DNA of 64,000 nucleotides from Bacteroidota bacterium (GTDB taxonomy: Bacteria > Bacteroidota > Ignavibacteria > UBA10030 > UBA6906). Made by a program: the position numbers and the translations under genes. Numbering within the stretch: the stretch's first letter is position 1; each line of letters opens with the position of its first letter. The stretch is from assembly GCA_019637975.1 (NCBI GenBank), contig JAHBUR010000004.1, forward strand, positions 32,209-96,208, in the 5' to 3' direction. The notes beneath the pieces were generated by a model. The model saw only the letters and a list, made by a program, of their open reading frames with translations, had not been told where the DNA came from and made no database searches. Shown here one piece after another: positions 1 through 64,000 of this stretch.

Positions 1-549
1 TCCGACTTTCTTCGGTACGGCCTTTCCCTTGTCGTTCTGCTCAACGATGTAATCCATTTTTGAACGCATGGTTGCAATGACGTGGAGCTTCGAGCGAATC
101 ATCGCCTCGACGAACGCGTTATGCTTCGGTGTGAGCTTACGCCATGCGGTAAAGCTGTTCATACCGCCATCGGCGAGCTTGCCTTGCGTATCGAGCAAGC
201 CTCCCTCCCCGGCCCACGCGTGCGAGATGCTGTCAAGAATCAGCACGGCATAGTTTCCCTGCTCGGCAGCTTTGATGGCGTTGATGTATTTGTCAATATC
301 GAACGGCGGTTCGATGTTCAACACATCGAAATCGATCCGGTCAGCGTAGAGGACGCTGGAGTTGTTCTCGGTATCGATAAGCGCAAGTCTCCCGCCGTTC
401 GGCGTAAGTCCACCGGCAATCTTGAGTGCAGTCAACGTCTTGCCTGAACCCGACGGACCGGAGAGACCGATGCGGGCTTTCTTGGTGACATACTGTGCCT
501 TCTTGAATTGAAGGATGGAGGGTTTGGGGAATGTGGTTGGGGTGTTCAT
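1..549 (-). CDS. AAA_24/Sak4-like phage-type ATPase; C-terminal part beyond the window start
   Basis: Reverse-strand ORF not in the track because it runs off the edge. ATG at 549..547 preceded by GGAG. Translation begins MNTPTTFPKP... and contains the Walker A GPSGSGKT and a hydrophobic-D (VLILD) Walker B-like segment. Confidence 0.55.
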   Translation of the reverse strand, partial: MNTPTTFPKPSILQFKKAQYVTKKARIGLSGPSGSGKTLTALKIAGGLTPNGGRLALIDTENNSSVLYADRIDFDVLNIEPPFDIDKYINAIKAAEQGNYAVLILDSISHAWAGEGGLLDTQGKLADGGMNSFTAWRKLTPKHNAFVEAMIRSKLHVIATMRSKMDYIVEQNDKGKAVPKKVG

Positions 550-564
550 GGTGGTGCTCCTTTG

Positions 565-598
565 ATTAAGGTTGAGGATTAGGTTAAGGTTGAGTTGC
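565..598 (-). repeat. AACCTT-like hexanucleotide tandem repeat in a 5' leader
   Basis: Plus strand reads ttaaggttgaggattaggttaaggttgag, immediately upstream (minus sense) of the RBS of the AAA ATPase gene. Confidence 0.6.
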
Positions 599-611
599 AG
601 AGTCCAGTTGG

Positions 612-1118
612 TTAGAAGCTTACTTGAAGCGTGACTCCACCTGAAAGAAACTTTGCCGGATAGATTGGTTCGCCGGATTCATCCTTCATGGGATCGGTGA
701 TGCTTTCAAGGAACTTCTTGCGGGCTTTCAGCTGTGCATCGATCTCTGCCTTCTTCGCTTCGAGTTGGGTAACGAGCCTGTCGTTATACTCGAACTTCTT
801 CGGCAACTGCTTGAGTTGTACCCGTGCGCCAAAGATTTCGCAATTGGAATCGTGCACGTCAACGATTGCATGCTCTTTGACCTGTGCGCACGCGATCTCG
901 AGGATTTCAATCACGTTGCGGATGCGGACAAAGGCCTCGAGCGAGGATTGCTCTTCGAGCAGCCGGCTGATCAAGTGTGTCGCATACTCCGTGAACTGCG
1001 GTTTTGGTACAACTCGCCGAAGTATTGCGACCTGGTCGGTTTCGATGAGTTGCGGTCCTGCAACCTCGGCAGTTGCGATATCCTGAAAGAACTCATCGTG
1101 GTGGTTGGTGTTGGGCAT
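612..1118 (-). CDS. hypothetical protein, likely phage-derived
   Basis: 168-aa ORF with a strong RBS (AGGAGG, rc of cctcct at ~1123-1128) upstream of the ATG. It sits in a co-oriented block with the AAA ATPase. No recognisable motif. Confidence 0.5.
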   Translation of the reverse strand: MPNTNHHDEFFQDIATAEVAGPQLIETDQVAILRRVVPKPQFTEYATHLISRLLEEQSSLEAFVRIRNVIEILEIACAQVKEHAIVDVHDSNCEIFGARVQLKQLPKKFEYNDRLVTQLEAKKAEIDAQLKARKKFLESITDPMKDESGEPIYPAKFLSGGVTLQVSF

Positions 1119-1130
1119 GGTGTCCTCCTA

Positions 1131-1170
1131 GGGTTAAGGTTAAGGTTAAGATTGAGGTTTAGGTTTAGTG
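1131..1170 (-). repeat. AACCTT-like hexanucleotide tandem repeat in a 5' leader
   Basis: Plus strand reads agggttaaggttaaggttaagattgaggtttaggtttag, directly upstream of the AGGAGG RBS of the 612..1118 gene. Same motif as 565..598. Confidence 0.6.
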
Positions 1171-1400
1171 TTTGTACACGCAGCTTCTGCGGCGGCGTTG
1201 CGTTGGGCGATTTTTGCATACCGGCGCTTGCGGTCTTCCCGGTATTCCTGCTCGGTGGCAGGGCAGACTTTGTTTTTCGCAATGGAGACAACAGTAGAAT
1301 GGAACGTGACATATTGAATGGTGTCGCCGTTGTCGCGATAGAAGAAGCCGAGCACAGTTTTGCCTGATATGCGCTTGATGGGTTGATAGGGTTTGAACAT
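1146..1400 (-). CDS. small hypothetical protein (~84 aa from the internal ATG)
   Basis: ORF 1146..1496; the internal start MFKPYQPIKR at 1400 is more plausible than the upstream start. Co-oriented with its neighbours. Confidence 0.35.
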   Translation of the reverse strand: MFKPYQPIKRISGKTVLGFFYRDNGDTIQYVTFHSTVVSIAKNKVCPATEQEYREDRKRRYAKIAQRNAAAEAACTNTKPKPQS

Positions 1401-1436
1401 TGTTGCACCTGTTGTTGCTGAGACCGCCGCCGCCGA

Positions 1437-1660
1437 TAAGCGCCCCCGAAAAAGAAAAGGGGAAAAGAAAAAGCGGGGGTTGTGGCACAACGGCAAACGA
1501 AAAAGGCAAGGGCGCGTTTACGACGACCGCCGGAGCGAAGCGCAGGCGGGCGGAGTGCGTTCACTTTACCCTTGCCTTTTTCCTCCTGAGCACTAACTAA
1601 GATGTTTGCCGTTGTATCTTGCGCCGCTTTTTCTGCTTTTTCCCCCTTTTCATTTTTTGC
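1437..1660. repeat. long imperfect A-tract palindrome (nested inverted repeats); candidate origin or regulatory region
   Basis: Left arm gcgcccccgaaaaagaaaaggggaaaagaaaaagcggggg pairs with the rc of right arm gcgccgctttttctgctttttcccccttttc. Inner pairs are acaacggcaaacgaaaaaggcaagggcg with cccttgcctttttcc...tgtttgccgttgta. Confidence 0.55.
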
Positions 1661-2660
1661 TTGGGGGCGATCCATACGGGGAAATTCCAAAGTGGTTGAT
1701 CGTTGATGGTTCAGAGTTGATGGGGTGATGACCGGGGATGGAAGACGGAAAAAGGGGTGACGCTTGAGGGCAGACGTCGGACGTCAGCGTCAAGGGGCTT
1801 GGCGTGACTTTGGTGTGAAACTGATCGTCTATCGAAATATCAATGAGGCGGCGGCCAAAGGCATGCCAAGCCTATAACATGCTGAGGGCCGCAAGTACGC
1901 CGAGCGAAGTGATGAGGGAGGCGTTCTTGCTCATGGCTTCTTGTGGGAAAGGCGGCAGTATGTGACCCGCAGTGAATCGATTCATTTTCAACAACTCACT
2001 CGCGGGCACTTTCTGCCGCCGTGCGGCTGGCCTCGTGCCAGCAACGTTGTGGCGGTTCATTCAGTGCAGTTTGTGTGACGGGAATGAGACGAAACTATGT
2101 TGCAACAGGGTCTTTGGAGAAGCGGCAGGATATTTAGGGTTGAAGCTATATCCTTATAGATGATCTTGAGATGGCAACACGCTGCCGCTGTGCACGGGGA
2201 TATATGCGCACGCACGCGCAAAGACCTTTTTCATGGCTTAGCAATGTTTGCACACTTACTATGTATTATGGAGTAGGCTGTGCATCAATGACTCAGTGGG
2301 CCCCTTCCCGTTGCAGGTAACTTTGTGGCGGCGTGCCATTCTTAACTTCAATGTTTCGGAGCACGGCAAGACGACACAAATTTGCTCCAGAGGAGCTTTG
2401 GGAGAGGATGCTTGGTGCAACCGATGTCGTCGTCTTTTTGTCAGCGAATTGTGACAGTCTATCTGTGGTTGGATTACTATCAATGAGCTCGACGAAGTGT
2501 AGCGGAATACGAAGGCAGGTGTTCTTGTAGAAGGTTTGGGAAGAGGCGGCTTTATCCGTCTTGAGTTTTATGAGCAAACGGGATTGCTCAACTCTGAGTC
2601 GACCAATTCCAATGAGACGGCCCTTGATCTGTGTCAAGCCAAGGTGAGGCAGCAGAATCT

Positions 2661-4109
2661 TTACTTACGTACCTCCTTGTTCTTTGCATTCAAGGCTACG
2701 GAGAGCTTCTCAGCCAGAGTATATCCAGTTTTCGGAATCTTGTGGCGGTCGCGGTGATTTTTGCATGCTCTTGCGTGCAGACGGTAAAACAAACAAGACT
2801 CACCGGTACAAGTGTCATTCGGGCAATAGTCGATAGGCATTTTCTCTAGCCATTCAATTTCGGTTAGAGCGATGCCAAGTAAGTTGTTCATTTGAATCTT
2901 GCTTGGAATAAAATCCTTCGCTTTGGGTGACCCACAAATTAAGAGACTGTCGGAGGGATGAAGAAACCACTTATGCATCATGCCCGGCAACCTTAGTCGT
3001 TGATAATCGGGGGTGGTCTTTTCTTCGATACATTCAGCTATGCGAACTTTTTCAGCCAGGCTCGGCATCGAGAACTTGTTAAGCGGTCCCCTACGGTTTA
3101 ACAAAAGAGAAGTTGCACCGGAGAAACCATCGCGGTAGATAATTAGATCCGCATGCACACGAAATCGTGCTGCTTTGATGACCATCCCATTTGTGGACAC
3201 TACACTAGCGATGCTTACATTCCTGACCTTGTGAACGATTCCTCTATTGTCAAATTCTTCCAAGGCATTTGCCCACTGTTTTTCTCTTTCCCAAATTGCA
3301 TCCAACCAAAAATTAAATGTTCCAGTAATGCGCTCTTGATTGCCTTCTTCGCGAAACATCAGACCAGCAAGCAACGCGGGCAAAGAGACCATTTCATCTA
3401 AGGGATCTGGAGAGAAAGCAATTTCTGGATTCTCAATCAGTCGACGGTGCAATTCACGAATGGTAACCAAGGTTGGTTCTGCACTTCCAACCACTGAACC
3501 TCGGTCAAGCAGATATTTCCCTATCAATTCCTTCAGCAACAATCTGCTGTCTGGAGCATTCTGTGAATCTGTTTTTTCTTTTCTCTCTAAATACAATGTG
3601 ATAACCTCCAATACGTTCATACCCTCATGTAAGAGGCGGTACGAATCGGAACCGTAGAGCAATTGGAGACCACTGAGAATAGTCGGCAGTGTTCCTAAAT
3701 GGTGGACATAATCTCTAGAGCGGATGCTTTGCCCGGTGGTATCCTGCAGGCGTGTATACTGAATTAGACTTCGCCAGGCTGGATCGTCGCTTATGCCAAC
3801 CATCTCCGCTGTGAGATCTGCCGCGCAGCGATCTTGTTTTTCTTTAGTGACTTGATTCTCAACGGGATGCGAGTCCAGCCGCCCGCCACCAACGTCGACT
3901 GCAAGTATGCCTTCTTTTTCCAATTCCTCAGACGACTTTCCTTCAGGGAGCTTTCCGGCAGGGCAGAACGCAATATCTGCCGTTCGCGCACCCGGAAACT
4001 GCGCTTCGCCAAAACGGCGCAGGACAAGTGTGGAGAGCATAGCATCAAGATCCGGGGACTCATGAGTGAGAATACACCTTATGGGAATCGGTCTCATTTG
4101 TTTGCCCAT
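2661..4109 (-). CDS. DHH-superfamily-like phosphoesterase (482 aa) with an uncharacterised C-terminal half
   Basis: N-terminal motifs are consistent with DHH motifs I-III: THESPDLDAMLS (HxxPDxD..S), ILAVDVGGG and RLDSH (degenerate DHH). The start codon abuts the stop of the giant ORF, with 1 nt between them. Confidence 0.45.
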   Translation of the reverse strand: MGKQMRPIPIRCILTHESPDLDAMLSTLVLRRFGEAQFPGARTADIAFCPAGKLPEGKSSEELEKEGILAVDVGGGRLDSHPVENQVTKEKQDRCAADLTAEMVGISDDPAWRSLIQYTRLQDTTGQSIRSRDYVHHLGTLPTILSGLQLLYGSDSYRLLHEGMNVLEVITLYLERKEKTDSQNAPDSRLLLKELIGKYLLDRGSVVGSAEPTLVTIRELHRRLIENPEIAFSPDPLDEMVSLPALLAGLMFREEGNQERITGTFNFWLDAIWEREKQWANALEEFDNRGIVHKVRNVSIASVVSTNGMVIKAARFRVHADLIIYRDGFSGATSLLLNRRGPLNKFSMPSLAEKVRIAECIEEKTTPDYQRLRLPGMMHKWFLHPSDSLLICGSPKAKDFIPSKIQMNNLLGIALTEIEWLEKMPIDYCPNDTCTGESCLFYRLHARACKNHRDRHKIPKTGYTLAEKLSVALNAKNKEVRK

Positions 4110-4110
4110 T

Positions 4111-7100
4111 TCATCTTATCAAGTATTGGTGGACGGATATCCCTGACTTGAGGAATAAATCTCGGCTATTGAGTGTGTCCGGCGGCTCCATGCGACCAGT
4201 GCGATTGTCTAGGAAATTCTGCAAAAGGAGAGTTAGGAATGACGGTGATGACCGCCGAGCCTCTAACAAGTAGCTTAGTGAACCGTAATCTCTTAGCGCG
4301 ACTGCTAGCCCTGTTGAAAAAATGATCGAATTTGAGTCGGATTCACTTTCGGGATGATAAGAATTGCAATATTTCTTTAAGAGGTCGACGAGGTTGTCAA
4401 ACCAGGCTTCCTCACTGGGCCTGCCAGTAGGTCGTTCGTGCAACCGCCCAGCCAGAAAACTCATGCACAGCCTTAGCACTTCGATACGCCGTCGCCAAGC
4501 TCGGTCTTCTTCCACAGATCCGAGATGATAGCCTGCTTCCTCAAGATGTTCTTGGACCTTTTCTTCGTTTTGCGAAACAAAATAGAGACACGCAAGCAGA
4601 TAATGGAGCCGACCGACTTTCAATGTTGGTTTTGTTTTGACTTCACGAATCCAGTTTTCAATCGTATCGACGGTGCTGCCTAATTCTCCTGGGATGTATT
4701 GCTCAAGGGGATTTGTTGCTCTTCCCATTGTAGCAACAGCGTGATTCTCCATATCTTGTTTCCAATCCGGCCAATACGGCTGCAAGAACAATTCGAAGTG
4801 ACTACCAAGGCGTTGGACAACCTCCTCAACAAGTTGAGTATAATCCATATCGGCGCCGCTTCGTCTGGCGGCAATGATGCGCCCGAGACCCGCATTCAGT
4901 GATTCTGGAATTCTCTCGTGTGTGTAGTTGACCATAGCATAGATCACTTTCCAATCTATGGAGTGTTCTTGATGGGATCGGTGAATATCTGCATACTCCT
5001 CAACGGACAAAAAATACTCTATTGCAGCAAGAAGCACCAGTGGATCCTGATCCTCACGATAAAGCTGCGGGTTCATTATGATTCTTGCTGTTCCCGACAG
5101 GAATGACGACCAATCATCCCGTGAAGCTTCCGGGATGACAGCAAACAGATGCAACTGTCGCAAGGGTGCAGCCAAGAAACGCGCTACAGCTGTCGCTGTT
5201 GTGCTATTAATTGGAACAAAGAGTTCTGACAGTTGGCTTCCAAAGGCCAGCCAGTCGTATTCTGAGTGCTTCGATTGTTTGCGACGATCCCAGAGATTTG
5301 TCCAAACCAATTCGGCCCATGCCGGAAAAAATTTACAGCATGTGTCCCAAGCCACTTGTTTACGATGAATCATTGAACTTTGACTGCGTACTGATAAGTG
5401 CCTCTTCTTCCCGATCATGAACTGGCTCAGACGTACCTCATCTCCAGTCTCTAAGGGTTCGTGAAATTCACTCTTGACGTAGTTCATGGCAACCATACCA
5501 TACGATTGCTCGTAACGCACTAATAAACAGTCTGGATGTTTAGAAACAATTTTGGCCACGAAGGTTTCGTTTCGTCCAGCATCGTCAAATGTTGGTACAC
5601 GGCTCAAGAGGATCCTTCCTTCTGAGGGACTCCATTCACGAAGAACGCAGCTAATGGCCATATTCTTCTGCAGCTTGCCTTTTCCGAAATAGCCATAAAT
5701 CAGCTCGTCGTACAGAATGAAAGTGACAAATCCAGGAAATTGTATGAATGCACCTTCTGCACAGGCTCGCTTGACAATTCCAGGTAGTAGAGATGCCACA
5801 CCAAAAGTTTGAACTCTTTCACTCAAATATTGATCGTAGCTTACTTCAATCGTGCGATCAGCGGCAGTGATCAGCACAGGGATTTCAAGGTTCTTCAAGT
5901 TGTCAAGGTTAATGTTGTTTCTCGAGAGACACTTGGCTTCTTGATTTGGCAAGAAGCCTGTCAAAGCGGCGTCTTCTTCGAAAACCACGCGATAACCATT
6001 TTCAAGAATCTCCTCTATTCGCACTCTTGCCAACCTACCAGTTCCCCGAACCGCGTCTTCCTTGACCTCATGCTGCAACCCGACCTCCACCCGAGTGATT
6101 TGAAAGACCCCATGTTCGCTATAGCGCAAGCCTTCATGCGCAACCATCAATCGCCCATGTAAGCGATCCCCGGGCTTAAGCCAAAGAAAGCTGCTGCGTT
6201 GTTCCGCAGGAAGCGCGCTGAGTTGAAGCAAAAGTCGTTCTTCTATCTTCTTATGGTTTGTGTAAAACACAGAGAAATAGTTTCTACTAATTCCCCACTT
6301 TTCGAAAACGAAAGAAGCGTCTTTAATATAGCCCTCACGATTAGGGTGAGGCGGTTGAGCGCTCTGTAAGAAGATCTTCCAGAGCCAGCCATCACGAAGG
6401 AACATTTCAATTTCCAACCGAAAGGAAATATTGTCGAATCTTACGACATGCGCGATGATGCGATCGCCACGGCGCAGATCTTTGATTCTCTGCGGACGGT
6501 CGAAGCGCGATAGCGGAATGCGATAGTTCATTCCTGGGACACGTTCAACAAGGATAGGTTCGTCAGACTTCGCAGTGTCTTGAAGCATCGTGAACACCAG
6601 ACGTTTTTCGTTGGGGTTTTCTAAAAAGAACTGATCCAATTCCCCCACTTCCCGCGGAGTACTTCCGGTCAGAGAAAGCTTGGAGGAATTATCGTGCTTA
6701 ACCAAAATTGCGCTATGCCATTCTCCGACATTAAAATTGAGGGTGCCGGGATGCATAACCGGATGCATCGGGCGAGTCAAGCCGAAGAGTGACAACGATG
6801 AGTTGGAAGTAAGATCAGGGAACTTGAGATTTCCTACAGGTCCGTTTGCGGGTCGAACTCGCCAACCGGTGTTGTTACCTTCAGGAACGAGAAGCTGGAT
6901 CTCAATCTCGTATTTTTGGTGCTTATCACTATCCCAAATGCGGAAAACGAAGGCTTCCTGCTCTTTATCAAAGTGTCCGAAAACTACGGAAAAAATATCC
7001 TGATCGGATACTTTTTCCGTCAAGATCTGAGCATCCTCGAGTGCTAGGAAAGCCTGAACATGCTGCAATTGGATGTGCCTTTTCGCAGCTTCTCCCAAGA

Positions 7101-10100
7101 ACCTAATCCGCCATTTTTCTCTCTCATTTGAGAGATGGCAACGAAAGACATGGTTTCTTAAGCTATTGAGTGTTTCGCTTAGTGAACGAACGGGCAGAGC
7201 TCGAAGGACCAGCTTGTTGTTATCAGAGAACGCAAAACTGAACATTCCGTCAATGAATTTCCAATTGAAGTATGATCGACGTTGACCCGGAGTGATTAGT
7301 ATATCATCGACCGAAACCCTGCATATGACCAGAGTAGCTGTCTCAAAAATATACGAGCGATTGTCCTCTGAAATCCTGATGAGGCATGCTTCGCCCTTGT
7401 CAATACCAAACTCCGCATTGAGCTTTCCGTTGCGATTGAGGTTCTGAGGAATGCCCTGACAGAGACTGAGTTTCACGAGTTTCTTCTCTGTATCGACACC
7501 CATGACACGAAAGCCACGCACGAGATTCCGATTAGCCCGGGATTGATAGTACTGGTAATCGCGTCGTGATACAACATGTGAGATATCTCTATAGGGCACC
7601 AAGAAAGTAATATCGCTATCGTAATTCCAAGACTTAATCCGAAGCCCGTCTTTTCCAGCAGACTGTACTCTCCCCCAGACGTTGAAAAACTCATTCTTCG
7701 TCTTCTCTTTTAGAATCGAGTCTATTCCAGGGACGGTGGTGCTATCAGCAACTGGAACGAGATCTCCATGGAGCTTTGGAATACCGGATGAACAACTCAT
7801 CCAAATTCGCTCGGCTCGGACATCAATCCGCGCCCGCGTTCGATAGTGTGAACCGCCGCCAACTAGTCTTCCGTTCATAGATCGGATCCCTGGAGGCGTG
7901 ACTCTCACCAGCCCGTCTTCTGATATCACAAGTCCTTTCAGTGGCTCTTCTTGTGCAAGGATGCTCCTAATGCCGCCACTTTGGACTTGGAGATTATGCA
8001 CAAGAAGAACGCGGTTCAGCTCGCGACCAGGTTTAAGACTCACCGCATCGCCTGCATAAAAATGAGTACGCCCGAAATCCTCGAAGCATTGACGCGCTAT
8101 CCGCAAGCATATGCCGGGTTTTCGTTCGATCCAAACGTATCGGTCATATCCCTTTTCCTGATAACCAATGTAGATGCCGTTTGCCGGCAGCTTCAGCCGC
8201 TCAACTGACTGTATAGTTTCTTCGGGACTATCGAGAAGTAGAGAAAACTCCATTTCTCCTCTTTTTTCATTTTTCCCAACGTAACGAGCCTCCACGACAG
8301 TATCGCACGGAAAATCCTGAATCGTGATTTTCGGATTGTACGCAAGTTGGTCTTCATTAATTACGAAACTTTCGCGCGTCGTCCAATGCGATAGATTCAA
8401 CCAATTTCTCCAGTCATCTCTAGACGAACCGATGACTTTGAGATGGTACCAATCACCCACTTCGAATTTACGGAATTCATCTATGAGGGGGATAACCAGA
8501 GGGACACTCTCTCGGTAGCCTATGATCTTGGCTCGAAGCTTCAGAACCTCATCAATCTCCCCAAGATGCAACAGCATCTCGGAGTCGACCTTATCCCACT
8601 CTAAGATTGCAGGAACTGGCCGTTCCTCAAATTGAGGCTCGATGATTTCTACTGTTTGTGGTTTATCGGACCAAGGTTTTGAAGGCTGAGCAATAATGGT
8701 GACGCGAGCTTCAAGTTCGAACTTCCCATGCAGATCATAGCGATAAGGTGCTATCCGTCTAAGCTTCAACACACACTCACCCTGCTGCTGCCAAGGGCGA
8801 TTGTCCCTTTGGTTCACTTGAGGCAAGAGCCATTGGGCCTCGAACGTCTCGCCACATTTTGGGGGATAGGCTGTGAGCAGCGGATGATAGTTGAATTCAT
8901 CCTTGTCCACCATTCTCTCCGCGCTAAGCTTACAAAGAGTTCCAGGACGTACAAAATGGTCGGGATAGTCTGATTCAGGTAAGGAAGTATGTACTTCAAA
9001 AAGTAGATCATTCTTGTCGAGATTAACAAAGGTCAGTTTGAAAGGAGCCGTTCCAAAAAACATGGCCAATTTTTCAGCGCCCCAAACAGGTTTGCGCCGC
9101 TTGAAAGAGAAGATAACCTTTGCACCTTCGGCAGGTCGAACAAGGCAAATCTTGATCCGCTCTTGTCGTTCCTCCAGGAGTTTAATTACTTCAAGCGTAT
9201 TCTGCAAATTTGCCCAAGAAACCTCTTCCCTTGAAACCTCGAATGGCAAATGTCCACACAACACTCGAACATTGCCTTCCAGATTGATTGCATCAAGAGC
9301 GACTTCCATTTCGAGGTTATCCCTCACGTTGAGCAAAACTTCTTTTAGCGAAGCTATGAGCGCTCTCTTTGAGAGAATCAGGTCACCCGCCTGTTCGCGA
9401 CCAGCGACCATGAACAAATGAAGTTGGCCTAGATTACCTAGCTTTTCCGTTTGTGTTTCACCGATCTCAGGCTCCGACCAGATCCCTTTGGGATAGCTTG
9501 CGCCTAAGTCGACAATGAACTTCTCGCCAGAGTTCGTTTCGCACAACCGTTCGATGCTTCCCAGCACACAATCCCCAACACAAATTTGTTTGTTGCTTTG
9601 AGGTTCTGTGTTAAGATGTAAGTTCTTGATTTTGTCAGCTATGGCTGAGGGGAAATCGGCTCTATTCGTCACTACACGCCACACATTCCGCAAACCCATG
9701 ACCGGAGATGCAAAAACCACATTCCGATGGTGATGCAAACTTTCTTGAGTGAGTAGTTTAACAGTGCCACCTTCAGCAGTGCCTACCAAGGTTTCCTCGA
9801 AATCAAGCTGGGCTAGGGCACTTGCGAGTCTCGAACTGACTGCCTCGGACTCGCCAGTGCGATCCGATTGCCCTTCTGGGGGAAATGGCAAATGATGTTC
9901 ATTGGCGAATTGGGACGCACGTAGCAAGCTCAGCCACGCGAACTTGGACAGTTCCGCATCTGTAAGCTCTGTTTCGCCACGCAACTCTTCATATAGATAA
10001 TACGCAGCTTCTCCGCTCAGGTGCTGACGCACATATTTGTTGAGTCCCCCATAGAGAAATCCGTAATGAGAGTTGGTACGCTCATCTTGGAGCATGCACC

Positions 10101-12132
10101 GCAACAAATCTAATAAATTTTGGATCTCCCGAACCGGCAACTTCATGAGTACTGGTACGCTTTCGATCCAGCGATATTCCTTGATGTCACTAATCAGATC
10201 GAGGGGGGGGTGCCTATCTTCCAGAGCAAAAGGACAATTTTGATAAGGCATCTTGGGGTGGTTTGTCGCTAACTCAAGCCAAAGCGTCAGTTTTCGCGCG
10301 CGCACCGTCTCTTCATCAAATGCCTTCTTCAAAACCATCGCGTCCTTGATATGGCGGAGTTGCGAATCCTCATTCCTGAGTACAATCAATTCGTCGTCAG
10401 TCGGAATAAACCGGCTCAGATTCTCAGAGAGATCAAGCTTTTCTATCAGGAACGAGAATTGCACGAACCGCTTGATCATCGTTGCTCGATCCGGTGCTTG
10501 ACGTAATGCGTCTCGTAAAATGCATCTGAGTTCTTCAATTAATTCTGGCATTAAAACTTGCCGCTCGTCCAAAAGTTCGTCTTCTGGAGTGAGAAGCATA
10601 TTCCATAGATGCAAAAAATCCTCCATTTTGAAGCCAGACACGGAACTCTTGTAGCATGCTATGCTTTTTCGTAATATTGGATTGCGATTCCACACTTCGC
10701 CCTTTCCAATGTAGAGCGTCACCAAGTTGTTGGCGACATACCTGCTGTTGTACCTAACGAGATCATTCCACTTCTTCGGGTTGAGACTGCGGCATTTCCC
10801 CATGACTTGCATAACATGGTTTTCGACAGCTTTTCGCGAGCGTCCCAAGGTCAAGAGATGCTGAACGATTTCTTGACACTGCTCAGATTTGAACTGATCG
10901 AAGTTACGCACTAAGGCAAAGTGCCACATCTGCAATGTGTAGCTGACGGATTCGCATTGTAACCCCGCATCGAAAAACTTCCTTAGCTCAAACAACGAAT
11001 CGCAAGCACCGATTTCTCCAAGTGCTTTGATCGCGTTCTGGCGGTTGGCGTCCTTACATTGGTCAGGCTTGTTTCTGTAGTCATTCTGCTGCCGAATGAC
11101 ACTCTCCAGCGCATGGATCAGTCTGATCCTGTTTTCCCGAGTCTTTGCAAATGCCTTCTCAAGATTCTCACCATCAGCAACGGACCTTATCTTCCATTTC
11201 TCGAGCAAAGCCTCCCATTGTTCCGACGACCAATAGCCATCATGACATCTTTTGGATTGTTCGACCAAGCCGTCGCTCATTCTTTCATCATGGAGCATAT
11301 TGCCGATGATGGAGCGGGCAGATTCATACAAGGGTGTCGCCCATAACAGCCTAGCGCTACGTATTCCAGATTCAATCACCTGATAGTAAGCGTGAGGATC
11401 GTTACTGTACTCGAAATCTTTGTACGGAGGCGGTTGGATTAGCTCCAGCGCGACGTCAAAAGCCGAAGTCGTTTCGTCCTTTGGCAGACCCGTTCTTCCG
11501 AAGAAATCCAGAATTCTCCGAAGAACGAAAGGGTCTAAGTCCATTTTGAGAAGACTGTGTAATTGTTCGCCCAACTTAGCATTAGGGAATTCGCTCTGGA
11601 AATCTTTTTCGATGAAATCTACAAAGCGCGATCTGCTCGTATCTCCAACATCGGCCGGTAAGCTGAAAATCCCAGACTCGGTCCCGAGCCATAGGAGATC
11701 AAGGCCGTGCCGGTGATTCGGCTGAAAATAGCTGGGTGCCTCCCGGGAGCTTATCCCTTTCCTAGGTGGTTCTCCTTGCTCCAGCAGATCTAGTCCCTTG
11801 CGTATAATTTTTTTCAAGTTCTGCGGTAGAGGGTTGGCATAGAAAGTTTCGAGATCGACACCGACATATTCCCAACGTTCCGGAAATCTCTCACGCATAA
11901 TTTGGGCAGCCCATTTCCTTATTTGCTCCTCATGAACAAATGACCCAGTGACAAGCCCTAAAAAGTATTCGCGTTCATCGGGGTTTGTCATCTGAGCCAA
12001 GCAATCTTCCATCTTCTGCATCCCGCGCAGTTGCACTGCAGACCAGGGGGAAGTCAAATACTCTTTGACGGACTTGATTTTATCAATTAGGCTAAGAGAC
12101 TCGAATCTCGCTAGGCGCTTGTTCTTTGCCAT
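4111..12132 (-). CDS. giant 2673-aa protein of unknown function; alpha-helical N-terminal third, then repeated beta-rich (S1/OB- or SH3-like) modules
   Basis: Uninterrupted 8-kb ORF. No Walker, helicase or obvious nuclease motifs. Recurrent G-D-R-[IL]...V...F modules, for example GDRIIAHVVRFDNISFRLEIEM and GDRLHGRLMVAHEGLRYSEHGVFQITRV. Overlaps the upstream STAND gene by 22 nt. Confidence 0.85.
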   Translation of the reverse strand: MAKNKRLARFESLSLIDKIKSVKEYLTSPWSAVQLRGMQKMEDCLAQMTNPDEREYFLGLVTGSFVHEEQIRKWAAQIMRERFPERWEYVGVDLETFYANPLPQNLKKIIRKGLDLLEQGEPPRKGISSREAPSYFQPNHRHGLDLLWLGTESGIFSLPADVGDTSRSRFVDFIEKDFQSEFPNAKLGEQLHSLLKMDLDPFVLRRILDFFGRTGLPKDETTSAFDVALELIQPPPYKDFEYSNDPHAYYQVIESGIRSARLLWATPLYESARSIIGNMLHDERMSDGLVEQSKRCHDGYWSSEQWEALLEKWKIRSVADGENLEKAFAKTRENRIRLIHALESVIRQQNDYRNKPDQCKDANRQNAIKALGEIGACDSLFELRKFFDAGLQCESVSYTLQMWHFALVRNFDQFKSEQCQEIVQHLLTLGRSRKAVENHVMQVMGKCRSLNPKKWNDLVRYNSRYVANNLVTLYIGKGEVWNRNPILRKSIACYKSSVSGFKMEDFLHLWNMLLTPEDELLDERQVLMPELIEELRCILRDALRQAPDRATMIKRFVQFSFLIEKLDLSENLSRFIPTDDELIVLRNEDSQLRHIKDAMVLKKAFDEETVRARKLTLWLELATNHPKMPYQNCPFALEDRHPPLDLISDIKEYRWIESVPVLMKLPVREIQNLLDLLRCMLQDERTNSHYGFLYGGLNKYVRQHLSGEAAYYLYEELRGETELTDAELSKFAWLSLLRASQFANEHHLPFPPEGQSDRTGESEAVSSRLASALAQLDFEETLVGTAEGGTVKLLTQESLHHHRNVVFASPVMGLRNVWRVVTNRADFPSAIADKIKNLHLNTEPQSNKQICVGDCVLGSIERLCETNSGEKFIVDLGASYPKGIWSEPEIGETQTEKLGNLGQLHLFMVAGREQAGDLILSKRALIASLKEVLLNVRDNLEMEVALDAINLEGNVRVLCGHLPFEVSREEVSWANLQNTLEVIKLLEERQERIKICLVRPAEGAKVIFSFKRRKPVWGAEKLAMFFGTAPFKLTFVNLDKNDLLFEVHTSLPESDYPDHFVRPGTLCKLSAERMVDKDEFNYHPLLTAYPPKCGETFEAQWLLPQVNQRDNRPWQQQGECVLKLRRIAPYRYDLHGKFELEARVTIIAQPSKPWSDKPQTVEIIEPQFEERPVPAILEWDKVDSEMLLHLGEIDEVLKLRAKIIGYRESVPLVIPLIDEFRKFEVGDWYHLKVIGSSRDDWRNWLNLSHWTTRESFVINEDQLAYNPKITIQDFPCDTVVEARYVGKNEKRGEMEFSLLLDSPEETIQSVERLKLPANGIYIGYQEKGYDRYVWIERKPGICLRIARQCFEDFGRTHFYAGDAVSLKPGRELNRVLLVHNLQVQSGGIRSILAQEEPLKGLVISEDGLVRVTPPGIRSMNGRLVGGGSHYRTRARIDVRAERIWMSCSSGIPKLHGDLVPVADSTTVPGIDSILKEKTKNEFFNVWGRVQSAGKDGLRIKSWNYDSDITFLVPYRDISHVVSRRDYQYYQSRANRNLVRGFRVMGVDTEKKLVKLSLCQGIPQNLNRNGKLNAEFGIDKGEACLIRISEDNRSYIFETATLVICRVSVDDILITPGQRRSYFNWKFIDGMFSFAFSDNNKLVLRALPVRSLSETLNSLRNHVFRCHLSNEREKWRIRFLGEAAKRHIQLQHVQAFLALEDAQILTEKVSDQDIFSVVFGHFDKEQEAFVFRIWDSDKHQKYEIEIQLLVPEGNNTGWRVRPANGPVGNLKFPDLTSNSSLSLFGLTRPMHPVMHPGTLNFNVGEWHSAILVKHDNSSKLSLTGSTPREVGELDQFFLENPNEKRLVFTMLQDTAKSDEPILVERVPGMNYRIPLSRFDRPQRIKDLRRGDRIIAHVVRFDNISFRLEIEMFLRDGWLWKIFLQSAQPPHPNREGYIKDASFVFEKWGISRNYFSVFYTNHKKIEERLLLQLSALPAEQRSSFLWLKPGDRLHGRLMVAHEGLRYSEHGVFQITRVEVGLQHEVKEDAVRGTGRLARVRIEEILENGYRVVFEEDAALTGFLPNQEAKCLSRNNINLDNLKNLEIPVLITAADRTIEVSYDQYLSERVQTFGVASLLPGIVKRACAEGAFIQFPGFVTFILYDELIYGYFGKGKLQKNMAISCVLREWSPSEGRILLSRVPTFDDAGRNETFVAKIVSKHPDCLLVRYEQSYGMVAMNYVKSEFHEPLETGDEVRLSQFMIGKKRHLSVRSQSSMIHRKQVAWDTCCKFFPAWAELVWTNLWDRRKQSKHSEYDWLAFGSQLSELFVPINSTTATAVARFLAAPLRQLHLFAVIPEASRDDWSSFLSGTARIIMNPQLYREDQDPLVLLAAIEYFLSVEEYADIHRSHQEHSIDWKVIYAMVNYTHERIPESLNAGLGRIIAARRSGADMDYTQLVEEVVQRLGSHFELFLQPYWPDWKQDMENHAVATMGRATNPLEQYIPGELGSTVDTIENWIREVKTKPTLKVGRLHYLLACLYFVSQNEEKVQEHLEEAGYHLGSVEEDRAWRRRIEVLRLCMSFLAGRLHERPTGRPSEEAWFDNLVDLLKKYCNSYHPESESDSNSIIFSTGLAVALRDYGSLSYLLEARRSSPSFLTLLLQNFLDNRTGRMEPPDTLNSRDLFLKSGISVHQYLIR

Positions 12133-15068
12133 GTGTTAACCTCTGCATTCTGCGTATGTTGTAACTTATCCATGAATGATCTGAATGATGTGCGTTGTTG
12201 CTCTGTAGGCAGCTTCGTCAGAATCCTCTCAAGTACCTTGATGTGAGCGGAAACTCGCGCGACAGCTTTAGCTTCCTCAAGGTTAATTCTTGTACGAGAC
12301 TCAAGGAAAAAGTTTGCCACTTTGTCCCTGTGCGTTAGCGAAACTTCCGGCATCTTTGCAAGGCTTTTCAAAAGTTGGATGGTCGAAAGTCTGCTGAGTA
12401 TGGCTAATTCTTTCTCATTTTCCCCTCCTTGGTGATAGCGTGTCAACAACGCAATAGCCGCACGTAAGCGCAGCAGAGGAACTTTTCCAGTAGCGACAAT
12501 GTCTTCCAGTTTCGAAATTTCACCACAGGCAATAAGATGCTGGAGTATTCTATCCTTTACAAGTGGAGCTACTTCCTTATCGTAGAAGGTCGTAAGCCAA
12601 CTAGCTGCTTCAGTAAGACTCGTGGATTGCATTAAGTCAAGTGCAACCTCTTTCAAATTGTTGTCCCGACGATCTTCCCCCAGTTCGCACAGTTTTTGAA
12701 TGAAGGTCAGTGATGCAAATTGGCTCCAGCCCCGCAAAGCATAAAGTAGAGCAATTGTCCTCTGCGGATCTCGCACGTAAAGTCTCTCGGGCGCCTCCAG
12801 AATATCATTCATCCAAGTTTGAATGATGTCCCGTTGATTAGGTTCCAGACAAAAGAAGGAAAACGCGGAAAGAATTCGATTGATAGTGGCCGTGTCAAGA
12901 GAATTTCGATATTCGAAGCACGCCTTGACGGCTTGCTCTGCTGCATTTTCGATCGGATATTGTTCGATGATGCTTAACCACTCCTCCCAAAGTCGTGGCG
13001 AATTCCCATAGAGATCGGAACGGAGTTTTTCGGCGCCGTTAGAATGAAAGAGTTCACGCAATGATTGATGACGTCGTATCAAGTGATCAGAAAGCAGGTC
13101 GCACAAAGCAGGCGGTATCTCCTGATTCCCAAGAGCGAGATCGTCAAGCGTCATTTCACGTTCGCGTGTACTTTCTTCCCGTAACTCAGGATAGGTCTTC
13201 ATCATATGGATGAGTTGGTCCCATGTCTGCTGATTCGCGTTGGATTGGGCTGAAACTCTCCATAAGAACTTGATCGCTATGCTGGCTTGATCTGAAGAGC
13301 GGATGTTTCTGAAGCGTTCGAAGCATTTTGAGACGACCAGATCCCAATCACGGCTATCCGATAGCCTTTCCAAAAAGAGTATTGCCAGCGACCAGAAATT
13401 GGGATTCTCCGACAACGCAGCGACCCCACCCGATATTTGGGCACGATTACCAGACCAAATGGTCAAGGCTGCCTCCACCACCCAGTAATTGAGCATGAAC
13501 GGAAAGGAAATGGTGACCGTTGAGAAATCTCTTTGCAAAATGTCCTTCAAGACAACAGGGCCCAATTCTGGGAACGGGAATTCCCTGCGTTCGGCCTCAA
13601 AGCTCTCTGCGTCGATTTTTCCGTTCCAATCCTTCCATGTTTCCGGAGGGGAATTCAACCACTGTCTGGCGAAGGGTCTGATTATCAGCAAATCGACTTC
13701 TTTTATCTTTTCGTTACGTCGAAGACCAGATGGCAACACTTGTTTGAGAAAGCCATGGCTGAGTTCACGCAAGTAGTCAATATCGGACCCACCTTCAGCA
13801 GCACTTTGGTAATAGTTCAGCAACAGGTTCAAACCGAACAAACTATCCTTAGGTAGTGGAGATGAAGGCGACACCCAGAAATTATACAAGCTACCCCACT
13901 TTTCTCTAAGGAGACTGCGCTGAGCACGCAAATATTGCCACACTTCCGGAATCGATGGGGGACATATCGACATTTCCCGCCAGTTCTTGAGTTCGCCTCC
14001 GTGTTCTCTAAAATCTTTGCTGCGCAGACTGAGCCAAACGCGATTTGCCCGTCCCTCACGTTCATTTTCATCACGCAACCGTCTTAGCCAAGCCGGCAAT
14101 AGCCTGTATTTTTCTTCGGCAGGATCAATCTCATCCAAATACAACCACAGGCTACCCTTATTCCAGCAATACTGGAGAGTTTCAAACTCTGGCCACAATG
14201 CCGATCTAAGAATCGTGAATGGAGGTCCATCGTTCGTGTCAAAGTCCTTGATCGCAGCAAAGCTCACTGGCAAGGGCCAATGTGTCGGATTTTGCTGTAG
14301 GTACAAAAGTTCCCGTACTACATGAATCATGAGTGACGTTTTCCCACTGCCGACGTCGCCAGTAATAATTGCATAAGGACTGTCGCATGCCACTTCCAAG
14401 GGTGACAGCCTCTGCTCGGTGAGATGCAGAGGACAATAAGGCTGCCCTGGAGTCTCCAGGATCGGATCCTGTTCCCATGCTCTCGGCCCTCGGTTCCAGT
14501 ACTTCCTTATTGCGTCTCGAATTTCGCCACTGGTTGGATCTTGCCGTTGTTTATTATCTAATTTGCCTCCGTATTCATGCGCAAATATGTCCTTGATTCG
14601 AGAGAATTTGGGATAGTCTGTGTTATAGAGATTGACTATTTTGTGCAATAGATCCTTGGCCGAGAGAATATGCTTTTTAGGATCGAACCATTGGTATTTG
14701 CTCTTTTTCATCCTTGGGCGATCAAGTTTGAGAATAAGAAACCGAAGTCCGTTGGTGAAAGTTTTGTCATGCTGATACTTGACAAAAGCCTCTAGCGTGT
14801 CTCTTATTTTTGTTCCATCAGTTCTCGATGTTATTTGAAAAGCAACCTTACCTTGTGTATTATCGCCCAAGTCAATAGCCGGAAAATTTGCTTGTTTCTG
14901 GTTGAGGTTTTCCAGTCTCAGATCAAAGATCGTATTTAAGACATCTTTGCATAGATCTTCAGAAAGTTTGTTGATATCGAAAAAGTTTAAGGCATTCTGC
15001 GAATCAATTTCGCTGAGCCATTCCATCACATATTTCGATATGGTTTGTATTTCGGTTTGCTTATTCAT
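12111..15068 (-). CDS. STAND/NACHT-type NTPase (985 aa) with an uncharacterised ~230-aa N-terminal domain and a C-terminal helical-repeat region
   Basis: Walker A ITGDVGSGKTSLM at about residue 240; Walker B LWLYLDEIDP; a long C-terminal alpha-repeat (HEAT/TPR-like) region. This is the architecture of antiviral STAND (Avs-like) proteins. Confidence 0.7.
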   Translation of the reverse strand: MNKQTEIQTISKYVMEWLSEIDSQNALNFFDINKLSEDLCKDVLNTIFDLRLENLNQKQANFPAIDLGDNTQGKVAFQITSRTDGTKIRDTLEAFVKYQHDKTFTNGLRFLILKLDRPRMKKSKYQWFDPKKHILSAKDLLHKIVNLYNTDYPKFSRIKDIFAHEYGGKLDNKQRQDPTSGEIRDAIRKYWNRGPRAWEQDPILETPGQPYCPLHLTEQRLSPLEVACDSPYAIITGDVGSGKTSLMIHVVRELLYLQQNPTHWPLPVSFAAIKDFDTNDGPPFTILRSALWPEFETLQYCWNKGSLWLYLDEIDPAEEKYRLLPAWLRRLRDENEREGRANRVWLSLRSKDFREHGGELKNWREMSICPPSIPEVWQYLRAQRSLLREKWGSLYNFWVSPSSPLPKDSLFGLNLLLNYYQSAAEGGSDIDYLRELSHGFLKQVLPSGLRRNEKIKEVDLLIIRPFARQWLNSPPETWKDWNGKIDAESFEAERREFPFPELGPVVLKDILQRDFSTVTISFPFMLNYWVVEAALTIWSGNRAQISGGVAALSENPNFWSLAILFLERLSDSRDWDLVVSKCFERFRNIRSSDQASIAIKFLWRVSAQSNANQQTWDQLIHMMKTYPELREESTREREMTLDDLALGNQEIPPALCDLLSDHLIRRHQSLRELFHSNGAEKLRSDLYGNSPRLWEEWLSIIEQYPIENAAEQAVKACFEYRNSLDTATINRILSAFSFFCLEPNQRDIIQTWMNDILEAPERLYVRDPQRTIALLYALRGWSQFASLTFIQKLCELGEDRRDNNLKEVALDLMQSTSLTEAASWLTTFYDKEVAPLVKDRILQHLIACGEISKLEDIVATGKVPLLRLRAAIALLTRYHQGGENEKELAILSRLSTIQLLKSLAKMPEVSLTHRDKVANFFLESRTRINLEEAKAVARVSAHIKVLERILTKLPTEQQRTSFRSFMDKLQHTQNAEVNTWQRTSA

Positions 15069-15259
15069 GCAAATGACAGATTTGGAGCGAACTCAATAGT
15101 TGGTCATTGTGTCAACCAATCGTTTGACGAGTCATCTTCTGACTGGCCCCATTGGATCATCCGTTTGTCCACATGCCTCTCCCACTCACCAGATTTCAAC
15201 GATACTGTTCTCCAAAAAAAACGGCAACCCATTTTTGCGATCGGCCAGTTATTCACGCT

Positions 15260-16501
15260 TCAAAGTTCAGCGCTGACTGACTTTCCCAACTCTAAGATGG
15301 CGTGTGCCAAAACAAATCTCCCTGCTTGAGTATGTCCGCGCGTTGACATTATTTCGGCAAGCCCGAGATGCGCCGACGCGACAGAAACGCGCAAGCGATA
15401 TTCCCAGTTATCCCAATCTCCTTCTCTTTGCTCTTCAATCTTGTCTAATGTGTACTGCTCGACCCTTTTTCTTCTGAGCTCCGCAGCCTTGGGAATATCA
15501 CTAAGATGAATATCCAGGACCCACCTGCTTTTTCTGGATGGCGGGATCCATCTGCTGTGGCAGGACTTGGGATTACGCGCGACCCATCCGACAGGTTGCA
15601 TCCAATGTAACAGTTTTCCAAAATCATAGATTGGGTCGGACATTCCGATAAGAGGATTTGGATCTATCAGGAAGCATGAGAATCCATGACCGCGTTTGCG
15701 GAACAGGATATTCCCCAAGTGGGGATCCCCGTGCACAAGATTCATTCTCAGTTTGGGAAGATCCGCCTGTAATCGTGCCTTGACAGTCTTAAGTGTATTG
15801 TTCAGTGGAGGCACTTTCTTACCATTCACATAACCAGGCTCAGACATGATTGAAGAAAGCGCTTCGTCTGCCTTTAATATTGCACGCAGTTTAGAGTCAA
15901 TACGTTTGGTGTAAGGATCAACGCTGGTGCCTATCCGGGACTTAATTCTGACAGTGGTCTTGTGAACATTCTTGATGGCGCTAATGGCCTTGTCTACTAG
16001 ACGGTTCAAAACAGCTACCTCCGTTGCTTCATTGTAGAGGTACTTGGAAAATGACTTGAACTTTCTCATTTGTTCCATCAATAAAACAAATCGAACATCA
16101 TCTAACACATCAATGTGCAGCACGTCGGGGAATGTCCTTGGATATTGGCTGTTGACCAACTCTATGAGAGCCTTATGCAATTTCAATTCATCAGTCCCGA
16201 GTTTTACTACCGTATGCACATCAGTTCGCACCGTTCCAACAAAGTCGGCTTTGAATCCTTCGCCGAGTTGCTCTATCTTTCCTATTCTCACGCAGCTTCG
16301 CATGAATTGTTCGGAGAATCCTAATTGTAACACCCGCCTGACTATCGGAACAAAGTCTATTGGGTTGTGTTGAAAATCAGGGGCTTGGATTGAAGATGAC
16401 AGGTTTTGGAAGCCACGAAGTTTTCTGAGGGCTATTTTGTTGTTGAGCGAAGTGAGGTTTTTTTCAGGTGCGGTCAAGAAGCATTCCCCTAAGTGAGCCA
16501 C
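15260..16501 (-). CDS. APH/choline-kinase-fold phosphotransferase (413 aa)
   Basis: Brenner catalytic motif LVHGDPHLGNILF (HGDxxxxN) followed by FLIDPNP (IDxx metal-binding motif), as in aminoglycoside phosphotransferase-like kinases. Confidence 0.6.
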   Translation of the reverse strand: MAHLGECFLTAPEKNLTSLNNKIALRKLRGFQNLSSSIQAPDFQHNPIDFVPIVRRVLQLGFSEQFMRSCVRIGKIEQLGEGFKADFVGTVRTDVHTVVKLGTDELKLHKALIELVNSQYPRTFPDVLHIDVLDDVRFVLLMEQMRKFKSFSKYLYNEATEVAVLNRLVDKAISAIKNVHKTTVRIKSRIGTSVDPYTKRIDSKLRAILKADEALSSIMSEPGYVNGKKVPPLNNTLKTVKARLQADLPKLRMNLVHGDPHLGNILFRKRGHGFSCFLIDPNPLIGMSDPIYDFGKLLHWMQPVGWVARNPKSCHSRWIPPSRKSRWVLDIHLSDIPKAAELRRKRVEQYTLDKIEEQREGDWDNWEYRLRVSVASAHLGLAEIMSTRGHTQAGRFVLAHAILELGKSVSAEL

Positions 16502-16990
16502 GGAACGGAATGAAACCAGTCGGATATTTCACCCTGCACACCTACCACGGTCAGGGCGTACCGTTCACATGAAGTAGCAGAGAACTAAAAGCCTCTACTA
16601 GGCCGTAGGCCAATCGAGCTGACGGAGGTCAGGTTGATTGTGTGTGGTAACTTAGATGATCGCACGGAAAAAGTCAATAGAGCGGGGTGAAGCAAACGCG
16701 GACTCGACGATGCTGTGGAGTGGGCATCCGCAGCTGTGAATCGCCATTCTCTCCCAAGTAGGTCTTGGAATGATGGTTTGAGATCAGATTGAGCTGTCAA
16801 TGAAAAACCTCGACAATTGCTACCGGGGGACTTCTCGTCTTCGGTGCAGCCGGTCGTTCACCCTTGCGGTAAGGTCACATCACGTAATCGTTTACGCCGG
16901 TCCCACGTTTCGCGCCAAATGAACAATTCGGTGATTTTGCTTTTTTACCAAATATTCTTATCCTGTGTAAAGGTTGGGAGCGCGCGCGTT

Positions 16991-17040
16991 AGTAAGGGGA
17001 TGGGAGCAATACCCAACCGCCCATTCCCTTACTTTTTTTC
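16991..17040 (+). terminator. intrinsic terminator on the plus strand with no annotated plus-strand gene upstream
   Basis: agtaaggggatggg...cccattcccttact forms a 14-bp stem with one mismatch, followed by ttttttcc. Confidence 0.5.
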
Positions 17041-17294
17041 CTGGGTGTAGGTCGCAAGACTGAATAACGAGGCGTAAGTAGGACGCCTACAAGAGCCATT
17101 CGCTCGGAGACCCAGACCTGTCCCTTGCCACTTTTCAAGATTCCATCCGTGGTGAAATGCGGGAATGGCGCGCTGAACTCGGATTTTTGATTTCTCAGTT
17201 AGTACAGGACGAAGTCGTTTCATTTCAATGTTTCTAAGATCGTAGAACAAAGAAGTTCCTCAGGCAGCAGACCAAATACGCTATCGTGTGCAGT

Positions 17295-17512
17295 TCCTGT
17301 TCCGGGCACAGCCCAAGGGGTATCGTTCACGCGGTACCCCTTGCTGTTTTGGATTGATGCAGTGAGCACGATCCCTTCAAAAACAGAACCGCCCCGCACG
17401 TCTGCGGGGCGCTTCATTTTGCTCTTTGCATTGTACTTCTCATGTTATTTCTAACATCAGTTATACTCCGCAATCGCGGCGGTGTGCACACGGAAGTCGC
17501 CGCGCTGTATCT
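17295..17512. repeat. copy A of a ~218-bp direct repeat (the second copy is at 26920..27135)
   Basis: About 93% identical to copy B. It contains a minus-sense hairpin plus T-run, ccccgcagacgtgcgggg + ttctgtttttg, so it looks like a 3'UTR/terminator module. Confidence 0.8.
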
Positions 17513-17570
17513 ACCTGACCTGCCCCCAATAAACCGTTCCAAGTGTTATCTTGGATAAAAGGAGGCAGCA

Positions 17571-17849
17571 ATGAGCAAACAGAGACATACGGCAGAGCAA
17601 ATCATCGGCAAACTTCGCGAAGCAGAAGTGTTGCAAGCAAAGGGGATGTCGATGGAAGAGGTAATGCGCCAGTTGTGTATCAGTGATGCAACATATTACA
17701 AGTGGCGGAAAGAGTATGGCGGTCTTCGCGTTGATCAAGCAAAACGGCTGAAAGAGTTGGAACATGAGAACAGTCGGTTGCGCAAGGTGGTGTCAGATCT
17801 CTCGATCGATAATGCCATCTTGAAGGAGGCGGCCCGGGGAAACTACTGA
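17571..17849 (+). CDS. IS3-family transposase OrfA (HTH)
   Basis: 92 aa, MSKQRHTAEQIIGKLREAEV...ATYYKWRKEYG, typical of IS3/IS911 OrfA. Confidence 0.8.
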   Translation: MSKQRHTAEQIIGKLREAEVLQAKGMSMEEVMRQLCISDATYYKWRKEYGGLRVDQAKRLKELEHENSRLRKVVSDLSIDNAILKEAARGNY

Positions 17850-17872
17850 GCCCGGCCAAACGGCGCCGGGCG

Positions 17873-18704
17873 GTGGAAGAGATTGTGGAGGCACTTCACG
17901 TATCCGAACGACGAGCGTGTCGCGTGTTAGAGCAGCCGCGAACAACACAACGTCATCAGGCGTCACGCCGAAGCGATGAGGAACCGTTGCGGAAACGGAT
18001 TGTTGCCTTGGCGTGTCTGTACGGACGCTATGGGTATCGGCGAGTAACGGTGTTACTGAGGGACGAAGGCTGGCGAGTGAATCACAAGCGCGTTGAACGC
18101 CTATGGCGCCAGGAAGGCTTAAAAGTGCCGCAACGACAAGCCCAAACGGAGACGGTTGTGGTTCAATGATGGGTCATGCATACGGTTACGTCCGTTGTAT
18201 CGGAACCACGTGTGGAGCTACGATTTTGTTGCAGATCGTACGAGTGATGGCAAGCCGATACGGATATTGAACATTCTAGATGAGTATTCACGCGAGTGTT
18301 TGAAGATTCGCATCGACAGACAGATGAAAGCAGTAGATGTGATTTATGAATTGTCGGAACTGTTTGTTGAACGCGGAGTACCGGATTACCTCCGCTCTGA
18401 TAACGGGTCGGAATTTGCAGCGGCGATAGTCCGTGATTGGCTGAAACGACTCGGCGTCAAGACACTCTTTATCGAACCAGGGAGTCCATGGGAGAACGGC
18501 TACATCGAATCATTCAACGGAAAAATGAGAGATGAATTATTGAATGGAGAAATCTCTGATACTATTCTGGAGGCACGGGTGATCACAGAACGATGGAGGA
18601 AGGCATACAACACGGTTCGACCACACAGTTCATTGGGATACCGTCCACCGGCGCCAGAAGTACACCAATATCTTAGCTTGCCAGTGGCTGAGCAAATTAA
18701 CTAA
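17873..18704 (+). pseudogene. IS3-family transposase OrfB (DDE integrase core) disrupted by a frameshift near 18156-18169
   Basis: Two frames, 17873..18169 and 18156..18704, together encode a typical OrfB (YRNHVWSYDFV...DNGSEF...PWENGYIESFNGKMRDE). The expected ...QRQAKRRRLWFNDGS junction is broken. Confidence 0.7.
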
Positions 18705-18855
18705 CTTTACACTGGCACTACAACTGGGGGCAGGTCACTATTTCCGGTGATCTCAGATTGTCGCATAGTTGGCTTCTGCTTCTCATGAAATTTCTGGCTG
18801 GTACCATAATCCACGTTCCTTCCAAGCGACAAGATTCTAGTAGCTAATGCGGGAA

Positions 18856-19521
18856 TTAGCAACCATATGCTTGCAGTTTTGTGCCTTGAAGGGTTGCCTT
18901 GAAAAGGGCAGGACCAAAACGAATACTCGTTGCAGTCATTTTGCCCTTCGGTGAACAGACTGTTACCATATCTCCTTTTTTGAAGGAACTCCAAGTTACT
19001 TTCTTCGTGTTCCTACATAGCTTTGTTACTGGTGTGATATCAAAGCTAAGCACTGTGTCCTTGGCCTCCAACGTGATGCGTTTTGAAGTGATCTCGGATA
19101 TTGGGAAACTGACAAGAACGAGTTTCGGGTTGATCAAATAGGTTCCCTTCCCCTGCATCATAAGTTGGCCTCCTGCACCCGTGGTAGTTCCGACGAAATT
19201 GATCTGATATTCAATGGTTTGAGAACCAAGGCCTTTACTATTCTGCGTGGCAGTGTAAGGCATAACAGCCCTTCCTTTCCGGCTGGCGGTAGAAGAATGA
19301 GGCTTCTCGAGCAGCTCCACAATTTCACTGTGATTGTTTTTTTTTGCTTCACTTAAGGCCGTACTTCCATCATTTGCAGTGAGGTTCTCTGACAGGCTCG
19401 ATAACCTCTTCGTTGCCGCATCAGCCGATGCTTGAGAATATGCAGTACTTGCACTACATCCTGCTAAGACATTGATGAAGTAAACGAACAGAAGGAGTAA
19501 AAATGAATACCGCTTGCCCAT
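18856..19521 (-). CDS. lipoprotein, hypothetical (ankyrin-like fragment)
   Basis: Signal peptide ending in the lipobox LAGC (MGKRYSFLLLLFVYFINVLAGCS). GGGAG RBS 8 nt upstream of the ATG at 19521. Confidence 0.6.
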   Translation of the reverse strand: MGKRYSFLLLLFVYFINVLAGCSASTAYSQASADAATKRLSSLSENLTANDGSTALSEAKKNNHSEIVELLEKPHSSTASRKGRAVMPYTATQNSKGLGSQTIEYQINFVGTTTGAGGQLMMQGKGTYLINPKLVLVSFPISEITSKRITLEAKDTVLSFDITPVTKLCRNTKKVTWSSFKKGDMVTVCSPKGKMTATSIRFGPALFKATLQGTKLQAYGC

Positions 19522-19634
19522 GTTGTTGACTCCCAAGGTAATATGAGACTTTCGACGTGAGGGGGATTATCGCAATCATATGTTTGCAGTTTTCACCGAA
19601 TTCTTTCCCTTGATTAGCAGGTTCTCTTCAAACG

Positions 19635-19880
19635 TCATCTTGACTTACGTGAAAACACCATCAGCAGGATAATCAGTTGTGACAGAACTTTCAAAGCGTC
19701 CTTGGAAAGAATCGCAAACACCGCAAATGAAGAAGTTAGGGCGAGCAGGAACAAGATAGCGAATGACCATACTGATAATCCGAAGATCTCCCTGATTTGC
19801 AGCAGGACAAAGGTGATGAAAACGACAAATGAGACAATCATTTTCTTGATTAGCGAGCCAATGTCCTTGCATGATATCAC
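19635..19880 (-). CDS. small membrane protein, hypothetical
   Basis: 81 aa with two hydrophobic helices. Weak evidence. Confidence 0.3.
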   Translation of the reverse strand: MISCKDIGSLIKKMIVSFVVFITFVLLQIREIFGLSVWSFAILFLLALTSSFAVFAILSKDALKVLSQLIILLMVFSRKSR

Positions 19881-19887
19881 GTACGCG

Positions 19888-20880
19888 TTAGAAGCTTATT
19901 CCGGCCGTTACAAGGATAAGAGATGAGGGTTGCTGGCCTTTGCCTATTGTCTGACCACCGGATTTGAATTCGTATTCAGGCGAACTAGCATAATAGCGAA
20001 CTGAAAGATCGAAATGCGAAATCGTAATCCCGATTCCACCGCCGTAGGCAACAGCAGTAGCTGTAGCTCTCTCAATGGTTACCGAAGCGCTTTGGCCAGT
20101 TGTGCTTCGCGCGGAGAGGGTGATTTCAGGTGATAGCCCAATTAACGCGCCAAGCAATCCTTCGCCGTGTATCCTGACGGTCGGCGAAATTGCCCCAATC
20201 ACACGGACTCCTAACATTGGCCAGATTCCTGTCCATGAGCCTGACTCCACATTGACCGTGACTGTCGGCGACACCGAACCAACACCTGCGATCACAGTAC
20301 CAAAGTCTGAGCCGTTAAACGAAACTACGGTACCAAGCAGCACCTGAATGGTTTGTCCGCTGCTATTCCATTCTATGCCTGCAGCAAAACCCGATTTCGC
20401 GAATCCGGCATCAGGAGTGCTTATATTTGATTCACCGAAATTGCCCACTGGCATTGCAAGACCACCAAACAGCGACACGGAATTGCTTTTCTCAGGATAT
20501 GTCCCGGTCGGGGTAAACTCTGAATCGAATGGTGGCCGTTCTGCAGTGGAAGGTCTTGAGGGAGGCCTTGAAGGGGGTCTCGATGGAGGCACCGGCGACA
20601 TGCTCGATTCTCTGGTGATTGAGATAACGTCGTTCATATTCAGTGTGACAAGGCTTGAATCAGCGAGTTGCACAGTCAGGGGCTCGTAGCTCAGGATCTT
20701 ACCTCGAATGTTGCTGCCACCTTTTAACATGATGACGTCCTGAGTTTCTTGGCTCTGCGCGGCCTTCTCGCTAGTCACCGCTCGGGTTGTATCTGCTGTC
20801 GGCGATTCGAGAATCCAAGTGGAGTTGGCTGTTGCTGATATGATTGTAGGGAAGACCAGGCATAAGAGTGTTTTATTCAT
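19888..20880 (-). CDS. secreted outer-membrane-like protein with a proline-rich linker
   Basis: N-terminal signal peptide, a PPSRPPSRPPSRP linker, a Gly/Ser-rich beta region and a C-terminal ...AGISF, as in OM beta-barrels. Confidence 0.55.
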   Translation of the reverse strand: MNKTLLCLVFPTIISATANSTWILESPTADTTRAVTSEKAAQSQETQDVIMLKGGSNIRGKILSYEPLTVQLADSSLVTLNMNDVISITRESSMSPVPPSRPPSRPPSRPSTAERPPFDSEFTPTGTYPEKSNSVSLFGGLAMPVGNFGESNISTPDAGFAKSGFAAGIEWNSSGQTIQVLLGTVVSFNGSDFGTVIAGVGSVSPTVTVNVESGSWTGIWPMLGVRVIGAISPTVRIHGEGLLGALIGLSPEITLSARSTTGQSASVTIERATATAVAYGGGIGITISHFDLSVRYYASSPEYEFKSGGQTIGKGQQPSSLILVTAGISF

Positions 20881-21349
20881 GATTCACATCTCCAAGTATT
20901 AGGGTGCATTCTCTTATTCTGATACGCCCATACTTCCCTGGAACAACTGATATTGATAGCCTTTGTCCGTCTGACTGATCTGCAAGGCACTCCACATAGT
21001 ACGTCTTACCTGCCTCTGCCTTGAAGACAAACTTGGCTGGTCCTCCAATAGCCTGGATCCCCGTAACAAACAGCTTGAAACGGACGGCAGAAGTAATTTC
21101 GACTTTCCCTTCCTCAATGACCACCGGAAAGTATCCCATCCTTTCCAGAATACCGATTTCTGCACCATTAACCTTCAGGTCGAACTCGGTGCTTTTGCCA
21201 TCGTCAGGACGATAGAGATATGCAATGCTGCGACCATGTGGGATGCCGGCCACCTCCTTGAAAAGCGGTCCACGACTTGAAGAGCAGCCGACACTTGATA
21301 AGGTAATGGCAAAGAGCAACCCCAAATGGAACGTGTCAATTTGTCTCAA
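20873..21349 (-). CDS. lipoprotein, hypothetical
   Basis: Signal peptide with the lipobox SSVGCSS; 158 aa. Confidence 0.55.
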   Translation of the reverse strand: MRQIDTFHLGLLFAITLSSVGCSSSRGPLFKEVAGIPHGRSIAYLYRPDDGKSTEFDLKVNGAEIGILERMGYFPVVIEEGKVEITSAVRFKLFVTGIQAIGGPAKFVFKAEAGKTYYVECLADQSDGQRLSISVVPGKYGRIRIRECTLILGDVNHE

Positions 21350-21415
21350 AAGAAGTTTCCTCCCAGCAAGAGTATAGGGCAGTTACACTGACGACCCAGC
21401 ACATCTCAACTGCTT

Positions 21416-21961
21416 TCAGAAAAAAACGTTATAGGATACGGCCAATCCACCATTGTGGTGTCGTTTGATATTGAGGCCCCTTAGAAGCGCGGAGCTCTTG
21501 CTGTAAACCGTACTCCAATCCTCAATGGCCTGTCCTATTAAGTAACCAACCAACCCGCCTCCAAGTACGGCGAGCGGTATTATGAGCGCAGTCGTAAGCT
21601 CCTCATCTGTAACCAAGCCAGGAAGGTTTGACTTTTCAGGTTCACTCCCCAACGAAATAGCTAACCCAATGCCACCGCCCATGAGAGCGCCAACCACCCC
21701 TCCGGTTAGTCCATAGTCGCCGCTATACTCTTCCATCCTCGCGACTTCACTCAAACTCATTGCGTACCTAATCGGAGAGTCTTTTACATAGTACTCGACG
21801 GAATCACTAGTTAAGACCATGTGCTGTCCATTGATAAGAACGTTATCAGCAGTATAGATTCTACCCTTGTTAATTGCTTTGGCTTCAACACGCTCATTTC
21901 CTTGCCCGAATGATGACTGGTTCATCGTGACCAGAAGTACGAAAATAGCTATCTCTTTCAT
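21416..21961 (-). CDS. secreted or membrane glycine-zipper protein, hypothetical
   Basis: Signal peptide plus a GGVVGALMGGGIGLAISLG glycine-zipper segment; terminal F. Confidence 0.5.
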   Translation of the reverse strand: MKEIAIFVLLVTMNQSSFGQGNERVEAKAINKGRIYTADNVLINGQHMVLTSDSVEYYVKDSPIRYAMSLSEVARMEEYSGDYGLTGGVVGALMGGGIGLAISLGSEPEKSNLPGLVTDEELTTALIIPLAVLGGGLVGYLIGQAIEDWSTVYSKSSALLRGLNIKRHHNGGLAVSYNVFF

Positions 21962-22223
21962 GTTAACCTCACTGATGATATTGAATGTACAGTTGATTCT
22001 GCTGTTGTGCGAATAGAACGACTATGATCATCATTACAGCGCCAGATGGAATCTCCTGCAACGGAATTTGAATATTCAGATCATCTCTTCGATTGTCTCA
22101 TTCTTCAAGCTTGACAGTAGCGAAGATCGAACTGAAAGGACGGAAGCAAGATTGGACAGTGTGCTTGTGGTTTGGCACCGACCACTCGTTCACTTGGTAT
22201 TCGTTCCGGCTTGCCTTGTACGC

Positions 22224-22256
22224 AGAAAAAAAGCCAGACTTTTTGAGTCTGGCTTC
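22224..22256 (-). terminator. intrinsic terminator downstream of the 22284..24638 gene
   Basis: Minus sense: aagccagactcaaaaagtctggctt hairpin followed by ttttttt. Confidence 0.6.
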
Positions 22257-22283
22257 CTTGACAACGGATGCACAATGGTAACG

Positions 22284-24638
22284 TTACTTCACGCTTTTCA
22301 GCGCCTCGACATACCTCTTGTTAGAAACCGGCTTGTCATGCCATGTTTCGCCATCCCAATAGCGGATTGATTTTTGGTATTCGCTCATGTAAAGCCCTCG
22401 GTCCAAGCGTCGTATGCGCCCTTTCTCCATGAGATCTTCATAAACAAGATCAAAATCGTCTCCAGTACCGATGCCGGTAACGGTGAGGTCCGTTTTGAAG
22501 TACGCCCATAGTGAGGGGGACAGTCGGTCTTCCTGACGCTCACCATCGATGTCGGCATCCTCCAACCTCAGAACGAAGGTAGATGAATCTTCGTAAAAGA
22601 TACGCCGCGCCCAATTGTACTTGTTTCGTAGCCCAAAAACCTCGCCAACAACCGTTCTTGGTATCCGGATGTAAGAGCGCTCGGTGCCTGCATCGTACCC
22701 ATCCACTTGATACTCAGCAGTGAGCGGAGAATGTCCTGACATGAAACGAGGGTCAAGTACAACAACACACGCAGATCGCAAAGCGTTGTTAGTTCCACAC
22801 AGTAGGATTTCTGTGATACCATCCCCATCCAAGTCCCACGGCAGTATATCCACCAAGTGACCAATGTGAACATAATGCGCTAGTTCTTTCCCGGTTGCTG
22901 CATCGAGCTTCATAACAATGCCGGGAAAGAACGGCGAGAGGCGTCCACTAATAATGACTTCATAAGAGCCATCATTATCAAAATCTCCTGCAATGAGCGC
23001 GTTTGGGACCAGCTCTTTCCCTTTCACGTCGGTGTTATGCGGAAAGTGGAGAGTCTTCTCCATGACTTTCGACCAAAGAGGGGTTTTGGTGCCTATCGAT
23101 TTACAGTCAATTCTTGTAGGAAAAACGCTTGCCACCCAAATAACCTCGCTCACCCCATTATGATCAACGTCGGCAAAACCTACAAACACCGTTCGAGGAC
23201 GCCGAAGATCGTCATCCTTTGAGCCCTTTACGATTGTCTCACCAACCCATATTTCGTCCACTGTCTGGCCTTGCTTGTTCTTTATGAACAACATCCCACC
23301 CTTAAATTCAAATCCAACTGGATTCTTGTCGAGCGGACCGTACCACAATCGCCAGAAAGCGACAACAAGAAAGAGAAAGGCTGCCGCAGCAATCGGGAAC
23401 CGCCACTTCCATAGCCTTCGCGCGGCGTGCTTGTGAATGGGAACACGAACCAGGTCGGAAAGCCGGCGGTCGAAAAACACCTCGCGTAAATCAGTGACGC
23501 CGACAAGAGTGAGAGTTCGATGTGGATATTTTTCCGTCAATGAGCAAAGTGCTTCTTCAGCAGCAGCAAGTTGTAGCTTCGGAAGGACAAGAAATTCAAT
23601 CCATGAAAAGAAGGCTGCCTTCACCTTCTCGGGCAGGGTTGCCGACTTGACCTCCTGCACGTAACCTTTTTCGTCAATGGCACCCGTTAACGCAACTGTA
23701 GGTCTGATCCGATAGTACTCCCGCTGCATCGATGAACGGAGTATTTCACAGCAGGTAAGCGCCGCTATGCCAAGGTTTGCCGAGAGTCCTTCGTGCATAG
23801 CATGTTCGTCTTCAAAAACCAATCTGCCGGCAACAAAATGCTTGGCTGCTTCGGGATACTTTTCTGTAATCAGATTGCGGGTGGCTGCGATTGGCGCGGC
23901 AATGATGTCGGCTGAGGTTGTGTCGGCTCCAAACACAGCAACATCTGCATAAATTTGGTCTTTACCATTACGAGATTCACCAAGGACCTCCACGCTGACA
24001 CGACGGAGGCCGCTGTCACCCTGTTCTGAATGTACCCTTACCAGGGAATGCTCGACAACAGGAATCACCACACTACGATTGGCTCCGGATATTGCCTTTA
24101 CCCAGATGGCTTCGATTTTCTTCAGGGCAGAAGTCGTCTTCTCATCCGTGGACCTTTCCACTGCCTGACGCAAACGATTCAAGGGGGGAATTGACGGATT
24201 TGTCTGGATTTCCGTGACCCAAGGTTGCAGGTTGCCTTCCTGCAACACAGACATTGCTTTGGCAAGCTCTCCAGCATATGCAAACAATGTCGCAGCAGCG
24301 AGCTTCATCTCGTTGATGTCAATGCCGTAATCACGGAAGACCACAATATCATTGTGGACCAACAACACATCTTCGGGATCACATCCAGTCAGATCGGCGT
24401 TTGACAGGATGTTTGGAAGATACTCGGTCAGTTCTGTGAGGTACGGTTCTCTGGAAATCTGACTCTTATTCAGCATTCCGAGAAATCTGGCCATCGCGAA
24501 CAAATGCTGGCGGGCTGAAGATGGAAAAGAAAGCAGGTGCTTCAGGTCTTGAAAATGCTGTTCGATATCAAGGGGGGAGTTCACTACGTCACTACAAGAT
24601 TGTTCAGAGCTATCCAGTTCATAAGCAGTGGTTGGCAC
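22284..24638 (-). CDS. membrane-anchored Lon-like (S16-type Ser-Lys) protease domain protein with a periplasmic FG-GAP/beta-propeller region (784 aa)
   Basis: GLSANLGIAALT resembles the Lon GPSAG Ser motif. ALTGAIDEKGYVQEVK...PEKVKAA resembles the Lon TGEI...GGLKEK Lys region. A single TM (IAAAAFLFLVVAFWRLWY) follows, then DxDxDG repeats (DFDNDGSYEVI, DLDGDGITEIL, DADIDGE). Confidence 0.5.
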   Translation of the reverse strand: MPTTAYELDSSEQSCSDVVNSPLDIEQHFQDLKHLLSFPSSARQHLFAMARFLGMLNKSQISREPYLTELTEYLPNILSNADLTGCDPEDVLLVHNDIVVFRDYGIDINEMKLAAATLFAYAGELAKAMSVLQEGNLQPWVTEIQTNPSIPPLNRLRQAVERSTDEKTTSALKKIEAIWVKAISGANRSVVIPVVEHSLVRVHSEQGDSGLRRVSVEVLGESRNGKDQIYADVAVFGADTTSADIIAAPIAATRNLITEKYPEAAKHFVAGRLVFEDEHAMHEGLSANLGIAALTCCEILRSSMQREYYRIRPTVALTGAIDEKGYVQEVKSATLPEKVKAAFFSWIEFLVLPKLQLAAAEEALCSLTEKYPHRTLTLVGVTDLREVFFDRRLSDLVRVPIHKHAARRLWKWRFPIAAAAFLFLVVAFWRLWYGPLDKNPVGFEFKGGMLFIKNKQGQTVDEIWVGETIVKGSKDDDLRRPRTVFVGFADVDHNGVSEVIWVASVFPTRIDCKSIGTKTPLWSKVMEKTLHFPHNTDVKGKELVPNALIAGDFDNDGSYEVIISGRLSPFFPGIVMKLDAATGKELAHYVHIGHLVDILPWDLDGDGITEILLCGTNNALRSACVVVLDPRFMSGHSPLTAEYQVDGYDAGTERSYIRIPRTVVGEVFGLRNKYNWARRIFYEDSSTFVLRLEDADIDGERQEDRLSPSLWAYFKTDLTVTGIGTGDDFDLVYEDLMEKGRIRRLDRGLYMSEYQKSIRYWDGETWHDKPVSNKRYVEALKSVK

Positions 24639-24654
24639 TCACGGCAAAGTTGAA

Positions 24655-25497
24655 TCAACAGTAGAGCCTGATTGCAAGTGTATCGGGAATACTCGCCATT
24701 GTGCAGGTTCCCGCCCCGTTCTTTAAGGGGATAAGAAGTGCTCTCCCGCTACCGTCAGTTATCAGCGCCCTTGTGATCTCCTTCTCAGACGCTGACTGTG
24801 CATTAAGGTGAAGGGTGGCCCCGTCATAATGCACAGAGAGCGTGAAGTCGGCCTCACTTGATCGAGAATGGCCTTCGTGATTGACAACATCTTCCTTGGA
24901 ATACTCAAAATGAGCGGCAGCCGTGTAAAGTAATGCAGGCATTCCTGCAACTTCCTTTGTCCGATACGTCGCCGGAACCTTGAACTCGGCAAACCCTTGC
25001 ATGTCCGTAACACACTCTACTGCAAGTTCCGGGAAGACGACGATCCCATATTCCCGCTTTCGTACATCATCGGTCAGAACGTAGAGCTTATATGTGCCGT
25101 GCGTTTTATCATACAGAATGCGGGCAACAATACTCTCTTCTTCGGAATGTAGTGCAAACGATTCAAAGCGATGCTCTATTGCAGTATCGGCAGCTAATAC
25201 AGTTGTGAAACCTGAAGGGACCGCTCTTGGCCCCGGTTTGTATACGAGAGGGCGCAACGGAACAACTCCACTCACCGGAAAAATGGAGTGTACAAAAGCG
25301 GCCGCCTTCGGTGTCCGAACATATGGACGAGCTTCCACCTCGGAATAAAAAGACTGCAGAAATTCAAGAGCCTTGAGGCATACTGGGCAGGATTGCAGGT
25401 GTTCTCTCGTTGCTGCAACCTCGTCCTCGTGAAGGGTATCCGGGGCACGCAGGTAACGCTCTAATATAATTTCATCAATGTGTTTCATGTTCCCCAA
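24655..25497 (-). CDS. zf-HC2 (ZAS-type) putative anti-sigma factor
   Basis: N-terminal HLQSCPVCLKALEF (HxxxCxxC zinc motif) in the first 50 aa; 280 aa. Confidence 0.55.
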   Translation of the reverse strand: MGNMKHIDEIILERYLRAPDTLHEDEVAATREHLQSCPVCLKALEFLQSFYSEVEARPYVRTPKAAAFVHSIFPVSGVVPLRPLVYKPGPRAVPSGFTTVLAADTAIEHRFESFALHSEEESIVARILYDKTHGTYKLYVLTDDVRKREYGIVVFPELAVECVTDMQGFAEFKVPATYRTKEVAGMPALLYTAAAHFEYSKEDVVNHEGHSRSSEADFTLSVHYDGATLHLNAQSASEKEITRALITDGSGRALLIPLKNGAGTCTMASIPDTLAIRLYC

Positions 25498-25533
25498 TCT
25501 GATTCGTAACGGTTAGCATGCCGTGCAGAAAAA

Positions 25534-26541
25534 TCAGAGCTCATCTTTCACTTTTTTAAGGAGAGCTGCACGTGTTTCTTTCAATAGATACTCTAAGAAT
25601 ACTCGATGCACTGCGTGGTACGTCTCTCTGGAGAGGTTGTCGCATTTGTCCGCCAATCTGGCGAATAACGATGTACCGTCCCCATCATTATGAATGAACT
25701 CAGCCTCCAGAGACTCTGAAATCACATCGAAGTAGATGCAGTACATGGTTTCCTCAATTTTGTTCTTGCCTACATAGCTTTGCTTCTTGTCGAATTTGAC
25801 TGTTGCTATGCATTCCTCGAGAAACGTTCGTAGCTCTTGCTGCTCAAATGATCGATCGTCCTCGGAGGCAATGGAGCTCATTTCGCCGAGACTTTCAAAG
25901 GCCGAAAGAAGAATCTGTGCGAATCCAACCAATGGGAATGCCCTGCTGTAGCAGGCCTGATCAGCGAGCTGTTTCGTAAGATCATTGAGAAGCACCCTCA
26001 AGTTCCGATTTGCACTCACCAAAGGAACAAGATACACTTCCAACAGCTCGGGAGGTATCAATGGCAGCGTAAACGCAGACGGGTTCGCATCACCAAAACA
26101 AACCCACCATTTGTCATTCACGAGCTTAACTGATGCCCGGGAGGACGATTTTGTATCTTTCAAATTTCGAATCAACTTGCGAAGATTTGGGTCAGACTCG
26201 CCGTACGCTTTGAAGATTCGGTTCGATACTTCGCTGAATACGAGTCTTCGGGTAATGCCGTAGAGAGCGGTTTCATCCATTGCCGCAATGGAGAATTGAG
26301 AATAATAGTCAACCAGTCTAGTGAATTTGTTTTCCTTGTCCCTCTCGAAGAGTTCGGCAATGCAATCAACCGCAAAGTCTTCCAAAGAAAGATGAAGAAG
26401 GAACCCTGCCAGCCTGCCGGATTTCTGTTTGGTGTACAAGTAGGCAATGGCGATCTTGTGAAATTCTTCGAATACCAAACCAACACATTTTTGTGAGGGG
26501 AAAGGCGAGATAGCACCCGAAATGATTTCTTTCAAGCTCAT
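25534..26541 (-). CDS. hypothetical protein; possibly a divergent ECF-sigma-like protein with an extended C-terminal region
   Basis: The HKIAIAYLYTK...SLEDFAVDCIAELFE segment resembles sigma-70 region 2 (..AEDLVQETF..). Region 4 is not clear. Weak evidence. Confidence 0.3.
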   Translation of the reverse strand: MSLKEIISGAISPFPSQKCVGLVFEEFHKIAIAYLYTKQKSGRLAGFLLHLSLEDFAVDCIAELFERDKENKFTRLVDYYSQFSIAAMDETALYGITRRLVFSEVSNRIFKAYGESDPNLRKLIRNLKDTKSSSRASVKLVNDKWWVCFGDANPSAFTLPLIPPELLEVYLVPLVSANRNLRVLLNDLTKQLADQACYSRAFPLVGFAQILLSAFESLGEMSSIASEDDRSFEQQELRTFLEECIATVKFDKKQSYVGKNKIEETMYCIYFDVISESLEAEFIHNDGDGTSLFARLADKCDNLSRETYHAVHRVFLEYLLKETRAALLKKVKDEL

Positions 26542-26817
26542 CGGAGACGGGGAATCATGAACTAACTCCGGAATGTGTAGACTAAAGATACGTTGAGAGA
26601 TGATGATTTACAATAGAAACCGAAGAGATTGGGGCGGCCCCTGCCGTGCATCATCAGCAAGGTCTGGAAAGAAAATCAACTGAGGGGGATGAGGGATGCA
26701 AGCAGGAATTCGATAAGGGCTACCGGGCAACTGAAGAAAAATTGCGTCTTCGCTACTGTGACATCCTTAGATTATCATTTCAAACACGGTATGATAGTGC
26801 GAACGTGTGAGCAAAGA

Positions 26818-26905
26818 TTTTGGTGGGTTGCTGGCACAGCCCTTCAAGCGTGTGAGTTTAGATTTTGGTGGGTTCCGGGCACAAACATAGTCAGGAACCT
26901 CGTCC
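26818..26905. repeat. tandem ~44-bp repeats (ATTTTGGTGGGTT..GGCACA..) upstream of the 25534..26541 gene
   Basis: attttggtgggttgctggcacagcccttcaagcgtgtgagtttag is followed by attttggtgggttccgggcacaaac... The ccgggcacagccc motif recurs at 26926 and 17300. Confidence 0.6.
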
Positions 26906-26919
26906 GCTTTGTGGACGGG

Positions 26920-27135
26920 TCCTGTTCCGGGCACAGCCCAAGGGGTATCGTTCACGCGGTACCCCTTGCTGTTTTGGATTGACGCAGCGAGCACGATCCC
27001 TCCAAAAACAGAAATGCCCCGCACGTCTGCGGGGCATCTTATTTTGTTCTTTGCATTGTACTTCTCATGTTATCTCTAACATCAGATACTCCGCAATCGC
27101 GGCGGTGTGCACACGGAAGTCGCCGCGCTGTATCT
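26920..27135. repeat. copy B of the ~218-bp direct repeat (3'UTR/terminator module of the 27151..27732 gene)
   Basis: Aligns end to end with 17295..17512. It has the same minus-sense hairpin, gccccgcagacgtgcggggc + tttctgtttttgg. Confidence 0.8.
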
Positions 27136-27150
27136 TCCCTACCAGCGGAT

Positions 27151-27732
27151 CTACTGCACGGTCTCCGTCTTCGTTCCGATGTTGCCGGGACGGTCGTTAG
27201 CCGTTACCACAACAGAGTACGCCTGTCCCGCAGGGACCTGCGCTGTTGCGGTATAGACCCACCGGTCGAGCAAGCCTCCCTCCTTCACCGCGTTGCCGCT
27301 TTCCACTTCGTTGCCGTTCGCGTCGTTGATGCGGACTTTGACGCTCGTGACTTCGAAGTCGTCTGTGGCACCGATGATGATTGTGCCTCCGGGCTCACGG
27401 TTGTACTGCGAGAGGTCGATGGAGTTGACCTCGGGAGCATTCAGGTAATCGCCGGAGATGAGACCAGCTACGGGACGGTTTCTGAGTTTTGCCGCCTCGT
27501 CGTACGGTGCACGGGCTTCCGGATCGGCAGCAACAAGTTTCACGTAGCGCCCCGCAAGACGCACGCGGGCTTGCTGTGTAACCTGCTTCTCCGTAAACGG
27601 GGCGTTCCGTTTCGGCTTGCGCCGCATCCCCGCTTTCCCGTAGCTCTCGTAGAAGACGACGTTTCCCATCCGGCCCGAGAGACCGTCGAGGAATGAGCCT
27701 AACCTTGGAGTTGCCATTGTAGTACCTTTCAA
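27151..27732 (-). CDS. hypothetical protein with an Ig-like beta-rich C-terminus
   Basis: 193-aa ORF followed by the terminator module. No catalytic motif. Confidence 0.5.
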   Translation of the reverse strand: MKGTTMATPRLGSFLDGLSGRMGNVVFYESYGKAGMRRKPKRNAPFTEKQVTQQARVRLAGRYVKLVAADPEARAPYDEAAKLRNRPVAGLISGDYLNAPEVNSIDLSQYNREPGGTIIIGATDDFEVTSVKVRINDANGNEVESGNAVKEGGLLDRWVYTATAQVPAGQAYSVVVTANDRPGNIGTKTETVQ

Positions 27733-27847
27733 TTAGTGGTTGATGTATGATTTAGGTATTCACTCCGGCCTGAGTGTTTTCTTCGTCGTCGTGCAATGCC
27801 CGGAACCACTCACTACTCCGGGCGTATCTCTCCGGTGTACTTGTCTC

Positions 27848-27925
27848 AAAGAACATTTCTTGCTACTTGTCCGCTACTTCCTTGCTATCTTGTCGCTACT
27901 TGCTTGCTACCTTGTTGCCTTTCCG
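27848..27925. repeat. CTTGCTAC(C)TTGT short tandem repeats
   Basis: cttgctacttgtccgctacttccttgctatcttgtcgctacttgcttgctaccttgttgcc. Confidence 0.6.
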
Positions 27926-28099
27926 TTGCTTTTTGGTATTGACTGTTGACGATCTCTACAGATCGGTTACACAGATGGCGTGCCAAAACAATTCGTTGCT
28001 GAAGTGTAGCAAGAAAATTGAGGATGGGGATCTGAGAGAGGTAAAAATGGGGATGTACTTCTTTCCTCAGAGGAAAATTTTGCACCGGCGGCTCGTGAC

Positions 28100-28545
28100 C
28101 GGGGCGTGTGTACACGCGGCTCTCGAAACACACCCCCCGCCTCCGTTTCACTTCGGCGCGGCAGGCCTCCGTCTCCCCTCTCGCAAACGCTCACGCCAAC
28201 ACACAGAGGGGAGTGTGTTCACCGGATTTTCTTTACCGCGCTCAATCCCATTCCCCTCTTGCCTGCCCGCCGTCTTTGTGGCGGGAGAGGGCTTGCCCCG
28301 ACGGAGCGCTTTTGGCGCAGTCGGGGTGTCCCGACGAAGCACGCTTTTGCGTAGTCGGACGGGGTGTGACAATCGCATCTCAGATTCAGCGCTCAACAAC
28401 TACTCCCCTCTTTGTGCTGGCATGTGTGCTGGGGAGAGGGCTTGCCCCGACGGAGCCGCTTTTTGGCGCAGTCGGGGTGTCCCGATGATCCCGACTTGTC
28501 GGGAGAATCGGGACGGGGTGTGTTCCGCGCCCACTTGCAGCAATC
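28100..28545. repeat. hairpin-rich region with two ~100-bp direct repeat units (CCCGAC/GTCGGG stems)
   Basis: Units at ~28290 and ~28433 share ggagagggcttgccccgacggagc(c)gcttttggcgcagtcggggtgtcccga... Perfect palindrome gtcggggtgtcccgac. A ctcccctct...agaggggag hairpin at ~28160. Confidence 0.6.
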
Positions 28546-28685
28546 AACCCACCGGGGATTGGCAATCAGGACAACAAGAAGAAAAAAGTCCCACGAGCAG
28601 CCCCGGCAAAACCGATTTGGCGGTCTGTAACGGCGCAGGGAGTGTCGTATTTGCCGTGACAGCCGAGAGTAAGCAGTACGTTTCT

Positions 28686-29138
28686 TCAGGGTTGGCGTGA
28701 GCGTTTTGTCTTTGATTCTGCGTGCCCCAGCACTTCACGGCATAGCTGGACAAATTCTGCCAGGCTGAGATCACTCTTTGCATCGTTCACGCGCCATGAG
28801 CAGATCCTAAAGTTCGGTGCATCCATACCATCGTCCACGTGATCGACGGTTGGCAGGTCGCCAAAGTTCTTCTTATACGCTCTTCCGCCAGCTTGAGCTG
28901 CATCATTATCGTAACGGGAAATGAGTTCCCATTTGAGTGGAAGACCAGTGTACGCATCCACACCATTGCTCGCTGTGACAGCTGCGTGAATGGCTTTCTT
29001 GTAACTCCCAACCTTTGCAGTAGTATTCCCGCGCTTTCTGTCCCGGCGGACATGGGCATTCGCTTTTGCATGCAACCATTTCTGGTATACACGCTCGGAG
29101 CACTTGCCATGAAGAAAGAAAGGTAAGGTGTACTTCAT
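28686..29138 (-). CDS. small HNH-like endonuclease candidate (150 aa)
   Basis: TVDHVDDGMDAPNFRICSWRVNDAKSDL fits a degenerate HNH pattern (D-H...N-x3-C...N-xx-K). Last gene of the cluster headed by the PtuA-like ATPase. Confidence 0.35.
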   Translation of the reverse strand: MKYTLPFFLHGKCSERVYQKWLHAKANAHVRRDRKRGNTTAKVGSYKKAIHAAVTASNGVDAYTGLPLKWELISRYDNDAAQAGGRAYKKNFGDLPTVDHVDDGMDAPNFRICSWRVNDAKSDLSLAEFVQLCREVLGHAESKTKRSRQP

Positions 29139-30061
29139 GAGCTCTCCTTGGTGCCGACAACGATACTTTCATCAACGAGTTCAAAGGGTGATGTCTCACG
29201 TTGGTAGTTAGCCCAATGAGAACGGTACTGAGTCTGCTCAAGCAAGTGCATGTCAACGTTGTCCCCATCAGGGCCTTCATCCAGCCCCCATTCGACCAGA
29301 ACACCTCCAAGATTTGTCAAGATAAACCTTGGATGCATTCTTTTTCCTCCCGCACCTTGTTCCCAAGCTTCAAACCTCTTCCAACGAACGAAATTGACGC
29401 TGAGAACTTTTGGAATAATATTCCCCAAGAGCTGGGTGCACCCCTTTGAAAACTTCGCCTTGTCCAGATTGCCCGAAGCAAGCAGGTGATATTCGATTCT
29501 CGTCTTTTGAACAGTGCCGCGAGCAACTTTGCCGAGGAACAACTCAAGGGGTCTTCGAAATCTCTCCTCGGCTGCGTCGAAGTGTGCATCAACGAAGAGA
29601 ATCTCAGTACTCATCTGAAGCAAACGACCGATTGCAGCTGCCATCGGCTCTGCTTTCCGTTGTACATTCCGCTGGCGGGGCGTGTTCCACAGCGGCGTCT
29701 CTTCCGATAGATCCTTCGCTATGAGAATATTCGGATGGCTTCGTGGGTTCTGATAGGAAACAATAGCATGAAACGGTTCCGCTTTGTGTGCCTGCTCTGC
29801 ATTTGCCAACCAATCAAGAGTTTCCGAGTAGTGACGATCGGTCTTGCAGAGCCGGTCGCCTATTGTGTGGAGCCTTTCTTCGATTCGTTTGAGTTCGATT
29901 TCCTTGCAGGCCTTTTTGCATGCCCGATAGACTACACGTTTCCATTTCTCGGGGTACTCGGCGATAATACGGCCATTGTGGACACCGCAATGGTCGACAA
30001 CGTAGCGGAAGTCTTGCCAGTTACTGATGGAGGCCGGCTCGATTGCATATTCGAATACCAT
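29135..30061 (-). CDS. hypothetical protein (middle gene of the AAA-ATPase cluster)
   Basis: 308-324 aa depending on the start. The MVFEY start at 30061 abuts the stop of the upstream ATPase gene. The Cys/His-rich segment DHCGVHNGRII...YRACKKACKE might bind zinc. Confidence 0.5.
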   Translation of the reverse strand: MVFEYAIEPASISNWQDFRYVVDHCGVHNGRIIAEYPEKWKRVVYRACKKACKEIELKRIEERLHTIGDRLCKTDRHYSETLDWLANAEQAHKAEPFHAIVSYQNPRSHPNILIAKDLSEETPLWNTPRQRNVQRKAEPMAAAIGRLLQMSTEILFVDAHFDAAEERFRRPLELFLGKVARGTVQKTRIEYHLLASGNLDKAKFSKGCTQLLGNIIPKVLSVNFVRWKRFEAWEQGAGGKRMHPRFILTNLGGVLVEWGLDEGPDGDNVDMHLLEQTQYRSHWANYQRETSPFELVDESIVVGTKESS

Positions 30062-30063
30062 GG

Positions 30064-31767
30064 CTAGAACAGCTCCTCCGCCCGCTCTGCGAAGAAACCG
30101 CCGGGCCATTTCTGTACGAAGTCTCCCTCCGGCGTGATATCTAATGGAATCACCGCAGAACCATTGGCTCCGGGCTGAACATAAAGAACCTGAACATCAT
30201 TCGGGGTTATGTCGGGAACTTTTTTCTCGGAGCTTTCCCTGATCCTTCGCAGAATCCTCAGTATCAAATGCTCACTATGCGTCTCCAAGATAAACGTGTT
30301 CTTCCGTTCACCCAAAGCAGACTCAATGAACACATCGCCGAGTTCGGCTTGCAAGGCCGGGTGAAGATGAATTTCCGGCTGTTCGATGGCAATAGTCTTC
30401 TTCTCATTTGCAAACGCATAAACGAGAACTGGCAATGCTTGGCTTATACCTATTCCCACGTCACGATGGCTGACGGGTGTGTCTGTGCGCAGGTCAATCA
30501 ACACGAGGTCTCTGATTTGGTCGGGTGATGTTTGAGCAAGTTTTCTTGCCAACTCTTGTCCTCGCGAAGGCTCACGAAAGAATGCTTCAATTTCTTCTTT
30601 CGTGGCCTTTTTCATTTCCACTTGAGAGAGATCGATTCTCTCAAGCAGACGGTCATTGTACTCGTCAAACATCGCATCGAGTTCTTCAGAGAGGTAGGTA
30701 TCAGCGATGAGATCTCTCACGACAAGGGCGTAGGGGGTTGAGAGACGGTCGGGGCCAAGCCAATTGTTGACCATGTTGCGAACTTCAAAATTGCGACGAA
30801 CAATGTCCCAAGCGTATCCTCCGCCGGCTTGCCAGTTGGCATCGAGTTCCTTGGAGAAGGCAAGATGTCGCTCCGGATAGGAACGTAACGGCCCGAGGTA
30901 AACGATAGACGAAAGCCAGGATTCGAGCTCTTTTGTAGAAGACAACACCATATCTGAGAGCTTGCCCGGAAGGAACAGATCGATTGCCGCATTGATATCG
31001 TCTGTACGCGTACTGCGCCCAACTGGAATTATTCTGTCGGGGCCTTCCTCCGGTCCCTCCCCGGCAAACCCCAGTTGGGCAGGAAGTATCCCTTTGAAGA
31101 AGACGCCGGCGCTTGCCATGAACTCAACAAGATGGGCCTGCACTTGCTTCACGTCATGATCACTTGTCACAGTTACCGTAGTTGACATAAGAACAAGTGC
31201 TTGTATCAACTCCACTATCAATGGATGCGAAGCGATGAGGTTAAGTTTGTACATGCCATTCTTCGGACTGCTGACTTGCGCAATATCCTTGCCGTCGACT
31301 GCAATTGAAAAGGATTCCACGCGCGGAATACCGACCGGCACAAGGTTTCCCGTTGGAACTCTGATCGTTACAGGTTTTCCTGTACGTGGATCCGTGGATT
31401 CCTTTTCCACCATTTCTTCCTTGTGCTCCAAACCAATCAATATCTCGAATCGTATTGTGGAACCCGCGTGAAAGACGGAGAACGATTCGGGGGCAATCAT
31501 CTCAAAACAGAGTGAGAGTCGCCTCATTGAATCAGTTCTATGGATGTACTGTCTGAAACCTCCCAGATCGACGGCATCACCGCCTACCTGCGTGTGGCTG
31601 ATATCAAGCTTTCCAGTCTTGGTTGCTTCATTTGCCAGAAGCAGGGAGTGGATAATACTCGACTTTCCCGAACTGTTCGCCCCAAAAATAAGCGTGAGCG
31701 GACGAATGGGGATGGTCTGCGTTTCTGCAAACGCTTTGAAGTTGCCGAGGCGGAGGGATTTGATCAT
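30064..31767 (-). CDS. ABC/SMC-like AAA_15/AAA_21 ATPase with a DUF3696-like C-terminus (PtuA-like, Septu-type)
   Basis: Walker A LTLIFGANSSGKSSI. Walker B/D-loop KKTIAIEQPEIHLHPALQ. H-loop ILETHSEHL. C-terminal PNDVQVLYVQPG...AVIPLDITPEGDFVQKWPGGFF, as I recall for DUF3696. Confidence 0.6.
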   Translation of the reverse strand: MIKSLRLGNFKAFAETQTIPIRPLTLIFGANSSGKSSIIHSLLLANEATKTGKLDISHTQVGGDAVDLGGFRQYIHRTDSMRRLSLCFEMIAPESFSVFHAGSTIRFEILIGLEHKEEMVEKESTDPRTGKPVTIRVPTGNLVPVGIPRVESFSIAVDGKDIAQVSSPKNGMYKLNLIASHPLIVELIQALVLMSTTVTVTSDHDVKQVQAHLVEFMASAGVFFKGILPAQLGFAGEGPEEGPDRIIPVGRSTRTDDINAAIDLFLPGKLSDMVLSSTKELESWLSSIVYLGPLRSYPERHLAFSKELDANWQAGGGYAWDIVRRNFEVRNMVNNWLGPDRLSTPYALVVRDLIADTYLSEELDAMFDEYNDRLLERIDLSQVEMKKATKEEIEAFFREPSRGQELARKLAQTSPDQIRDLVLIDLRTDTPVSHRDVGIGISQALPVLVYAFANEKKTIAIEQPEIHLHPALQAELGDVFIESALGERKNTFILETHSEHLILRILRRIRESSEKKVPDITPNDVQVLYVQPGANGSAVIPLDITPEGDFVQKWPGGFFAERAEELF

Positions 31768-31818
31768 TGCGGATTGCGGATTATGGATTTCGGATTGTGG
31801 TTGTTGGGTTCTGTGGTT

Positions 31819-31866
31819 TCGACCTCACCCCCGTCCCCTCTCCTCGGAGGAGAGGGGTGGGTTGTG
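31819..31866. repeat. GC-rich compound palindrome (REP/MITE-like; CGACCTC-CCCC family)
   Basis: cgacctcacccccgtcccctctcctcggaggagaggggtgggttgtg. The inner CCCCTCTCCT/AGGAGAGGGG stem is perfect. Confidence 0.6.
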
Positions 31867-31910
31867 CTCAGTTATTCTGCCCCTGAAGGCAGTACACATT
31901 CGTTTCATGT

Positions 31911-31997
31911 CGAACTCATCCCCCGCCCCCTTCTCTTTCAAAGAGAAGGGGAGGTTTGTGCGCGGATTCGATAAGTCCCTCTCTTCACAAGAGAGGG
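31911..31997. repeat. two further GC-rich palindromic elements of the same family
   Basis: cgaactcatcccccgcccccttctctttcaaagagaagggggaggtttgtg and ccctctcttcacaagagaggg. A half copy, cgaactcatcccccgcccccttctctt, lies at 32511..32537. Confidence 0.6.
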
Positions 31998-32042
31998 ATT
32001 TAGGGTGAGTTCCATCGGGTGTGAGTTGATTCAAGAAACACC

Positions 32043-32495
32043 TCAATTATTCTGCCCCGGCAACCCCTTGGGATAGAGCAGCACAACATCCGGCGTTTGC
32101 GGGGTCTGTTTGATTTTCCGTTCAGCATCTTTTCTGTCACGTGCTATTGCTGCTTCGATTTTCTTTCTCAACTCAGGATGCGCGTCCAAACTCTCGTTGC
32201 GTTCTTCAAGCTTCTCCATTACTGCCCAATACGTTTTGTTGTAGTGAGGATAGCATTTCTCCTCAAGCTCCAGCGAGAGTTGCTCGCCTAACTTCGGACC
32301 CTCATTGTCCAACACCCAATGGTTCTCAATATCTGCACGGAGCGTGACGAGGACCGGCGACCTGAGCCTGATGATGAGCTTGCGTGAGATAGGGCCGACT
32401 TCATCAAAGAGCCACGCGGCTTCATCTTTGTTCTTTGCGCTGCAAACGCTGACCGTTCCGTCAGCCCAGCGGTAGGCGTAGGTGGGCATGGGCAA
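32043..32495 (-). CDS. hypothetical protein (150 aa)
   Basis: ORF flanked on both sides by cgaactcatcccccgcccccttctctt elements. Confidence 0.45.
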   Translation of the reverse strand: MPMPTYAYRWADGTVSVCSAKNKDEAAWLFDEVGPISRKLIIRLRSPVLVTLRADIENHWVLDNEGPKLGEQLSLELEEKCYPHYNKTYWAVMEKLEERNESLDAHPELRKKIEAAIARDRKDAERKIKQTPQTPDVVLLYPKGLPGQNN

Positions 32496-32558
32496 CCTCT
32501 CACTTTTTGTTATCCTCTTCCGAACTCATCCCCCGCCCCCTTCTCTTAGACTCAATGA

Positions 32559-34553
32559 CTACTCAGAAACATGAAAGAACCGTCTGAGAAGTGATTCTAT
32601 CCGAAATTCGACAGCGTTCTGCCATTGCTTTACGTACCATCCCCAAACAAGCCCAGCGACGCCAGATACCCAAACAATGCCGCCAATGATTCGGGCCCAT
32701 ATTCCCGTGATTATCGTCCCAATCATAAAAGGACACACTAGCAGGACAACAATCGAAAAGATGAAAAAGACTTTGCCGACTATTAGAGCAATTGTCTTGG
32801 CACGTCCGCGTAGGGCGAGCATGAGTTCTCGTTGCCTAGTTTCGGATTCTTCTAGACGAACTTGAACTTGTGTCTTCTCAGCGTGGACCGCCGCAATTTC
32901 CTGTGAAGCTTCACCTCTTATTTTCTCAATTTTCGCTTCCGCTTCACTTGCATATGATTCCTTTACACGGTTGACAACCTCTGTTAGAGTAGTCGAATCA
33001 GGCTCGACATCTTCATCAAATTGGGAAAGAAGATTCTCCGTTAATTCGCTTGCAATTACCGCGACCATTTCATCATCGTTGATTCGGTTTTCCGTGCGCA
33101 TGTTTTGTAGATGCTTGACAAACAAATCCCACGTTCTTTGCGATGGCACCAGAGCTGCAGAGCATAACGCAATTAGTTCATTGAGCTTGAGGTCTGCAAT
33201 CGCAGTAGGTTTTTTAAGCCAGGCTATGCTTGAAAGAGCCGAACTGTGAATAACTGGGTAAACACCGATTTGGCCTTGACCCCTGAACCATTCTTTTACA
33301 TTCTTAACTAATAGCCCAGTAGTTGTTACAAATACCGCCTTTGCTGAGTCGTATGATTGTGGATGACGCCCCTTCCGCACTGTGAGCACAGACGCAACAC
33401 AATCTACATCGTGAACTACCCGTGGTTCGGTGTCACTTTCTGCTGGGCGTTTCAATCTTCGTGTTAGGTCAGCCTCATCAAGAGTGAATTTGTCAATATG
33501 GTCCGGCACTGGCACTATTCGAAACCCCAAGTCTCGAAGGTGTGAACGAAGCATCGCTGACTCTTCACGTACATCGCTGGGCGAGTAGCGTCGAGCAAGA
33601 AGGTGCCTTGTAATCGGATAAGCGCGAAGTGTTTCAATTCCTTTCTGGGTTGCCAAATGGCGCTCATACACATGAAGAATTCTCCTGATTTCCTCCACCG
33701 TCGTATCGAAGACTGCCAAAGAAACGTTGGTAACTTTTAGTAAATCTAGGGATTCTCTTGCGGCCACTTTTGCTGCGTCGCCTGTAAGTCCCAATGCATT
33801 AAGTAGAAACGCCGTATCAAAATATGCGGTCAGATCTTTGAATCTGCTTTGCGCTGTTGATATGTCCTTGAGTAGTAAGGCATTTTGAAGGACATATCCT
33901 TCAAGCACGCGTCGAACAATCCGCCGCAATTCTTGATTTGCAAGGCACTCAGCCAGTACGAACCTAGCTACGATCCTCAATTCTTTCGTCCCTAGTGAAC
34001 GAAATTGGTCTTGGAAGACTGGGCCGCCGCCCTCATCTGTGGAGGGATCAAGTAGTAATTCTACGTGAAATTGTGAGATGAATTCGAAGAGAAGAGCGAG
34101 TGCATCGTCCTCGTTTTGCAACTTTAAGTTGTGTTGTTGCGCATGATGCATGAGAGCTTTTGCGATGACTGCATGCTCGGTTTGAATTTCACTCAACCGT
34201 TTGCTAATATCAGGCGTCGTTGTTCGTGATACTTTATCACGAAAGTAACGACCACCTTCTCGTCGGACAAGCTTGCGTTTGCTAGCCCGTGTCAAAAGCA
34301 TTTGCATCGACGTAGTCGGAATTTTCAGACCGTAACGTTCAGTCAGTAGGTTTCTCATGTCTTGCGCTGAAAAGTCATCATACGGAAAGCATATTATGCA
34401 ATCGGCGACGAATGGAAGAAGCATATCGAGGTGATCTATCCCCGAGTCATAGTTTGCCTTCAGCAATGCAAGAGTGGCCAAGCCTTTGGCAAGTTTGTGT
34501 GATGACAGCACAGACACTGAAGCGTTTTTCATGTTTCCTGCAACTCCTCTCAA
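32559..34553 (-). CDS. hypothetical 657-664-aa protein with a C-terminal transmembrane anchor, encoded directly downstream of hsdS
   Basis: Large, mostly helical ORF with a C-terminal hydrophobic stretch (IALIVGKVFFIFSIVVLLVCPFMIGTIITGIWARIIGGIVWVSGVAGLVWGW). An alternative start is at 34532. Confidence 0.55.
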   Translation of the reverse strand: MRGVAGNMKNASVSVLSSHKLAKGLATLALLKANYDSGIDHLDMLLPFVADCIICFPYDDFSAQDMRNLLTERYGLKIPTTSMQMLLTRASKRKLVRREGGRYFRDKVSRTTTPDISKRLSEIQTEHAVIAKALMHHAQQHNLKLQNEDDALALLFEFISQFHVELLLDPSTDEGGGPVFQDQFRSLGTKELRIVARFVLAECLANQELRRIVRRVLEGYVLQNALLLKDISTAQSRFKDLTAYFDTAFLLNALGLTGDAAKVAARESLDLLKVTNVSLAVFDTTVEEIRRILHVYERHLATQKGIETLRAYPITRHLLARRYSPSDVREESAMLRSHLRDLGFRIVPVPDHIDKFTLDEADLTRRLKRPAESDTEPRVVHDVDCVASVLTVRKGRHPQSYDSAKAVFVTTTGLLVKNVKEWFRGQGQIGVYPVIHSSALSSIAWLKKPTAIADLKLNELIALCSAALVPSQRTWDLFVKHLQNMRTENRINDDEMVAVIASELTENLLSQFDEDVEPDSTTLTEVVNRVKESYASEAEAKIEKIRGEASQEIAAVHAEKTQVQVRLEESETRQRELMLALRGRAKTIALIVGKVFFIFSIVVLLVCPFMIGTIITGIWARIIGGIVWVSGVAGLVWGWYVKQWQNAVEFRIESLLRRFFHVSE

Positions 34554-34560
34554 GAAGTCC

Positions 34561-35706
34561 TTAGAAATTTCGTGTTTCCCTCCACCCCTTCGTCAACTCC
34601 CCCGTGAAGGCGCGGTGAAGCAGCACCGAAAACAACTTTTCCAGATTGTCTTTCGCTTCCGTCCTCGTGTACGCTTGCTCTTCAAGCATCTCCACTTGTT
34701 CCCCAAACTCCTTTTGTTTGTCAATCGACGGGACAAGAATTTCAATCGGGTAGATGCGGCTGCCCGAAATCAGTGGCTGGCCCGCACGACCGGCGTACTG
34801 GTTCAGGTTGGCCATTCTCAGCGCTTCAGTCAAGTATCTGTCGAGTAGCTCTTCGCTTTTCTCGGCAACATAGAGTGCATTATCTGTAACCCAGCATTTG
34901 GGCTTTGAGTAATACACCGCGCCGCAATAAACACCAACTCGACCGATAACGACGACAGGATTTTCGAACATAAACTCTGTATGATAGCCGTTGATACCAT
35001 TCCCGCCGTATACGGGGTAGCCTTCTGTTGGATGAAGACTTTTGACTGCGACGCCTTCTCCACTTTTGACTCTGATGAGATCACCCAGTTTCTTCTTAGT
35101 CAACCCCTTCTCATTCCTCACCGGGTCCCCAAACATCTTGTAGAACAGCGCCGGGAGAATCCGCTCGGCGAGTTGGTCTGCTTCGCGGCGGAGTTTGCGC
35201 AGCGCATCCGCCTGGTCGAGTATCTCCACTATCCGCCGCTGCTCGGGGGGCGAGGGGAGGGGAATTTTCAACGATGAATACTCAGTCCCGTTTATATTCG
35301 GCTGCCCAGCAACTCGCTTCTTACTCAGAACCCAATTACTATACGTTGACGACTGAGTGAAGTAGAAGACGTAGCGAGAGTCTGCAAGTGCCGGATTCAC
35401 TCGGAACCTGATCATGTACCCCGCAAAGATACTTCTCCCGTCCTTTGATGAATAGCGATACGACTTTCCTACGGTGTTGCCGCTTCTGGCAAACAACAAA
35501 TCTCCTTCTTCCAATATGAATTCGCTCTCATCATCTATATCCGCCTCTACTGCATCGTCAGGCCGAAGGTTCCCACTTTCGTCAATGTCAGTGATACGTA
35601 TGTATCTCGGCCGCAAACCCGACCAATCAATCGCTTTCGCGTTTGCTCCATATTGGGGGCCTAGAATTGATATTTTTCCAAGCGGAAGAGTCTGCCAGTC
35701 GCTCAT
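34561..35706 (-). CDS. hsdS: Type I restriction-modification specificity subunit
   Basis: Two target-recognition domains separated by the conserved IPLPSPPEQRRIVEILDQADALR spacer motif. The start overlaps the hsdM stop. Confidence 0.85.
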   Translation of the reverse strand: MSDWQTLPLGKISILGPQYGANAKAIDWSGLRPRYIRITDIDESGNLRPDDAVEADIDDESEFILEEGDLLFARSGNTVGKSYRYSSKDGRSIFAGYMIRFRVNPALADSRYVFYFTQSSTYSNWVLSKKRVAGQPNINGTEYSSLKIPLPSPPEQRRIVEILDQADALRKLRREADQLAERILPALFYKMFGDPVRNEKGLTKKKLGDLIRVKSGEGVAVKSLHPTEGYPVYGGNGINGYHTEFMFENPVVVIGRVGVYCGAVYYSKPKCWVTDNALYVAEKSEELLDRYLTEALRMANLNQYAGRAGQPLISGSRIYPIEILVPSIDKQKEFGEQVEMLEEQAYTRTEAKDNLEKLFSVLLHRAFTGELTKGWRETRNF

Positions 35707-37457
35707 TACTCCACATCCTTTAGTAACTTCCGCAAGGCTTCCGTTATTCGCTGTTCAACTCCTATTGTTTCACAAATCAGTTGAGTTGGATCATCAGTCG
35801 GCGCCTTCTCCGCCACCTGAGGCTTGTACCGTCCCGCCGCAAGGTTGTAATCCTCGGCGGCAATCCGCTCAACCGTTGCCCACCAGCATTTGGGTTCTTC
35901 GGTTCCGGCCTCGAGCAGTGTGCCTGCTTCAACTCCGGGTGGCGCGGTGAAGTCGGAGGATTTGTATGTCTTCCATTGCCTGAGCAGGTCGGGAATGTCG
36001 TTCAACTCCGGTGTTTCCACGCGTCCGCCTCCGCTGATCTTGTCGGGGTCGAAGCCGTCGTTTTTGATTTCGTAGAACCAGATTTTGCGTTGGTCGTTCG
36101 ACCTCCCCCCATCCCCCTCCTTCGTAAGGAGGGGGAGTGAGGGGGTGGTCGGCCTCCTAAACACCAGCACCCCCGTCTTCACCCCCGCATACGGCTTGAA
36201 GACTCCCGCCGGAAGAGAGACGATGGCGAGGAGGTTGTATTCTTCAATGAGCTTCCGGCGCAATTCAACGTGCGCGCTTGTCGAGCCGAAGAGGAGTCCT
36301 TCGGGTACCACAACGGCACAGCGGCCGCCGGGGGCAAGGGCTTCCATCATCACGCCCAAGAACAGCAGCTCGCTTTTCTTCGAGTTGGTGGGAAGGTCCT
36401 TGCGGATGGATTCCTTCGGCAGCACACCGGCAAACGGCGGGTTGGAGAGAATCACTTTGTACCTGCGCCGCAGGTCTTCGTCGGAAAGTCCGCCAAGGTC
36501 GGAGAGTGCATTCGCCCGCTTGATGTTTGCCCTCGGCACGCCGTGCAACACCATGTTCATCGTCGCAATGCGCATCATCTGGCGGCTGACATCGTTGCCG
36601 TAGAGTGAGGCCTCGAGCAATTCCCAGTTGGGGACTTTGTCGCCGTTACCCTTGCGGTAAGTCTGGAGCTTGGGTATCTGTTGCTTAAGCTTTTCGATGA
36701 AACCGGGGGGCAATTCAATGTCATCTCCGTTTCCTGCCCGTCCGTTAGGCGGGCAGTTCTTCTTCAATCCCATCTTCTCGCGATACTTGTCCACCATCCA
36801 CTCTTCGCCGTAAATAGGGACTTCAACCGGCTTCTCGGAGTACTTGGCAAGAACGTAATCGAGCGTGTCAATCAGGAAGCCCGCTGTGCCGCATGCCGGA
36901 TCATAGACTGTATCGCCGAAATCGGGCTCCACTAATTCCACCATCATAGCCCGTATCTGGCGCGGTGTGCGGAACTGTCCGTTGAGTGCCGACTGCCCGA
37001 GATGCGTCAGCAGGTACTCGAAGATGTCTCCCTTCTCATCAGGCCCCAACTTGCGGAAGTTGATGCCGTCAATTTCATCAATCACCTGCTTCAGCACGTT
37101 CGGGTCAACGATTTCAAGAACGGCGTCACGGAAGTACTCGGCAATGTGCGGCTCGTCTTTGAGAAGGCTGTTCGCCATATAGTTGAACACCTCATCGCGG
37201 ACGAACTTCACGAGCTTCTCGCCGCTGTTGAAGCGCCACTTGCTCCAGCGGTATCGCTCGGCCTGGTCCGGAAAGAGACGCCTGCCGTTGCCGCCGGCTA
37301 ACCTGCCCTGCAGTTCACGGGAGTTCTCTTCCTCATCCAACAGTTTCAAGTAGATGAGATAGGATATCTGTTCGATGTACGTGACCGGGTTGGTAACTCC
37401 TCCGGCCCACAGGACATCGGTAATGCGATCAAGTTTACGACGGATTTCGGTGTTCAT
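35706..37457 (-). CDS. hsdM: Type I R-M N6-adenine DNA methyltransferase subunit, carrying an in-frame palindromic-element insertion
   Basis: NPPF motif (ILSNPPFAG), SAM-binding DPACGTAGF and a typical HsdM N-terminal domain. The 36099..36152 element encodes TTPSLPLLTKEGDGGRSND. Confidence 0.85.
   Translation of the reverse strand: MNTEIRRKLDRITDVLWAGGVTNPVTYIEQISYLIYLKLLDEEENSRELQGRLAGGNGRRLFPDQAERYRWSKWRFNSGEKLVKFVRDEVFNYMANSLLKDEPHIAEYFRDAVLEIVDPNVLKQVIDEIDGINFRKLGPDEKGDIFEYLLTHLGQSALNGQFRTPRQIRAMMVELVEPDFGDTVYDPACGTAGFLIDTLDYVLAKYSEKPVEVPIYGEEWMVDKYREKMGLKKNCPPNGRAGNGDDIELPPGFIEKLKQQIPKLQTYRKGNGDKVPNWELLEASLYGNDVSRQMMRIATMNMVLHGVPRANIKRANALSDLGGLSDEDLRRRYKVILSNPPFAGVLPKESIRKDLPTNSKKSELLFLGVMMEALAPGGRCAVVVPEGLLFGSTSAHVELRRKLIEEYNLLAIVSLPAGVFKPYAGVKTGVLVFRRPTTPSLPLLTKEGDGGRSNDQRKIWFYEIKNDGFDPDKISGGGRVETPELNDIPDLLRQWKTYKSSDFTAPPGVEAGTLLEAGTEEPKCWWATVERIAAEDYNLAAGRYKPQVAEKAPTDDPTQLICETIGVEQRITEALRKLLKDVE
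36099..36152. repeat. 54-bp GC-rich compound palindrome inserted in-frame in hsdM
   Basis: cgacctccccccatccccctccttcgtaaggagggggagtgagggggtggtcgg; the length is a multiple of 3. Confidence 0.75.
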
Positions 37458-37909
37458 GTGTTGTGTTGGTTCATGGTTCTGCGACCTCCCCCAACCCCCT
37501 CCTTATGTAAGGAGGGGGCAAGGGGGTGGTCGGCATCTTGCAAAGCAGAATGCCTCTCAATGGCACGATGTATCTTGTCTACGACTGCATCTACATTCCC
37601 TTCAACTTCCTCGTTGCGAAATCTTAAAAACCAAATATGAAACTGCTCAATGTACTTCTGCCGGTCACGGTCAGACTCTTGAGCCTCCGGGCCGTCGTGG
37701 CTCTCACCGTCAACTTCGATTGCGAGCTTCAGTTCAGGACAATAGAAGTCCAGAACAAAGGCACCAACGCTGAATTGACGCCGGAACTTGAACCCTCCGA
37801 GTTGCCGTCCTTTCAATTGTTGCCAGAGAATCCGTTCGGTGGCGGTCATGTTGTTGCGCAGGAATCGCCGTTTGGTCTTCTCGGAGGATCTGTTGTAGAA
37901 CAGGGTCAC
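37454..37909 (-). CDS. DUF559/Vsr-like endonuclease-domain protein with a C-terminal extension created by a palindromic element
   Basis: ILWQQLKGRQLGGFKFRRQ...VLDFYCPELKLAIEVDGESH is typical of DUF559. The tail ...PLAPSLHKEGVGGGRRT is encoded by element 37483..37533. Overlaps the hsdR stop and the hsdM start by 4 nt each. Confidence 0.7.
   Translation of the reverse strand: MTLFYNRSSEKTKRRFLRNNMTATERILWQQLKGRQLGGFKFRRQFSVGAFVLDFYCPELKLAIEVDGESHDGPEAQESDRDRQKYIEQFHIWFLRFRNEEVEGNVDAVVDKIHRAIERHSALQDADHPLAPSLHKEGVGGGRRTMNQHNT
37483..37533. repeat. 51-bp GC-rich compound palindrome, same family as 36099..36152, inside coding sequence
   Basis: cgacctcccccaaccccctccttatgtaaggagggggcaagggggtggtcgg. 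Confidence 0.75.
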
Positions 37910-40209
37910 GCCGCGCTCTTCGTAAACACAGTTTCATTCAAATCATTCACAACGTCTCTCAAGCCTTGCTCGCCAAACAACTCGATGCCCAGACCTGCGG
38001 CGTTGAGTATCGAAAGGGGCGGCTTGAACAGATCCTCCATATCCACTTTGCCTTTGGCAATGCCACGGTTCTTGAGAAGGGAAAGATATTGCGCCTGTTC
38101 GGGGGTGAGCGACTTCGTTACCAGCCACGCCTGGAAGTTCTCGACAATCTCTTCCTCGCGGCTTTTCACTTTTGACCCGCTAAGAACTTCCTTGATGAAA
38201 TCAATGAGCGTCCCCGCAGGCTTGCGGTATGCCCGCCTCAGGTTATCCTCGTTGAAGTACATCCTTGGCTGGTTCAGCCGTTGAGAAAGTTCGTTTTCCT
38301 CCTCTTGTGTCAAGGCATAGCGTTCACGTTCATCCTCGTTTGCCGCTTCGGCCTGTCTGCGAATCTTCTGGAGAATCGGATCATCGGGCGCCGTTTTCTT
38401 GATGGTGTCTTCCCACGTGGACTGATACTCGCGACGATCAATACGTTCTCCATTGATGCCCACTTCGACATACTCAACGCTGTAGAGCCATTCGTCCTGA
38501 AGGCCAAGCTCAACCAGCTCACGCGCTGTCTTGGGTCGTGATGGAGTCCCTCCGCCGGAATAGCCCCCGGTACCTGTGAATACATCCGTGTCGCTGTCAT
38601 TGAAATACTGATGATTCCCGAAGAAGTCATAGATAACAAACTTCCGCTTGTCAATCTTCGGGCATGTTCTTGTGCCGCGTCCCCGCATTTGCTGGTAGAG
38701 AATCGGTGACCGGACACGGCGGCACATCACCAGATGAAGAATCTCGCGGCAATCGAAGCCGGTGTCCAACATTCCAACGCTGACGGCTACCATCGGGTAC
38801 GTTTCGTTCTTGAACTTGCGAATCAGATCGTCGGCGTTCGGTATGTCGCTGGTAATGACTTCGGCATAGCGGCCCTTGAGATCGGGATGAAGACTGTTCA
38901 GGATCGCCGTAAGTCGTGCGGCATGATTCTTTGTAATTGCAAAGACCACAGATTTCCCCGGACCGACCTGCTGTCCGGGGGCAAGCTCTTGGTAGTTCTG
39001 CCACGCGAGTCTGTCGAACTCTTCCATCATGAGACGGTTGGACTTTTCGTTCGTCCACTTCTTCTCAAATTCGGCGGGGTCGTAATGTTCTTCGTCGACA
39101 TCCGCACCCTTTGCAAGGATAACGGTAATCCCTTCAGCGAATTTGTATGGCGCCAGATAGCCGTCTTTGAAGGCGTCTTGAATTCTGAAAGAGAAGTCAG
39201 GCTCTTCGTTCTTACAGTTGTAGAACTGGAACGTATTCCGCTCAATGTACATTGCCGGAGTTGCGGTAAGTCCGATATGCAGAGCATCGAAATGGGTCAG
39301 GGCCGTTTGCCATGCGCCATAGATTGAGCGGTGGCACTCGTCCGCAACAACGACATCAAAGTACCCGCTCGAAAAATCCTGGTAGCGTGAGGTCATCGTC
39401 TGCAAGAGGCAAACGGTGATTTGTTGCTCCTGCCGCTCGCCACCCGATTTCAGCCAGTAGCTGCCGTGAGTGGTCAGCAAGTCCTGCAGCGCTTCAAGAG
39501 CCTGTTTCGCAAGCTGCTCCCGGTCAACAAGGAAGAGAATTCTCTCAGCGCGTCCGGCTTCGATCAGCCGTTTCAGGTACAGCGCGACAAGATCGGTCTT
39601 TCCGGTTCCGGTCGGAAGCTCAATAAGGAACCGTCGCTTACCAAGCTCCACAGCATGGTCAAGCGCTTGCATCGCCTCCTTCTGGTAGCTCCGAACCTCC
39701 CGTTGCTCACCCTGTCTGATGTAGAAATCCGGAATGGGAATCGTTGCGAGCGGCTTTCTCTCTTCACGAAGGTGGAGAATCTTTTCAAGATCCCTCTGCG
39801 AGAAAAACGAATTGACGATACGGGCATCATCATTCGTGTAGTCCCAGAAGTAGATCAGTTCGCCATTCGTCAGGAAAATGAACGGGGCATTCAGACTCTT
39901 GGCATAAGGCAGGGCCTGCTGCTTTGCAATGTAGGGGTGAAGGGCTTCTTTCTTCGCTTCGATAACGGCAAGCGGGCGACCGTTTTGCCCGCAAAGGACA
40001 TAGTCTGCAAAACCGGTTGGGTGTGCAGAGGAAAAATCCGCTGGCCTGGCAGCCGGTGTAGGGTTATAGCCCGGCGTCGGCTCCGCCACGTTCTGCGAGC
40101 CAAAAATCGGGACCTGAGTCCGAACTTGTTGCTTGTCGTTCAGGTCCCAACCAACAGCTTTGAGTTGTTCGTCTATCTTGATGCGAGCGTCTTGTTCAGA
40201 TGGAGACAT
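37906..40209 (-). CDS. hsdR: Type I restriction enzyme R subunit (SF2 helicase-nuclease), short form, 767 aa
   Basis: N-terminal PD-(D/E)xK-like VIEAKK. Helicase motif I ELPTGTGKT and motif II VVADECHRS. AGGGGA SD before the ATG. Confidence 0.8.
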   Translation of the reverse strand: MSPSEQDARIKIDEQLKAVGWDLNDKQQVRTQVPIFGSQNVAEPTPGYNPTPAARPADFSSAHPTGFADYVLCGQNGRPLAVIEAKKEALHPYIAKQQALPYAKSLNAPFIFLTNGELIYFWDYTNDDARIVNSFFSQRDLEKILHLREERKPLATIPIPDFYIRQGEQREVRSYQKEAMQALDHAVELGKRRFLIELPTGTGKTDLVALYLKRLIEAGRAERILFLVDREQLAKQALEALQDLLTTHGSYWLKSGGERQEQQITVCLLQTMTSRYQDFSSGYFDVVVADECHRSIYGAWQTALTHFDALHIGLTATPAMYIERNTFQFYNCKNEEPDFSFRIQDAFKDGYLAPYKFAEGITVILAKGADVDEEHYDPAEFEKKWTNEKSNRLMMEEFDRLAWQNYQELAPGQQVGPGKSVVFAITKNHAARLTAILNSLHPDLKGRYAEVITSDIPNADDLIRKFKNETYPMVAVSVGMLDTGFDCREILHLVMCRRVRSPILYQQMRGRGTRTCPKIDKRKFVIYDFFGNHQYFNDSDTDVFTGTGGYSGGGTPSRPKTARELVELGLQDEWLYSVEYVEVGINGERIDRREYQSTWEDTIKKTAPDDPILQKIRRQAEAANEDERERYALTQEEENELSQRLNQPRMYFNEDNLRRAYRKPAGTLIDFIKEVLSGSKVKSREEEIVENFQAWLVTKSLTPEQAQYLSLLKNRGIAKGKVDMEDLFKPPLSILNAAGLGIELFGEQGLRDVVNDLNETVFTKSAA

Positions 40210-40240
40210 TCCCCTGATTGCTCCCGTATGTTAGTGATGT

Positions 40241-40531
40241 TCACGTTCCGCAAGTTCTCGATACGTTGGCTGAGACGAGGGCTATCGAGTCACTCACGGT
40301 CAACGACATTCCGGTCTCTGCATTGTGCTTCTGGCACAACGGAATAATATACCAACTATTATCGGTTGAACCATCCTTTTGCACGTGTGCACCAACTTCG
40401 GGTTTCCTTGTGCACGTTTGCTCGGGACAGTAGGCTGGAAGTGATTGGCCGCCGTAATTCTTCCAGTGCGCCAACCAACTTCCGCATTTGCAGGTATTTT
40501 GGCTTGTGCCGTTGATGTTCTTTACTTTCAT
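40241..40531 (-). CDS. small Cys-rich (putative zinc-ribbon) protein
   Basis: 96 aa with CKCGSW...CPEQTC...PLCQKHN. Lies between the regulator and hsdR in the same orientation. Confidence 0.4.
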   Translation of the reverse strand: MKVKNINGTSQNTCKCGSWLAHWKNYGGQSLPAYCPEQTCTRKPEVGAHVQKDGSTDNSWYIIPLCQKHNAETGMSLTVSDSIALVSANVSRTCGT

Positions 40532-40636
40532 GGGATTGGCTCCCCTTGTTGTTGTACATAGTTAGCTTGCCAATCCAAGATAATGCACGAGCTGAACCCG
40601 CAGATTGCGACAATGTTGTGGCAATGTTCGCAGGAC

Positions 40637-41614
40637 TCACTTGGTGATTCTAATCTTGTGCGACGGCATCTGTAATCCATAGAAGAGAGCGTGCCGTTTT
40701 CCTTCGGTCGTGACCATCAAGAGTTTCTGTAGTGCCGGGTTCTTTAGAGCATTTTTGATCTTCGTGTTCAACTTCACAATGTTGGCCCGGAAAGTCCCGA
40801 CGCTGAGATCATTTCTTGCCGATAGCATGCGTTCAAGCTTGTCACGGAACAACTCAGATTCCGGAAAGCTCTCGCGGTGGAAGGTCACGACCTTCTCCAA
40901 GAAATGGCGGGGAACTGCAATTCCTGAAAAGCGCTCGAACTCTTGAGCATTGCGGTCCCGCTCGGCAAAATAGCGGTAGTAAGAGAACTCTATGGGGGAG
41001 AAACGAATCTCTATACCGCCGACAAGCACCCTTCCTTTTGACACTTCTATTTTCAATTCCGGAACAAGATCGAGCTTTTCCTTCTTAAGAAACTCGTTCT
41101 CCTGCTCAAGCCTGATGATCCGTGGTAACCCCGTTCCAAGTCGGATCGGTGTTACGGGAGCCTTGCCGAATCGTGGTTCATTACTGCGGATAAGCTCCAA
41201 AGGAAAGTCCCCCGACTCCGCCATCAATATCCAGCATACTTGCATCGCAGGTGTGCCGGAAGCTATTGCGGCGGTGAACTTCTTGCTTTCAGCCGGCCCC
41301 AAGGAATTACAGAAAGCAAGAAGCTTCGGATAAATCTCGTTGTGGTCGGTCACATCATCACAGTCAAAACGGTGGAGCTTGACTGTGTCACAATGGCCTC
41401 GGTTGACGATCTCATCTCTGACATATTTCGCGATATGTTCAAATGAAAGGTTCTTTGCCTCGCTAGTGTTCCAAATGAGGTGTACTTCTTCAAATTGTCT
41501 CTTCTTGAAAATGGTAAGGATCGCGCCATCGGAATCCCCTTTTAGTTTCCCGGCATCATTGGTCCCGACAAATGACAACAACACTCGCTTGAGTTTGACT
41601 CTCTTCATCGTCAT
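40637..41614 (-). CDS. CARF-like N-terminal domain plus C-terminal HTH regulator candidate (325 aa)
   Basis: The N-terminus VLLSFVGTNDAGK resembles the RtcR/Csa3 CARF beta1-loop (..GFLGT.D.G). The C-terminal helical region is DNA-binding-like. Weak evidence. Confidence 0.35.
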   Translation of the reverse strand: MTMKRVKLKRVLLSFVGTNDAGKLKGDSDGAILTIFKKRQFEEVHLIWNTSEAKNLSFEHIAKYVRDEIVNRGHCDTVKLHRFDCDDVTDHNEIYPKLLAFCNSLGPAESKKFTAAIASGTPAMQVCWILMAESGDFPLELIRSNEPRFGKAPVTPIRLGTGLPRIIRLEQENEFLKKEKLDLVPELKIEVSKGRVLVGGIEIRFSPIEFSYYRYFAERDRNAQEFERFSGIAVPRHFLEKVVTFHRESFPESELFRDKLERMLSARNDLSVGTFRANIVKLNTKIKNALKNPALQKLLMVTTEGKRHALFYGLQMPSHKIRITK

Positions 41615-41938
41615 GACAGTACATACTCCATCAGGGCAGGTGTATGCGGTTTTCTTGAATGAACAGTGAGCATCCTACATGTATCAGGTCTTTTGTGCCA
41701 AATCAACGACCGCATAATGCACGGTCACAATGAACATATGTACGCTCTCAACGTACGGCACCTCGCCCTGTCTTCGAGATGGGTAACACTTGTAGATATT
41801 GTTGTCCGCATACCTGGTAATGCGGACGGTAGGGGAGACAAAAATCCCTGCTAAACGATAGGAAAAGCAGGTGAGATTTTCAAGTTATTTCCCCGGGTCG
41901 CAGTGGACTCACCTCCATAGCAACGGAGATTGCAGCTA

Positions 41939-42631
41939 TTACAGATTGTCGAGAAGTCCCCGGTAGCCTTTGCCGATGGGAATGGATATTCCGTTCACTT
42001 CCACTTTTTCAGCCGTATAGGAATCAATCTTACCGATCGAAACAATGAAAGAACGGTGAATGCGTTTGAAGAGACCCGCTGGCAACAGGCGTTCGATTTC
42101 ATGCGTACTCATCTTGGTAACGTATTCGTTTTTTGCAGTAACAATCTTGACGTATTCCCGCTGACTTTCGATGTAGACGATTTCCGGGAAGAGGATTTTC
42201 ACCTTCTTGTTTTTCACATTCACGAACAGATGTTCTTTTGTTTCGAGGGCAGCTTCAGGTCGCAGCCTTTCCCGCAACGCTGTTCTCGCTTTGTTGGCAG
42301 CAACAAGGAACCGTTCAAAATCGAACGGCTTCAGCAAGTAATCCGTGACGTTCAGATTGAACCCCTCCACGGCATATTGGTGATACGCAGTCGTGACAAT
42401 GACGAGCGGCGGGTGTTTGAGGGCTCTCAGGAAGGCGAACCCCTTCAGCTTTGGCAGATGAATATCCAGGAACATCACATCGACGGGATTCTCCTGCAGG
42501 TACTCGTTTGCGTAGATCGCATCCTTGAACGTTCCCTGCAGTTCGAGGAACGGCACCTGCGAGATGTACTCCGCCAGGATTTTGACCGCCAACGGCTCGT
42601 CTTCTACGATGATGCATTTCAACTTAGACAT
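41939..42631 (-). CDS. LytTR-family response regulator
   Basis: REC domain (IIVEDEPLA...DVMFLDIHLP) plus a C-terminal LytTR domain (VKILFPEIVYIESQREYVKIVT). Overlaps the HK stop. Confidence 0.85.
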   Translation of the reverse strand: MSKLKCIIVEDEPLAVKILAEYISQVPFLELQGTFKDAIYANEYLQENPVDVMFLDIHLPKLKGFAFLRALKHPPLVIVTTAYHQYAVEGFNLNVTDYLLKPFDFERFLVAANKARTALRERLRPEAALETKEHLFVNVKNKKVKILFPEIVYIESQREYVKIVTAKNEYVTKMSTHEIERLLPAGLFKRIHRSFIVSIGKIDSYTAEKVEVNGISIPIGKGYRGLLDNL

Positions 42632-43676
42632 GGGTCGCAAGGTTGATGGTGAGTGTTGCGGTAAAGGACGATTCGTTCTGATGCACAGAAAGATCGAATT
42701 CGCTGTACAACAATTCCAGTTGGCGTCTGAGGTTTGAGAGGCCGATCCGTTCGTTCACCTCCGGTTTCTGCGAAGAACCCTCAAGAGAGTTTTTCACCAC
42801 GAACGTGAGCCGCCGCTGATTCACAGAGAGATGTATATCAACAAACGGATGATTCCGGGTTTCCGAGACACCGTGCTTGAACGCATTCTCCACGAGAGGA
42901 ATCAGCAACAACGGCGGCAGGGCCTGCTTCACATCCTCCACGTCATGACTGAAACTGACATGCAATGAATCATCGTAGCGCAATTGTTCAAGGGCGATGT
43001 AGTCATTGATGATCTTCACTTCATGCTCTACCGGCACAAACTCCCCCTTGGTTTCATAGAGCATGTAGCGCAATATCTTGGACAGACGTACGATGGATTC
43101 GGCAGTCAGGTCGGACTTGTCTTTCGCCAACGAGTAGATATTGTTCAGCGTGTTGAAGAGAAAGTGGGGGTTGGTTTGTGACTTGAGGTAGTTCAGTTCG
43201 GCCTGTTGTTTTTCGATGCGGAGTTGCTGCGCGGCATGTTTCAGCTTGTTGTGCTCAAAGAAATGCCGCGCAGTACCGAAAATGATCAGCGACAGGAAAG
43301 CAAAGGGGAAGCCGTAGCTGACTCCCTCCATTATTGAATCGAATGTCCTCAACTCGACGTAGAGGTGCAGTCGTATTCCGATAGATCTCCAGGCATACAC
43401 ACCGAATGAGTACAGCATCAACTGGAGCCACACTGCAATCAGGAACAGGGGGATTTTGAACACAAGGCGATTCCTCCGGCGGATGAATGCGAGGGTGTAC
43501 TCGTAGAAGAGGTAATTGATGACGAGAATAAAGCATCCCCGCCAGAAATTATTCAGCACCCTGGCCGGAAAGTGTCCCCCGAAGGTTCCCACGTCAACCA
43601 CTACGCCCAATGCAACATACGCAAGGGCAACCCAAAGATAGAACCGTACCCGTTCTTTGTCGATTGGCATTATCAT
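42624..43676 (-). CDS. LytS/YehU-type sensor histidine kinase
   Basis: His_kinase family motif TNPHFLFNTLNNIYSLA, an HATPase_c region, and a multi-TM N-terminal domain. The ORF extends to 43787; the start at MIMPIDKERV is preferred. Confidence 0.8.
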   Translation of the reverse strand: MIMPIDKERVRFYLWVALAYVALGVVVDVGTFGGHFPARVLNNFWRGCFILVINYLFYEYTLAFIRRRNRLVFKIPLFLIAVWLQLMLYSFGVYAWRSIGIRLHLYVELRTFDSIMEGVSYGFPFAFLSLIIFGTARHFFEHNKLKHAAQQLRIEKQQAELNYLKSQTNPHFLFNTLNNIYSLAKDKSDLTAESIVRLSKILRYMLYETKGEFVPVEHEVKIINDYIALEQLRYDDSLHVSFSHDVEDVKQALPPLLLIPLVENAFKHGVSETRNHPFVDIHLSVNQRRLTFVVKNSLEGSSQKPEVNERIGLSNLRRQLELLYSEFDLSVHQNESSFTATLTINLATHV

Positions 43677-43915
43677 TTCATGCGGTGCAGGTGTTGTCAC
43701 AAGATCGCTAAAATCCCGTTCTTTTGTCAGAGTGCAGTCTACGGAATGCCCTTCTTTATCTACAGAATACCCGGAGAGGTCAATCAAAAAACCGGCGGAA
43801 TGCCGTATCCTGTACCGGGCACGATTCCCAGCTGCCTTTCAGGATGTGTCGCGCGGACTGTTCACAAAATGCCGCGACACATCACAACAAACAAAAAATT
43901 CGAAAGGACTACAAC

Positions 43916-45550
43916 ATGCTGAACATGGCGCGACTCTGCTTCCTTGTTGCCGGAATATTTCTCACGGGGCGGTCATTGGCGGCGGTAGGGACTGAATCCA
44001 GCCTCGTCACCGCCGGCTGGCTTGAAACAAACCGCAAGAATACCGTCTTGGTATTGCTCGATGCTTCGCCTTCCCACATCTACAAGCATAAACATATTCC
44101 CGGGGCGATACACTTCGACATCTTCACGTATGGCGTTCATGAACTGCCCGTCGCCGAGATCGAAAGGCGCTTTCAGTCATGGGGTATCAGTCGGGACAGG
44201 AAAATTGTCGTGTACGATCAGGGTGGTACGTTCCTGGCCACACGACTTTTCTTCTTCCTCGAGCAATACGGATTTCCAGCGGAAGATATTTTCGTCCTGA
44301 ACGGCGGACTCTCCAAGTGGCAAGAGGCAGGGCTGCCGGTGACGAGCGAACCGGCACAGCTTCCGAACAACGGTTCCTTCACGATTACGAAGATCAATGA
44401 AGAAGTACGATGCGACCTGCCGGAATTCCTCGGCGCCGCGGGAGACACCCGCGGCAATGTTCTGCTGGATGCGCTCGATCCCGGCTGGCATTTCGGCGGC
44501 ACGCAATTCTTCAGCAAACCCGGCCACATCCCCCATTCCATCATGCTGCCCGCCGCCGATTTCTTCAATACCGACAAGACGTTCAAGTCCGCCAGCGAAA
44601 TAGAGAAGATGCTCACGTACTTCGGCATCAGTCCCAAGCAGCATATCTACTCGCATTGCGGAGGCGGCATCGCCGCGAGTGTCCCCTATTTTGCACTGAA
44701 GTTCCTGCTTGACTATCCGCACGTGAAGCTGTATCCGGGCTCGCAGCTCGAATGGATTGCCGACGAACGCGATCTCCCCTTTTGGACCTATGCCGCACCA
44801 TACCTGATGCGGGAAGCAAGCTGGTTGCAGAGTTGGGGTGGCAAGATGTTCAGGATGTACGGGATTTCAAAGGTCAGTATCGTGGATGTGCGACCGGTGG
44901 AGGCGTTCCAAAAGTCGCATGTGCCGTTCGCAATCAACGTCCCTGCTGACGTGTTCAGAACCAATATCAACACTCCGCGCACGCTTGGAGAAACCCTTGG
45001 CCGGGCAGGCGTTAACGCATCATTTGAAGCGCTGGTATTTTCGGGGGCGGGATTGACTAAAGACGCGGCTCTCGCATTCGTCTTGCTGGAAAAGTTGGGC
45101 CACAAGAAAATTTCTGTCTTCACCGACTCAATGGAGAAATGGGCGGCACGCGGATTTCCCGTGGAGAAGGATACGGCAACCGGAAGCGAGAAAAAGGCAC
45201 AAGACGCCTCTGCTGCATCCGGGGCCTACACAGTACATCTTCAGAACGGCATTCTCATCACGGACGTGAAGAGTACTTCGGGTGTCTATCCCAAAGTGCT
45301 GATCGCTTCGGGCAAGGATGTGCCCGCCAAGGCGCCGGACGGCAAACTTGTTCACGTTCCCTACACGGATCTGCTGAACCCGGATGGCACACCCAAAGCA
45401 GCAAAGGACATCTGGGATATTCTGAGCAAGGCCGGTGTGCCGAGGTATGCCGAACTAGTCTGTTTTTCCAAAGATCCAGGCGAAGCAGCAGTCAACTACT
45501 TCGTGTTGAAACTCATGGGCTACCCTGATGTGAAAGTCTTGGTGAAGTAA
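43916..45550 (+). CDS. multi-rhodanese-domain sulfurtransferase, secreted or periplasmic
   Basis: Signal-like N-terminus, three rhodanese-like modules and a catalytic loop SHCGGGIAAS. The 43724 ORF start gives a junk N-terminal extension. Confidence 0.7.
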   Translation: MLNMARLCFLVAGIFLTGRSLAAVGTESSLVTAGWLETNRKNTVLVLLDASPSHIYKHKHIPGAIHFDIFTYGVHELPVAEIERRFQSWGISRDRKIVVYDQGGTFLATRLFFFLEQYGFPAEDIFVLNGGLSKWQEAGLPVTSEPAQLPNNGSFTITKINEEVRCDLPEFLGAAGDTRGNVLLDALDPGWHFGGTQFFSKPGHIPHSIMLPAADFFNTDKTFKSASEIEKMLTYFGISPKQHIYSHCGGGIAASVPYFALKFLLDYPHVKLYPGSQLEWIADERDLPFWTYAAPYLMREASWLQSWGGKMFRMYGISKVSIVDVRPVEAFQKSHVPFAINVPADVFRTNINTPRTLGETLGRAGVNASFEALVFSGAGLTKDAALAFVLLEKLGHKKISVFTDSMEKWAARGFPVEKDTATGSEKKAQDASAASGAYTVHLQNGILITDVKSTSGVYPKVLIASGKDVPAKAPDGKLVHVPYTDLLNPDGTPKAAKDIWDILSKAGVPRYAELVCFSKDPGEAAVNYFVLKLMGYPDVKVLVK

Positions 45551-45652
45551 CCGCGGCACAACGCTGACGTACAATATCGGACACGCCATAGAATCAGATG
45601 CGAACACCAAAGCCGGTACTTGATTCCAGTCGATAGAACCATGAGGTGAGTT

Positions 45653-47071
45653 ATGTTCAAGAGCATCCTTCTCATATTCCTTCTGCTTTCGACTACTCCA
45701 CTATGCCATGCAGGCACCGGTGAGAACACGTCGCTCACGATAACACACTACACATGGGACATCACGCTTGATTATGACACACCTCTGCTGAGCGCTTCTT
45801 GCCAAATGAGTGTCAAGAACCTCTCAGAAACAGAAGTGGTTGAAATACCGATCCTTCTGTATAGACTGCTGCGTGTAACCTCAGTCACTGGAGACCATTC
45901 CGTGTCGTTGTCCTTCACGCAGCACATACAACCGTTTGAGGATTGGAATACAATGCATGTCAACGTTGTCCGTGTGAGACTGAAGCAAAGTCTGTTACCT
46001 CAGGAGACGACGAGCATCACTCTCATATATGAAGGCATCCTCCACGGATATGAGGAAACCGGCATGCTCTACGTCAGGGATAACATCAGTCCACAGTTTA
46101 CCATTCTTCGTCCCGACTGCAAAGCATATCCGGAACTTGGCTATCCTTCTGCCGCGACCAATCGGAGATTTCCAAGACAGAGTTTCGACTACAGGATTCG
46201 CGTTACCATCCCCGACTCATTAGTAGCAGTGAACGGTGGGGCATTCGTTTCGCGGGAAGACCGGAACGGACAATCGACATTTATGTTTACCAATCTCAAG
46301 AAAGCCTGGCGAATGGATGTGGCCATTGCGAAGTACAGAGAGCTTAGCGATGGGAAGATGAAGGTCTGTTACTTGGAAAAAGATTCAGTCGGTGCCACAA
46401 TGGTACTGCGGTACATGAAACGGACAATCGCCTTGTTCTCATCGTGGTGGGGGCCGCTCCGTGATTTTCAGAGTTTTTCAATCATAGAAATTCCTAATGG
46501 CTACGGCTCCCAGGCCGATGTGAGTTCAATACTGCAAACTGCAGCTGCTTTCAATGATTCAACGGAACTGCGACAGATGTATCACGAGCTATCTCATCTC
46601 TGGAATGTCAAGCTCAACGAAATCTCTCCTCGCTGGGAAGAAGGGTTGGCTTCCTTTGTTGAATACCTCACAATAGAGAAGCTCGAACATCGCGCTTATC
46701 TTGACTATGTCACCGCGTGGTATTTAGATCATTTCAAGAAGAAACTCTCCACCGACAAAGAACTCAGAATGACGCCGATGTGTGATTTCGGAGCTAAGGC
46801 CATGACCGACCATGCGTATTCCTTAGGCATGATTGCGTTTCGAGTGTTGTACGAAATTGTCGGCGAATCAAAATTCCACAGGATTGTCAGAGAATTATAC
46901 CAGCGCTACTCCGGTTCGGCCAGTACGACGAAAGCGTTTGCGAACTTGGCAAGCGAGGTGAGTAACGTGGATCTGTCAGGGTTTTTCAATGACTGGTTTT
47001 TCACGACCAATTATGTCTCTACCCTTGAGAAGGCAAACGATTTTTCAGGCATCGTACGCCATTATAAATGA
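45653..47071 (+). CDS. M1-family-like zinc metallopeptidase, secreted
   Basis: Signal peptide; HExxH zinc motif (MYHELSHLWN) with a downstream E (WEEGLASF). Confidence 0.65.
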   Translation: MFKSILLIFLLLSTTPLCHAGTGENTSLTITHYTWDITLDYDTPLLSASCQMSVKNLSETEVVEIPILLYRLLRVTSVTGDHSVSLSFTQHIQPFEDWNTMHVNVVRVRLKQSLLPQETTSITLIYEGILHGYEETGMLYVRDNISPQFTILRPDCKAYPELGYPSAATNRRFPRQSFDYRIRVTIPDSLVAVNGGAFVSREDRNGQSTFMFTNLKKAWRMDVAIAKYRELSDGKMKVCYLEKDSVGATMVLRYMKRTIALFSSWWGPLRDFQSFSIIEIPNGYGSQADVSSILQTAAAFNDSTELRQMYHELSHLWNVKLNEISPRWEEGLASFVEYLTIEKLEHRAYLDYVTAWYLDHFKKKLSTDKELRMTPMCDFGAKAMTDHAYSLGMIAFRVLYEIVGESKFHRIVRELYQRYSGSASTTKAFANLASEVSNVDLSGFFNDWFFTTNYVSTLEKANDFSGIVRHYK

Positions 47072-47227
47072 CTCTCGGTCAATGCGCGGTGGGGACGATT
47101 GCGGAAGCAATAAATCCAAGCGTGGACTATCTTCCATCCGAGCATACGCCGCTTTGAACGCGGCAAGAAGCCGCAACTTGCAGGTGGGATATGAAATATC
47201 CATCCTCCTTGTCGTCATAATGGCCAT

Positions 47228-47659
47228 TCACTTCCTGTCCTTTAGTCGTATCACAAGTTTCAGTCCCGACCAGGTTGCATCTATAGAGCAGACTTTTACA
47301 TCTACCAACCCATTCTTGAGTGCTATTTCCCGGACAATGTTCTCGTTTACATCGGTTTCAACTTTTGCTGCTTTCTTTGGCCATGAGATCCAAATCATGC
47401 CATTCTCCACAATCTCTTTTCTCAGTTGCCTCATGTCCTTGTCAAGCTGAGAAGCACTCGTTGTGAAGTAATGTATGAAGTCTTTCTTGGACTTCCCGTC
47501 AGTGAGTTCTTGTGTGCCCGCCGGCCAATCGCTGAAGAGTCTAAAATAGTAATCAGGTTGATTCACCAACTTTATCCTGTACTCTTGCTTGATGCCGAGC
47601 TTCTTTGCCAACGGAGTTCCTGAGTATCCTGATGCAATCATAGAATGAAATCCTGTCAT
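47228..47659 (-). CDS. DUF3052-family protein
   Basis: N-terminal GYSGTPLAKKLGIK signature, as I recall for DUF3052. Confidence 0.6.
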   Translation of the reverse strand: MTGFHSMIASGYSGTPLAKKLGIKQEYRIKLVNQPDYYFRLFSDWPAGTQELTDGKSKKDFIHYFTTSASQLDKDMRQLRKEIVENGMIWISWPKKAAKVETDVNENIVREIALKNGLVDVKVCSIDATWSGLKLVIRLKDRK

Positions 47660-47748
47660 TGTGAAACGTCAACCAGACTTCGTTGAGGCACTGGCCTAGT
47701 AGTCAGTGCCCGGGCTGAATTGTTCCAAGGTTCAATGTTGGGGTCGCA

Positions 47749-49420
47749 CTATTTTGTCTTCCTCGCATCAGCCGTTCGTCCACTTTGATTCAGGATTGCC
47801 TTCGTTACGTTACCAGAATCGTTTCTGACAAATTCAATCCGCGCATCATTAACTTTGAGAAAGAATGTTGTTTCTGTGTCGGCAAACATTTCAATTTTGT
47901 CCTGCCCTGTTCCTTGCAAGAAAAGTCTGTTTTCCTCTTTGGTGACCGCAAAAGTGAACACGGATGGAATTTCATATTCACCCACATAGGTTTCTAATAT
48001 CTTTCCATCCACTGTTATTCCGGTTTCGGGCGGCAGAGGTTTATTGGTTTTCTTCCACACCTCATTGCGGTCCAGTTTCTTAGTGAGCAATCGTTCAATT
48101 GTTCCTTTTGTATTTCTTAGAAATTCTATCGTTTGCATGGCATTGTCACCAAAGAAAAACAGATCTTTTTGATATGCTTTCAAGTTAGACTTCGGGCCTC
48201 TGCCTAATTGAGAATACAACTGATCATCAGACACGGTAATGATTCGTTGCTGAGCTTTGTCGTTTTCATAAAGACCTGTGTATTCTTGTAACTTTGAATT
48301 CTCCAATGCTATTTCCTTGTACTCGGAAGAATTTCCAGCGGCAAGGGCTGCCAGCCTGAAGGTAATATCCTTGGGATAATTGCAGTCACAATTGGAAAAG
48401 ACGGTTACAAAAACATCTTCTTCAGGCAAATAGAGTTCCATCGTTCCAAAACCAGCGATGAGACCGCCATGCCAAAGGGAAGGGCTATCATAGACGTAAC
48501 CTAAACGCCAGCCATAGCCATACTCCGTTTCTTTTCCATCTGCCAGTCTATAGCTTGTAAAGGCTTTGTCAAGGTTTTCTTTTTTTAGCAATCTATTTGT
48601 ATGCACGGCTTGGTGCCACTTAAACAAATCCTCTACAGTGGATTGTATCGCACCTGCCGAGTAAACGTGGGTAATGTTCCGAGGTTTGGAGTTTTCAAAA
48701 CCATTATCACCGTAAGTATAGGCATCAACTCTGTTCTTAATGATTCGTGTGTCATTCGCGTATGATGAATTCGTCATACCAAGCGGCTTGAAGAAGTTTT
48801 CTTCAAGGTATTCAGCATAGGGTTTGCCCGTAATTGTTTCGATGATATAGCCAAGTAAGAAATAGCCTGAATTACTGTATTCCCATTTTGTACCCGGGGC
48901 AAAACGCATAGGCAAGTTCTTGAAGAAGTCAATTACTTCGTTCGGTGTGCAGTCCAATGCCAGCTTTTTGTCGGGGTCTTTCATACCTGAAAAATTATGA
49001 ATACCCGATGTATGTGTCAGCAAATGCTCTATGGTGATTCTCTTTCCCTGTGTGGGATAATCGGGGATAAACTTGGTGATCTCGTCCTGCAAATTCAACT
49101 TGCCCTGTTCCATCAGCTGCAATATCGCCACCGCAGTGAATTGTTTACCAATTGAGGCAATCCAGAAAACATTATCCACCTGCATGGGTGCGTGTAGCTC
49201 CAGGTTGGCCATGCCGAAGGCTTTCTTGTATACGATCTGACCGTCTCGGGCAACCAGTACAGTCGCGCCCGGCTCGTGAGGCTTGAATTGTTCCGACAAT
49301 ATCTTGTCGAATGTATTGCTCAGCTGCCGGAGATCCTTCTGTTGCGCACTCGCCAGAGAGAAGGTGAGGACAAAGGCAAGAACAATTGCGACGGCGCGCA
49401 TGATCAGTGGATTTTGCATG
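47749..49420 (-). CDS. serine hydrolase of the beta-lactamase/PBP fold with an extra C-terminal domain
   Basis: Signal peptide (MQNPLIMRAVAIVLAFVLTFSLASA) and an SxxK motif (ASIGKQFTAVAI). Confidence 0.75.
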
Positions 49421-49525
49421 TGGTGTCCATACTTGATTTTCGTTCCGAGAAAAGAAGCTGAATTATAGTACCGGTTGATTCTCGATATTCTTCCCATCAC
49501 ACAGTTGCAGGCCCGGGCTCAAAGC

Positions 49526-49996
49526 TCAAAACGTCAACGCATCCGGCATGAAGACGAAGACGAGTATCGCAAACGACAACAAGAAGATGGCGATGTTTAC
49601 CGGGCGGTATTTGAAGGTGATGAGGAGTTCCCTTCGTTCCCTCACAAGCGTGAAGTGAGAGAATGCCAACAGGTTGATCACGATGGCGGCGCAAGGGAGC
49701 CCGAGAACAACGAGAGGAATCAAAAACGTAAGAATCGGATTCCCGTCAATAGCGCGAAAGATGCTTCCGATGCCATTAAGAAACGGCGAGGATATTGCCA
49801 GTTCCCGCTTCAGTATGGATGTGAGTACGACGATGATCGGCAGAACGAGGAGCCATAATCCCGCCTTGGACGATCGTTTGTAACGAAGCAGCGGGATTTT
49901 CAATTCCTGTTGGTGTTGTATATTCTCGGGGTGAGGCACATCCACGTTGCCGAGCATTGAATCAACGTCTTCGTTCTTCATATCATGATCCTTCAA
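49526..49996 (-). CDS. membrane protein, candidate anti-sigma partner of the ECF sigma factor
   Basis: Overlaps the stop of the sigma gene by 14 nt; 3-4 TM helices. Confidence 0.5.
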   Translation of the reverse strand: MKDHDMKNEDVDSMLGNVDVPHPENIQHQQELKIPLLRYKRSSKAGLWLLVLPIIVVLTSILKRELAISSPFLNGIGSIFRAIDGNPILTFLIPLVVLGLPCAAIVINLLAFSHFTLVRERRELLITFKYRPVNIAIFLLSFAILVFVFMPDALTF

Positions 49997-50564
49997 TGGT
50001 TTCTTTCAACTTGTCAATCCCGCGAGAGAGAAGTGACTTGACGGTTCCTTCTCTTTTGCCGAGGATGACTGCAATTTCCTTGATCGACTTATGTTCATGA
50101 AATCGTAACGATATGACTTCCTGGTATTTCGTATCGAGTTGCTTGACAAGGGCGTTGACTCTGGAAAACTCCTTGTGCTTTTCCATCTCCTCCTCAAGCA
50201 GGATTCTTTCGTTCTCCGCATTTGAATAATCCGTTATATCAATCCCGTACTCCTCGTGTATCCTGCCAATGGCACCCGGCTTATACGAGCGGCTGTTAAA
50301 GTACTTGTTGATTTCATTTGTTGCGATCCTGTAGAGCCAGTGCAGGACAGAGATATTGCGCCACGTGAACTTCCCGATGCCGACGTACGCCTTGAGAAAC
50401 GTCTCCGCTGCAATATCTTTGGCTGCGTCATAGTTCGTGGTTCTTCTGAACGCATACCCGAATATGTTTTTGTAGAATGCCTCATATATCTCACCAAATT
50501 TGTGAGGATCATTCTCGATCTCCTTAAGCAGTTTCTCTTCATTCAAGACAGGATGTTCTTCCAT
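49983..50564 (-). CDS. ECF (sigma-24/sigma-E type) RNA polymerase sigma factor
   Basis: Region 2 (DAAKDIAAETFLKAY) and region 4 (ISLRFHEHKSIKEIAVILGKREGTVKSLLSRGIDKL). Confidence 0.85.
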   Translation of the reverse strand: MEEHPVLNEEKLLKEIENDPHKFGEIYEAFYKNIFGYAFRRTTNYDAAKDIAAETFLKAYVGIGKFTWRNISVLHWLYRIATNEINKYFNSRSYKPGAIGRIHEEYGIDITDYSNAENERILLEEEMEKHKEFSRVNALVKQLDTKYQEVISLRFHEHKSIKEIAVILGKREGTVKSLLSRGIDKLKETIEGS

Positions 50565-50692
50565 ATGGTAGTATAATCACGAAAGGGGAAAAAGGTTGCA
50601 CCCTTTGGGAACGGGTGAGAACTGAATGAGAAAGTCAGGGCTGCAAGTGGAGAAATTGTAACCCATCACTTACGAAGGCATTTCAGGGGCTC

Positions 50693-50896
50693 TTATGCGC
50701 CACTAATAGGCTCCGGTCGGAAGGCATAGGGTCTGATCGTACACCGGCCATCCGTCATCATCTCCTTGAACAAGACGGCTGCATCGTGGTTTCGAAAGAT
50801 CGCAAAAGGCTTCTTCTCATCCTTCACAAAGACAGCCCAGTATTGCATTACCTTTGGTTCGCGGGGTGAGACCCCACCGTAGGGCATGAAGTACAT
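50693..50896 (-). CDS. small conserved hypothetical protein (~68 aa), paralog of 55189..55389
   Basis: MYFMPYGGVSPREPKVMQYWAVFVKDEKKPFAIFRNHDAAVLFKEMMTDGRCTIRPYAFRPE is about 60% identical to the second copy. The longer ORF start at 51022 would overlap the neighbouring gene. Confidence 0.5.
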   Translation of the reverse strand: MYFMPYGGVSPREPKVMQYWAVFVKDEKKPFAIFRNHDAAVLFKEMMTDGRCTIRPYAFRPEPISGA

Positions 50897-50993
50897 TCTG
50901 GTTTTCCCTGTTTGGTTTAGGTGAGTTCCGGACTGGTTAACCGAGTGTACGACATTGTTGTCGCTTACCGTAGGGACACACAGCCGTGCGTCC

Positions 50994-52124
50994 TTACGAA
51001 TGGCGGGTGATTGTCGGATCATTGTTCGCGGTGAAGACTGGTCGGCCTAATACTTCCATCCTCGGCCTGACGCCGAGTCCGGGTTGTGTTGAGGCGGCCA
51101 GACGTCCGTTATTTCGTTGCGGCGCACCTTCAGCAATACTCACGGTCACGTAACTGTTGAAATCTGTTGACGAAAAGAGAAACTCAGGTGGTGTGCTGTG
51201 TGCCAGTGCTGCGATCGCGGCCGTCACAATGTCGCCGCCCCACGTGTCTTCGATGGTCATGGCAATACCCAGTGATATGCACAGGTCACGAATCTGCCTC
51301 GCTTTGGTGAGCCCGCCCACTTTCGAGATCTTCAGGTTTACCACATCTGCTGCCTGGTCGTTGACGAGGCGCACTACCATTCGCAGGTCGTCAATGACTT
51401 CATCCAGCACAAACGGTCGATTCGTATGACGACGAACCGCCAGACATTCCTCATAGCTCATGCAGGGTTGCTCGATATACACATCCACATCACGCACGGC
51501 ATCTGCAACCCGGATCGCTTCGTGCTGCCTCCATCCGGTATTCGCATCGGCGATCAACACGTTGCCCGTTTCGAGTTGCTGCGCGCACGCGCGGATGCGT
51601 TCGATGTCCGTCACCGGGTCTCCGCCAACCTTGAGTTGAAACTTGGAATAACCCTCGGAACGGTACTTGGCGATACTCGCAGCCATCGCCGTCGGTGTAT
51701 CCTGCGAAATCGCACGATACAGCGCAAAGTCTTTTCCGTACGTTCCCCCTAAAAGCGTAGCAACCGATTGTCCACTCGCCTTGCCCAGAATATCCCAGCA
51801 AGCCATATCGAGAGCTGACTTGACGTAAGGGTGGCCGCGCATTGCCTCGTCCATGCTCCGATTGATGAGTCCAAGCTGTGTGGGATCCATCCCAATCAGG
51901 CGTGGCGCCAGTTCCGCAATGCCGGTGCGCGCGCCGCTGGCATAGGCCGGGAGGTACGCAGGACCAAGAGGACATATCTCGCCGTACCCGGTGATCCCGG
52001 CATCTGTCTTGACGGCGACGATGGTTGTATCAAAGACTGCAACCGTGTTCCCGCCAGACCAGTTATAGCTCCCTTCATGCAGGGGAAGTTCGACACGGAA
52101 GACAGAAATTTCAGTTATGCGCAT
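50994..52124 (-). CDS. enolase-superfamily enzyme (mandelate racemase/muconate lactonizing enzyme family)
   Basis: KxK (FQLKVGGD), metal-ligand D/E/D pattern (IADANTGW..., YIEQPC, LDEVIDD), and a capping domain. Confidence 0.75.
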
Positions 52125-52354
52125 TTCAATCTCCTGGAAAAACGAAAATCATTTAGGAAAAGACAACACCAAAAAGATACGAATTTCAGATCATAATAGA
52201 TTGAAGGAGAGGGGGCGACCGCCTCGACGAACGTGTTGTGCGTTGGTGTGAGTCTACGCCATGCTGTAAGCCTGTTCATTCCGCGTATTCTTGCCTCGGT
52301 TTGGATTTCAGCATGCAATCGAGTACATTTGGCGAAATCATTTGCCACTCAAAT

Positions 52355-53530
52355 ATGAAGTCCCCCATGAAAAACTTCTGTTTGTATCGATTCGCGGCCG
52401 CTCTTGTTAGTGCCGTGGTTCTTCTCGTTTCTTCCGGTCTTCAGCCTCTTATGGCCCAAAAACACAGCGAGGTAACCGGACTGGCGTTCCAGGGAAAGAC
52501 GGTTCGCAGTGCCCGGGTGACGGTTTTGCCGCCCGGGAATGCGGGCAACAAAACAGAAGCTGCGGTTGGTGATCGCTACGTGTCGGGCACGCGTCTGACC
52601 ATTCCTCCCAATACCATCATTCAATTGAAAAGCCCCGGAGGAACACAGGTGGTCAAGTCCACCATTCAGGGAAAGGCGATGCAATATACAATCGAGTTCA
52701 CCGCCAAAGGCGAAAACCACGTCACCAAAGGCCTCGGCGCCCAGATTGCCAATACCGTCCATAAAGCAGTCGGCTACAACTATAGAAACACGAACGAAAA
52801 AGGAACAACGGCTGCCAGCAAGGGAACCAGGTTTACCTTCACAGACTATTCAGACGGGAAATCCAAGAAAGCCGTTATCAGTACCGAAGAGGGAAGCATA
52901 CAGATCATCGACAAGGTTCCTATCCACATTCAGGGTGCAACGCTGAAACCCAAGCGGCATGGAGACGAGTTGTCCAAATCCAATTCCGTTGTACAGTCGG
53001 CCGGTCAAGGCGCCTTTACTTCGAGCAATGCCGCTGTTGAATATAGCAACTACCAGGAAGCGATCGCCGCGTTGCAACAGGAACTCTCCGATGACGCTGC
53101 GCCCGATGAACTGGCGGAGGATTATTTGGGGTTGGGAGAATTGTTCATGGAAATGGAGAGGCCTCTTGATGCAGTTCCGGCCTTTCGATACGCAATGCAA
53201 TATTTTGAGACTGAATACGGTTCCGACGATATGAGCACGCTCGAATCCGCTTTGTCGCTTGCCGAGGCTCTGCTGAGTACCGGCAACGCGAAAGATGAAC
53301 AGGAAGGGAGCGCTCTGTTGGAGAACTCGATTCAGCTTCTGCTTGAGGAACTGGAGATGCAGGAGGATGACCTCACCTTTGCCCGGCAAGAGGATGATGG
53401 CGAAACCGTGCATCTGCTCTGCGAAGATCTGGTGGAAGTCTATGCATTCCTGGGATGGGCATACGATGTGGCCGGAGATGAGGGCAAGAGTACTGTGTAT
53501 TACACGAAGTCTGAAAAAGATTGCCGCTGA
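52355..53530 (+). CDS. secreted protein with a C-terminal TPR-like region
   Basis: Signal peptide MKSPMKNFCLYRFAAALVSAVVLLVSSGLQPLMA. The C-terminus has helical repeats (YQEAIAALQQ..., LGLGELFMEM...). Confidence 0.55.
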   Translation: MKSPMKNFCLYRFAAALVSAVVLLVSSGLQPLMAQKHSEVTGLAFQGKTVRSARVTVLPPGNAGNKTEAAVGDRYVSGTRLTIPPNTIIQLKSPGGTQVVKSTIQGKAMQYTIEFTAKGENHVTKGLGAQIANTVHKAVGYNYRNTNEKGTTAASKGTRFTFTDYSDGKSKKAVISTEEGSIQIIDKVPIHIQGATLKPKRHGDELSKSNSVVQSAGQGAFTSSNAAVEYSNYQEAIAALQQELSDDAAPDELAEDYLGLGELFMEMERPLDAVPAFRYAMQYFETEYGSDDMSTLESALSLAEALLSTGNAKDEQEGSALLENSIQLLLEELEMQEDDLTFARQEDDGETVHLLCEDLVEVYAFLGWAYDVAGDEGKSTVYYTKSEKDCR

Positions 53531-55185
53531 TTGCCCCTATGCTTACGCTCAAACGCCTTGCAATTTACCTGATCGCGTACCTGCTGACCGTTGTGGTTGT
53601 AATCGGGCTGATTAACTGGAAATGGATGGATACGTGGCTGGTACACAAAGCCAATACGGCGGGTGAATCCGGCGAGATCGTCAACAACAAGCTTGTGTTG
53701 GTGAATTTGGAAAAGCCTGCGACCGGCAGTGAAGGAGAGGCGTTCCGGCTTTTCCGGCAACGCGTCGTGCAGTTCCTGAATACCGTTGCACGGGAAAGCC
53801 GCTCGAACAACAGTCCCGCCGGCGTGGTTCTGGATATCTGGTTCAGCAGAGACACTACGGAACTGGAGAACCTCAAGTCCGCTCTGGACAAACTGAAAGA
53901 CCTGAGGGTACCGGTGTACGCGTCGTACAATATTAGGGCAGGACACGAGGAAGCGGATCTCACACAAATCGATTTCGGTGAGATCGAGGAGAAACACGCT
54001 ATCGAAATCTACAACGCCTACCTTGCGGGTTCCGACGGACAGCAACCGGGAAGCGGACGGTATCATACCTATATCTATCCCCGCAATGAAGGGGATATGG
54101 CCACGTATGAGAATGATATCCACCTTCCATCGGCCATGTTTGATACTGTATGGATTGAATCACTCGCCCGAAGGGTTGCGACGGATCTTGGGGATTCAAG
54201 ACACCGGAGACATGAGCCTAAGCGGGAAGGTTCGATTATTCCATTTGGCTCAATGGAGGAGATGCAGAGAATCACATACACCTTTGTTCCGGACTCGCAG
54301 GAAACAGGTCGTCTGAAAGATTCGCAAGCAACAGATGGCCGTGTCAACCTGTCAAACAAGATCATTGTTGTCGGCGATGCTGAAAATGATATTGTGACGG
54401 TCGGTAGCCGTAAAGTGCCGGGACCGTACATTGTTACGTGGGCGCTAAGCGACAACCTGGAAGGAAGTACGCGTCTGAAACTGCCGGTGGAGAACCGCTA
54501 CGCAATAGTCGGGCAATTGCTGTTCTTCTCTTTTTTCAGCGTGCTGATTTTTGCCTTGCTGTTTAAATATGTCAAGGCTCTCCAAACAAAGCCGGCTGTT
54601 ATTGCGATCCTCGCTTTCACGGCAGGTGTCGCACTGTTGGCACTGTTCGGATTTATCCTGTTGGGCTCAGGCAACGTCATTCCCGTTGGACAAACCCTTG
54701 CAGCGATGCTGGCAGCCGTACTTCTCTCCTTGAGATTCACCTACAAGTTTTTCGTAACCGGAGTAGTAGAGGGATCGCAAAAATACGACGTCTTCATCAG
54801 CTATTCCCATTCACAAACAGAATGGGTGAAGAAGAATGTGTATGAACCGTTGGCTGCCTTCCGGAAACCGAATGGCGACAGGCTGAACATTTTCTTTGAC
54901 CAGAACAGCATCGGCGTCGGTGAAGCGTTCACTGCCAAGTATATGTGGGCCATTGTCGATACGAAGTGCTTCGTTCCTGTTATCTCGGAGGATTATTATG
55001 GCAAGAATCACTGCCGGAATGAACTGGACTGCGCCATGAAGCGCTGGGTCGAGAAGTTGCTGTCGATACAGGCCCTTGCCTTCTCCTTCAAGGCCGTGCC
55101 CGAGGCATACAATGGAATCAATTACATCGACATCAACCAGAACCCGGATTTCATCGGGGTCATCACACAGAACCTGCACAAATGA
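53521..55185 (+). CDS. membrane protein: extracytoplasmic CHASE2-like sensor domain, TM segments, and a C-terminal TIR domain
   Basis: N-terminal TM; periplasmic region with CHASE2-like blocks (VVLDIWFSRDT, IIVVGDAENDIV, PGPYIVTWALSDNLEGS); 3-4 TMs. TIR: YDVFISYSHSQ...NIFFDQNSIGVGEAF...CFVPVISEDYYGKNHCRNELDCA, with the bA DVFISYS and aD HCxxEL hallmarks. Confidence 0.6.
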   Translation: MPLIAPMLTLKRLAIYLIAYLLTVVVVIGLINWKWMDTWLVHKANTAGESGEIVNNKLVLVNLEKPATGSEGEAFRLFRQRVVQFLNTVARESRSNNSPAGVVLDIWFSRDTTELENLKSALDKLKDLRVPVYASYNIRAGHEEADLTQIDFGEIEEKHAIEIYNAYLAGSDGQQPGSGRYHTYIYPRNEGDMATYENDIHLPSAMFDTVWIESLARRVATDLGDSRHRRHEPKREGSIIPFGSMEEMQRITYTFVPDSQETGRLKDSQATDGRVNLSNKIIVVGDAENDIVTVGSRKVPGPYIVTWALSDNLEGSTRLKLPVENRYAIVGQLLFFSFFSVLIFALLFKYVKALQTKPAVIAILAFTAGVALLALFGFILLGSGNVIPVGQTLAAMLAAVLLSLRFTYKFFVTGVVEGSQKYDVFISYSHSQTEWVKKNVYEPLAAFRKPNGDRLNIFFDQNSIGVGEAFTAKYMWAIVDTKCFVPVISEDYYGKNHCRNELDCAMKRWVEKLLSIQALAFSFKAVPEAYNGINYIDINQNPDFIGVITQNLHK

Positions 55186-55188
55186 TCG

Positions 55189-55389
55189 TTACGAACGATC
55201 ACCTTCGGGCCTGAACGCGTAGGCTTTTATGCTGCATTCCCTTCCGATCATCATCTCCTTGAACAACACTGCAACATCATATTGTTCAAAGAGCGCGACC
55301 GGTTGCTTCCTTTCATCGAGAAACACGGCCCAGTATTGCAACACCTTCGATTGACGCGGAGAGTGCCCGCCGTATGGTGCGTGAAACAT
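55189..55389 (-). CDS. small conserved hypothetical protein (66 aa), paralog of 50693..50896
   Basis: MFHAPYGGHSPRQSKVLQYWAVFLDERKQPVALFEQYDVAVLFKEMMIGRECSIKAYAFRPE. Confidence 0.5.
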   Translation of the reverse strand: MFHAPYGGHSPRQSKVLQYWAVFLDERKQPVALFEQYDVAVLFKEMMIGRECSIKAYAFRPEGDRS

Positions 55390-55795
55390 ACCGGTACAAA
55401 CAACAGTGGACTGAATATGTTACTTCCGGCGGGCAAGAAGAACATACGACATATTTGTCGTGTTGTCAAGTTGTCCATAAACGGAAGAAGCTTGCTGGAT
55501 TGTTCGATGGACTTTTTACGACCCTCTGAACAAACAACCTCCAAAGATTGTTGAAGATGAAGTGGACTGGCTGTCCCCTCGCCCGATTGCCGGGCAGCAA
55601 CCGCCGCAATGCTACGAAAGATTGGGGTGAGTGTCAAGCGAGGAATCCCCACTCCCGATGCAGAAAAGCCGGATTTGTTCAGCATGGGAAATCGGTTGCA
55701 GATTTCAGTATCTACCCTCGGCATCTTCAGTTCAATTTCATTTGGTTGCCTTCATTTGTATATTCGAACAAGGATGTCCAGTATCCCAATGAGGT

Positions 55796-58267
55796 GTGGA
55801 GATGAGGTTTCCCTCCATCCGCGCAGTTCTCGCCCTTGCAGTCGATGCAGCACTTCTCGTTGCTTGCTTGATCCATATTCCCTATCTGTTGGACAGACCC
55901 CAACCGCCGTTCGCCCTGATGGACATCCATGATCGTGTTGTCGTAAAAAGAATTCTCGACGCATCAGCGTGTCCTGACGTGCGTGTCGGCGATACGCTGA
56001 TGACATGGGGAACATACAACCTCACAAACAGACACGAGGTCGAATTTCTTTCCGACTTTGCGTCGATTGGCGAACGTGTTCAGGTCACAGTTGGGCGGGG
56101 AGGACAGACAGAAGAGAAAGCTGTTCAATTGGTTGAAACCCACGACACAGCATACATGCTGATCGTTTTATTTGTCGGCATCGTTGCGTGGGGAACAGGG
56201 GTGTTTGTGGTGATTCGTCGGCCTGCAGACCGGGCCGCATATCTGCTTCACTGGTCGATGGTGATGATGGGCGTGAGCGTGATGATCACGTGGGGCGGGA
56301 CACCGCCGGGCGACGGCTGGGTGCACGCGAGCCGCGTACTGTTCTTCATCTCCTACGCCGGAACCGTGGCCACTTTTCTTCATTTCACGTTCGTGTTCCC
56401 ACACCCGGCAGAAAGCGGCACGGGTCGCACTCTTGCGCTTTATCTTCCCCCGGCACTCCTTGCAACAGCAATGTCGTATTTCCACGTACTCGCCGTACAC
56501 AGGAAGTCGCCGGAACTCTTCGCCACATATCATAGTGTCTTCGAGATCTTCGTGCTTGTCGCTTTCGTATATGTGTGCACAGGGATCGTCCGGTTTGTCC
56601 GGGCGTTTCTCGGGTCAACATCGCCGGAGGAACGGAAGAAGCTCACGTGGGTGTTGTGGGGACTTTCCCTCGGCCCGACGCCCTTCTTTCTCTTCACCCT
56701 CATTCCGCAGTATCATCTGGGAACAGGCTTTCTTCCGGAACAGTACACCTTGTTGTTTCTCGTTCTTATTCCCGTTGCATTCGGCATCTCCTTCTACAAA
56801 TATCAGCTGCTGGATGTTCAAGTAATTGTCAACAGGACGACGGTGTACGGCATTGTTCTGGGTCTCGTGATCGGAATCTACATGATGCTGGTGGCAACTC
56901 TCGCCTTCCTTGCAGAGCGATACACGACCGAGATGTCCGTCGCCGCCGCCATAGTCGTTGCCCTGCTCTTCGAGCCTGTGCGGCGTCGCGTCCACCATAT
57001 TGTCGACAAGCGGTTCTTTCGCGTTCGCTACAATTTCCGCGAAGCGTTGAGCCGCATTTCCCGCGATCTCAATCTATGTGTTGATGCGAAACAGCTTGCA
57101 GAGATTCTCATCGCCAGAATGGACGACCTCATCCCCGTTGAGCGTACAGGCATTTTTCTTCTCCGTCAACCTGAAAACCGTCTGTACGTCCTTTCGCACA
57201 AGGGCTTCGGTTTTCTCGAACGGCGAACCGTCCAATTCCGACCGGAGAACATCCGTACGCCCCTGTTACTGCCGATTGCGCTCAACGGATGCGTGGAGGA
57301 TGGCGTGGCGTACGAAACCGCCGATCAGGATGTGTTTGCACGGTGGGGAATATCCCTCGTGATTCCGATGCGTTCGGCAACAGGTGCCTTCACGGGCTTC
57401 ATGGTGCATGGCTCAAGAAAGTCCGGCGAGAAATTCAGCCGCGAGGATATCGACCTGCTCGTGAACCTCGCCGCAAGGGCGGGATCGGAGTTCGAACGCA
57501 TTGCTCTTCAACGCAAACTCATCGAAGAGCAGGAGGAGAAGCAACGGCTGGAAGACGTGAACCGGATGAAGTCGGAATTTGTATCAAACGTTTCGCATGA
57601 GCTCCGCACGCCGTTGACATCCATCAAGCTGTACGCCGAAATGCTCGGCGCGGGACGACACTCCACCCTCCGGCTTCAGCAATATGCGGCAACAATCGTC
57701 GGCGAGGCAGACAGGCTCGACCGTATGGTAACGAATGTGCTCGATACATCGAGAATCGAGAGAGGAGAAAAACACTATACCTTTGCGAAGACGGATTTGA
57801 GAGAAATTGTCGGGGAGGTTCTTCAAACGATGAAGTTCCAATTGCACAAACACGGCTTCACCGTTCTCTACAACAAGCCGGCCAGGCGTATGCTTATCAG
57901 CGCCGATCGCGATGCGGCGGTGCAAGCCCTGATGAATCTTGTCGAAAACGCCATCAAGTATTCCGGCCCGAGAAAATGGCTTCGCATCTCGTTGACGCGT
58001 GAACGCGGGTACGCTGTATGCTCTGTTCGTGACAAAGGCATCGGAGTTCCACCGGAACACATTCCAAAACTGTTCGAGCGGTTCTACCGCGATCCTTCTT
58101 CACGCGACTCGGTACCGGGTATAGGACTGGGGTTGGGATTGGTCCGGAGCATCATGGATGCACACAGGGGAAAAATCGAGGTTACCGGGTCGCCGGGTGG
58201 AGGAAGCACATTTGCACTCCGGTTTCCTGCCATCGTAACGCGAACTCACAAAAGGTCGGCCAAATGA
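55796..58267 (+). CDS. hybrid-architecture sensor histidine kinase (N-terminal domain, multi-TM, GAF-like, HisKA, HATPase_c)
   Basis: HisKA H-box SHELRTPLTSI. N, G1 and G2 boxes (LVENAIKYSG, DKGIGVPP, GLGLGL). About 8 TM helices. Confidence 0.85.
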   Translation: MEMRFPSIRAVLALAVDAALLVACLIHIPYLLDRPQPPFALMDIHDRVVVKRILDASACPDVRVGDTLMTWGTYNLTNRHEVEFLSDFASIGERVQVTVGRGGQTEEKAVQLVETHDTAYMLIVLFVGIVAWGTGVFVVIRRPADRAAYLLHWSMVMMGVSVMITWGGTPPGDGWVHASRVLFFISYAGTVATFLHFTFVFPHPAESGTGRTLALYLPPALLATAMSYFHVLAVHRKSPELFATYHSVFEIFVLVAFVYVCTGIVRFVRAFLGSTSPEERKKLTWVLWGLSLGPTPFFLFTLIPQYHLGTGFLPEQYTLLFLVLIPVAFGISFYKYQLLDVQVIVNRTTVYGIVLGLVIGIYMMLVATLAFLAERYTTEMSVAAAIVVALLFEPVRRRVHHIVDKRFFRVRYNFREALSRISRDLNLCVDAKQLAEILIARMDDLIPVERTGIFLLRQPENRLYVLSHKGFGFLERRTVQFRPENIRTPLLLPIALNGCVEDGVAYETADQDVFARWGISLVIPMRSATGAFTGFMVHGSRKSGEKFSREDIDLLVNLAARAGSEFERIALQRKLIEEQEEKQRLEDVNRMKSEFVSNVSHELRTPLTSIKLYAEMLGAGRHSTLRLQQYAATIVGEADRLDRMVTNVLDTSRIERGEKHYTFAKTDLREIVGEVLQTMKFQLHKHGFTVLYNKPARRMLISADRDAAVQALMNLVENAIKYSGPRKWLRISLTRERGYAVCSVRDKGIGVPPEHIPKLFERFYRDPSSRDSVPGIGLGLGLVRSIMDAHRGKIEVTGSPGGGSTFALRFPAIVTRTHKRSAK

Positions 58268-58944
58268 AAACGATTCTCATTGTTGAAGATGATGCGTCAA
58301 TACGCAAAGGGTTGGAGGATGCTCTTACCGCAGAGCATTTTACTGTTGTGTCGGCAACCGACGGCGTGAAGGGCTACACCATGGCGAAGCGTGAGAATAT
58401 CGATCTGATCATTCTTGATTTGATGTTACCGGAGAAGAACGGACAAGAGGTATGTCGCGACCTGCGAAAGGAAGGCATCAACACGCCGATTATCATGCTT
58501 ACGAGCAAAAAGCAGGAAATGGACAAGGTGCTGGGATTCGAATTGGGAGCCGATGACTACGTCACGAAACCGTTCAGCATTCGTGAACTCATTGCCCGCA
58601 TTCATGCGCTTCTACGCCGGAAGTGGGAACTCAAGAAAGATATTGATGAATATGCCTTCGGAAGCGTGGAGATCGATTTCAAGAAGCAGGAGGCGACAAA
58701 GAACAGCAAATCGATAAAGTTCTCCGCACGGGAATTCGAAATACTGAAGTACTTCATACAACATGAAGGAGAAGTTGTTACCCGTGAAATGTTGCTCAAT
58801 GATGTATGGGGGTACGAGAACTACCCGACAACCCGCACGATCGACAACTTCATTCTTTCTCTCAGAAAGAAAATCGAGGACAATCACTCCAAGCCGAGAC
58901 ATCTGCTGACCATCCACACGTCGGGCTACAAGTTTGTGAAGTGA
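58264..58944 (+). CDS. OmpR-family response regulator
   Basis: REC (ILIVEDDASIRKGL...LDLMLP) plus a winged-helix trans_reg_C (FEILKYFIQHEGEVVTRE...GYKF). 4-nt overlap with the HK. Confidence 0.9.
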   Translation: MKTILIVEDDASIRKGLEDALTAEHFTVVSATDGVKGYTMAKRENIDLIILDLMLPEKNGQEVCRDLRKEGINTPIIMLTSKKQEMDKVLGFELGADDYVTKPFSIRELIARIHALLRRKWELKKDIDEYAFGSVEIDFKKQEATKNSKSIKFSAREFEILKYFIQHEGEVVTREMLLNDVWGYENYPTTRTIDNFILSLRKKIEDNHSKPRHLLTIHTSGYKFVK

Positions 58945-59224
58945 GTGTGCGGCCATCCAGGGACTCAACCGCCAATTCACATCATACCGCCTGCCTCCGC
59001 AGAACACAGGATGCCGGAGTGTTGTGTGGGATGGAAAGAATGATGCACGCGTGCTGCTCCCTAGCAGTACTTATATCTCCCGTCTTACTACACCGGGCGG
59101 GAGTATTCAGCCGCAAGTTGATTATGATGAAGGAAGGATGAATGCAGTCGAGGCCGGGTTGAATTAACTCGGCCTCATCGATAACACCGGAATCCGTTTC
59201 ATGAACAAAGAGAGGGTCTTTTGT

Positions 59225-59518
59225 TCATATTGCGATCTCCAGAGTCAACATCACTATGTCACCATTCTCTAAATTCTCTTTGTTTCGAACTTCGGCTTTC
59301 ACGGGCAGAACATAGGAATTTGACTTTTGGTCGGGAAAAATGGAGGTCTTCCACGTAGTTCTGCCAATCGATGCTATTACCCGCAACGCCCCCCATCCCC
59401 GCCTTGTGCCTTGAGATAAGGTCTTGACTGCCTTTGCGTGCTTGAGGGGAAGAGTGATGAAATGCCACGCCCCCGGCCCATGATACAGCCACAGTGCGGA
59501 TCGGAATTTCAGAGTCAC
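59225..59518 (-). CDS. DUF1905-family protein
   Basis: WHFITLP...GWGALRVIASIGRTTWKTSIFPD...YVLPVKAEVR signature, as I recall for DUF1905. Confidence 0.6.
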   Translation of the reverse strand: MTLKFRSALWLYHGPGAWHFITLPLKHAKAVKTLSQGTRRGWGALRVIASIGRTTWKTSIFPDQKSNSYVLPVKAEVRNKENLENGDIVMLTLEIAI

Positions 59519-59529
59519 AGAAGATCGCC

Positions 59530-59832
59530 TTACTCTACAATCTGGAAAATCTCCCGACGTCCGGTCAAGTACAATTCTGTGTACTTCGACAATTCCTCCG
59601 CCACTTTGGGGTCCATATTCGGGTCGGGCTTGCCCGACTTGTACTCTTCCATCATCTTCTCAAAGTCGGCAAGACTCTTCGCCTGCATTTCCATCACCAC
59701 GGTGTTATAGTCTCCAACCATGTCTGTCATAACGCGCACGTTGGAATCGGCAGCAAATGCCTTCTTGAACAACTTCGCCATCTTCGATGCCTGTCCCGGC
59801 TTCGCAGTAAATACTTCACGAATGATGATCAT
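59530..59832 (-). CDS. small hypothetical protein (100 aa)
   Basis: ORF only. Possibly a Dabb/NIPSNAP-like alpha+beta fold. Confidence 0.35.
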   Translation of the reverse strand: MIIIREVFTAKPGQASKMAKLFKKAFAADSNVRVMTDMVGDYNTVVMEMQAKSLADFEKMMEEYKSGKPDPNMDPKVAEELSKYTELYLTGRREIFQIVE

Positions 59833-59861
59833 GGTGGAACCTCCTGTTATGAATTATTCAG

Positions 59862-60893
59862 TTACTTCCCCTCATACGCTTTTTGAAGAGCAGCAATATC
59901 GAACTTCTTCATCTGTAGAAACGCATTGGTGACTCTACCGGCTTTCGACTTGTCCGGATCCTGCAACATCTTTTGAAGAATCTCCGGCACAACCTGCCAT
60001 GATACGCCGAACTTATCCTTCAGCCAACCGCATTGTTGCGCTTTTTCATCCCCGCCTCTTGAGAGGTGTTCCCAAAAGTAATCCACCTGTTCCTGTGATT
60101 CACAAGGCACAACAAACGAAATCCCTTCGTTGAATGCAAACGCGTGTTCCAATCCGCTATCCATCGCCATAAAGACGTTGCCGTCGAGCGTGAACTGCGC
60201 GTGTTTGACTGTTCCCTCTTTTTCTCCCTCGTTCGCGCCGTAGCGGAGCATACCCGCAATGCTTGAATTCTTAAAGATGGAAGTGTACAGCCTCACCGCC
60301 TCTTCCGCACGGCCGTGTTGCGACCCGACGAACAACAGCGACGGCGTGATCGTCTGACCGACATCCGCTTTCTTTCCCAGACTCACCTGCCAAGATACGC
60401 CGAACCTGTCCTGCACCCAGCCGTACTTCTCGCTCCAATCATACTTCTGAAGTTCCATCATCACAGCCCCGCCTTCTGCAAGTTTCTCCCACAAGGCATC
60501 CACTTCCGCTTCCGATTCGGAGATGACGAAGAAGGAGACGGAGGGATTGATTTTGAAATGCGGCCCGCCATTCAGCGCAGCAAATGATTGTCCCTCAAGC
60601 TGAAATTCCACAGTCATCGCCGAGCCTTCAGGCCTTTTGTGAATTTCATAGCCTTCCTTGCCATAGCGGGAAATCCTACCGAGTTTGGAATTCTTGAAGA
60701 TAGATGTGTAGAATGTCGCTGCTTCTTCAGCCTGCGTGTCGAACCACAGAAACGGGGTAATTCTCGTCATGGAATCTCCTTTCAACATTGGTGTTTGCGA
60801 CTGCAAAGATGTTGCTGATGTGCAGAGGATGAGAACCACTGCTGTACGCAAAAGGGATGTGTTCATTTGCGGGATCCTACTATTATCGGGCAT
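59862..60893 (-). CDS. tandem VOC-family (PhnB/glyoxalase-like) domain protein with a signal peptide
   Basis: Two repeats of ...TPFLWFD...AEEA..FYTSIFKNS...GWLKDKFGVSWQV. Confidence 0.7.
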   Translation of the reverse strand: MPDNSRIPQMNTSLLRTAVVLILCTSATSLQSQTPMLKGDSMTRITPFLWFDTQAEEAATFYTSIFKNSKLGRISRYGKEGYEIHKRPEGSAMTVEFQLEGQSFAALNGGPHFKINPSVSFFVISESEAEVDALWEKLAEGGAVMMELQKYDWSEKYGWVQDRFGVSWQVSLGKKADVGQTITPSLLFVGSQHGRAEEAVRLYTSIFKNSSIAGMLRYGANEGEKEGTVKHAQFTLDGNVFMAMDSGLEHAFAFNEGISFVVPCESQEQVDYFWEHLSRGGDEKAQQCGWLKDKFGVSWQVVPEILQKMLQDPDKSKAGRVTNAFLQMKKFDIAALQKAYEGK

Positions 60894-61464
60894 CGGAATG
60901 ACTTCGTTTCGCCGGCCGGCTTTCCATCAAGACAAGAAGTTTCGTGGTTGTATTCCAATTGCGTATCGTCATGTCCTGGTAGATAGGAAGCGAGATTATC
61001 TTCGTCAACCTGCTTTGTGAAGCCCTTGCGATGAGTCGTGAGAAGTAAAGAACGTCCCGGCCTTCAAACGCACAGTCAACTCCTTCTTTGATCGTGATAC
61101 TCTCCATCGCCACTTTTGCCGTCAACGGCTTCATCAGAAAGATCACGTCATATCTGTATTTTGCCGGCTCGCTCCCGAATCCGTTAGGCGCATCCTGCAC
61201 GGCACGACCGAATTTTTTGTGCGGCACGATCAGGACGCGGGAGTTGTACCGAAATGTGGCGGACAAGACTCTTTCGATCTTGCTTGTCAGTTTTGCTTCG
61301 TTCTTCCCGCCCGAACCGAATATCACATTGCCGCTTTGAATGTACGTCAGAACATCGGCAAAGCCCATCTCCTCAAAGCATGACTTCAAGTCCGCCATCT
61401 TAATGATATTGTTGCCGCCGACATTGATGCCGCGCAGCAGGGCGACGTATTGTTGAGTTGGCAT
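60883..61464 (-). CDS. DUF1697-family protein
   Basis: YVALLRGINVGGNN near the N-terminus when started at M22. The ORF extends to 61527. Confidence 0.65.
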   Translation of the reverse strand: MPTQQYVALLRGINVGGNNIIKMADLKSCFEEMGFADVLTYIQSGNVIFGSGGKNEAKLTSKIERVLSATFRYNSRVLIVPHKKFGRAVQDAPNGFGSEPAKYRYDVIFLMKPLTAKVAMESITIKEGVDCAFEGRDVLYFSRLIARASQSRLTKIISLPIYQDMTIRNWNTTTKLLVLMESRPAKRSHSDAR

Positions 61465-61481
61465 ACTTCCGACCAACCCGG

Positions 61482-61931
61482 CTATTGTTCCGCCAACACT
61501 TTGAGTTTCTGCAAAGCCTGCGGCCATGTATTCGTAAACATCTCCTCATATTCCTTCACTGAATCCATTTCCACCAACACTTCTGTCTTCCCTCCCGACT
61601 CTTTGAAAGTGTAGTTCTCATGCGCGCCGGCCCAGGCATTAACGGCCTCACTTGATGTGTCTTCTTTTCCGTTCTCGACAACTCCAAGATGTTCGATGGA
61701 GATGAATTCGTAGGGACGGTTTTCTTTGATTCTGCTGACCATTCCGGACACGCCGCCGTCTTGGCTCGGACCAAGAAAGAGAATTTTGCTTCCCGTGTTC
61801 CAATTGCCGACGTAATGGGAACCCGGCGAGAATACATCCGTCCATGCCCGGTACGATTCGTCGCCGAGCATGGTGTTCCAGACTTTCTCTTTCGGGGCGT
61901 TGATGGTGATTGAAAAGTTTAGCTTTTCCAA
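61482..61931 (-). CDS. SRPBCC-superfamily protein (AHSA1/polyketide-cyclase-like)
   Basis: FSITINAPKEKVWNTMLGDESYRAWT..., a typical START/Bet v1-like N-terminus. Confidence 0.65.
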   Translation of the reverse strand: MEKLNFSITINAPKEKVWNTMLGDESYRAWTDVFSPGSHYVGNWNTGSKILFLGPSQDGGVSGMVSRIKENRPYEFISIEHLGVVENGKEDTSSEAVNAWAGAHENYTFKESGGKTEVLVEMDSVKEYEEMFTNTWPQALQKLKVLAEQ

Positions 61932-61940
61932 TGTATCCTC

Positions 61941-62375
61941 CTACTTCTTCTGGTTGGTATCGTAATTGATCATCCACTGGATGCCGAACTTGTCCCGCAA
62001 CGAGCCATAGTAGCCCCCCCAGAACATATCCTGCATCGGCATTTCGACAGTGCCTCCGGCCGAGAGACCGTTGAAAAGCTTGTCCGCCTCCGTTCTGCTG
62101 TCCGGCTGTATAGTGATATAGAAATTGTTGCCGGGAATCAACTTCTGTCCCATGCTGTCAAGCGCATCGGTGGCCATCAGGACATTCTCTTTGCCGATTG
62201 GCAATGCAATGTGCATGACTTTGTCTTTTTCATTGTCAGGAATGTTTCCTGCCTCAGGCGGCACATCTCTGAAACGTTGCAAGGCCAGAAACTCTCCGCC
62301 GAATACCGACTTGTAGAAATTGAACACCTCTTCGGTATTACCCGCAAAGTTGAGATAGGGGTTGAGTGAAGGCAT
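61941..62375 (-). CDS. VOC-family (PhnB-like) protein
   Basis: YLNFAGNTEEVFNFYKSVFGGE...FWGGYYGSLRDKFGIQWMIN. Confidence 0.7.
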   Translation of the reverse strand: MPSLNPYLNFAGNTEEVFNFYKSVFGGEFLALQRFRDVPPEAGNIPDNEKDKVMHIALPIGKENVLMATDALDSMGQKLIPGNNFYITIQPDSRTEADKLFNGLSAGGTVEMPMQDMFWGGYYGSLRDKFGIQWMINYDTNQKK

Positions 62376-62468
62376 TATTGGAACTCCTTATGATTGGTCT
62401 GTGAATGCGTTACTTGATTCCTCTCGAACACTCTTCTGTCGGTGCTTCAAGTCCCGGCGATCCTCTCT

Positions 62469-63035
62469 TTAGACCCGCAACAAACCCCGGAACCCTCTCG
62501 CTGCATAGTAGGATTCCGCGCCGTTGTGATACACGAAAACATGACCGTAGCGACAATCGCAGAAGAGGGCGCCGCCAAGTCTTCTTATATCGGCCGGTGT
62601 TTTCACCCAGCTCGACGTTTTCGTATCGAAACTCCCAAGTCTCTGCAGATCCCGATACTGTTCTTCTGTCAGAAGCTCAATGCCCATCGCAGCTGCCATA
62701 TCAATCGCGCTGTTTTTTGGTTTATGTTCTTTCCGTGACTCCAGAGCCTCGCCGTCGTAACAAAGACTTCTGCGGCCTGTCGGACTCTCCGCCGAACAAT
62801 CACAGAACATGTATTCGCCTGTCTTTTTATCATGCCCGACAACATCCGGCTCACCGCCGGTTCTCTCCATTTCATTGAGTGACCAGAGGTTTTTGCTACC
62901 CTCAAGTCTTGCCTGTACGTTGGCCCATTCAAGACTCTTATGGCGGCTTCTCTTCTTCTCAAAACGGGCTTTCAAAACGGCGAGGAGTTCTCGACGTTGT
63001 GCAGGCGACAACTTCTTTGTATTGCTGTTGTGCAT
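62469..63035 (-). CDS. DUF4256-family protein
   Basis: LSPAQRRELLAVLKARFEKK...; size and N-terminus fit DUF4256 as I recall it. Confidence 0.55.
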   Translation of the reverse strand: MHNSNTKKLSPAQRRELLAVLKARFEKKRSRHKSLEWANVQARLEGSKNLWSLNEMERTGGEPDVVGHDKKTGEYMFCDCSAESPTGRRSLCYDGEALESRKEHKPKNSAIDMAAAMGIELLTEEQYRDLQRLGSFDTKTSSWVKTPADIRRLGGALFCDCRYGHVFVYHNGAESYYAARGFRGLLRV

Positions 63036-63123
63036 ATTGTTCTTGCTTTCAGATTTCGAGTGTGGAGTTCATGCCAAGTGTTCGTTCTTCGTGGCATGCG
63101 CCGGTTTCTTCCGTATTGTTGTG

Positions 63124-63516
63124 TTACTTCGATGCAGACCGCCGTCGCTCACTCTCGGTCACCATTTCCGATAAATCAACTGCGGGTCGTATCTCGAACG
63201 GCCCCGCCTTTACACCCGGATGCTTCGACATAAGTTCGACGGCGTGGTTCATGTCCCTCGCTTCAAGAATCAAAATGCCGCCTAATTGTTCCTTGGTCTC
63301 GGCAAACGGGCCATCAGTCACCGAAACCTTGCCGCCTTTGTACCGCAACGTTTTGGCGATCCGGGCATTGTCGAGCGCTTCGCCACCTGCAAAATGCCCG
63401 TTACTCCGAAGAATGTTGTCGTAAGCAAAACACTCGTCCATCATGCTGTTTTGCTCGTTTTGTGAAGTGGATTCCCAGCTATCCTGGTCGATGTAGCCAA
63501 GGCAAATGAATTTCAT
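63124..63516 (-). CDS. YciI-like family protein
   Basis: [10 protein letters not shown]...GGEALDNA...[27 protein letters not shown]. Confidence 0.7.
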
Positions 63517-63965
63517 GATTTCATTTCCTTTTGTTTTTCGAGTTGAGCTTCGACTGTTGGATTGTTGGCCGCTTTCTGCACATCCTCCGGGAAGTCTTCC
63601 ATCTCAAAAATCTGCCGTACCTCGATGACGTCGCCGCGGTCGGCAGGAATCTGCTTCGCCCATTCGATAGCCTCTTCTTTCGATTTCACATTAATCAGCC
63701 AGTAACCGCCGACTACTTCTTTTGTTTCAACGAAGGGGCCGTCGGTTACCTTCGGTTTTCCGTTGGCAAACGAGACACGGAAACCGTTGGCAACCGGGTG
63801 AAGTCCATCGAGGGCAAGCAAAACTCCGGCTTTTGCCAGTTCCTCGTTGTATTTCATCATGCGTTCAACGGCATCTGCAGGCGGGGCAAATCCCGGACCC
63901 GGCTTCTCCGACTCCGGAATACCGGGTTGATAAACTCTCGGAATCATCATCATCATGAAGCGCAT
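63513..63965 (-). CDS. YciI/DGPF-domain family protein
   Basis: [32 protein letters not shown]; overlaps the upstream paralog by 4 nt. Confidence 0.7.
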
Positions 63966-64000
63966 ATCGTACCTCCTTACAGTAGTATGTTGATGTGTGA

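Follow-up and report, generated by a model that had tools for sequence, protein, structure and literature searches.

Between positions 2661 and 16501 of the window (the whole 64,000-nt stretch of DNA that was analysed), four genes follow one another on the minus strand, and the question that they raise is whether they form a single system and, if so, what such a system may do. The initial annotation had read them as a four-gene operon coding for an APH-fold kinase, a STAND NTPase, a giant protein and a DHH-like phosphoesterase, and had put them forward as an undescribed defence or conflict system. The four ORFs that it described are present exactly as follows:

15260..16501, minus strand: APH-fold kinase gene (413 aa, GTG start; Pfam APH E 5e-9), a neighbour outside the conserved module
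12111..15068, minus strand: gene 1, effector-NTPase protein (985 aa; MBX2990095.1, NCBI name 'SMEK domain-containing protein')
4111..12132, minus strand: gene 2, giant orphan protein (2673-aa ORF; MBX2990094.1)
2661..4109, minus strand: gene 3, putative DHH/DHHA1-fold phosphoesterase (482-aa ORF; probable true start at 4097)

The 22-nt overlap reported between the NTPase gene and the giant gene is real in the ORF coordinates. A 1-nt spacer had likewise been described between the giant gene and the DHH gene. This value applies to the longest DHH ORF; as every homologue of the DHH-like protein starts at residue 5 of the window ORF (MRPIPI), the true spacer is probably of 13 nt. In the related loci it measures 11-17 nt. 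A 114-aa ORF located downstream of the module (2293-2637) was considered and rejected as spurious; it shows no conservation in the related loci.

Gene content of the conserved module

In seven other lineages, all of them metagenomic, this NTPase core is likewise followed by the giant protein, and a DHH-like protein of about 478 aa is encoded in six of these seven. The NTPase core precedes the giant gene in all loci with upstream flank (L001, L002, L003-5, L006, L012 and L058/59), with spacers between both genes that range from -22 to +177 nt. At L014 and L060 the contig ends before the position of the upstream NTPase gene. Identities to the window for the DHH-like protein, the giant protein and the NTPase core are, respectively, 66, 55 and 50% in L001, 56, 43 and 39% in L002, 55, 40 and 33% in L003, and 50, 31 and 25% in L012; judged by these values, the three components diverge congruently. 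Concerning the co-occurrence of the four genes elsewhere, the NTPase, the giant and usually the DHH gene travel together in the about eight known lineages on which this statement rests, and the kinase gene never accompanies them.

The module is extremely rare and patchy in its distribution. It is present in none of 185,579 GTDB species representatives, a scan of JGI metagenomes yielded no locus beyond one already found, and neither the giant protein nor the NTPase core has a match in IMG/VR or in phage and plasmid collections.

The HGD loop attributed to the kinase is visible in its sequence, and the protein matches Pfam APH with 36.6 bits (cut-off 23.2). It has no match in the plasmid collection and no informative match in the PDB, and no homologue was detected across 60 loci and all seven other lineages (tblastn, nothing better than E 0.39). 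A system of four genes in which the kinase is integral, its substrate being for instance the sensor or a phage target, would be in line with the shared strand, with the 191-nt gap between the kinase gene and gene 1, in which no terminator is predicted, and with the GC content of the kinase gene (0.463), close to that of the module (0.471). We regard it as most improbable, given that none of the seven other lineages has the kinase, even where 3.6-10 kb of upstream sequence are available, that the genes located upstream in the related loci are unrelated, and that the kinase has no PADLOC match. For the family, an integral kinase is largely refuted. What is left of the proposed operon is a conserved unit of three genes; the kinase was rejected as a component and, on these comparisons, is only a neighbour of the module.

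The GC content of the module (0.471) is lower than that of the remainder of the window (0.506). Next to the island lies an insertion sequence:

17873..18704, plus strand: IS fragment (rve integrase) flanking the island (Pfam matches for 18156-18704; upstream ORF 17873-18169)

The ORF spanning 18156-18704 matches Pfam rve_3 (E 2e-28) and rve (E 9e-19). Of the context indicated by the initial annotation, the IS was recovered through its integrase, and restriction-modification as a system of type I. Prophage remnants and a Septu-like cluster, which had also been listed, were not: none of ten ORFs scanned from 18.8 to 34.5 kb has a PHROG match, and the ATPase encoded at 30064-31767 fits NsnB/AriA-type models far better than PtuA. 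In the window, the module has as defence neighbours the type I R-M system and the NsnB/AriA-like ATPase, plus the IS. Its neighbours are QatC and a FokI-like nuclease in L002, and SIR2, an integrase and a TIR protein in L003. A search of the locus for DGR-type repeats, for repeats flanking the island and for tRNA integration sites found none.

The effector-NTPase protein and its interchangeable N-termini

The product of gene 1 can be divided into three parts:

14559..15068, minus strand: SMEK/Mrr-like PD-(D/E)xK nuclease effector domain, aa 1-170 (Pfam, NCBIfam, PADLOC and PDB matches)
13899..14531, minus strand: P-loop NTPase core, aa ~180-390 (motifs invariant across a 5-sequence alignment)
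12114..13898, minus strand: conserved C-terminal region of ~600 aa, presumed helical repeats (conserved over its full length in all lineages)

The N-terminus is a SMEK/Mrr-like domain of predicted nuclease activity. It is matched by SMEK_N of Pfam (E 2e-33, 115.6 bits, cut-off 27) and of NCBIfam (E 2e-24, 85.3 bits, cut-off 30), by the PADLOC model Aga_REase (E 1.6e-34) and, over residues 2-166, by PDB 26bh_D (E 8e-22). The latter is the Mrr domain of the Mrr-APAZ pAgo partner of Kordia jejudonensis, and the motif NFPAIDL...VAFQITS is common to both. The SMEK domain is thereby linked to an Mrr-type nuclease domain of solved structure, which serves a short pAgo system as its effector (PMC10810196).

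Downstream of this domain, the gene 1 core (residues ~170-969) shares 29-52% identity with the upstream gene in L001, L002, L003, L006 and L058, and the N-termini are unrelated between the window and these same loci. On the orthologous NTPase cores sit Pfam effector domains of five different kinds (SMEK in the window, PNP_UDP_1, Trypsin_2, CHAT and, twice, TIR_2), and the effector/core junction is a fixed point in the NTPase alignment. The tripartite layout with a swappable N-terminal effector, expected of STAND proteins, is hence found here. Such swapped N-terminal domains are the hallmark of an Avs/NLR-like immune switch.

The Walker A motif (GSGKT) previously noted in this gene is present and conserved, as TGDVGSGKT, and so is a Walker B motif, LWLYLDEID; both are invariant or near-invariant in five orthologues, the Walker B motif of the L058 NTPase being degenerate (LWLYFDNV). 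Upon inspecting the alignment by eye, a sensor-1-like NR(V/I)WLxLR with an invariant R349 and a PxxPExWxYL with an invariant P374 were also recognised in the orthologues. The curated STAND models NACHT (17-20 bits, cut-off 26.7) and nSTAND3 (18-23 bits, cut-off 27.2) give sub-threshold matches that span the P-loop region only, the match of Pfam AAA_16 to the core is sub-threshold as well, and a PDB profile search with the NTPase family returned no significant sequence relative. With these motifs and sub-gathering-score Pfam matches as its basis, gene 1 is a candidate STAND-type NTPase. The Avs-type membership that had been suggested for it was not borne out, as the PADLOC Avs models are silent and the two Pfam models remain below threshold.

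No family or PDB match was obtained for the C-terminal ~600 aa, which we presume to be the interface with the giant protein. An adaptor domain common to the NTPase and giant families was not detected by profile-profile hhalign (probability 0.2%), a comparison that may miss highly divergent adaptor domains. The view that the STAND protein does the sensing by itself and that the giant protein is merely added on is not supported, as it is the giant protein and the STAND core that form a strictly co-occurring pair, the DHH gene being missing in one lineage.

The giant protein and the DHH-like phosphoesterase

The giant protein measures ~2,650–2,800 aa across the lineages, and its conservation is even over the full length, with no hypervariable patch. 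Only 5 homologues were found among 5.8 billion clustered proteins; searching that index with a profile gave these 5 again, without the giant of L012, and a profile of residues 1-1060 retrieved only 9 proteins, all of them family members or fragments, among 1.84 billion representatives. The protein had been described as being without recognisable motif. This agrees with the family scans, in which no Pfam, NCBIfam, PADLOC or PHROG match was found at E<=10 for the whole protein or for five segments of it; it does not agree with the structure model, which points to S1-type OB folds:

5395..6054, minus strand: three tandem S1-like OB-fold units of the giant protein, aa 2027-2103, 2108-2182 and 2185-2246
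7456..7695, minus strand: candidate further S1-like unit, aa 1480-1559 (hhalign P 4e-4)
9355..9576, minus strand: candidate further S1-like unit, aa 853-926 (weak hhalign match to S1-repeat profile, P 9e-4)

As the model was built from 5 input sequences and its mean pLDDT is 39, the S1 assignment is secure for one to three units only. Among the candidates, the pattern GDxVxGxIxR...VDLG...G is visible in aa 853-926; aa 1480-1559 give the best local hhalign match of the S1-repeat profile with the full giant alignment and lie in a beta-rich, low-confidence section of the model. Alignment by hhalign with approximate E. coli S1 repeats gave a probability of 78%, plus weak local matches. Pfam S1 leaves the giant protein unmatched at E<=10, PDB profile searches with the S1 region and with the C-terminal 410 aa returned nothing significant, and an HMM of the three S1-like units found no more copies in the protein. 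When segments were compared by hhalign with the whole protein, one weak pair of internal repeats was obtained (1283-1373 with 1834-1901). About 2,000 residues lie outside any recognised fold. Chou-Fasman profiling of the protein was uninformative.

The DHH-like protein, of ~478 aa when read from its probable true start, has a helical insertion, a C-terminal Cys-rich knuckle and a basic tail. Its assignment to the DHH-like enzymes is confirmed by the modelled structure, in which the two-domain DHH plus DHHA1 arrangement is found, and not by family models or by the motif itself: no Pfam (DHH included) or NCBIfam match was obtained, the literal motif reads xHH, and searches of the PDB with the single sequence or with a profile gave no sequence match. 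HxxPD16xD18, D68xGGGRxD75xH77P, D119 and H132-H133 are invariant or near-invariant, and motif III is without Asp. The model is one of a DHH-like fold with invariant residues at a putative metal site. Distant relatives occur as solo genes in ordinary metabolic, non-defence neighbourhoods, and therefore the enzyme family would not be intrinsically immune.

Within the module, the DHH gene is a usual but dispensable accessory, and in one lineage it is not adjacent to the giant gene. Its presence does not follow the effector type, and its substrate is therefore expected to be connected with what the system keeps constant.

Proposed function and relation to known systems

That these genes are a candidate undescribed defence or conflict system is supported by the five immune-type effectors, by the defence neighbours and by the gap in PADLOC, the models of which match the SMEK/REase domain alone and lack the remainder of the module (the giant, DHH and kinase proteins are all without match). 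Literature searches found no description of this gene combination. The reading towards which we lean, with reserve, is that the NTPase, giant and DHH genes constitute a very rare, horizontally mobile defence or conflict module that works by a switch-plus-giant-partner mechanism. Gene 1 would be the executioner switch, a STAND-type P-loop NTPase with the N-terminal domain as its output; by analogy with Avs/NLR proteins, the SMEK/Mrr nuclease may cut DNA after activation, probably by oligomerisation. The giant protein, the constant and presumably obligate partner, would be either a sensor of nucleic acids or a scaffold under guard. With its several putative S1-type OB folds, it could be a binding platform, most likely for ssRNA or ssDNA or, alternatively, for a phage factor whose normal targets are S1-like proteins of the host, and it may then signal binding to the NTPase protein by way of the conserved C-terminal region of the latter. 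The DHH enzyme would trim or clear short oligonucleotides or nucleotide products, so that self-triggering is avoided and the sensor is reset, a role for which NrN is a precedent. A new class of two-component, NLR-like immunity in which the S1-array 300-kDa orphan acts for the modular STAND executioner as a dedicated sensing platform, or as a guarded decoy of the S1/RNA machinery of the host, the DHH enzyme editing or clearing the nucleic-acid ligand, is a narrower proposal that we make tentatively, as a possibility.

Some phages recruit or exploit host ribosomal protein S1, and instead of sensing nucleic acid the giant protein might serve as a decoy or scaffold in imitation of this or another host target, with the NTPase protein monitoring its integrity or modification, as in guard-guardee pairs, and being triggered once the giant protein is bound, cleaved or modified by a phage factor. 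In line with this, the giant protein is strictly paired with the C-terminal region of the NTPase and diverges congruently with it, is uniformly conserved and shows S1-type folds; however, a decoy of 2,673 aa is expensive, no similarity to genuine bS1 is seen in its sequence, and the role of the DHH enzyme is left unexplained, so we consider such an arrangement rather unlikely. Two independent systems could also be travelling together, one of them a single-protein STAND receptor like Avs and the other a giant/DHH pair. Most characterised bacterial STAND defences are indeed single proteins (bioRxiv 10.64898/2026.01.04.697583), and no shared adaptor domain was detected, but the NTPase and giant genes are never apart where flank is available, their coupling is tight, overlap included, their divergence is congruent and relatives of the giant protein are confined to these loci, all of which renders independence improbable.

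A non-immune role has to be considered as well, that of a rare housekeeping or developmental RNA-processing machine in which an S1 array and a DHH nanoRNase or RecJ-like exonuclease are regulated by the NTPase. It is in RNA metabolism that S1 folds and DHH enzymes are typically met with, and the distant DHH-like relatives reside in ordinary metabolic neighbourhoods. Interchangeable TIR, CHAT, trypsin, PNP and Mrr-nuclease heads are nevertheless foreign to housekeeping RNA enzymes, and neither the extreme rarity, with absence from all the GTDB species representatives, nor the island context and atypical GC content would be expected of such a machine, which we hold to be very improbable.

Characterised Avs proteins are single polypeptides that bind phage proteins directly. 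The module resembles these Avs/bNACHT systems (Avs1-7) in the succession of an N-terminal effector, a P-loop NTPase with Walker A/B and a candidate sensor-1 Arg, and a long C-terminal region, in the swapping of nuclease, TIR, protease and nucleoside phosphorylase domains on a conserved core, and in its location in defence islands. It differs from them in that its NTPase is always accompanied by an 8-kb orphan partner and usually by a DHH enzyme. If the switch-plus-giant-partner mechanism is true, an obligate, separate giant partner with RNA-binding folds would be a new architecture in prokaryotic innate immunity, with indirect or nucleic-acid-mediated sensing akin to guard-guardee logic. A function would also be assigned to an 8-kb orphan gene family. 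On the narrower, two-component proposal, the module would be a prokaryotic analogue of the sensor/guardee NLR pairs of plants and the first STAND system triggered via a separate giant RNA-binding partner. With respect to multi-S1 proteins, of which Rrp5 is another example, the giant protein is 5 times longer than bS1 and without similarity to it at the sequence level, and it is non-ribosomal and island-encoded.

An NTPase switch, diversifying effectors and additional large components are also features of the systems described by Kaur, Burroughs, Iyer & Aravind 2020 (PMC7159879), the effectors of which comprise TIR, caspase-like/CHAT, trypsin, PNPase and REase-fold nucleases. S1-like OB-fold RNA-binding domains are included in their domain catalogue; SMEK, DHH and a giant partner are each mentioned zero times (PMC7159879). 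The window module differs from those systems in having no vWA, MoxR, VMAP or GAP1 components (none of its proteins has a vWA or MoxR Pfam match), and EAD/Death-like adaptors were not detected between its proteins. NrN, a DHH phosphodiesterase, is a required accessory of type III-B CRISPR-CorA defence (PMC10600005). The DHH-like protein is distantly related to it and larger (478 aa), with the helical insertion and the Cys-rich knuckle, and the window module, unlike the systems of NrN, has no cyclase or other recognised signal-generating enzyme; it would be, if the proposed mechanism is true, the second case of a DHH phosphoesterase recruited to defence.

With the short pAgo SMEK/Mrr-APAZ systems, the module shares the effector family and an identical NFPAIDL...VAFQITS core; unlike them, it has neither APAZ nor Argonaute, and the nuclease is fused to an NTPase. 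Five natural, interchangeable effectors on one conserved core are an attractive material for the study of output exchange.

Gene layout and composition of the module

ORF calling recovered, at the same coordinates and all on the minus strand, the four open reading frames that the initial annotation had proposed as a single operon.

Genes of the module and the neighbouring kinase gene
2661-4109, minus strand: DHH-like gene (ORF, 482 aa)
4111-12132, minus strand: giant gene (ORF, 2673 aa)
12111-15068, minus strand: NTPase gene (ORF, 985 aa)
15260-16501, minus strand: kinase gene (ORF, 413 aa, GTG start)

The window comes from a Bacteroidota MAG, in which the giant protein corresponds to locus tag KF749_02885 (MBX2990094.1) and the NTPase protein to MBX2990095.1. 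GC content is 46-48% in the block 2-16 kb and about 51% in the remaining window. The claimed 22-nt overlap of the NTPase and giant genes is present. The 1-nt spacer claimed between the giant and DHH-like genes applies to the longest DHH-like ORF; as all homologues of the 482-aa protein begin at residue 5 (MRPIPI...), the gene probably starts at 4097, which would leave a 13-nt spacer, comparable to the 11-17 nt of related loci. The NCBI version of this protein (P0006, 459 aa) starts 3′ of the invariant HxxPDxD, and the conserved motif is thus cut off.

Only four homologues of the giant protein were found in an index of 5.8 billion clustered proteins, and a profile of its residues 1-1060 retrieved nine proteins from 1.84 billion representatives, all of them family members or fragments. 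The module was not found in phage, plasmid and IMG/VR collections. Contig reading yielded seven lineages besides the window; Pfam effector assignments were run anew for four of the related loci.

Gene content of the related loci
L001 (L060, close relative): PNP_UDP_1-NTPase, giant, DHH
L006: PNP_UDP_1-NTPase, giant, DHH
L002: Trypsin_2-NTPase, giant, DHH
L003-5: CHAT-NTPase, giant, DHH
L012/13: TIR-NTPase, giant (2807 aa), DHH
L014: truncated giant, DHH
L058/59: TIR-NTPase, giant, then Flp-pilin/TadE-like genes; DHH absent

The three module proteins diverge congruently from those of the window, identities of DHH-like protein, giant and NTPase core being 66/55/50% in L001, 56/43/39% in L002, 55/40/33% in L003 and 50/31/25% in L012. 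The kinase matches Pfam APH above threshold and has an HGD loop, but its place in the operon was not borne out: tblastn detected no homologue in any related locus (best E 0.39), and the genes 5′ of the NTPase gene vary between loci. Because of this, the conserved unit is the NTPase and giant genes, nearly always with the DHH-like gene, and the kinase is a neighbour. The giant is an obligate neighbour of the NTPase gene. In L006 (=L011; 4370-12424) the giant is split into ORFs of 1957 and 710 aa; since both align as one continuous tblastn HSP, it contains an in-frame stop, so that the gene is a pseudogene unless the sequence is in error.

Genomic neighbourhood

Features near the module
18156-18704: IS integrase (Pfam)
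30064-31767, minus strand: NsnB/AriA-type ATPase (PADLOC NsnB, Menshen, 4e-44)
34561-40209: type I restriction-modification system

The IS and the restriction-modification system reported near the module were both detected. The ATPase had been labelled Septu-like, but its NsnB score (4e-44) is far above that of PtuA (2e-8); PDC-M55A and AriA also outscore PtuA by far, and its C-terminus is DUF3696. Its neighbours (29135-30109 and 32559-34553) were negative with PADLOC and Pfam. Prophage remnants are unsupported, as the ten ORFs tested had no PHROG match. Along the ~10 kb of 18856-29138, only a DUF2846 protein and a 784-aa FG-GAP-repeat protein gave matches (Pfam, PHROG), and the ORFs there are not demonstrably prophage. 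Of the initial annotation, the coordinates and the general idea stand, but the kinase, the prophage and the Septu label do not. Searches for a tRNA gene and for flanking repeats were negative.

In L002 the module adjoins QatC and a FokI-like nuclease; the QatC homologue (PADLOC E 1e-61) and the FokI-cleavage-domain protein lie at 1154-3979, minus strand, immediately 5′ of the Trypsin-NTPase module. In L003 it adjoins a SIR2 protein, an integrase and a TIR/FGE-sulfatase protein. In the window, L002 and L003, the module sits in defence-island neighbourhoods.

Two further window genes were observed. Directly beside the type I hsdR, 40637-41614 (minus strand) encodes a 325-aa protein whose N-terminal domain is RtcR-like (E 6e-9). 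Well outside the island, among housekeeping-type genes, a 554-aa protein (53521-55185, plus strand) has a C-terminal TIR_2 (E 4e-11) and may be a separate immune gene.

The NTPase, giant and DHH-like proteins

The N-terminal domain of the NTPase protein is SMEK (Pfam, 115.6 bits, cut-off 27; also NCBIfam), and PADLOC model 'Aga_REase' matches it as well. It resembles the solved Mrr nuclease domain of Kordia jejudonensis (E 8e-22; common core NFPAIDL...VAFQITS), which belongs to the Mrr-APAZ partner of a short Argonaute; short pAgo systems are described as using SMEK as their nuclease effector (PMC10810196). C-terminal of SMEK, the alignment reveals the motifs of a P-loop NTPase: TGDVGSGKT (Walker A), LWLYLDEID (Walker B), WLSLR on an Arg-bearing strand ~30 residues past Walker B, and PxxPExWxYL. 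The C-terminal part comprises about 600 conserved residues, for which no family match was obtained. As Pfam NACHT, nSTAND3 and AAA_16 all scored under gathering thresholds and a PDB sequence search with the NTPase family found no relative, we call the protein STAND-type by motifs and architecture, no family test having been passed. From ~residue 170 the core is 29-52% identical between lineages while the N-termini are unrelated: a conserved core bears five interchangeable immune-type heads. In L058 (376-3306), the sole lineage without a DHH gene, Walker B is degenerate (LWLYFDNV) and the sensor-1 Arg absent (RIWLNAK); NTP hydrolysis may be altered.

The giant protein gave zero matches against all libraries, including segments at E ≤ 10. 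It is evenly conserved over all 2673 residues, and no patch is hypervariable. An AlphaFold2 model of residues 1061-2260 (five input sequences) is poor (mean pLDDT 39), beta-rich throughout, with a block at ~2030-2105 reaching 64-80. Despite the low pLDDT, two independent fold searches matched hardly anything but S1-type OB-fold proteins (by Foldseek, bS1 at E 2e-9 across 683 columns; also SP_0946, eIF2alpha and Spt6). Three tandem S1-like units (2027-2103, 2108-2182 and 2185-2246) were chosen by eye from aligned giants; an HMM of them recovers all three and zero further copies, and is not independent evidence because it was built from those same units. They align with the N-terminal half of the E. 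coli S1 repeats (probability 78%), which we treat as a lead. Weaker S1-repeat profile matches lie at 853-926, 1480-1559 and 1853-1900; Pfam S1 and PDB profile searches gave zero matches. We conclude that the giant is predicted to carry a minimum of one S1-like OB fold; three are probable, and five or more possible. Profile searches assigned nothing to the first ~850 or the last ~410 residues. The most conserved stretches, FQPNHRHGLDLLxLG (aa 136-156; ~11665-11727) and DxDPFVLRRIxDFFG (aa 198-212; ~11497-11541), are invariant in five aligned sequences; they lack known counterparts and may mark a functional or interface site.

The DHH-like protein has a DHH fold with apparently intact metal-site residues. 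The family extends beyond the module: it has 25 homologues in the protein index, and GTDB species representatives add 42 loci, spread over Bacteroidota, Planctomycetota, Rickettsiales, Myxococcota and others, none of the 42 with a giant or NTPase homologue nearby. The more distant members whose surroundings were read are solo genes amid ordinary ones. Six giant-linked enzymes fall into a single clade of an NJ tree, adjoined by the L012 enzyme grouped with the solo gene P0012. Our reading is that one branch of a free-standing family was recruited into the module. P0012 (within L007 5954-14880), the closest solo relative of that clade, has a ThsB-like TIR gene on one side and, on the other, the gene of an 884-aa protein that matches CHAT weakly, which hints at a second defence-type association of the family.

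Proposed role

The three-gene module is real, very rare and, as far as can be seen, undescribed, and is best classed as a new form of STAND-based immunity. It would work like Avs/NLR-type STAND defence, but it matched no Avs model in PADLOC and, above threshold, no curated STAND model in Pfam. The NTP-dependent conflict systems described by Kaur et al. 2020 (PMC7159879) have themes in common with it, but SMEK, DHH and a giant partner receive no mention there, and no adaptor domain common to the NTPase and giant proteins, as in those systems, was detected. A 2026 preprint surveying 589 STAND clades contains none of the terms 'DHH', 'SMEK', 'operon', 'co-encoded' and 'two-gene', and its sole 'partner' is host EF-Tu (bioRxiv 10.64898/2026.01.04.697583). 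Nothing in the literature searched describes this combination of genes.

The reading we lean towards is a module for conflict or defence, built around the NTPase-giant pair. A guard-decoy version would suit the uniform conservation of the giant but is unlikely. That two unrelated systems merely travel together would fit the lack of an adaptor domain shared by the NTPase and giant proteins, and given the congruent divergence of the three proteins we consider this improbable. A housekeeping RNA machine, to which S1-type folds might belong, is a shade less probable still beside the immune-type heads; the four-gene operon including the kinase, adjacent and co-oriented in the window, is the least probable of all.

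The specific roles of the giant and DHH-like proteins are hypotheses. For the preferred defence module, the NTPase protein would be switch and executioner, cutting DNA through its Mrr-like domain after activation in the window system. The giant would be the constant input device, either binding single-stranded nucleic acid by its OB array or acting as a guarded scaffold targeted by a phage factor, its state being sensed by the conserved C-terminal part of the NTPase protein. Because the DHH-like enzyme does not co-vary with effector type, it would be expected to act on something linked to the constant part of the system. Its likely task is to trim or clear nucleotide products or short oligonucleotides, which would prevent self-activation or reset the system. 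The DHH enzyme NrN is required in type III CRISPR-CorA, and its closest structural matches include PggH (PMC10600005). PggH is also among the structural matches of the window DHH-like protein.

Follow-up and report, generated by a model that had tools for sequence, protein, structure and literature searches.

A giant protein with an S1/OB-type barrel array, encoded beside STAND-like NTPases, as a possible sensor or scaffold of a rare bacterial conflict system

In the stretch of Bacteroidota DNA that we analysed (64,000 nucleotides, hereafter the window), one gene encodes a giant protein that is always found beside an NLR-like ATPase with interchangeable domains. This constant pairing makes an immune sensor or scaffold the most likely role of the giant. 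We favour, with a probability of roughly 0.45, the reading that three genes make up a rare conflict or anti-phage system of NLR/Avs-like (STAND NTPase) type, in which the giant has no enzymatic role and serves as sensor or scaffold.

Results

The giant gene is intact and conserved along its length

The gene and the two best conserved stretches of its product lie at the following positions of the window.

4111..12132, minus strand: giant gene, 2673 aa, stop codon at 4111-4113 (ORF list, translation, full-length homologs)
11677..11730, minus strand: most conserved block of the family, Q..RHGLDLL, aa 135-152 (invariant columns, 7-sequence alignment)
11500..11538, minus strand: second conserved block, DPxVxRRI..F, aa 199-211 (7-sequence alignment)

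The reading frame starts with ATG and is uninterrupted in the window copy, which rules out a broken ORF here. Six other loci code for full-length relatives of 2652-2807 aa that share 29-57% identity, evenly along the whole length. The uninterrupted 8-kb frame pointed out in the preliminary description is a real gene, with full-length homologs of similar size. The 7-sequence alignment contains 318 invariant columns and indicates purifying selection along all 2673 aa. The most conserved block falls in a loop that AF2 models with low confidence. A single in-frame TAG in the relative at locus L006 is either a nonsense mutation or a read error.

The giant matched no family in Pfam, NCBIfam or PADLOC, and PDB sequences gave no match to either the single protein (phmmer) or its profile. 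No Walker A, HExxH, CxxC, HxH or DxD motif is conserved in the alignment, in line with the earlier statement that the protein carries no enzymatic motif. The claimed lack of a signal peptide and of transmembrane segments also held, as the N-terminus is hydrophilic and the maximum Kyte-Doolittle 19-residue mean is 1.48; the giant is a cytoplasmic protein. A surface adhesin or secreted protein, which the preliminary description had named as the outcome to guard against, is ruled out by these properties together with the S1 and HEAT folds described below, and structure comparisons returned no Ig, cadherin or beta-helix type matches. We found no homology between the giant and either of its partner proteins.

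Helical ends flank an array of S1/OB-type barrels

9793..12132, minus strand: HEAT/ARM-like alpha-solenoid, all-helical, aa 1-780 (AF2, structure comparison)
5413..9792, minus strand: array of roughly 14-17 S1/OB-type small beta-barrels, aa ~781-2240 (AF2, structure comparison)
9355..9576, minus strand: S1-like module GDCVLG..FIVDLG..GIW..LILS, aa 853-926 (hhalign 31.5 over 67 columns)
7456..7695, minus strand: S1-like module, aa 1480-1559 (hhalign 34.9 over 70 columns)
6433..6576, minus strand: module with the motif GDRIIA, aa 1853-1900 (weakly similar to aa 1330-1373; S1 profile score 27.8)
5845..6045, minus strand: best S1-like module, aa 2030-2096 (hhalign 37.2 over 64 columns; AF2 pLDDT ~77-81)
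5602..5802, minus strand: S1-like module, aa 2111-2177 (hhalign 23.5 over 67 columns)
4114..5412, minus strand: C-terminal helical domain, aa ~2241-2673 (AF2 helices from about aa 2255; modelled part aa 2255-2385)

AF2 predicts only helices for aa 1-780 (pLDDT 70-90 for aa 190-750), that is, for 29% of the giant, and so reproduces the helical N-terminal third that had been described. The paired helices form a solenoid that superposes on HEAT/ARM proteins, and we assign it to that fold, a protein binder that typically serves as a docking scaffold. The last ~430 aa, which the preliminary description had passed over, are helical again, and this domain is kept in all homologs of the giant.

Predicted strands lie almost exclusively across aa ~782-2235. 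The AF2 model of this middle region is poor (mean pLDDT 48, MSA of 6), so the number of modules and their boundaries are approximate. When the beta modules were compared with the PDB by Foldseek, the top match was ribosomal protein bS1 (E=1.2e-12, 573 columns), to which the array is only about 14% identical. The modules superpose on S1 domains as five-stranded OB barrels with a helix between strands 3 and 4, an order (b1-b2-b3-a-b4-b5) that the module at aa 853-926 shows at a pLDDT of ~70-78. A bS1-repeat profile, whose reference sequence was checked against the PDB, gave 8 hhalign matches, all within the beta region (scores 20-37, probabilities 0.4-43%), with reversed and shuffled controls scoring <=17; Pfam S1 (PF00575) found no match in the giant at E<=0.1. 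Two independent structure comparisons thus show that the barrels, as modelled, have the S1/OB fold, and the controlled profile comparison points the same way. The preliminary description had proposed S1/OB, SH3 or KOW folds, and only the first of these was recovered. Of the distant similarities that it had suggested looking for, those to RNase II, RNase E and S1 arrays were found by structure and not by sequence HMMs or PDB sequence searches.

Self-BLASTP detected no internal repeat at E<=10, and profile self-comparison with hhalign gave one weak pair only, aa 1330-1373 against aa 1857-1901, which includes the motif GD(R/A)(I/V) and has a probability of 92% with 5 sequences and 43% with 7. The modules therefore recur as a fold and not as detectable sequence repeats: the recurring beta modules noted earlier stand as structure (AF2, Foldseek), and a repeat protein in the sequence sense is ruled out by self-BLASTP and by hhalign comparisons of chunk against chunk and module against whole.

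The structural matches of the array are mostly RNA-binding S1 domains and are dominated by nuclease-capping S1/cold-shock OB domains (Rrp4/Rrp40/Csl4, PNPase, RNase II/R, RNase E); the OB rings of proteasomal ATPases and the HIN domains of p204 and p202 (E=3e-5) are also among them. Since the array is near-neutral (pI 6.1-8.8) and has few invariant basic residues, nucleic-acid binding is not evident from its sequence, and charge and pI proved uninformative as a proxy for such binding. OB folds can bind proteins or sugars too.

These properties bear on an alternative in which barrels and solenoids bind proteins, so that the giant, with the STAND NTPase as its guard, would be a bait resembling translation or RNA-metabolism factors such as bS1, or would itself be the receptor to which phage proteins bind. 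The protein-binding HEAT/ARM fold, the lack of strong positive charge in the array and the proteasomal OB rings among its matches would all suit such a role. Characterised Avs/bNACHT STANDs sense proteins (PMC13581612). However, a protein without HMMER-level similarity to bS1 would make a poor decoy for it, 15+ tandem S1 barrels exceed the needs of any known protein-recognition module, and the matches are overwhelmingly to domains that bind RNA. We consider protein sensing unlikely.

An NTPase with exchangeable effector domains precedes the giant

12111..15068, minus strand: upstream partner, 985 aa, with SMEK_N nuclease-like domain, P-loop (STAND-like) NTPase and conserved helical C-terminal region
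14637..15041, minus strand: SMEK_N effector domain, aa 10-144 of the STAND protein (Pfam)
13983..14384, minus strand: P-loop NTPase core, aa ~229-362 of the STAND protein (weak NACHT, NPHP3_N and nSTAND3 matches; alignment)

The stop codon end of the NTPase gene overlaps the start of the giant by 22 nt, and a ~1000-aa P-loop (STAND-like) gene precedes the giant at every locus with a full-length relative. The proposed link to a STAND partner is thereby borne out, and the conserved size and neighbourhood in homologs that the preliminary description had suggested looking for were found.

The N-terminal domain of the window NTPase was recognised by SMEK_N models of Pfam (2e-33) and NCBIfam (2e-24) and by the PADLOC model Aga_REase (1.6e-34). 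PMC10810196 names SMEK among the nuclease domains found in short pAgo systems. Beyond this SMEK/REase domain PADLOC gave a weak mad8 P-loop match, and none of its Avs or NLR models matched. The Walker A (GSGKTSLM) and Walker B (LWLYLDEIDP) motifs are conserved, and a PDB profile search returned generic P-loops only. Across the NTPase family all matches to Pfam STAND models fell below the cut-off (NACHT, 0.0009-0.004, with 0.004 in the window NTPase; nSTAND3, 7e-5; NPHP3_N, 0.003).

Between loci the NTPase core can be aligned at 30-46% identity, and the N-terminal domain alone is exchanged: SMEK_N (2e-33), PNP_UDP_1 (2.4e-16), Trypsin_2 (7.6e-13), CHAT (3.7e-31) or TIR_2 (3.8e-34). Known defence systems use domains of these types, CHAT being caspase-like, and PNP-like ATP nucleosidases have been described as immune effectors (bioRxiv 10.1101/2023.01.24.525353). 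With this exchange of effectors, the tripartite partner has the architecture of STAND defence NTPases. Because it is the STAND protein that carries the exchangeable effectors, the giant, for which the preliminary description had suggested an effector or scaffold role, appears unlikely to be the effector.

A DHH-like gene usually follows the giant

2661..4109, minus strand: putative phosphoesterase (DHH-like) encoded downstream, 482 aa, or more probably 478 aa if translation starts at Met5 (junction sequence)

A third gene, absent from the preliminary description, begins 1 nt past the stop codon of the giant. Eight residues are invariant across 21 members of its family (H16, D20, D22, D72, D79, H81, D123 and H136), and the first six fit DHH motifs I-III, with D-x-H replacing DHH. 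No GGGH motif was seen, and the protein carries a C-terminal Cys4/His cluster. Pfam DHH matched 12 of the 21 members weakly, all below the 28.1-bit cut-off (best E 0.0032), while a PDB profile search found no relative and PADLOC gave 0 matches.

Only one variant lacks a ~478-aa DHH-like protein after the giant: the gene is present at L001, L002, L003-5, L006 and L015 and absent beside the giant in the TIR variant L007-9. Relatives stand alone elsewhere, including distant ones in L010-L014 and L017 and one at L023 that is 59% identical over the first ~150 aa and has no giant gene in the 3.7 kb upstream. The DHH-like gene is therefore not an obligatory, cassette-specific component.

These data also allow a reading in which the giant and its DHH-like neighbour are the executive arm, a machine comparable to an exosome or degradosome whose S1 array would thread ssRNA or ssDNA into a RecJ/NrnA/MYG1-type DHH nuclease under regulation by the STAND protein. 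The nuclease-capping domains that lead the structural matches, the translational coupling of the two genes, the invariant metal-ligand-like residues and the persistence of the DHH-like gene irrespective of NTPase effector type would suit such a machine. Yet the TIR variant does without the adjacent gene, its relatives are solitary in unrelated contexts, the DHH assignment lies below threshold, and the NTPase already bears a dedicated, variable effector. We regard a degradation machine as improbable.

The cassette is rare and patchily distributed

Gene order in the cassette is variable effector, P-loop NTPase and helical region in one protein, then the giant, then usually the DHH-like protein. 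An APH-like kinase gene (15260-16501) is not conserved upstream at other loci, so we excluded it from the system. Genes of defence or mobile type surround some relatives: L003 has an integrase, a TIR gene and a gene for SIR2 (1.7e-35) nearby, and L002 a FokI-like REase. Transposases were found close to both the window copy and L008; the immediate neighbours of the cassette in the window gave no defence-family matches.

We searched 1.84 billion representative proteins exhaustively with a profile of the N-terminal 1188 positions and obtained 9 matches, all of them family members or fragments. The 185,579 GTDB species genomes contained no member, and JGI metagenomes contained two contigs with the family, both already known. 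In all, the giant family numbers roughly 7-10 members in about 15 billion proteins.

The system might not be immune at all and could represent a complex for RNA metabolism or regulation that is specific to its lineage, or else an element that is decaying or selfish and has no current function. PADLOC's blank result for the giant and the DHH-like protein, the non-defence neighbours in the window and the in-frame TAG in the L006 relative are compatible with this. Against it, the swapping of nuclease, NADase-type TIR, protease and phosphorylase effectors is characteristic of conflict systems, the distribution is very sparse and patchy, and selection appears to act on the entire giant. This makes a non-immune function very unlikely in our estimation.

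Discussion

Building on the reading of the giant as sensor or scaffold, we infer nucleic-acid binding and the following signalling logic. The long S1 array would rely on avidity to bind extended single strands of nucleic acid, probably RNA or ssDNA of an invader, and the helical ends of the giant would dock onto the helical C-terminal region that is conserved in the NTPase. Ligand binding may then license NTP-dependent assembly of the NTPase, which would switch on the N-terminal effector and cause the infected cell to stop growing or die. Trimming or removal of the bound nucleic acid, as ligand processing or as a reset of the system, could be the part of the DHH-like protein. In its boldest form, which we hold to be doubtful, this would be a new class of bacterial immune receptor: a stand-alone ~300-kDa protein that has the longest tandem S1/OB array known, measures or captures long single-stranded nucleic acid of the invader and signals to a separate NLR-like NTPase with plug-in effectors, with a DHH nuclease as ligand processor, a prokaryotic counterpart of the AIM2/HIN-to-inflammasome route.

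Known STAND/NLR-like defences mostly sense phage proteins via their own C-terminal repeats; should the giant prove to sense nucleic acid, the ligands of STAND immunity would come to include nucleic acids detected in trans, and no larger natural S1 array would be known. No curated family exists for any of the three components (giant, NTPase clade, DHH-like family), and the system is thus invisible to current defence finders. In the literature we found nothing that describes a STAND protein together with a giant S1 array. The rarity of the family limits its ecological weight, yet it is a clean, testable oddity.

Like Avs/bNACHT proteins, the cassette NTPase has a swappable N-terminal effector, followed by a P-loop NTPase in the centre and a helical region at the C-terminus, and its distribution is patchy and mobile. 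Unlike them, mostly single proteins that sense with their own C-terminus, it comes with a partner of 2650-2800 aa that is obligatory, and in most cases with a third gene, and it reaches NACHT and nSTAND3 below threshold only. NTP-dependent ternary conflict and CoCoNuT systems are also multi-gene and NTPase-centred with variable effectors, and in some of them RNA binding is predicted for S1-like/cold-shock OB domains and for HEAT repeats (PMC7159879; PMC11090510). Their OB domains, however, are single and fused to effectors or McrB/helicase components, no giant S1 array with a STAND protein is described among them, and the full text of PMC7159879 contains none of the terms 'giant', 'SMEK' and 'DHH'.

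The downstream partner resembles DHH/DHHA1 phosphoesterases (RecJ, NrnA, GdpP, MYG1) in its N-terminal 'THxxPDxDA ... DVGGGRxDxHP' with invariant His and Asp, and differs from them in its D-x-H, the GGGH not seen and the extra C-terminal cluster. Compared with bS1 and other multi-S1 proteins (SP_0946, Rrp5, Tex, PNPase, RNase E/R caps), the giant stands apart: bS1 has 6 Pfam-recognised S1 domains, whereas the giant has ~15 barrels that no HMM recognises, flanks them with helical domains of 780 and 430 aa in a STAND operon, and has no sequence homolog among these proteins at any detectable level. HIN-200/AIM2-like receptors share no homology with the giant, and HIN binds dsDNA and signals via PYD, whereas the giant has S1-type folds and a P-loop NTPase partner. 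The resemblance is one of logic: in both, tandem OB folds would serve as cytosolic nucleic-acid receptors that feed an oligomerising platform for death or inflammation.

The giant gene lies inside a tight operon

The giant gene is the middle member of a tight operon, between a gene for a STAND-like P-loop protein (the NTPase) and one for a DHH-like protein (the partner):

12111-15068, minus strand: NTPase, 985 aa; stop codon overlaps the giant ATG by 22 nt
4111..12132, minus strand: giant, 2673 aa
2661-4109, minus strand: partner, ~478 aa; ATG 1 nt past the giant TGA

The ORF list and translation show the giant reading frame running uninterrupted from its ATG, as the preliminary description had it, and with its full-length relatives it is a real gene. 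An identical protein is present in a collection of 5.8 billion protein clusters, where we found four full-length relatives (2652-2704 aa) and one truncated one (1957 aa); a seventh, more distant member (2807 aa, 29% identity over ~2300 aa) was reached via a neighbour gene. The comparison of size and neighbourhood that the preliminary description had proposed gave full-length relatives of 2652-2807 aa, all keeping the adjacent NTPase. Identity to the window protein is even across all 100-aa bins, and 318 columns of the seven-sequence alignment are invariant (10-13% per third).

The family is rare. An exhaustive HMMER search of 1.84 billion representatives with a profile of aa 1-1185 returned nine proteins at E<=1e-3, all family members or their fragments. 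Scanning 185,579 GTDB species genomes by pattern and tblastn turned up no member, and 241 million JGI metagenome records yielded nothing beyond the two contigs already known. In one JGI contig (L006, 10241-10243), a single in-frame TAG splits the giant gene into 1957 + 710 aa (NSN*DCFEVHY, against NSNRDGFEVHY in a relative of 55% identity); the frame is unchanged beyond it, and the TAG reflects either a nonsense mutation or an error in the reads.

The giant combines helical regions with an S1-type array

We modelled the giant with AF2 as aa 1-1185 and aa 1186-2385, each from an alignment of only six sequences. In the first model (mean pLDDT 64; 70-90 at aa 190-750), aa 1-780 are helices only, matching the helical N-terminal third described previously, and contain the two most conserved blocks, Q..RHGLDLL (aa 137-147) and DPxVxRRI..F (aa 200-211). 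The second (mean pLDDT 48; best modules 70-81) is nearly all beta to ~aa 2235 and helical after; both this C-terminal helical domain and the third gene of the operon had been overlooked. The absence of enzymatic motifs, signal peptide and transmembrane segments noted earlier held up. The giant matches no Pfam, NCBIfam or PADLOC family at E<=0.1 and no PDB sequence, whether searched as single sequence or profile; the seven-sequence alignment lacks Walker A, HExxH, CxxC, conserved HxH and conserved DxD; and the chain has no hydrophobic segment (19-residue Kyte-Doolittle means reach at most 1.48), its N-terminus not being signal-like.

Against the PDB, Foldseek placed ribosomal protein bS1 first for the middle model (E=1.2e-12, 573 columns), followed by the S1 multidomain protein SP_0946, HIN domains, RNase II/R, Unr cold-shock domains and aIF2alpha. 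Low model confidence notwithstanding, the predicted fold is coherent between two independent structure comparisons. Roughly 14-17 barrels can be counted as strand groups in the models from aa ~781 to ~2240, several in the canonical b1-b2-b3-helix-b4-b5 order. A profile built from the six bS1 repeats of E. coli (the reference was confirmed against the PDB, 1204 bits, full length) aligned in hhalign with eight giant modules, all inside aa 849-2169, with scores of 20-37 over nearly the whole domain, reproducing the S1 pattern G..V.G.V..i...G.fV.l....G.lP ... Gd.v.v.V...d....i.LS. Reversed and column-shuffled controls scored <=17 over ~20 columns; probabilities were below 50%, making this cross-check supportive, not decisive. 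The recurring beta modules reported earlier thus stand as an S1-type fold but not as sequence repeats: self-BLASTP finds none, and profile self-comparison yields one weak pair (aa 1330-1373 and 1857-1901). The array is S1 by fold and by no sequence model, and the whole protein comprises a HEAT/ARM region, the S1 array and a helical region, without catalytic signatures.

The giant might instead be a protein-sensing or decoy scaffold, which we consider unlikely. With a pI of 6.1-8.8 the array is near-neutral, and few of its invariant residues are basic. This counts against nucleic-acid binding but does not discriminate, because bS1 itself is acidic.

Effectors are swapped on a conserved NTPase

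The NTPase begins with a SMEK domain (Pfam 2e-33, NCBIfam 2e-24, PADLOC Argonaute-associated REase 1.6e-34), followed by a P-loop (GSGKTSLM ... LWLYLDEIDP), whose NACHT, NPHP3_N and nSTAND3 matches are all sub-threshold, and by a ~600-aa helical region. The window's gene order is kept at every locus with a full-length giant relative, L007-L009 being without the third gene. Between loci the NTPase core is 30-46% identical, and the N-terminal domain alone is exchanged.

N-terminal domains of cassette NTPases (locus, domain, Pfam E)
Window, SMEK_N, 2e-33
L001 and L006, PNP_UDP_1, 2.4e-16
L002, Trypsin_2, 7.6e-13
L003-L005, CHAT, 3.7e-31
L007-L009 and L015, TIR_2, 3.8e-34

SMEK is cited as a nuclease domain in short pAgo systems (PMC10810196), and PNP-type ATP nucleosidases have been described as immune effectors (bioRxiv 10.1101/2023.01.24.525353). 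Such exchange of effectors, with sensor and NTPase kept constant, is the hallmark of conflict or defence systems. The fold matches and conserved NTPase linkage make the earlier idea of an S1/OB scaffold for a STAND partner largely right, the alternative role of effector being unlikely for the giant.

A non-immune role of the cassette is very improbable given this swapping, even though the immediate neighbours in the window match no defence family. The CHAT-variant cassette of L003 has beside it (19622-28115) a DNA_pol_B and DUF8156 pair, a defence-like SIR2 gene (PADLOC 1.7e-35), an integrase of phage type and a TIR/FGE-sulfatase gene, surroundings that look like a mobile defence island; a FokI-like REase neighbours L002.

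Two further genes lie upstream of the window cassette:

15260-16501, minus strand: 413-aa APH-like phosphotransferase/kinase (PF01636, 5e-9), directly upstream on the cassette strand; adjacency not conserved at other loci
17873-18704, plus strand: IS3-type transposase (integrase core; rve 2e-28, rve_3 9e-19), ~3 kb upstream, with a short overlapping ORF upstream of it

GC is 0.46-0.48 over the cassette region (window 2600-16000), ~0.50 on average in the window and 0.53 in its first 2 kb, a weak difference that fits horizontal acquisition.

The DHH-like partner also occurs outside the cassette

The partner is 55-66% identical among cassettes, and its wider family comprises 27 clusters. Across 21 diverse members, H16, D20, D22, D72, G74-76, R77, D79, H81, D123 and H136 are invariant (H137 nearly), as are H384, S386, G393, S394 and K396. 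At the sequence level, the N-terminal pattern THxxPDxDA ... DVGGGRxDxHP resembles DHH motifs I-III; Pfam DHH matches are weak in 12 of the 21 and all below threshold (best E 0.0032), and a profile search found no PDB relative. Cassette-linked members and some others carry a C-terminal Cys4/His cluster. The protein deposited at NCBI (KF749_02880, 459 aa) begins 23 codons past the ORF start, removing the invariant THxxPDxDA motif; its start is probably wrong, because homologs begin at the Met5 position.

This likeness would suit a reading, improbable in our view, in which the giant and the DHH-like protein together make up an exosome-like machine for degradation; the exchanged effector domains are already on the NTPase.

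The partner is not obligatory. L007-L009 are a two-gene variant (TIR-NTPase and 2652-aa giant); inspected by eye, it has a fragment of an IS66-like transposase on its upstream side, and downstream Flp pilin/TadE-like genes take the place of the DHH-like gene. Distant partner relatives stand alone in unrelated neighbourhoods. In a Saprospiraceae MAG (L023, 1716-4193), a match of 59% identity to the partner's first ~150 aa, where the contig ends, is preceded by an unrelated 606-aa ORF, and the 3.7 kb upstream contain no giant gene, so even close relatives exist outside the cassette. At L017 (10001-14880), after a 477-aa homolog (46% identity) come a 128-aa ORF and an 884-aa protein that carries a CHAT domain (1.9e-7) at its C-terminus. 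A ThsB-like TIR gene is nearby and a giant gene is absent; the locus may represent a reduced system, or an unrelated one, employing the same DHH-like protein.

A proposed mechanism and comparison with known systems

Beyond the gene linkage, effector swapping and domain architecture, which are shown, we infer a mechanism to which, as a whole, we give a probability of about 0.45. The giant would be a sensor or scaffold: avidity would let its S1 array bind long single-stranded nucleic acid, and its two helical ends would engage the C-terminal helical region conserved in the NTPase. Once ligand is bound, NTP-dependent assembly would follow and the plug-in effector would be activated, and the putative DHH-like enzyme would process or clear the ligand.

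The comparative-genomics surveys of NTPase conflict and CoCoNuT systems describe HEAT repeats and single S1, CSD or OB domains but no giant S1-array partner of a STAND protein (PMC7159879, PMC11090510), and our further literature searches found no such description. At the system level the cassette resembles Avs/bNACHT-type STAND defence, but it differs in that its NTPase matches the family models only below threshold, it corresponds to no PADLOC system and it consists of several genes. That it constitutes a distinct class of nucleic-acid-sensing receptor is a tentative and somewhat doubtful proposal.

Follow-up and report, generated by a model that had tools for sequence, protein, structure and literature searches.

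What kind of protein is encoded by the gene studied here (gene 1), and what does the domain at its N-terminus do? The gene lies in a window of 64,000 nt (the whole stretch of DNA that was analysed), and an earlier note, written from the sequence alone, had described its product as a STAND NTPase with an unassigned N-terminal domain of ~230 residues ahead of Walker A, possibly the effector of an arrangement that would be new. Here we examine the protein domain by domain, together with its relatives and its neighbouring genes.

A three-gene operon on the minus strand

Gene 1 is an uninterrupted ORF with an ATG start, and an identical protein from a Bacteroidota MAG is deposited at NCBI (MBX2990095.1 / MCW5896763.1) under the name "SMEK domain-containing protein". 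Since this exact entry and full-length relatives exist, it is a real gene. Together with two downstream genes it forms one tightly coupled operon (Table 1), in which the first 22 nt of gene 2 coincide with the last 22 nt of gene 1 and a gap of 1 nt separates gene 2 from gene 3. Judging from the sequence, the stretch upstream of gene 1 is the probable promoter region of all three. The next gene upstream encodes an APH-like kinase that is not conserved in related loci, and an IS3-type integrase is found at 18156-18704. No known defence gene of the window immediately adjoins the operon; an NsnB/AriA-like ATPase, a Type I R-M system and a CARF protein are located 15-26 kb away.

Table 1. Coordinates within the window of the operon and of the features recognised in its three genes.
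Feature	Position (nt)	Strand	Basis
Intergenic region upstream of gene 1, 190 nt (putative promoter region)	15069..15259	(-)	Sequence read
Gene 1, SMEK-STAND protein, 985 aa	12111..15068	(-)	ORF and translation; NCBI MBX2990095.1; relatives
SMEK_N / Mrr-like domain, residues 2-167	14568..15065	(-)	Pfam, NCBIfam, PADLOC, PDB, alignment, AF2
NTPase core leader, residues ~183-230	14379..14522	(-)	Conserved in relatives with other N-termini
P-loop nucleotide-binding domain, residues 231-370	13959..14378	(-)	Invariant residues, sub-threshold Pfam, AF2
Walker A, G237-DVGSGK-T244	14337-14360	(-)	~235 residues from gene 1 start
Walker B, LWLYLDEIDP, residues 307-316	14121-14150	(-)	Family alignment
Helical and winged-helix-like domain, residues ~371-536, beta hairpin ~511-520	13461..13958	(-)	AF2, Foldseek
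C-terminal all-alpha solenoid (HEAT/ARM-like), residues ~537-985	12114..13460	(-)	AF2, Foldseek
Gene 2, giant partner, 2,673 aa, MBX2990094.1	4111..12132	(-)	ORF; orthologues
QPNHRHGLDLL, residues 137-147 of the giant	11692..11724	(-)	Most conserved short motif
Weak S1/OB-like stretch, giant residues ~2029-2101	5830..6048	(-)	Sub-threshold Pfam match of the L004 orthologue
Gene 3, 482 aa, DHH-like N-terminal motif	2661..4109	(-)	Orthologues, sub-threshold Pfam DHH

The SMEK domain and its replacement in relatives

The N-terminus can be assigned, contrary to the earlier description. It belongs to a curated family, SMEK_N, recognised both by Pfam (PF21941, residues 10-144, E 2e-33, 115.6 bits with a cutoff of 27) and by NCBIfam (NF033859, residues 7-99, E 2e-24, 85.3 bits with a cutoff of 30), and it has a solved homologue, PDB 26bh (26bh_D), entitled 'Mrr domain from Kordia jejudonensis Mrr-APAZ pAgo', which matches residues 2-167 (E 1.7e-21, or 5e-59 with a profile). 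The PADLOC model Aga_REase-PNTD1-PNTD2 also matches residues 1-178 (E 1.6e-34). In the AF2 model residues 1-170 have pLDDT values >87 and follow the order helix-helix-strand-strand-helix-strand. The size given previously holds only in part: Walker A does lie ~235 residues in, but the domain ends at ~170 and residues ~183-230 are part of the NTPase core.

An alignment of 65 diverse SMEK sequences established the motif pattern of the family, D..N...E followed by NFPxxDLxD, Q-x-T and a lysine seven residues on. The corresponding residues (D31, N33, E37, N61, P63, D66, L67, D69, Q78, T80, and K87) are either invariant or conserved in 90% or more of the sequences, all of them are kept in gene 1, where they are identical to those of the Kordia domain, and T91 and F95 are also invariant or near-invariant in the family. 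The string NFPAIDLGDNTQGKVAFQITSRTDGTK, quoted in the earlier note, covers residues 61-87 of this region. The canonical D...(D/E)xK signature is absent from SMEK, which has instead D66/D69 ... Q78-x-T80 without the canonical lysine, a variant signature in which the invariant K87 is found seven residues after T80, in the following helix. Matches of the fold to restriction endonucleases were weak (EcoO109I, E 0.06; viral PD-(D/E)XK/Mrr-like proteins, E 0.01-0.04), and the SMEK profile aligned to E. coli Mrr (EcoKMrr) with an hhalign probability of 0.05%, a weak test with a single sequence as template.

SMEK has been reported as an effector domain of short-pAgo systems, fused to APAZ (PMC10810196; bioRxiv 10.1101/2023.06.08.544223), and these two sources cite a report of nuclease activity for the Kordia complex. 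We regard the domain of gene 1 as a probable Mrr-like module of the PD-(D/E)xK type with predicted nuclease activity. It might also be catalytically inactive here and serve for recruitment or as a sensor that binds nucleic acid, with an output by sequestration or by signalling through the DHH-like protein encoded by gene 3; the replacement of (D/E)-x-K by Q-x-T, the missing profile similarity to E. coli Mrr and the remark in bioRxiv 10.1101/2023.06.08.544223 that, for the SMEK protein associated with pAgo, nuclease activity was 'not studied in detail' all point that way. This seems rather unlikely, however, given that D31, E37, D66, D69, Q78, and K87 are near-invariant or invariant in the 65 sequences, as is typical of an active site, and that gene 1 keeps every one of them in common with the Kordia domain, whose complex is reported to have nuclease activity (PMC10810196).

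The remainder of the protein (residues 171-985) is extremely rare and patchy in its distribution. Only five full-length clusters (P0002, P0003, P0131, P0132, and P0133) were found among 1.84 billion (1.84e9) representatives, relatives of the NTPase core were absent from the 185,579 GTDB species representatives, and the system was likewise absent from the plasmids, phages and viral contigs searched. In these five clusters and two further metagenome loci (L008 and L009) the same core bears other N-terminal domains, namely PNP_UDP_1 (P0002 and P0003), Trypsin_2 (P0131, P0133, and L009, its His, Asp, and Ser motifs being recognisable in the alignment) and TIR_2 (P0132 and L008, TIR_2 E 3e-34), and homology between relatives starts directly after the swap point. 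Because SMEK, PNP_UDP_1, Trypsin_2 or TIR_2 occupy one slot on one core, the N-terminal domain appears as a swappable effector, which supports the role proposed for it previously. Diverse N-terminal effectors are typical of antiviral STANDs, and modular immune systems use the variable enzymatic module as effector and the constant part as sensor or hub (PMC13581612). The toxin-type modules, together with the patchy and rare distribution, the neighbouring IS and a GC content lower in the operon than in its flanks, fit a mobile accessory defence module.

The NTPase core and the C-terminal solenoid

Gene 1 most likely has a tripartite STAND layout, with the N-terminal effector followed by a NACHT-like NTPase switch and a HEAT/ARM-like alpha-solenoid. 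In relatives with a wholly different N-terminal domain conservation starts at about residue 178-183 (IRDAIRKYW..GP..W..DPIL..YCPLHLTEQRL.PLE), which places residues ~183-230 in the NTPase core. This leader, downstream of the swap boundary, follows the pattern IRxAL..Y..GP..W..DPIL..YCPLHLTEQRL.PLE and contains four residues (C212, E218, R220, and P223) that are invariant among relatives; AF2 confidence is low there.

In the P-loop domain, for which AF2 predicts five parallel strands, gene 1 has both a Walker A of the form GxxxxGK[ST] and a Walker B of the form hhhhD[DE], including the second acidic residue, and a conserved strand N342-R343-x-W345 comes after Walker B. Eleven positions (G240, G242, K243, L307, W308, L309, D312, P316, N342, R343, and W345) are invariant in six family members. 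All Pfam STAND models stayed below their gathering cutoffs (NACHT 17.4 vs 26.7, NPHP3_N 18 vs 24.8, and nSTAND3 13.7 vs 27.2 bits); the NACHT/STAND matches of the relatives are sub-threshold too, and the NACHT, nSTAND3, and AAA_16 matches, all under their cutoffs, centre on the P-loop region. With PADLOC the core matched no Avs or other STAND model, just mad8 at the P-loop level (E 0.012), and a profile search of PDB sequences likewise retrieved P-loop-level matches only.

The AF2 model of the core, built from 6 sequences, has a mean pLDDT of 75.8 (only ~55-80 in the nucleotide-binding domain) and presents a nucleotide-binding domain, a helical domain, a winged helix and the solenoid in this order. 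The best Foldseek matches were NLRP9, NLRP5, NLRP7, NLRP14, the NLRP3 NACHT, SAMD9, and Avs3 (E 6e-5 to 2e-3), with a probability of ~1.0 but a TM-score of ~0.2 to the NLRs. We assign the core, with moderate confidence, a STAND-like nucleotide-binding/helical/winged-helix module; the Walker motifs, the order of modules in the model and the similarity to NLRP, SAMD9, and Avs3 proteins all agree with the STAND NTPase proposed at the outset. The solenoid was modelled as helices throughout (pLDDT mostly 78-95), with Foldseek matches to CAP-G, SF3B1, PP2A-A, karyopherins, and CAND1, and is presumed to be a sensor or partner-binding domain.

A STAND regulator of the MalT/LuxR type was considered and rejected. 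A Pfam scan of gene 1 detected no HTH family at E up to 0.1 and no MalT/AfsR-type output domain, the N-terminus is of nuclease type, and the context consists of an IS and defence genes. The housekeeping fold and MalT-like affinity against which the defence reading had been set were thus not what we found: the N-terminal fold is not a housekeeping one, HTH or MalT-like features were not found, and defence genes are present nearby.

The giant partner and a comparison with known defence systems

In L002, L003, L004, and L008 the gene immediately 3' of the NTPase is a gene 2 orthologue of 2,652-2,679 aa, while in L001 the orthologue is split in two, and the giant gene is present 3' of the NTPase in every locus not cut by a contig end. 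The giant protein is 55% identical to its L002 orthologue, and divergence ranks alike in both partners (52/39/28% for the NTPase, 56/43/34% for the giant). It is soluble, has no Walker A, and retrieved no match in Pfam, NCBIfam, PADLOC or PDB sequences. Ten residues of its most conserved motif (Q137, P138, H140, R141, H142, G143, L144, D145, L146, and L147) are invariant in a 4-sequence alignment. The weak S1/OB-like stretch is a lead only: its counterpart in the L004 orthologue matches Pfam S1 under the cutoff (E 0.008, 17 bits, cutoff 22), and hhalign returned a probability of 26% with a hand-typed S1 alignment.

It had also been suggested that this giant might be the effector. As the true toxin or enzyme it would leave SMEK merely as a signalling, DNA-binding or oligomerisation adaptor, which would be compatible with its obligate linkage and translational coupling to the NTPase, with the invariant and possibly catalytic His and Asp of QPNHRHGLDLL, and with the non-canonical motif and weak nuclease fold matches of SMEK. 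We judge this unlikely: classic enzymatic effectors (TIR_2, Trypsin_2, PNP_UDP_1) fill the SMEK slot in orthologues, it is the variable enzymatic part that acts as effector in modular immune systems (PMC13581612), and no catalytic family matched the giant in the databases searched. Because the giant is constant while the effector varies, a co-sensor or scaffold is the more likely role for it.

Gene 3 contains the motifs THESPDLDA, VDVGGGRLDSHP, and DYVHH, and its product is 66% identical to the L002 orthologue. A Pfam DHH match, sub-threshold in each case, was found at residues 12-38 in 4/4 members (best E 0.014), and no match was obtained in NCBIfam, PADLOC or PDB. This gene of ~480 aa accompanies the SMEK, the PNP and one Trypsin locus (it is present in L001, L002, and L003) and is missing from the TIR-type loci L004 and L008.

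Among known systems the closest likeness is to Avs and bacterial NACHT/NLR-like proteins, which have the same succession of effector, STAND NTPase, and C-terminal helical repeats and are also patchy accessory genes. Avs/AVAST examples are Avs3 and Avs4 with N-terminal Cap4 or Mrr-type nucleases, Avs2-trypsin, Avs5-SIR2, and Avs7. Effectors are interchangeable within one family (here nuclease, TIR, protease, and PNP), and Avs3 is among the best structural matches of the core. On gene 1, however, Avs and NACHT models all stay below threshold; its core family is tiny and unannotated, and the C-terminus is HEAT/ARM-like, whereas Avs1-4 and Avs7 are described with TPR sensors. Characterised Avs proteins are mostly encoded by single genes and mostly work by themselves or aided by a small accessory enzyme; here there is an obligate, translationally coupled partner of 2,650-2,680 aa, usually with the ~480-aa third gene. 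We found no precedent for such a partner among characterised Avs systems, and for this reason the activation logic may differ from theirs.

Other carriers of SMEK are more distant. The SMEK-APAZ protein of the clade S2B short pAgo of Kordia jejudonensis ('SPARMA', 26bh) shares the homologous N-terminal domain within a sensor-controlled protein, but gene 1 has no APAZ (the PADLOC Aga model aligned over positions 1-180 of 463 only), no PIWI/Argonaute match was found in the neighbouring genes scanned, and the P-loop NTPase following SMEK implies control by a STAND NTPase instead of guide-directed nucleic-acid recognition; a short-pAgo identity was rejected on these grounds. In Lamassu, LmuA also carries a fused SMEK effector, from a menu shared with Cap4, Mrr, protease, and Sir2 (bioRxiv 10.1101/2025.04.02.646746). 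Lamassu is run by an SMC-like LmuB/LmuC complex, whereas the gene 1 operon has a STAND NTPase and no SMC-like gene.

Contrary to what the earlier note had supposed, the combination of SMEK, STAND-type P-loop, and repeats is not new in itself and recurs in many clusters, including P0004-P0010, P0017, P0057, P0098, P0115, and the Herpetosiphon aurantiacus plasmid protein Haur_5149, with the same order in P0005 (SMEK and TPR), P0010 (SMEK, NPHP3_N, AAA_16, and TPR) and Haur_5149. In these proteins the NTPase and repeats are not detectably related to the gene 1 core and SMEK alone aligns (13-26% of the query); to our knowledge none of them has a giant partner. The novelty lies in the NTPase family and in the giant protein obligately paired with it, which the earlier note touched on only briefly.

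The locus could finally be unrelated to immunity, gene 1 being a STAND-type regulator or a chaperone for the assembly or quality control of a giant with its own cellular function, for example RNA binding. The faint S1/OB-like stretch, the lack of any known defence HMM on the core, the giant or gene 3, and the distance of at least 15 kb to known defence genes would suit such a role. It seems very improbable in view of the nuclease, TIR, trypsin, and PNP N-termini, which are toxin-type modules of conflict systems and not of regulators, the undetected HTH or output domain, the extreme rarity in both collections searched, and the low GC of the operon beside an IS.

We infer, with a probability of about 0.6, that the operon encodes an Avs/NLR-like abortive-infection defence system in which a SMEK nuclease effector is governed by an NTPase switch. 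In the resting state the nuclease would be kept inactive. A trigger would be sensed by the solenoid, either directly or, with greater likelihood, by way of the invariant 2,673-aa protein bound to it, and the NTPase would then exchange or bind nucleotide and oligomerise. Gathering of the SMEK domains by oligomerisation would switch on DNA cleavage, killing or arresting the infected cell, and the weakly DHH-like third protein may be an accessory or regulator needed by some effector types only. More tentatively, this could be a three-component NLR-like immune system not described before, with the ~2,670-aa giant, possibly rich in OB/S1-like folds, as an obligate pattern sensor or assembly platform, a STAND NTPase that takes plug-in effectors (SMEK nuclease, TIR, trypsin, or PNP), and a DHH-like phosphoesterase tuning or resetting the response. 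If so, it would represent a bacterial division of labour between sensor and helper, akin to paired or helper NLR arrangements.

An N-terminal SMEK domain

The gene of the window's NTPase is an intact open reading frame whose product is identical to two deposited proteins (MBX2990095.1 and MCW5896763.1, both named "SMEK domain-containing protein" and stemming from MAGs of Bacteroidota, whose contigs reach 271 kb), so the gene is real and its coordinates are right. The earlier note took the residues preceding the Walker A motif for a new, unrecognised domain, which is wrong: they carry a curated family, SMEK_N, one homologue of which has been solved (PDB 26bh). Pfam SMEK_N (PF21941) covers residues 10–144 (E 2e-33, 115.6 bits), NCBIfam NF033859 covers residues 7–99 (E 2e-24), and residues 1–178 match positions 1–180 of the PADLOC model Aga_REase-PNTD1-PNTD2 (E 1.6e-34), which describes a restriction-endonuclease-type protein associated with pAgo. 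The chain 26bh ("Mrr domain from Kordia jejudonensis Mrr-APAZ pAgo") matched residues 2–167 with E 1.7e-21 and a SMEK profile of 65 sequences with E 5e-59. For annotation, the identity of the domain is settled as SMEK_N. With the N-terminus alone as query, a word-indexed search for homologues gave no matches; the SMEK homologues were gathered with the full-length query and a seven-sequence profile. SMEK was also found on 42 PLSDB plasmids from many phyla.

The string singled out in that note, NFPAIDLGDNTQGKVAFQITSRTDGTK, corresponds to residues 61–87, and the Walker A motif (G237-DVGSGK-T244) lies C-terminal to it. Relatives in the protein clusters P0002 and P0003, with 50–53% identity to the window protein, can be aligned only from query residue ~170–180, and the stretch IRxAL..Y..GP..W..DPIL..YCPLHLTEQRL.PLE (residues ~183–230, with C212, E218, R220, and P223 invariant) is kept in all family members. 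The proposed domain of ~230 residues is therefore a SMEK domain of ~170 residues followed by the leader of the NTPase core.

Across the 65-sequence SMEK alignment L67, D69, Q78, T80, and K87 are invariant, D31, N33, E37, N61, P63, D66, T91, and F95 are at least 90% conserved, and the window protein carries all of them. AF2 modelled residues 1–170 confidently (pLDDT 87–98 per 10-residue block), in the order helix 31–48, strands 67–69 and 75–80, helix 85–97, and strand 108–112. By this predicted order, D66/D69 and Q78/T80 would be placed at the positions of PD-(D/E)xK catalytic residues. In the literature, short Argonaute systems of clade S2B use SMEK as an Mrr-like nuclease effector, and the Kordia complex reportedly shows nuclease activity in vitro (PMC10810196; bioRxiv 10.1101/2023.06.08.544223). 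For the less likely rival view, that SMEK serves here as a non-catalytic adaptor, speaks the lack of any similarity between the SMEK profile and E. coli Mrr in hhalign, and against it this conservation; we favor a nuclease. Membership of SPARMA, the SMEK–APAZ short Argonaute system of Kordia jejudonensis, was rejected, as the window protein has no APAZ and the neighbouring genes that were scanned gave no pAgo.

A STAND-like core with four alternative heads

An exhaustive HMMER search with the core (residues 171–985) against 1.84 billion cluster representatives recovered five full-length clusters (P0001, P0002, P0131, P0132, and P0133) and two fragments, and one metagenome scan added the loci L008 and L009. 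No relatives were found in 185,579 GTDB species genomes, IMG/VR, or PLSDB, attesting to the rarity of the family. In the alignment of six core members the invariant positions include G240, G242, and K243 of Walker A, L307, W308, L309, D312, and P316 of the Walker B motif LWLYLDEIDP, the N342-R343-x-W345 strand, and many tryptophans.

Pfam NACHT, NPHP3_N, nSTAND3, and AAA_16 were all sub-threshold against the core, and PDB sequence searches returned P-loop or chance matches only, the profile reaching no further than the P-loop. In the AF2 model from six sequences (mean pLDDT 75.8), a P-loop domain of five strands is followed by a helical domain, a hairpin resembling a winged helix (~511–520), and an all-alpha solenoid (~537–985). 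The best Foldseek ranks against the PDB were NLRP9, NLRP5, NLRP7, NLRP14, the NLRP3 NACHT domain, SAMD9, and Avs3 (E 6e-5 to 2e-3), with TM-scores of ~0.2, low as expected when multi-domain proteins are compared, and the C-terminus matched HEAT/ARM proteins. With the Walker motifs and the predicted layout, these matches support, at moderate confidence, the original assignment to the STAND NTPases. A reading as a MalT-like regulator was rejected, as no HTH family was detected.

One orthologous core bears four alternative N-terminal domains: SMEK in the window protein, PNP_UDP_1 in P0002 and P0003 (E about 1e-16), TIR_2 in P0132 and L008 (E 3e-34), and Trypsin_2 in P0131, P0133, and L009 (E 1e-11 to 1e-13), the last with His-, Asp-, and Ser-type motifs (TCAHV, DIAIL, and G[IA]SGAPV) seen in the alignment. 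Antiviral STANDs and other conflict systems classically use nuclease, TIR, protease, and nucleosidase effectors. For a single Avs family, 20 or more N-terminal effectors have been reported (PMC13581612). This swapping on a single core is the strongest support for SMEK being the effector of the window protein, and on this point the earlier suggestion was right. The same suggestion went too far in calling the arrangement new: SMEK joined to unrelated STAND-type P-loops and TPR/helical repeats recurs in P0004–P0010, P0017, P0057, P0098, P0115, and Herpetosiphon Haur_5149, so the fusion as such is not novel.

The giant partner, the third gene, and the neighbourhood

On the minus strand, the giant ORF starts 22 nt ahead of the stop codon of the NTPase gene, and the third gene starts 1 nt past the giant stop. 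In all loci of sufficient length, the gene next downstream of the NTPase encodes an orthologue of the giant protein. Both proteins rank alike by identity to their relatives (52/39/28% for the core and 56/43/34% for the giant protein, uniform along each), and therefore they are inherited as a unit on which the effector head is exchanged. The third gene accompanies the SMEK, the PNP, and one Trypsin locus; its absence from the TIR_2-type L004 and L008 means that it is not required universally.

Gene content of the window operon and related loci
Locus	N-terminal head	Giant protein	Third gene
Window	SMEK	2,673 aa	482 aa
L001	PNP_UDP_1	split, 1,957 + 710 aa	478 aa
L002	PNP_UDP_1	2,679 aa, 55% identical to the window's	478 aa, 66% identical
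L003	Trypsin_2	2,677 aa	475 aa
L004	TIR_2	2,652 aa	absent
L008	TIR_2	2,672 aa	absent

In L001 (4370–12424) the giant gene is split by a frameshift or an assembly error, or the copy is decaying. Directly upstream of the Trypsin_2-type NTPase, all three relatives (L003 4560–5278, L005 351–1073, and L009 217–935) have two conserved small genes, one for ~86 residues whose Cys pairs (CPSCG...CPKYG in L009) suggest a zinc ribbon by eye, the other for a predicted membrane protein of ~153 residues; these may be accessories specific to the effector type. Another such accessory may be the 188-aa gene upstream at both PNP_UDP_1-type loci (L001 119–685 and L002 290–856), whose product weakly matches the membrane family DUF3784 (L001 copy scanned). 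L003 is flanked by genes for a FokI-cleavage-domain protein and a QueC-like protein (535–3979), and L004 by one for a DinG-type helicase fused to a DEDDh exonuclease (676–3300), which may be further defence genes.

The giant protein is soluble, lacks a Walker A motif, and matched nothing in Pfam, NCBIfam, PADLOC, or PDB sequences, one sub-threshold S1 match aside. Its best-conserved parts are the first ~400 residues (with an invariant QPNHRHGLDLL motif) and residues ~1000–1300; a search with eight seed HMMs showed no internal repeats, and an IMG/VR scan found no relatives in viral contigs. The sole domain lead is that S1 match in the L004 orthologue (Pfam, E 0.008), equivalent to window residues ~2029–2101. 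A small approximate S1 HMM gave nothing significant, and windowed hhalign with S1 reached at most 26% probability, best at residues 2029–2101. Since these searches were significant nowhere, a by-eye impression of a poly-S1 protein was reduced to a weak lead. That the giant protein is itself the effector, as the earlier note alternatively proposed, is a less likely rival reading: for it speaks the constant association with the NTPase, against it that the part that changes from locus to locus is the N-terminal head. We prefer SMEK as the effector.

The four aligned orthologues of the third gene all gave sub-threshold Pfam DHH motif-I matches (best E 0.014), with H16, D20, D22, D72, D79, H81, D133, H136, and H137 invariant, a weak indication of a DHH-like protein. 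Nothing significant appeared in NCBIfam, PADLOC, or PDB sequence searches (in the PDB, P-loop or chance matches only). Its only relative in GTDB genomes (L006, Patescibacteria MAG contig JBBTXB010000006.1, 1226–1687; 37% identity over residues 22–182) lies on a contig of 2.1 kb and seems not to belong to a three-gene locus.

Features of the window
Feature	Position	Strand	Length	Remarks
Third gene	2661–4109	-	482 aa	
Giant ORF	4111–12132	-	2,673 aa	
NTPase gene	12111–15068	-	985 codons	single ORF, ATG start
APH/kinase-like gene	15260–16501	-	413 aa	Pfam APH, residues 231–303, E 5e-9
IS3-like element	17571–18704	+		rve/rve_3 integrase ORF 18156–18704, E 2e-28; short ORFs 17571–17849 and 17873–18169
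ORF	29135–30109	-	324 aa	no family match; 46-nt overlap with the ATPase gene
NsnB/AriA-like ATPase	30064–31767	-	567 aa	ABC/OLD-type; PADLOC NsnB (E 4e-44), PDC-M55A, HEC-03B, AriA; Pfam AAA_15/AAA_21
ORF	32559–34553	-	664 aa	after HsdS; no Pfam or PADLOC match
HsdS	34561–35706	-		Type I R-M
HsdM	35706–37457	-		Type I R-M
ORF	37454–37909	-	151 aa	within Type I R-M locus
HsdR	37906–40209	-		Type I R-M
CARF/RtcR-like protein	40637–41614	-	325 aa	PADLOC RtcR_PspF2--CARF_AAA_HTH (E 1e-18), CARF5

The APH-like kinase directly upstream was not counted as a component: 190 nt lie between it and the NTPase gene, and it is not conserved at related loci. GC content is 0.456–0.479 over window positions 2001–16000 versus 0.49–0.55 in most of the remainder, consistent with horizontal acquisition. 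The IS3-like element is 1–2 kb away, upstream of both the APH-like gene and the operon, and its short ORFs, which precede the integrase ORF, look like parts of a frameshifted transposase. The ATPase and the overlapping 324-aa ORF (29135–31767) look like a candidate defence system of their own, made up of two genes, the 664-aa ORF is possibly an accessory defence gene linked to R-M, and the CARF/RtcR-like protein, with an N-terminal RtcR-type CARF and too short for the AAA+ and HTH parts, may be a stand-alone sensor adjoining the R-M system. Low GC, the integrase, and the known systems together indicate a mobile neighbourhood rich in defence genes, the known systems not being immediately adjacent to the operon.

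Possible mechanism and wider meaning

We give a probability of roughly 0.6 to an Avs/NLR-like abortive-infection defence. A trigger would be sensed via the C-terminal solenoid, probably with or through the invariant giant partner, the core would oligomerise in an NTP-dependent manner, and oligomerisation would switch on the SMEK nuclease head, with the DHH-like protein as a putative accessory. Against the less likely rival of a non-immune chaperone or regulator speak the classic effector heads and the failure to detect an HTH. What the analysis shows is the domain identities, the conserved motifs, the exchange of heads, the constant gene order, and the rarity of the family; the defence role, the nuclease activity, the mode of activation, and the tasks of the partners are inferred. 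What we have not found in earlier descriptions is the NTPase family, together with an obligate partner of ~2,670 aa and the third gene: none of the three is covered by a PADLOC model, and none of the papers searched links SMEK to such STAND proteins. While the usual Avs is one protein, this rare NLR-like family pairs four heads with a constant partner of 2,650–2,680 residues. If our inference is true, it departs from the single-protein design, and two points can then be tested directly: whether a bacterial STAND sensor can hand recognition over to a second, giant protein, and what is recognised by this partner. Lamassu LmuA can likewise carry SMEK as its N-terminal effector (bioRxiv 10.1101/2025.04.02.646746). 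STAND NTPases would be a third control module of this nuclease domain beside short Argonautes and Lamassu, which supports viewing SMEK as a general-purpose defence effector.
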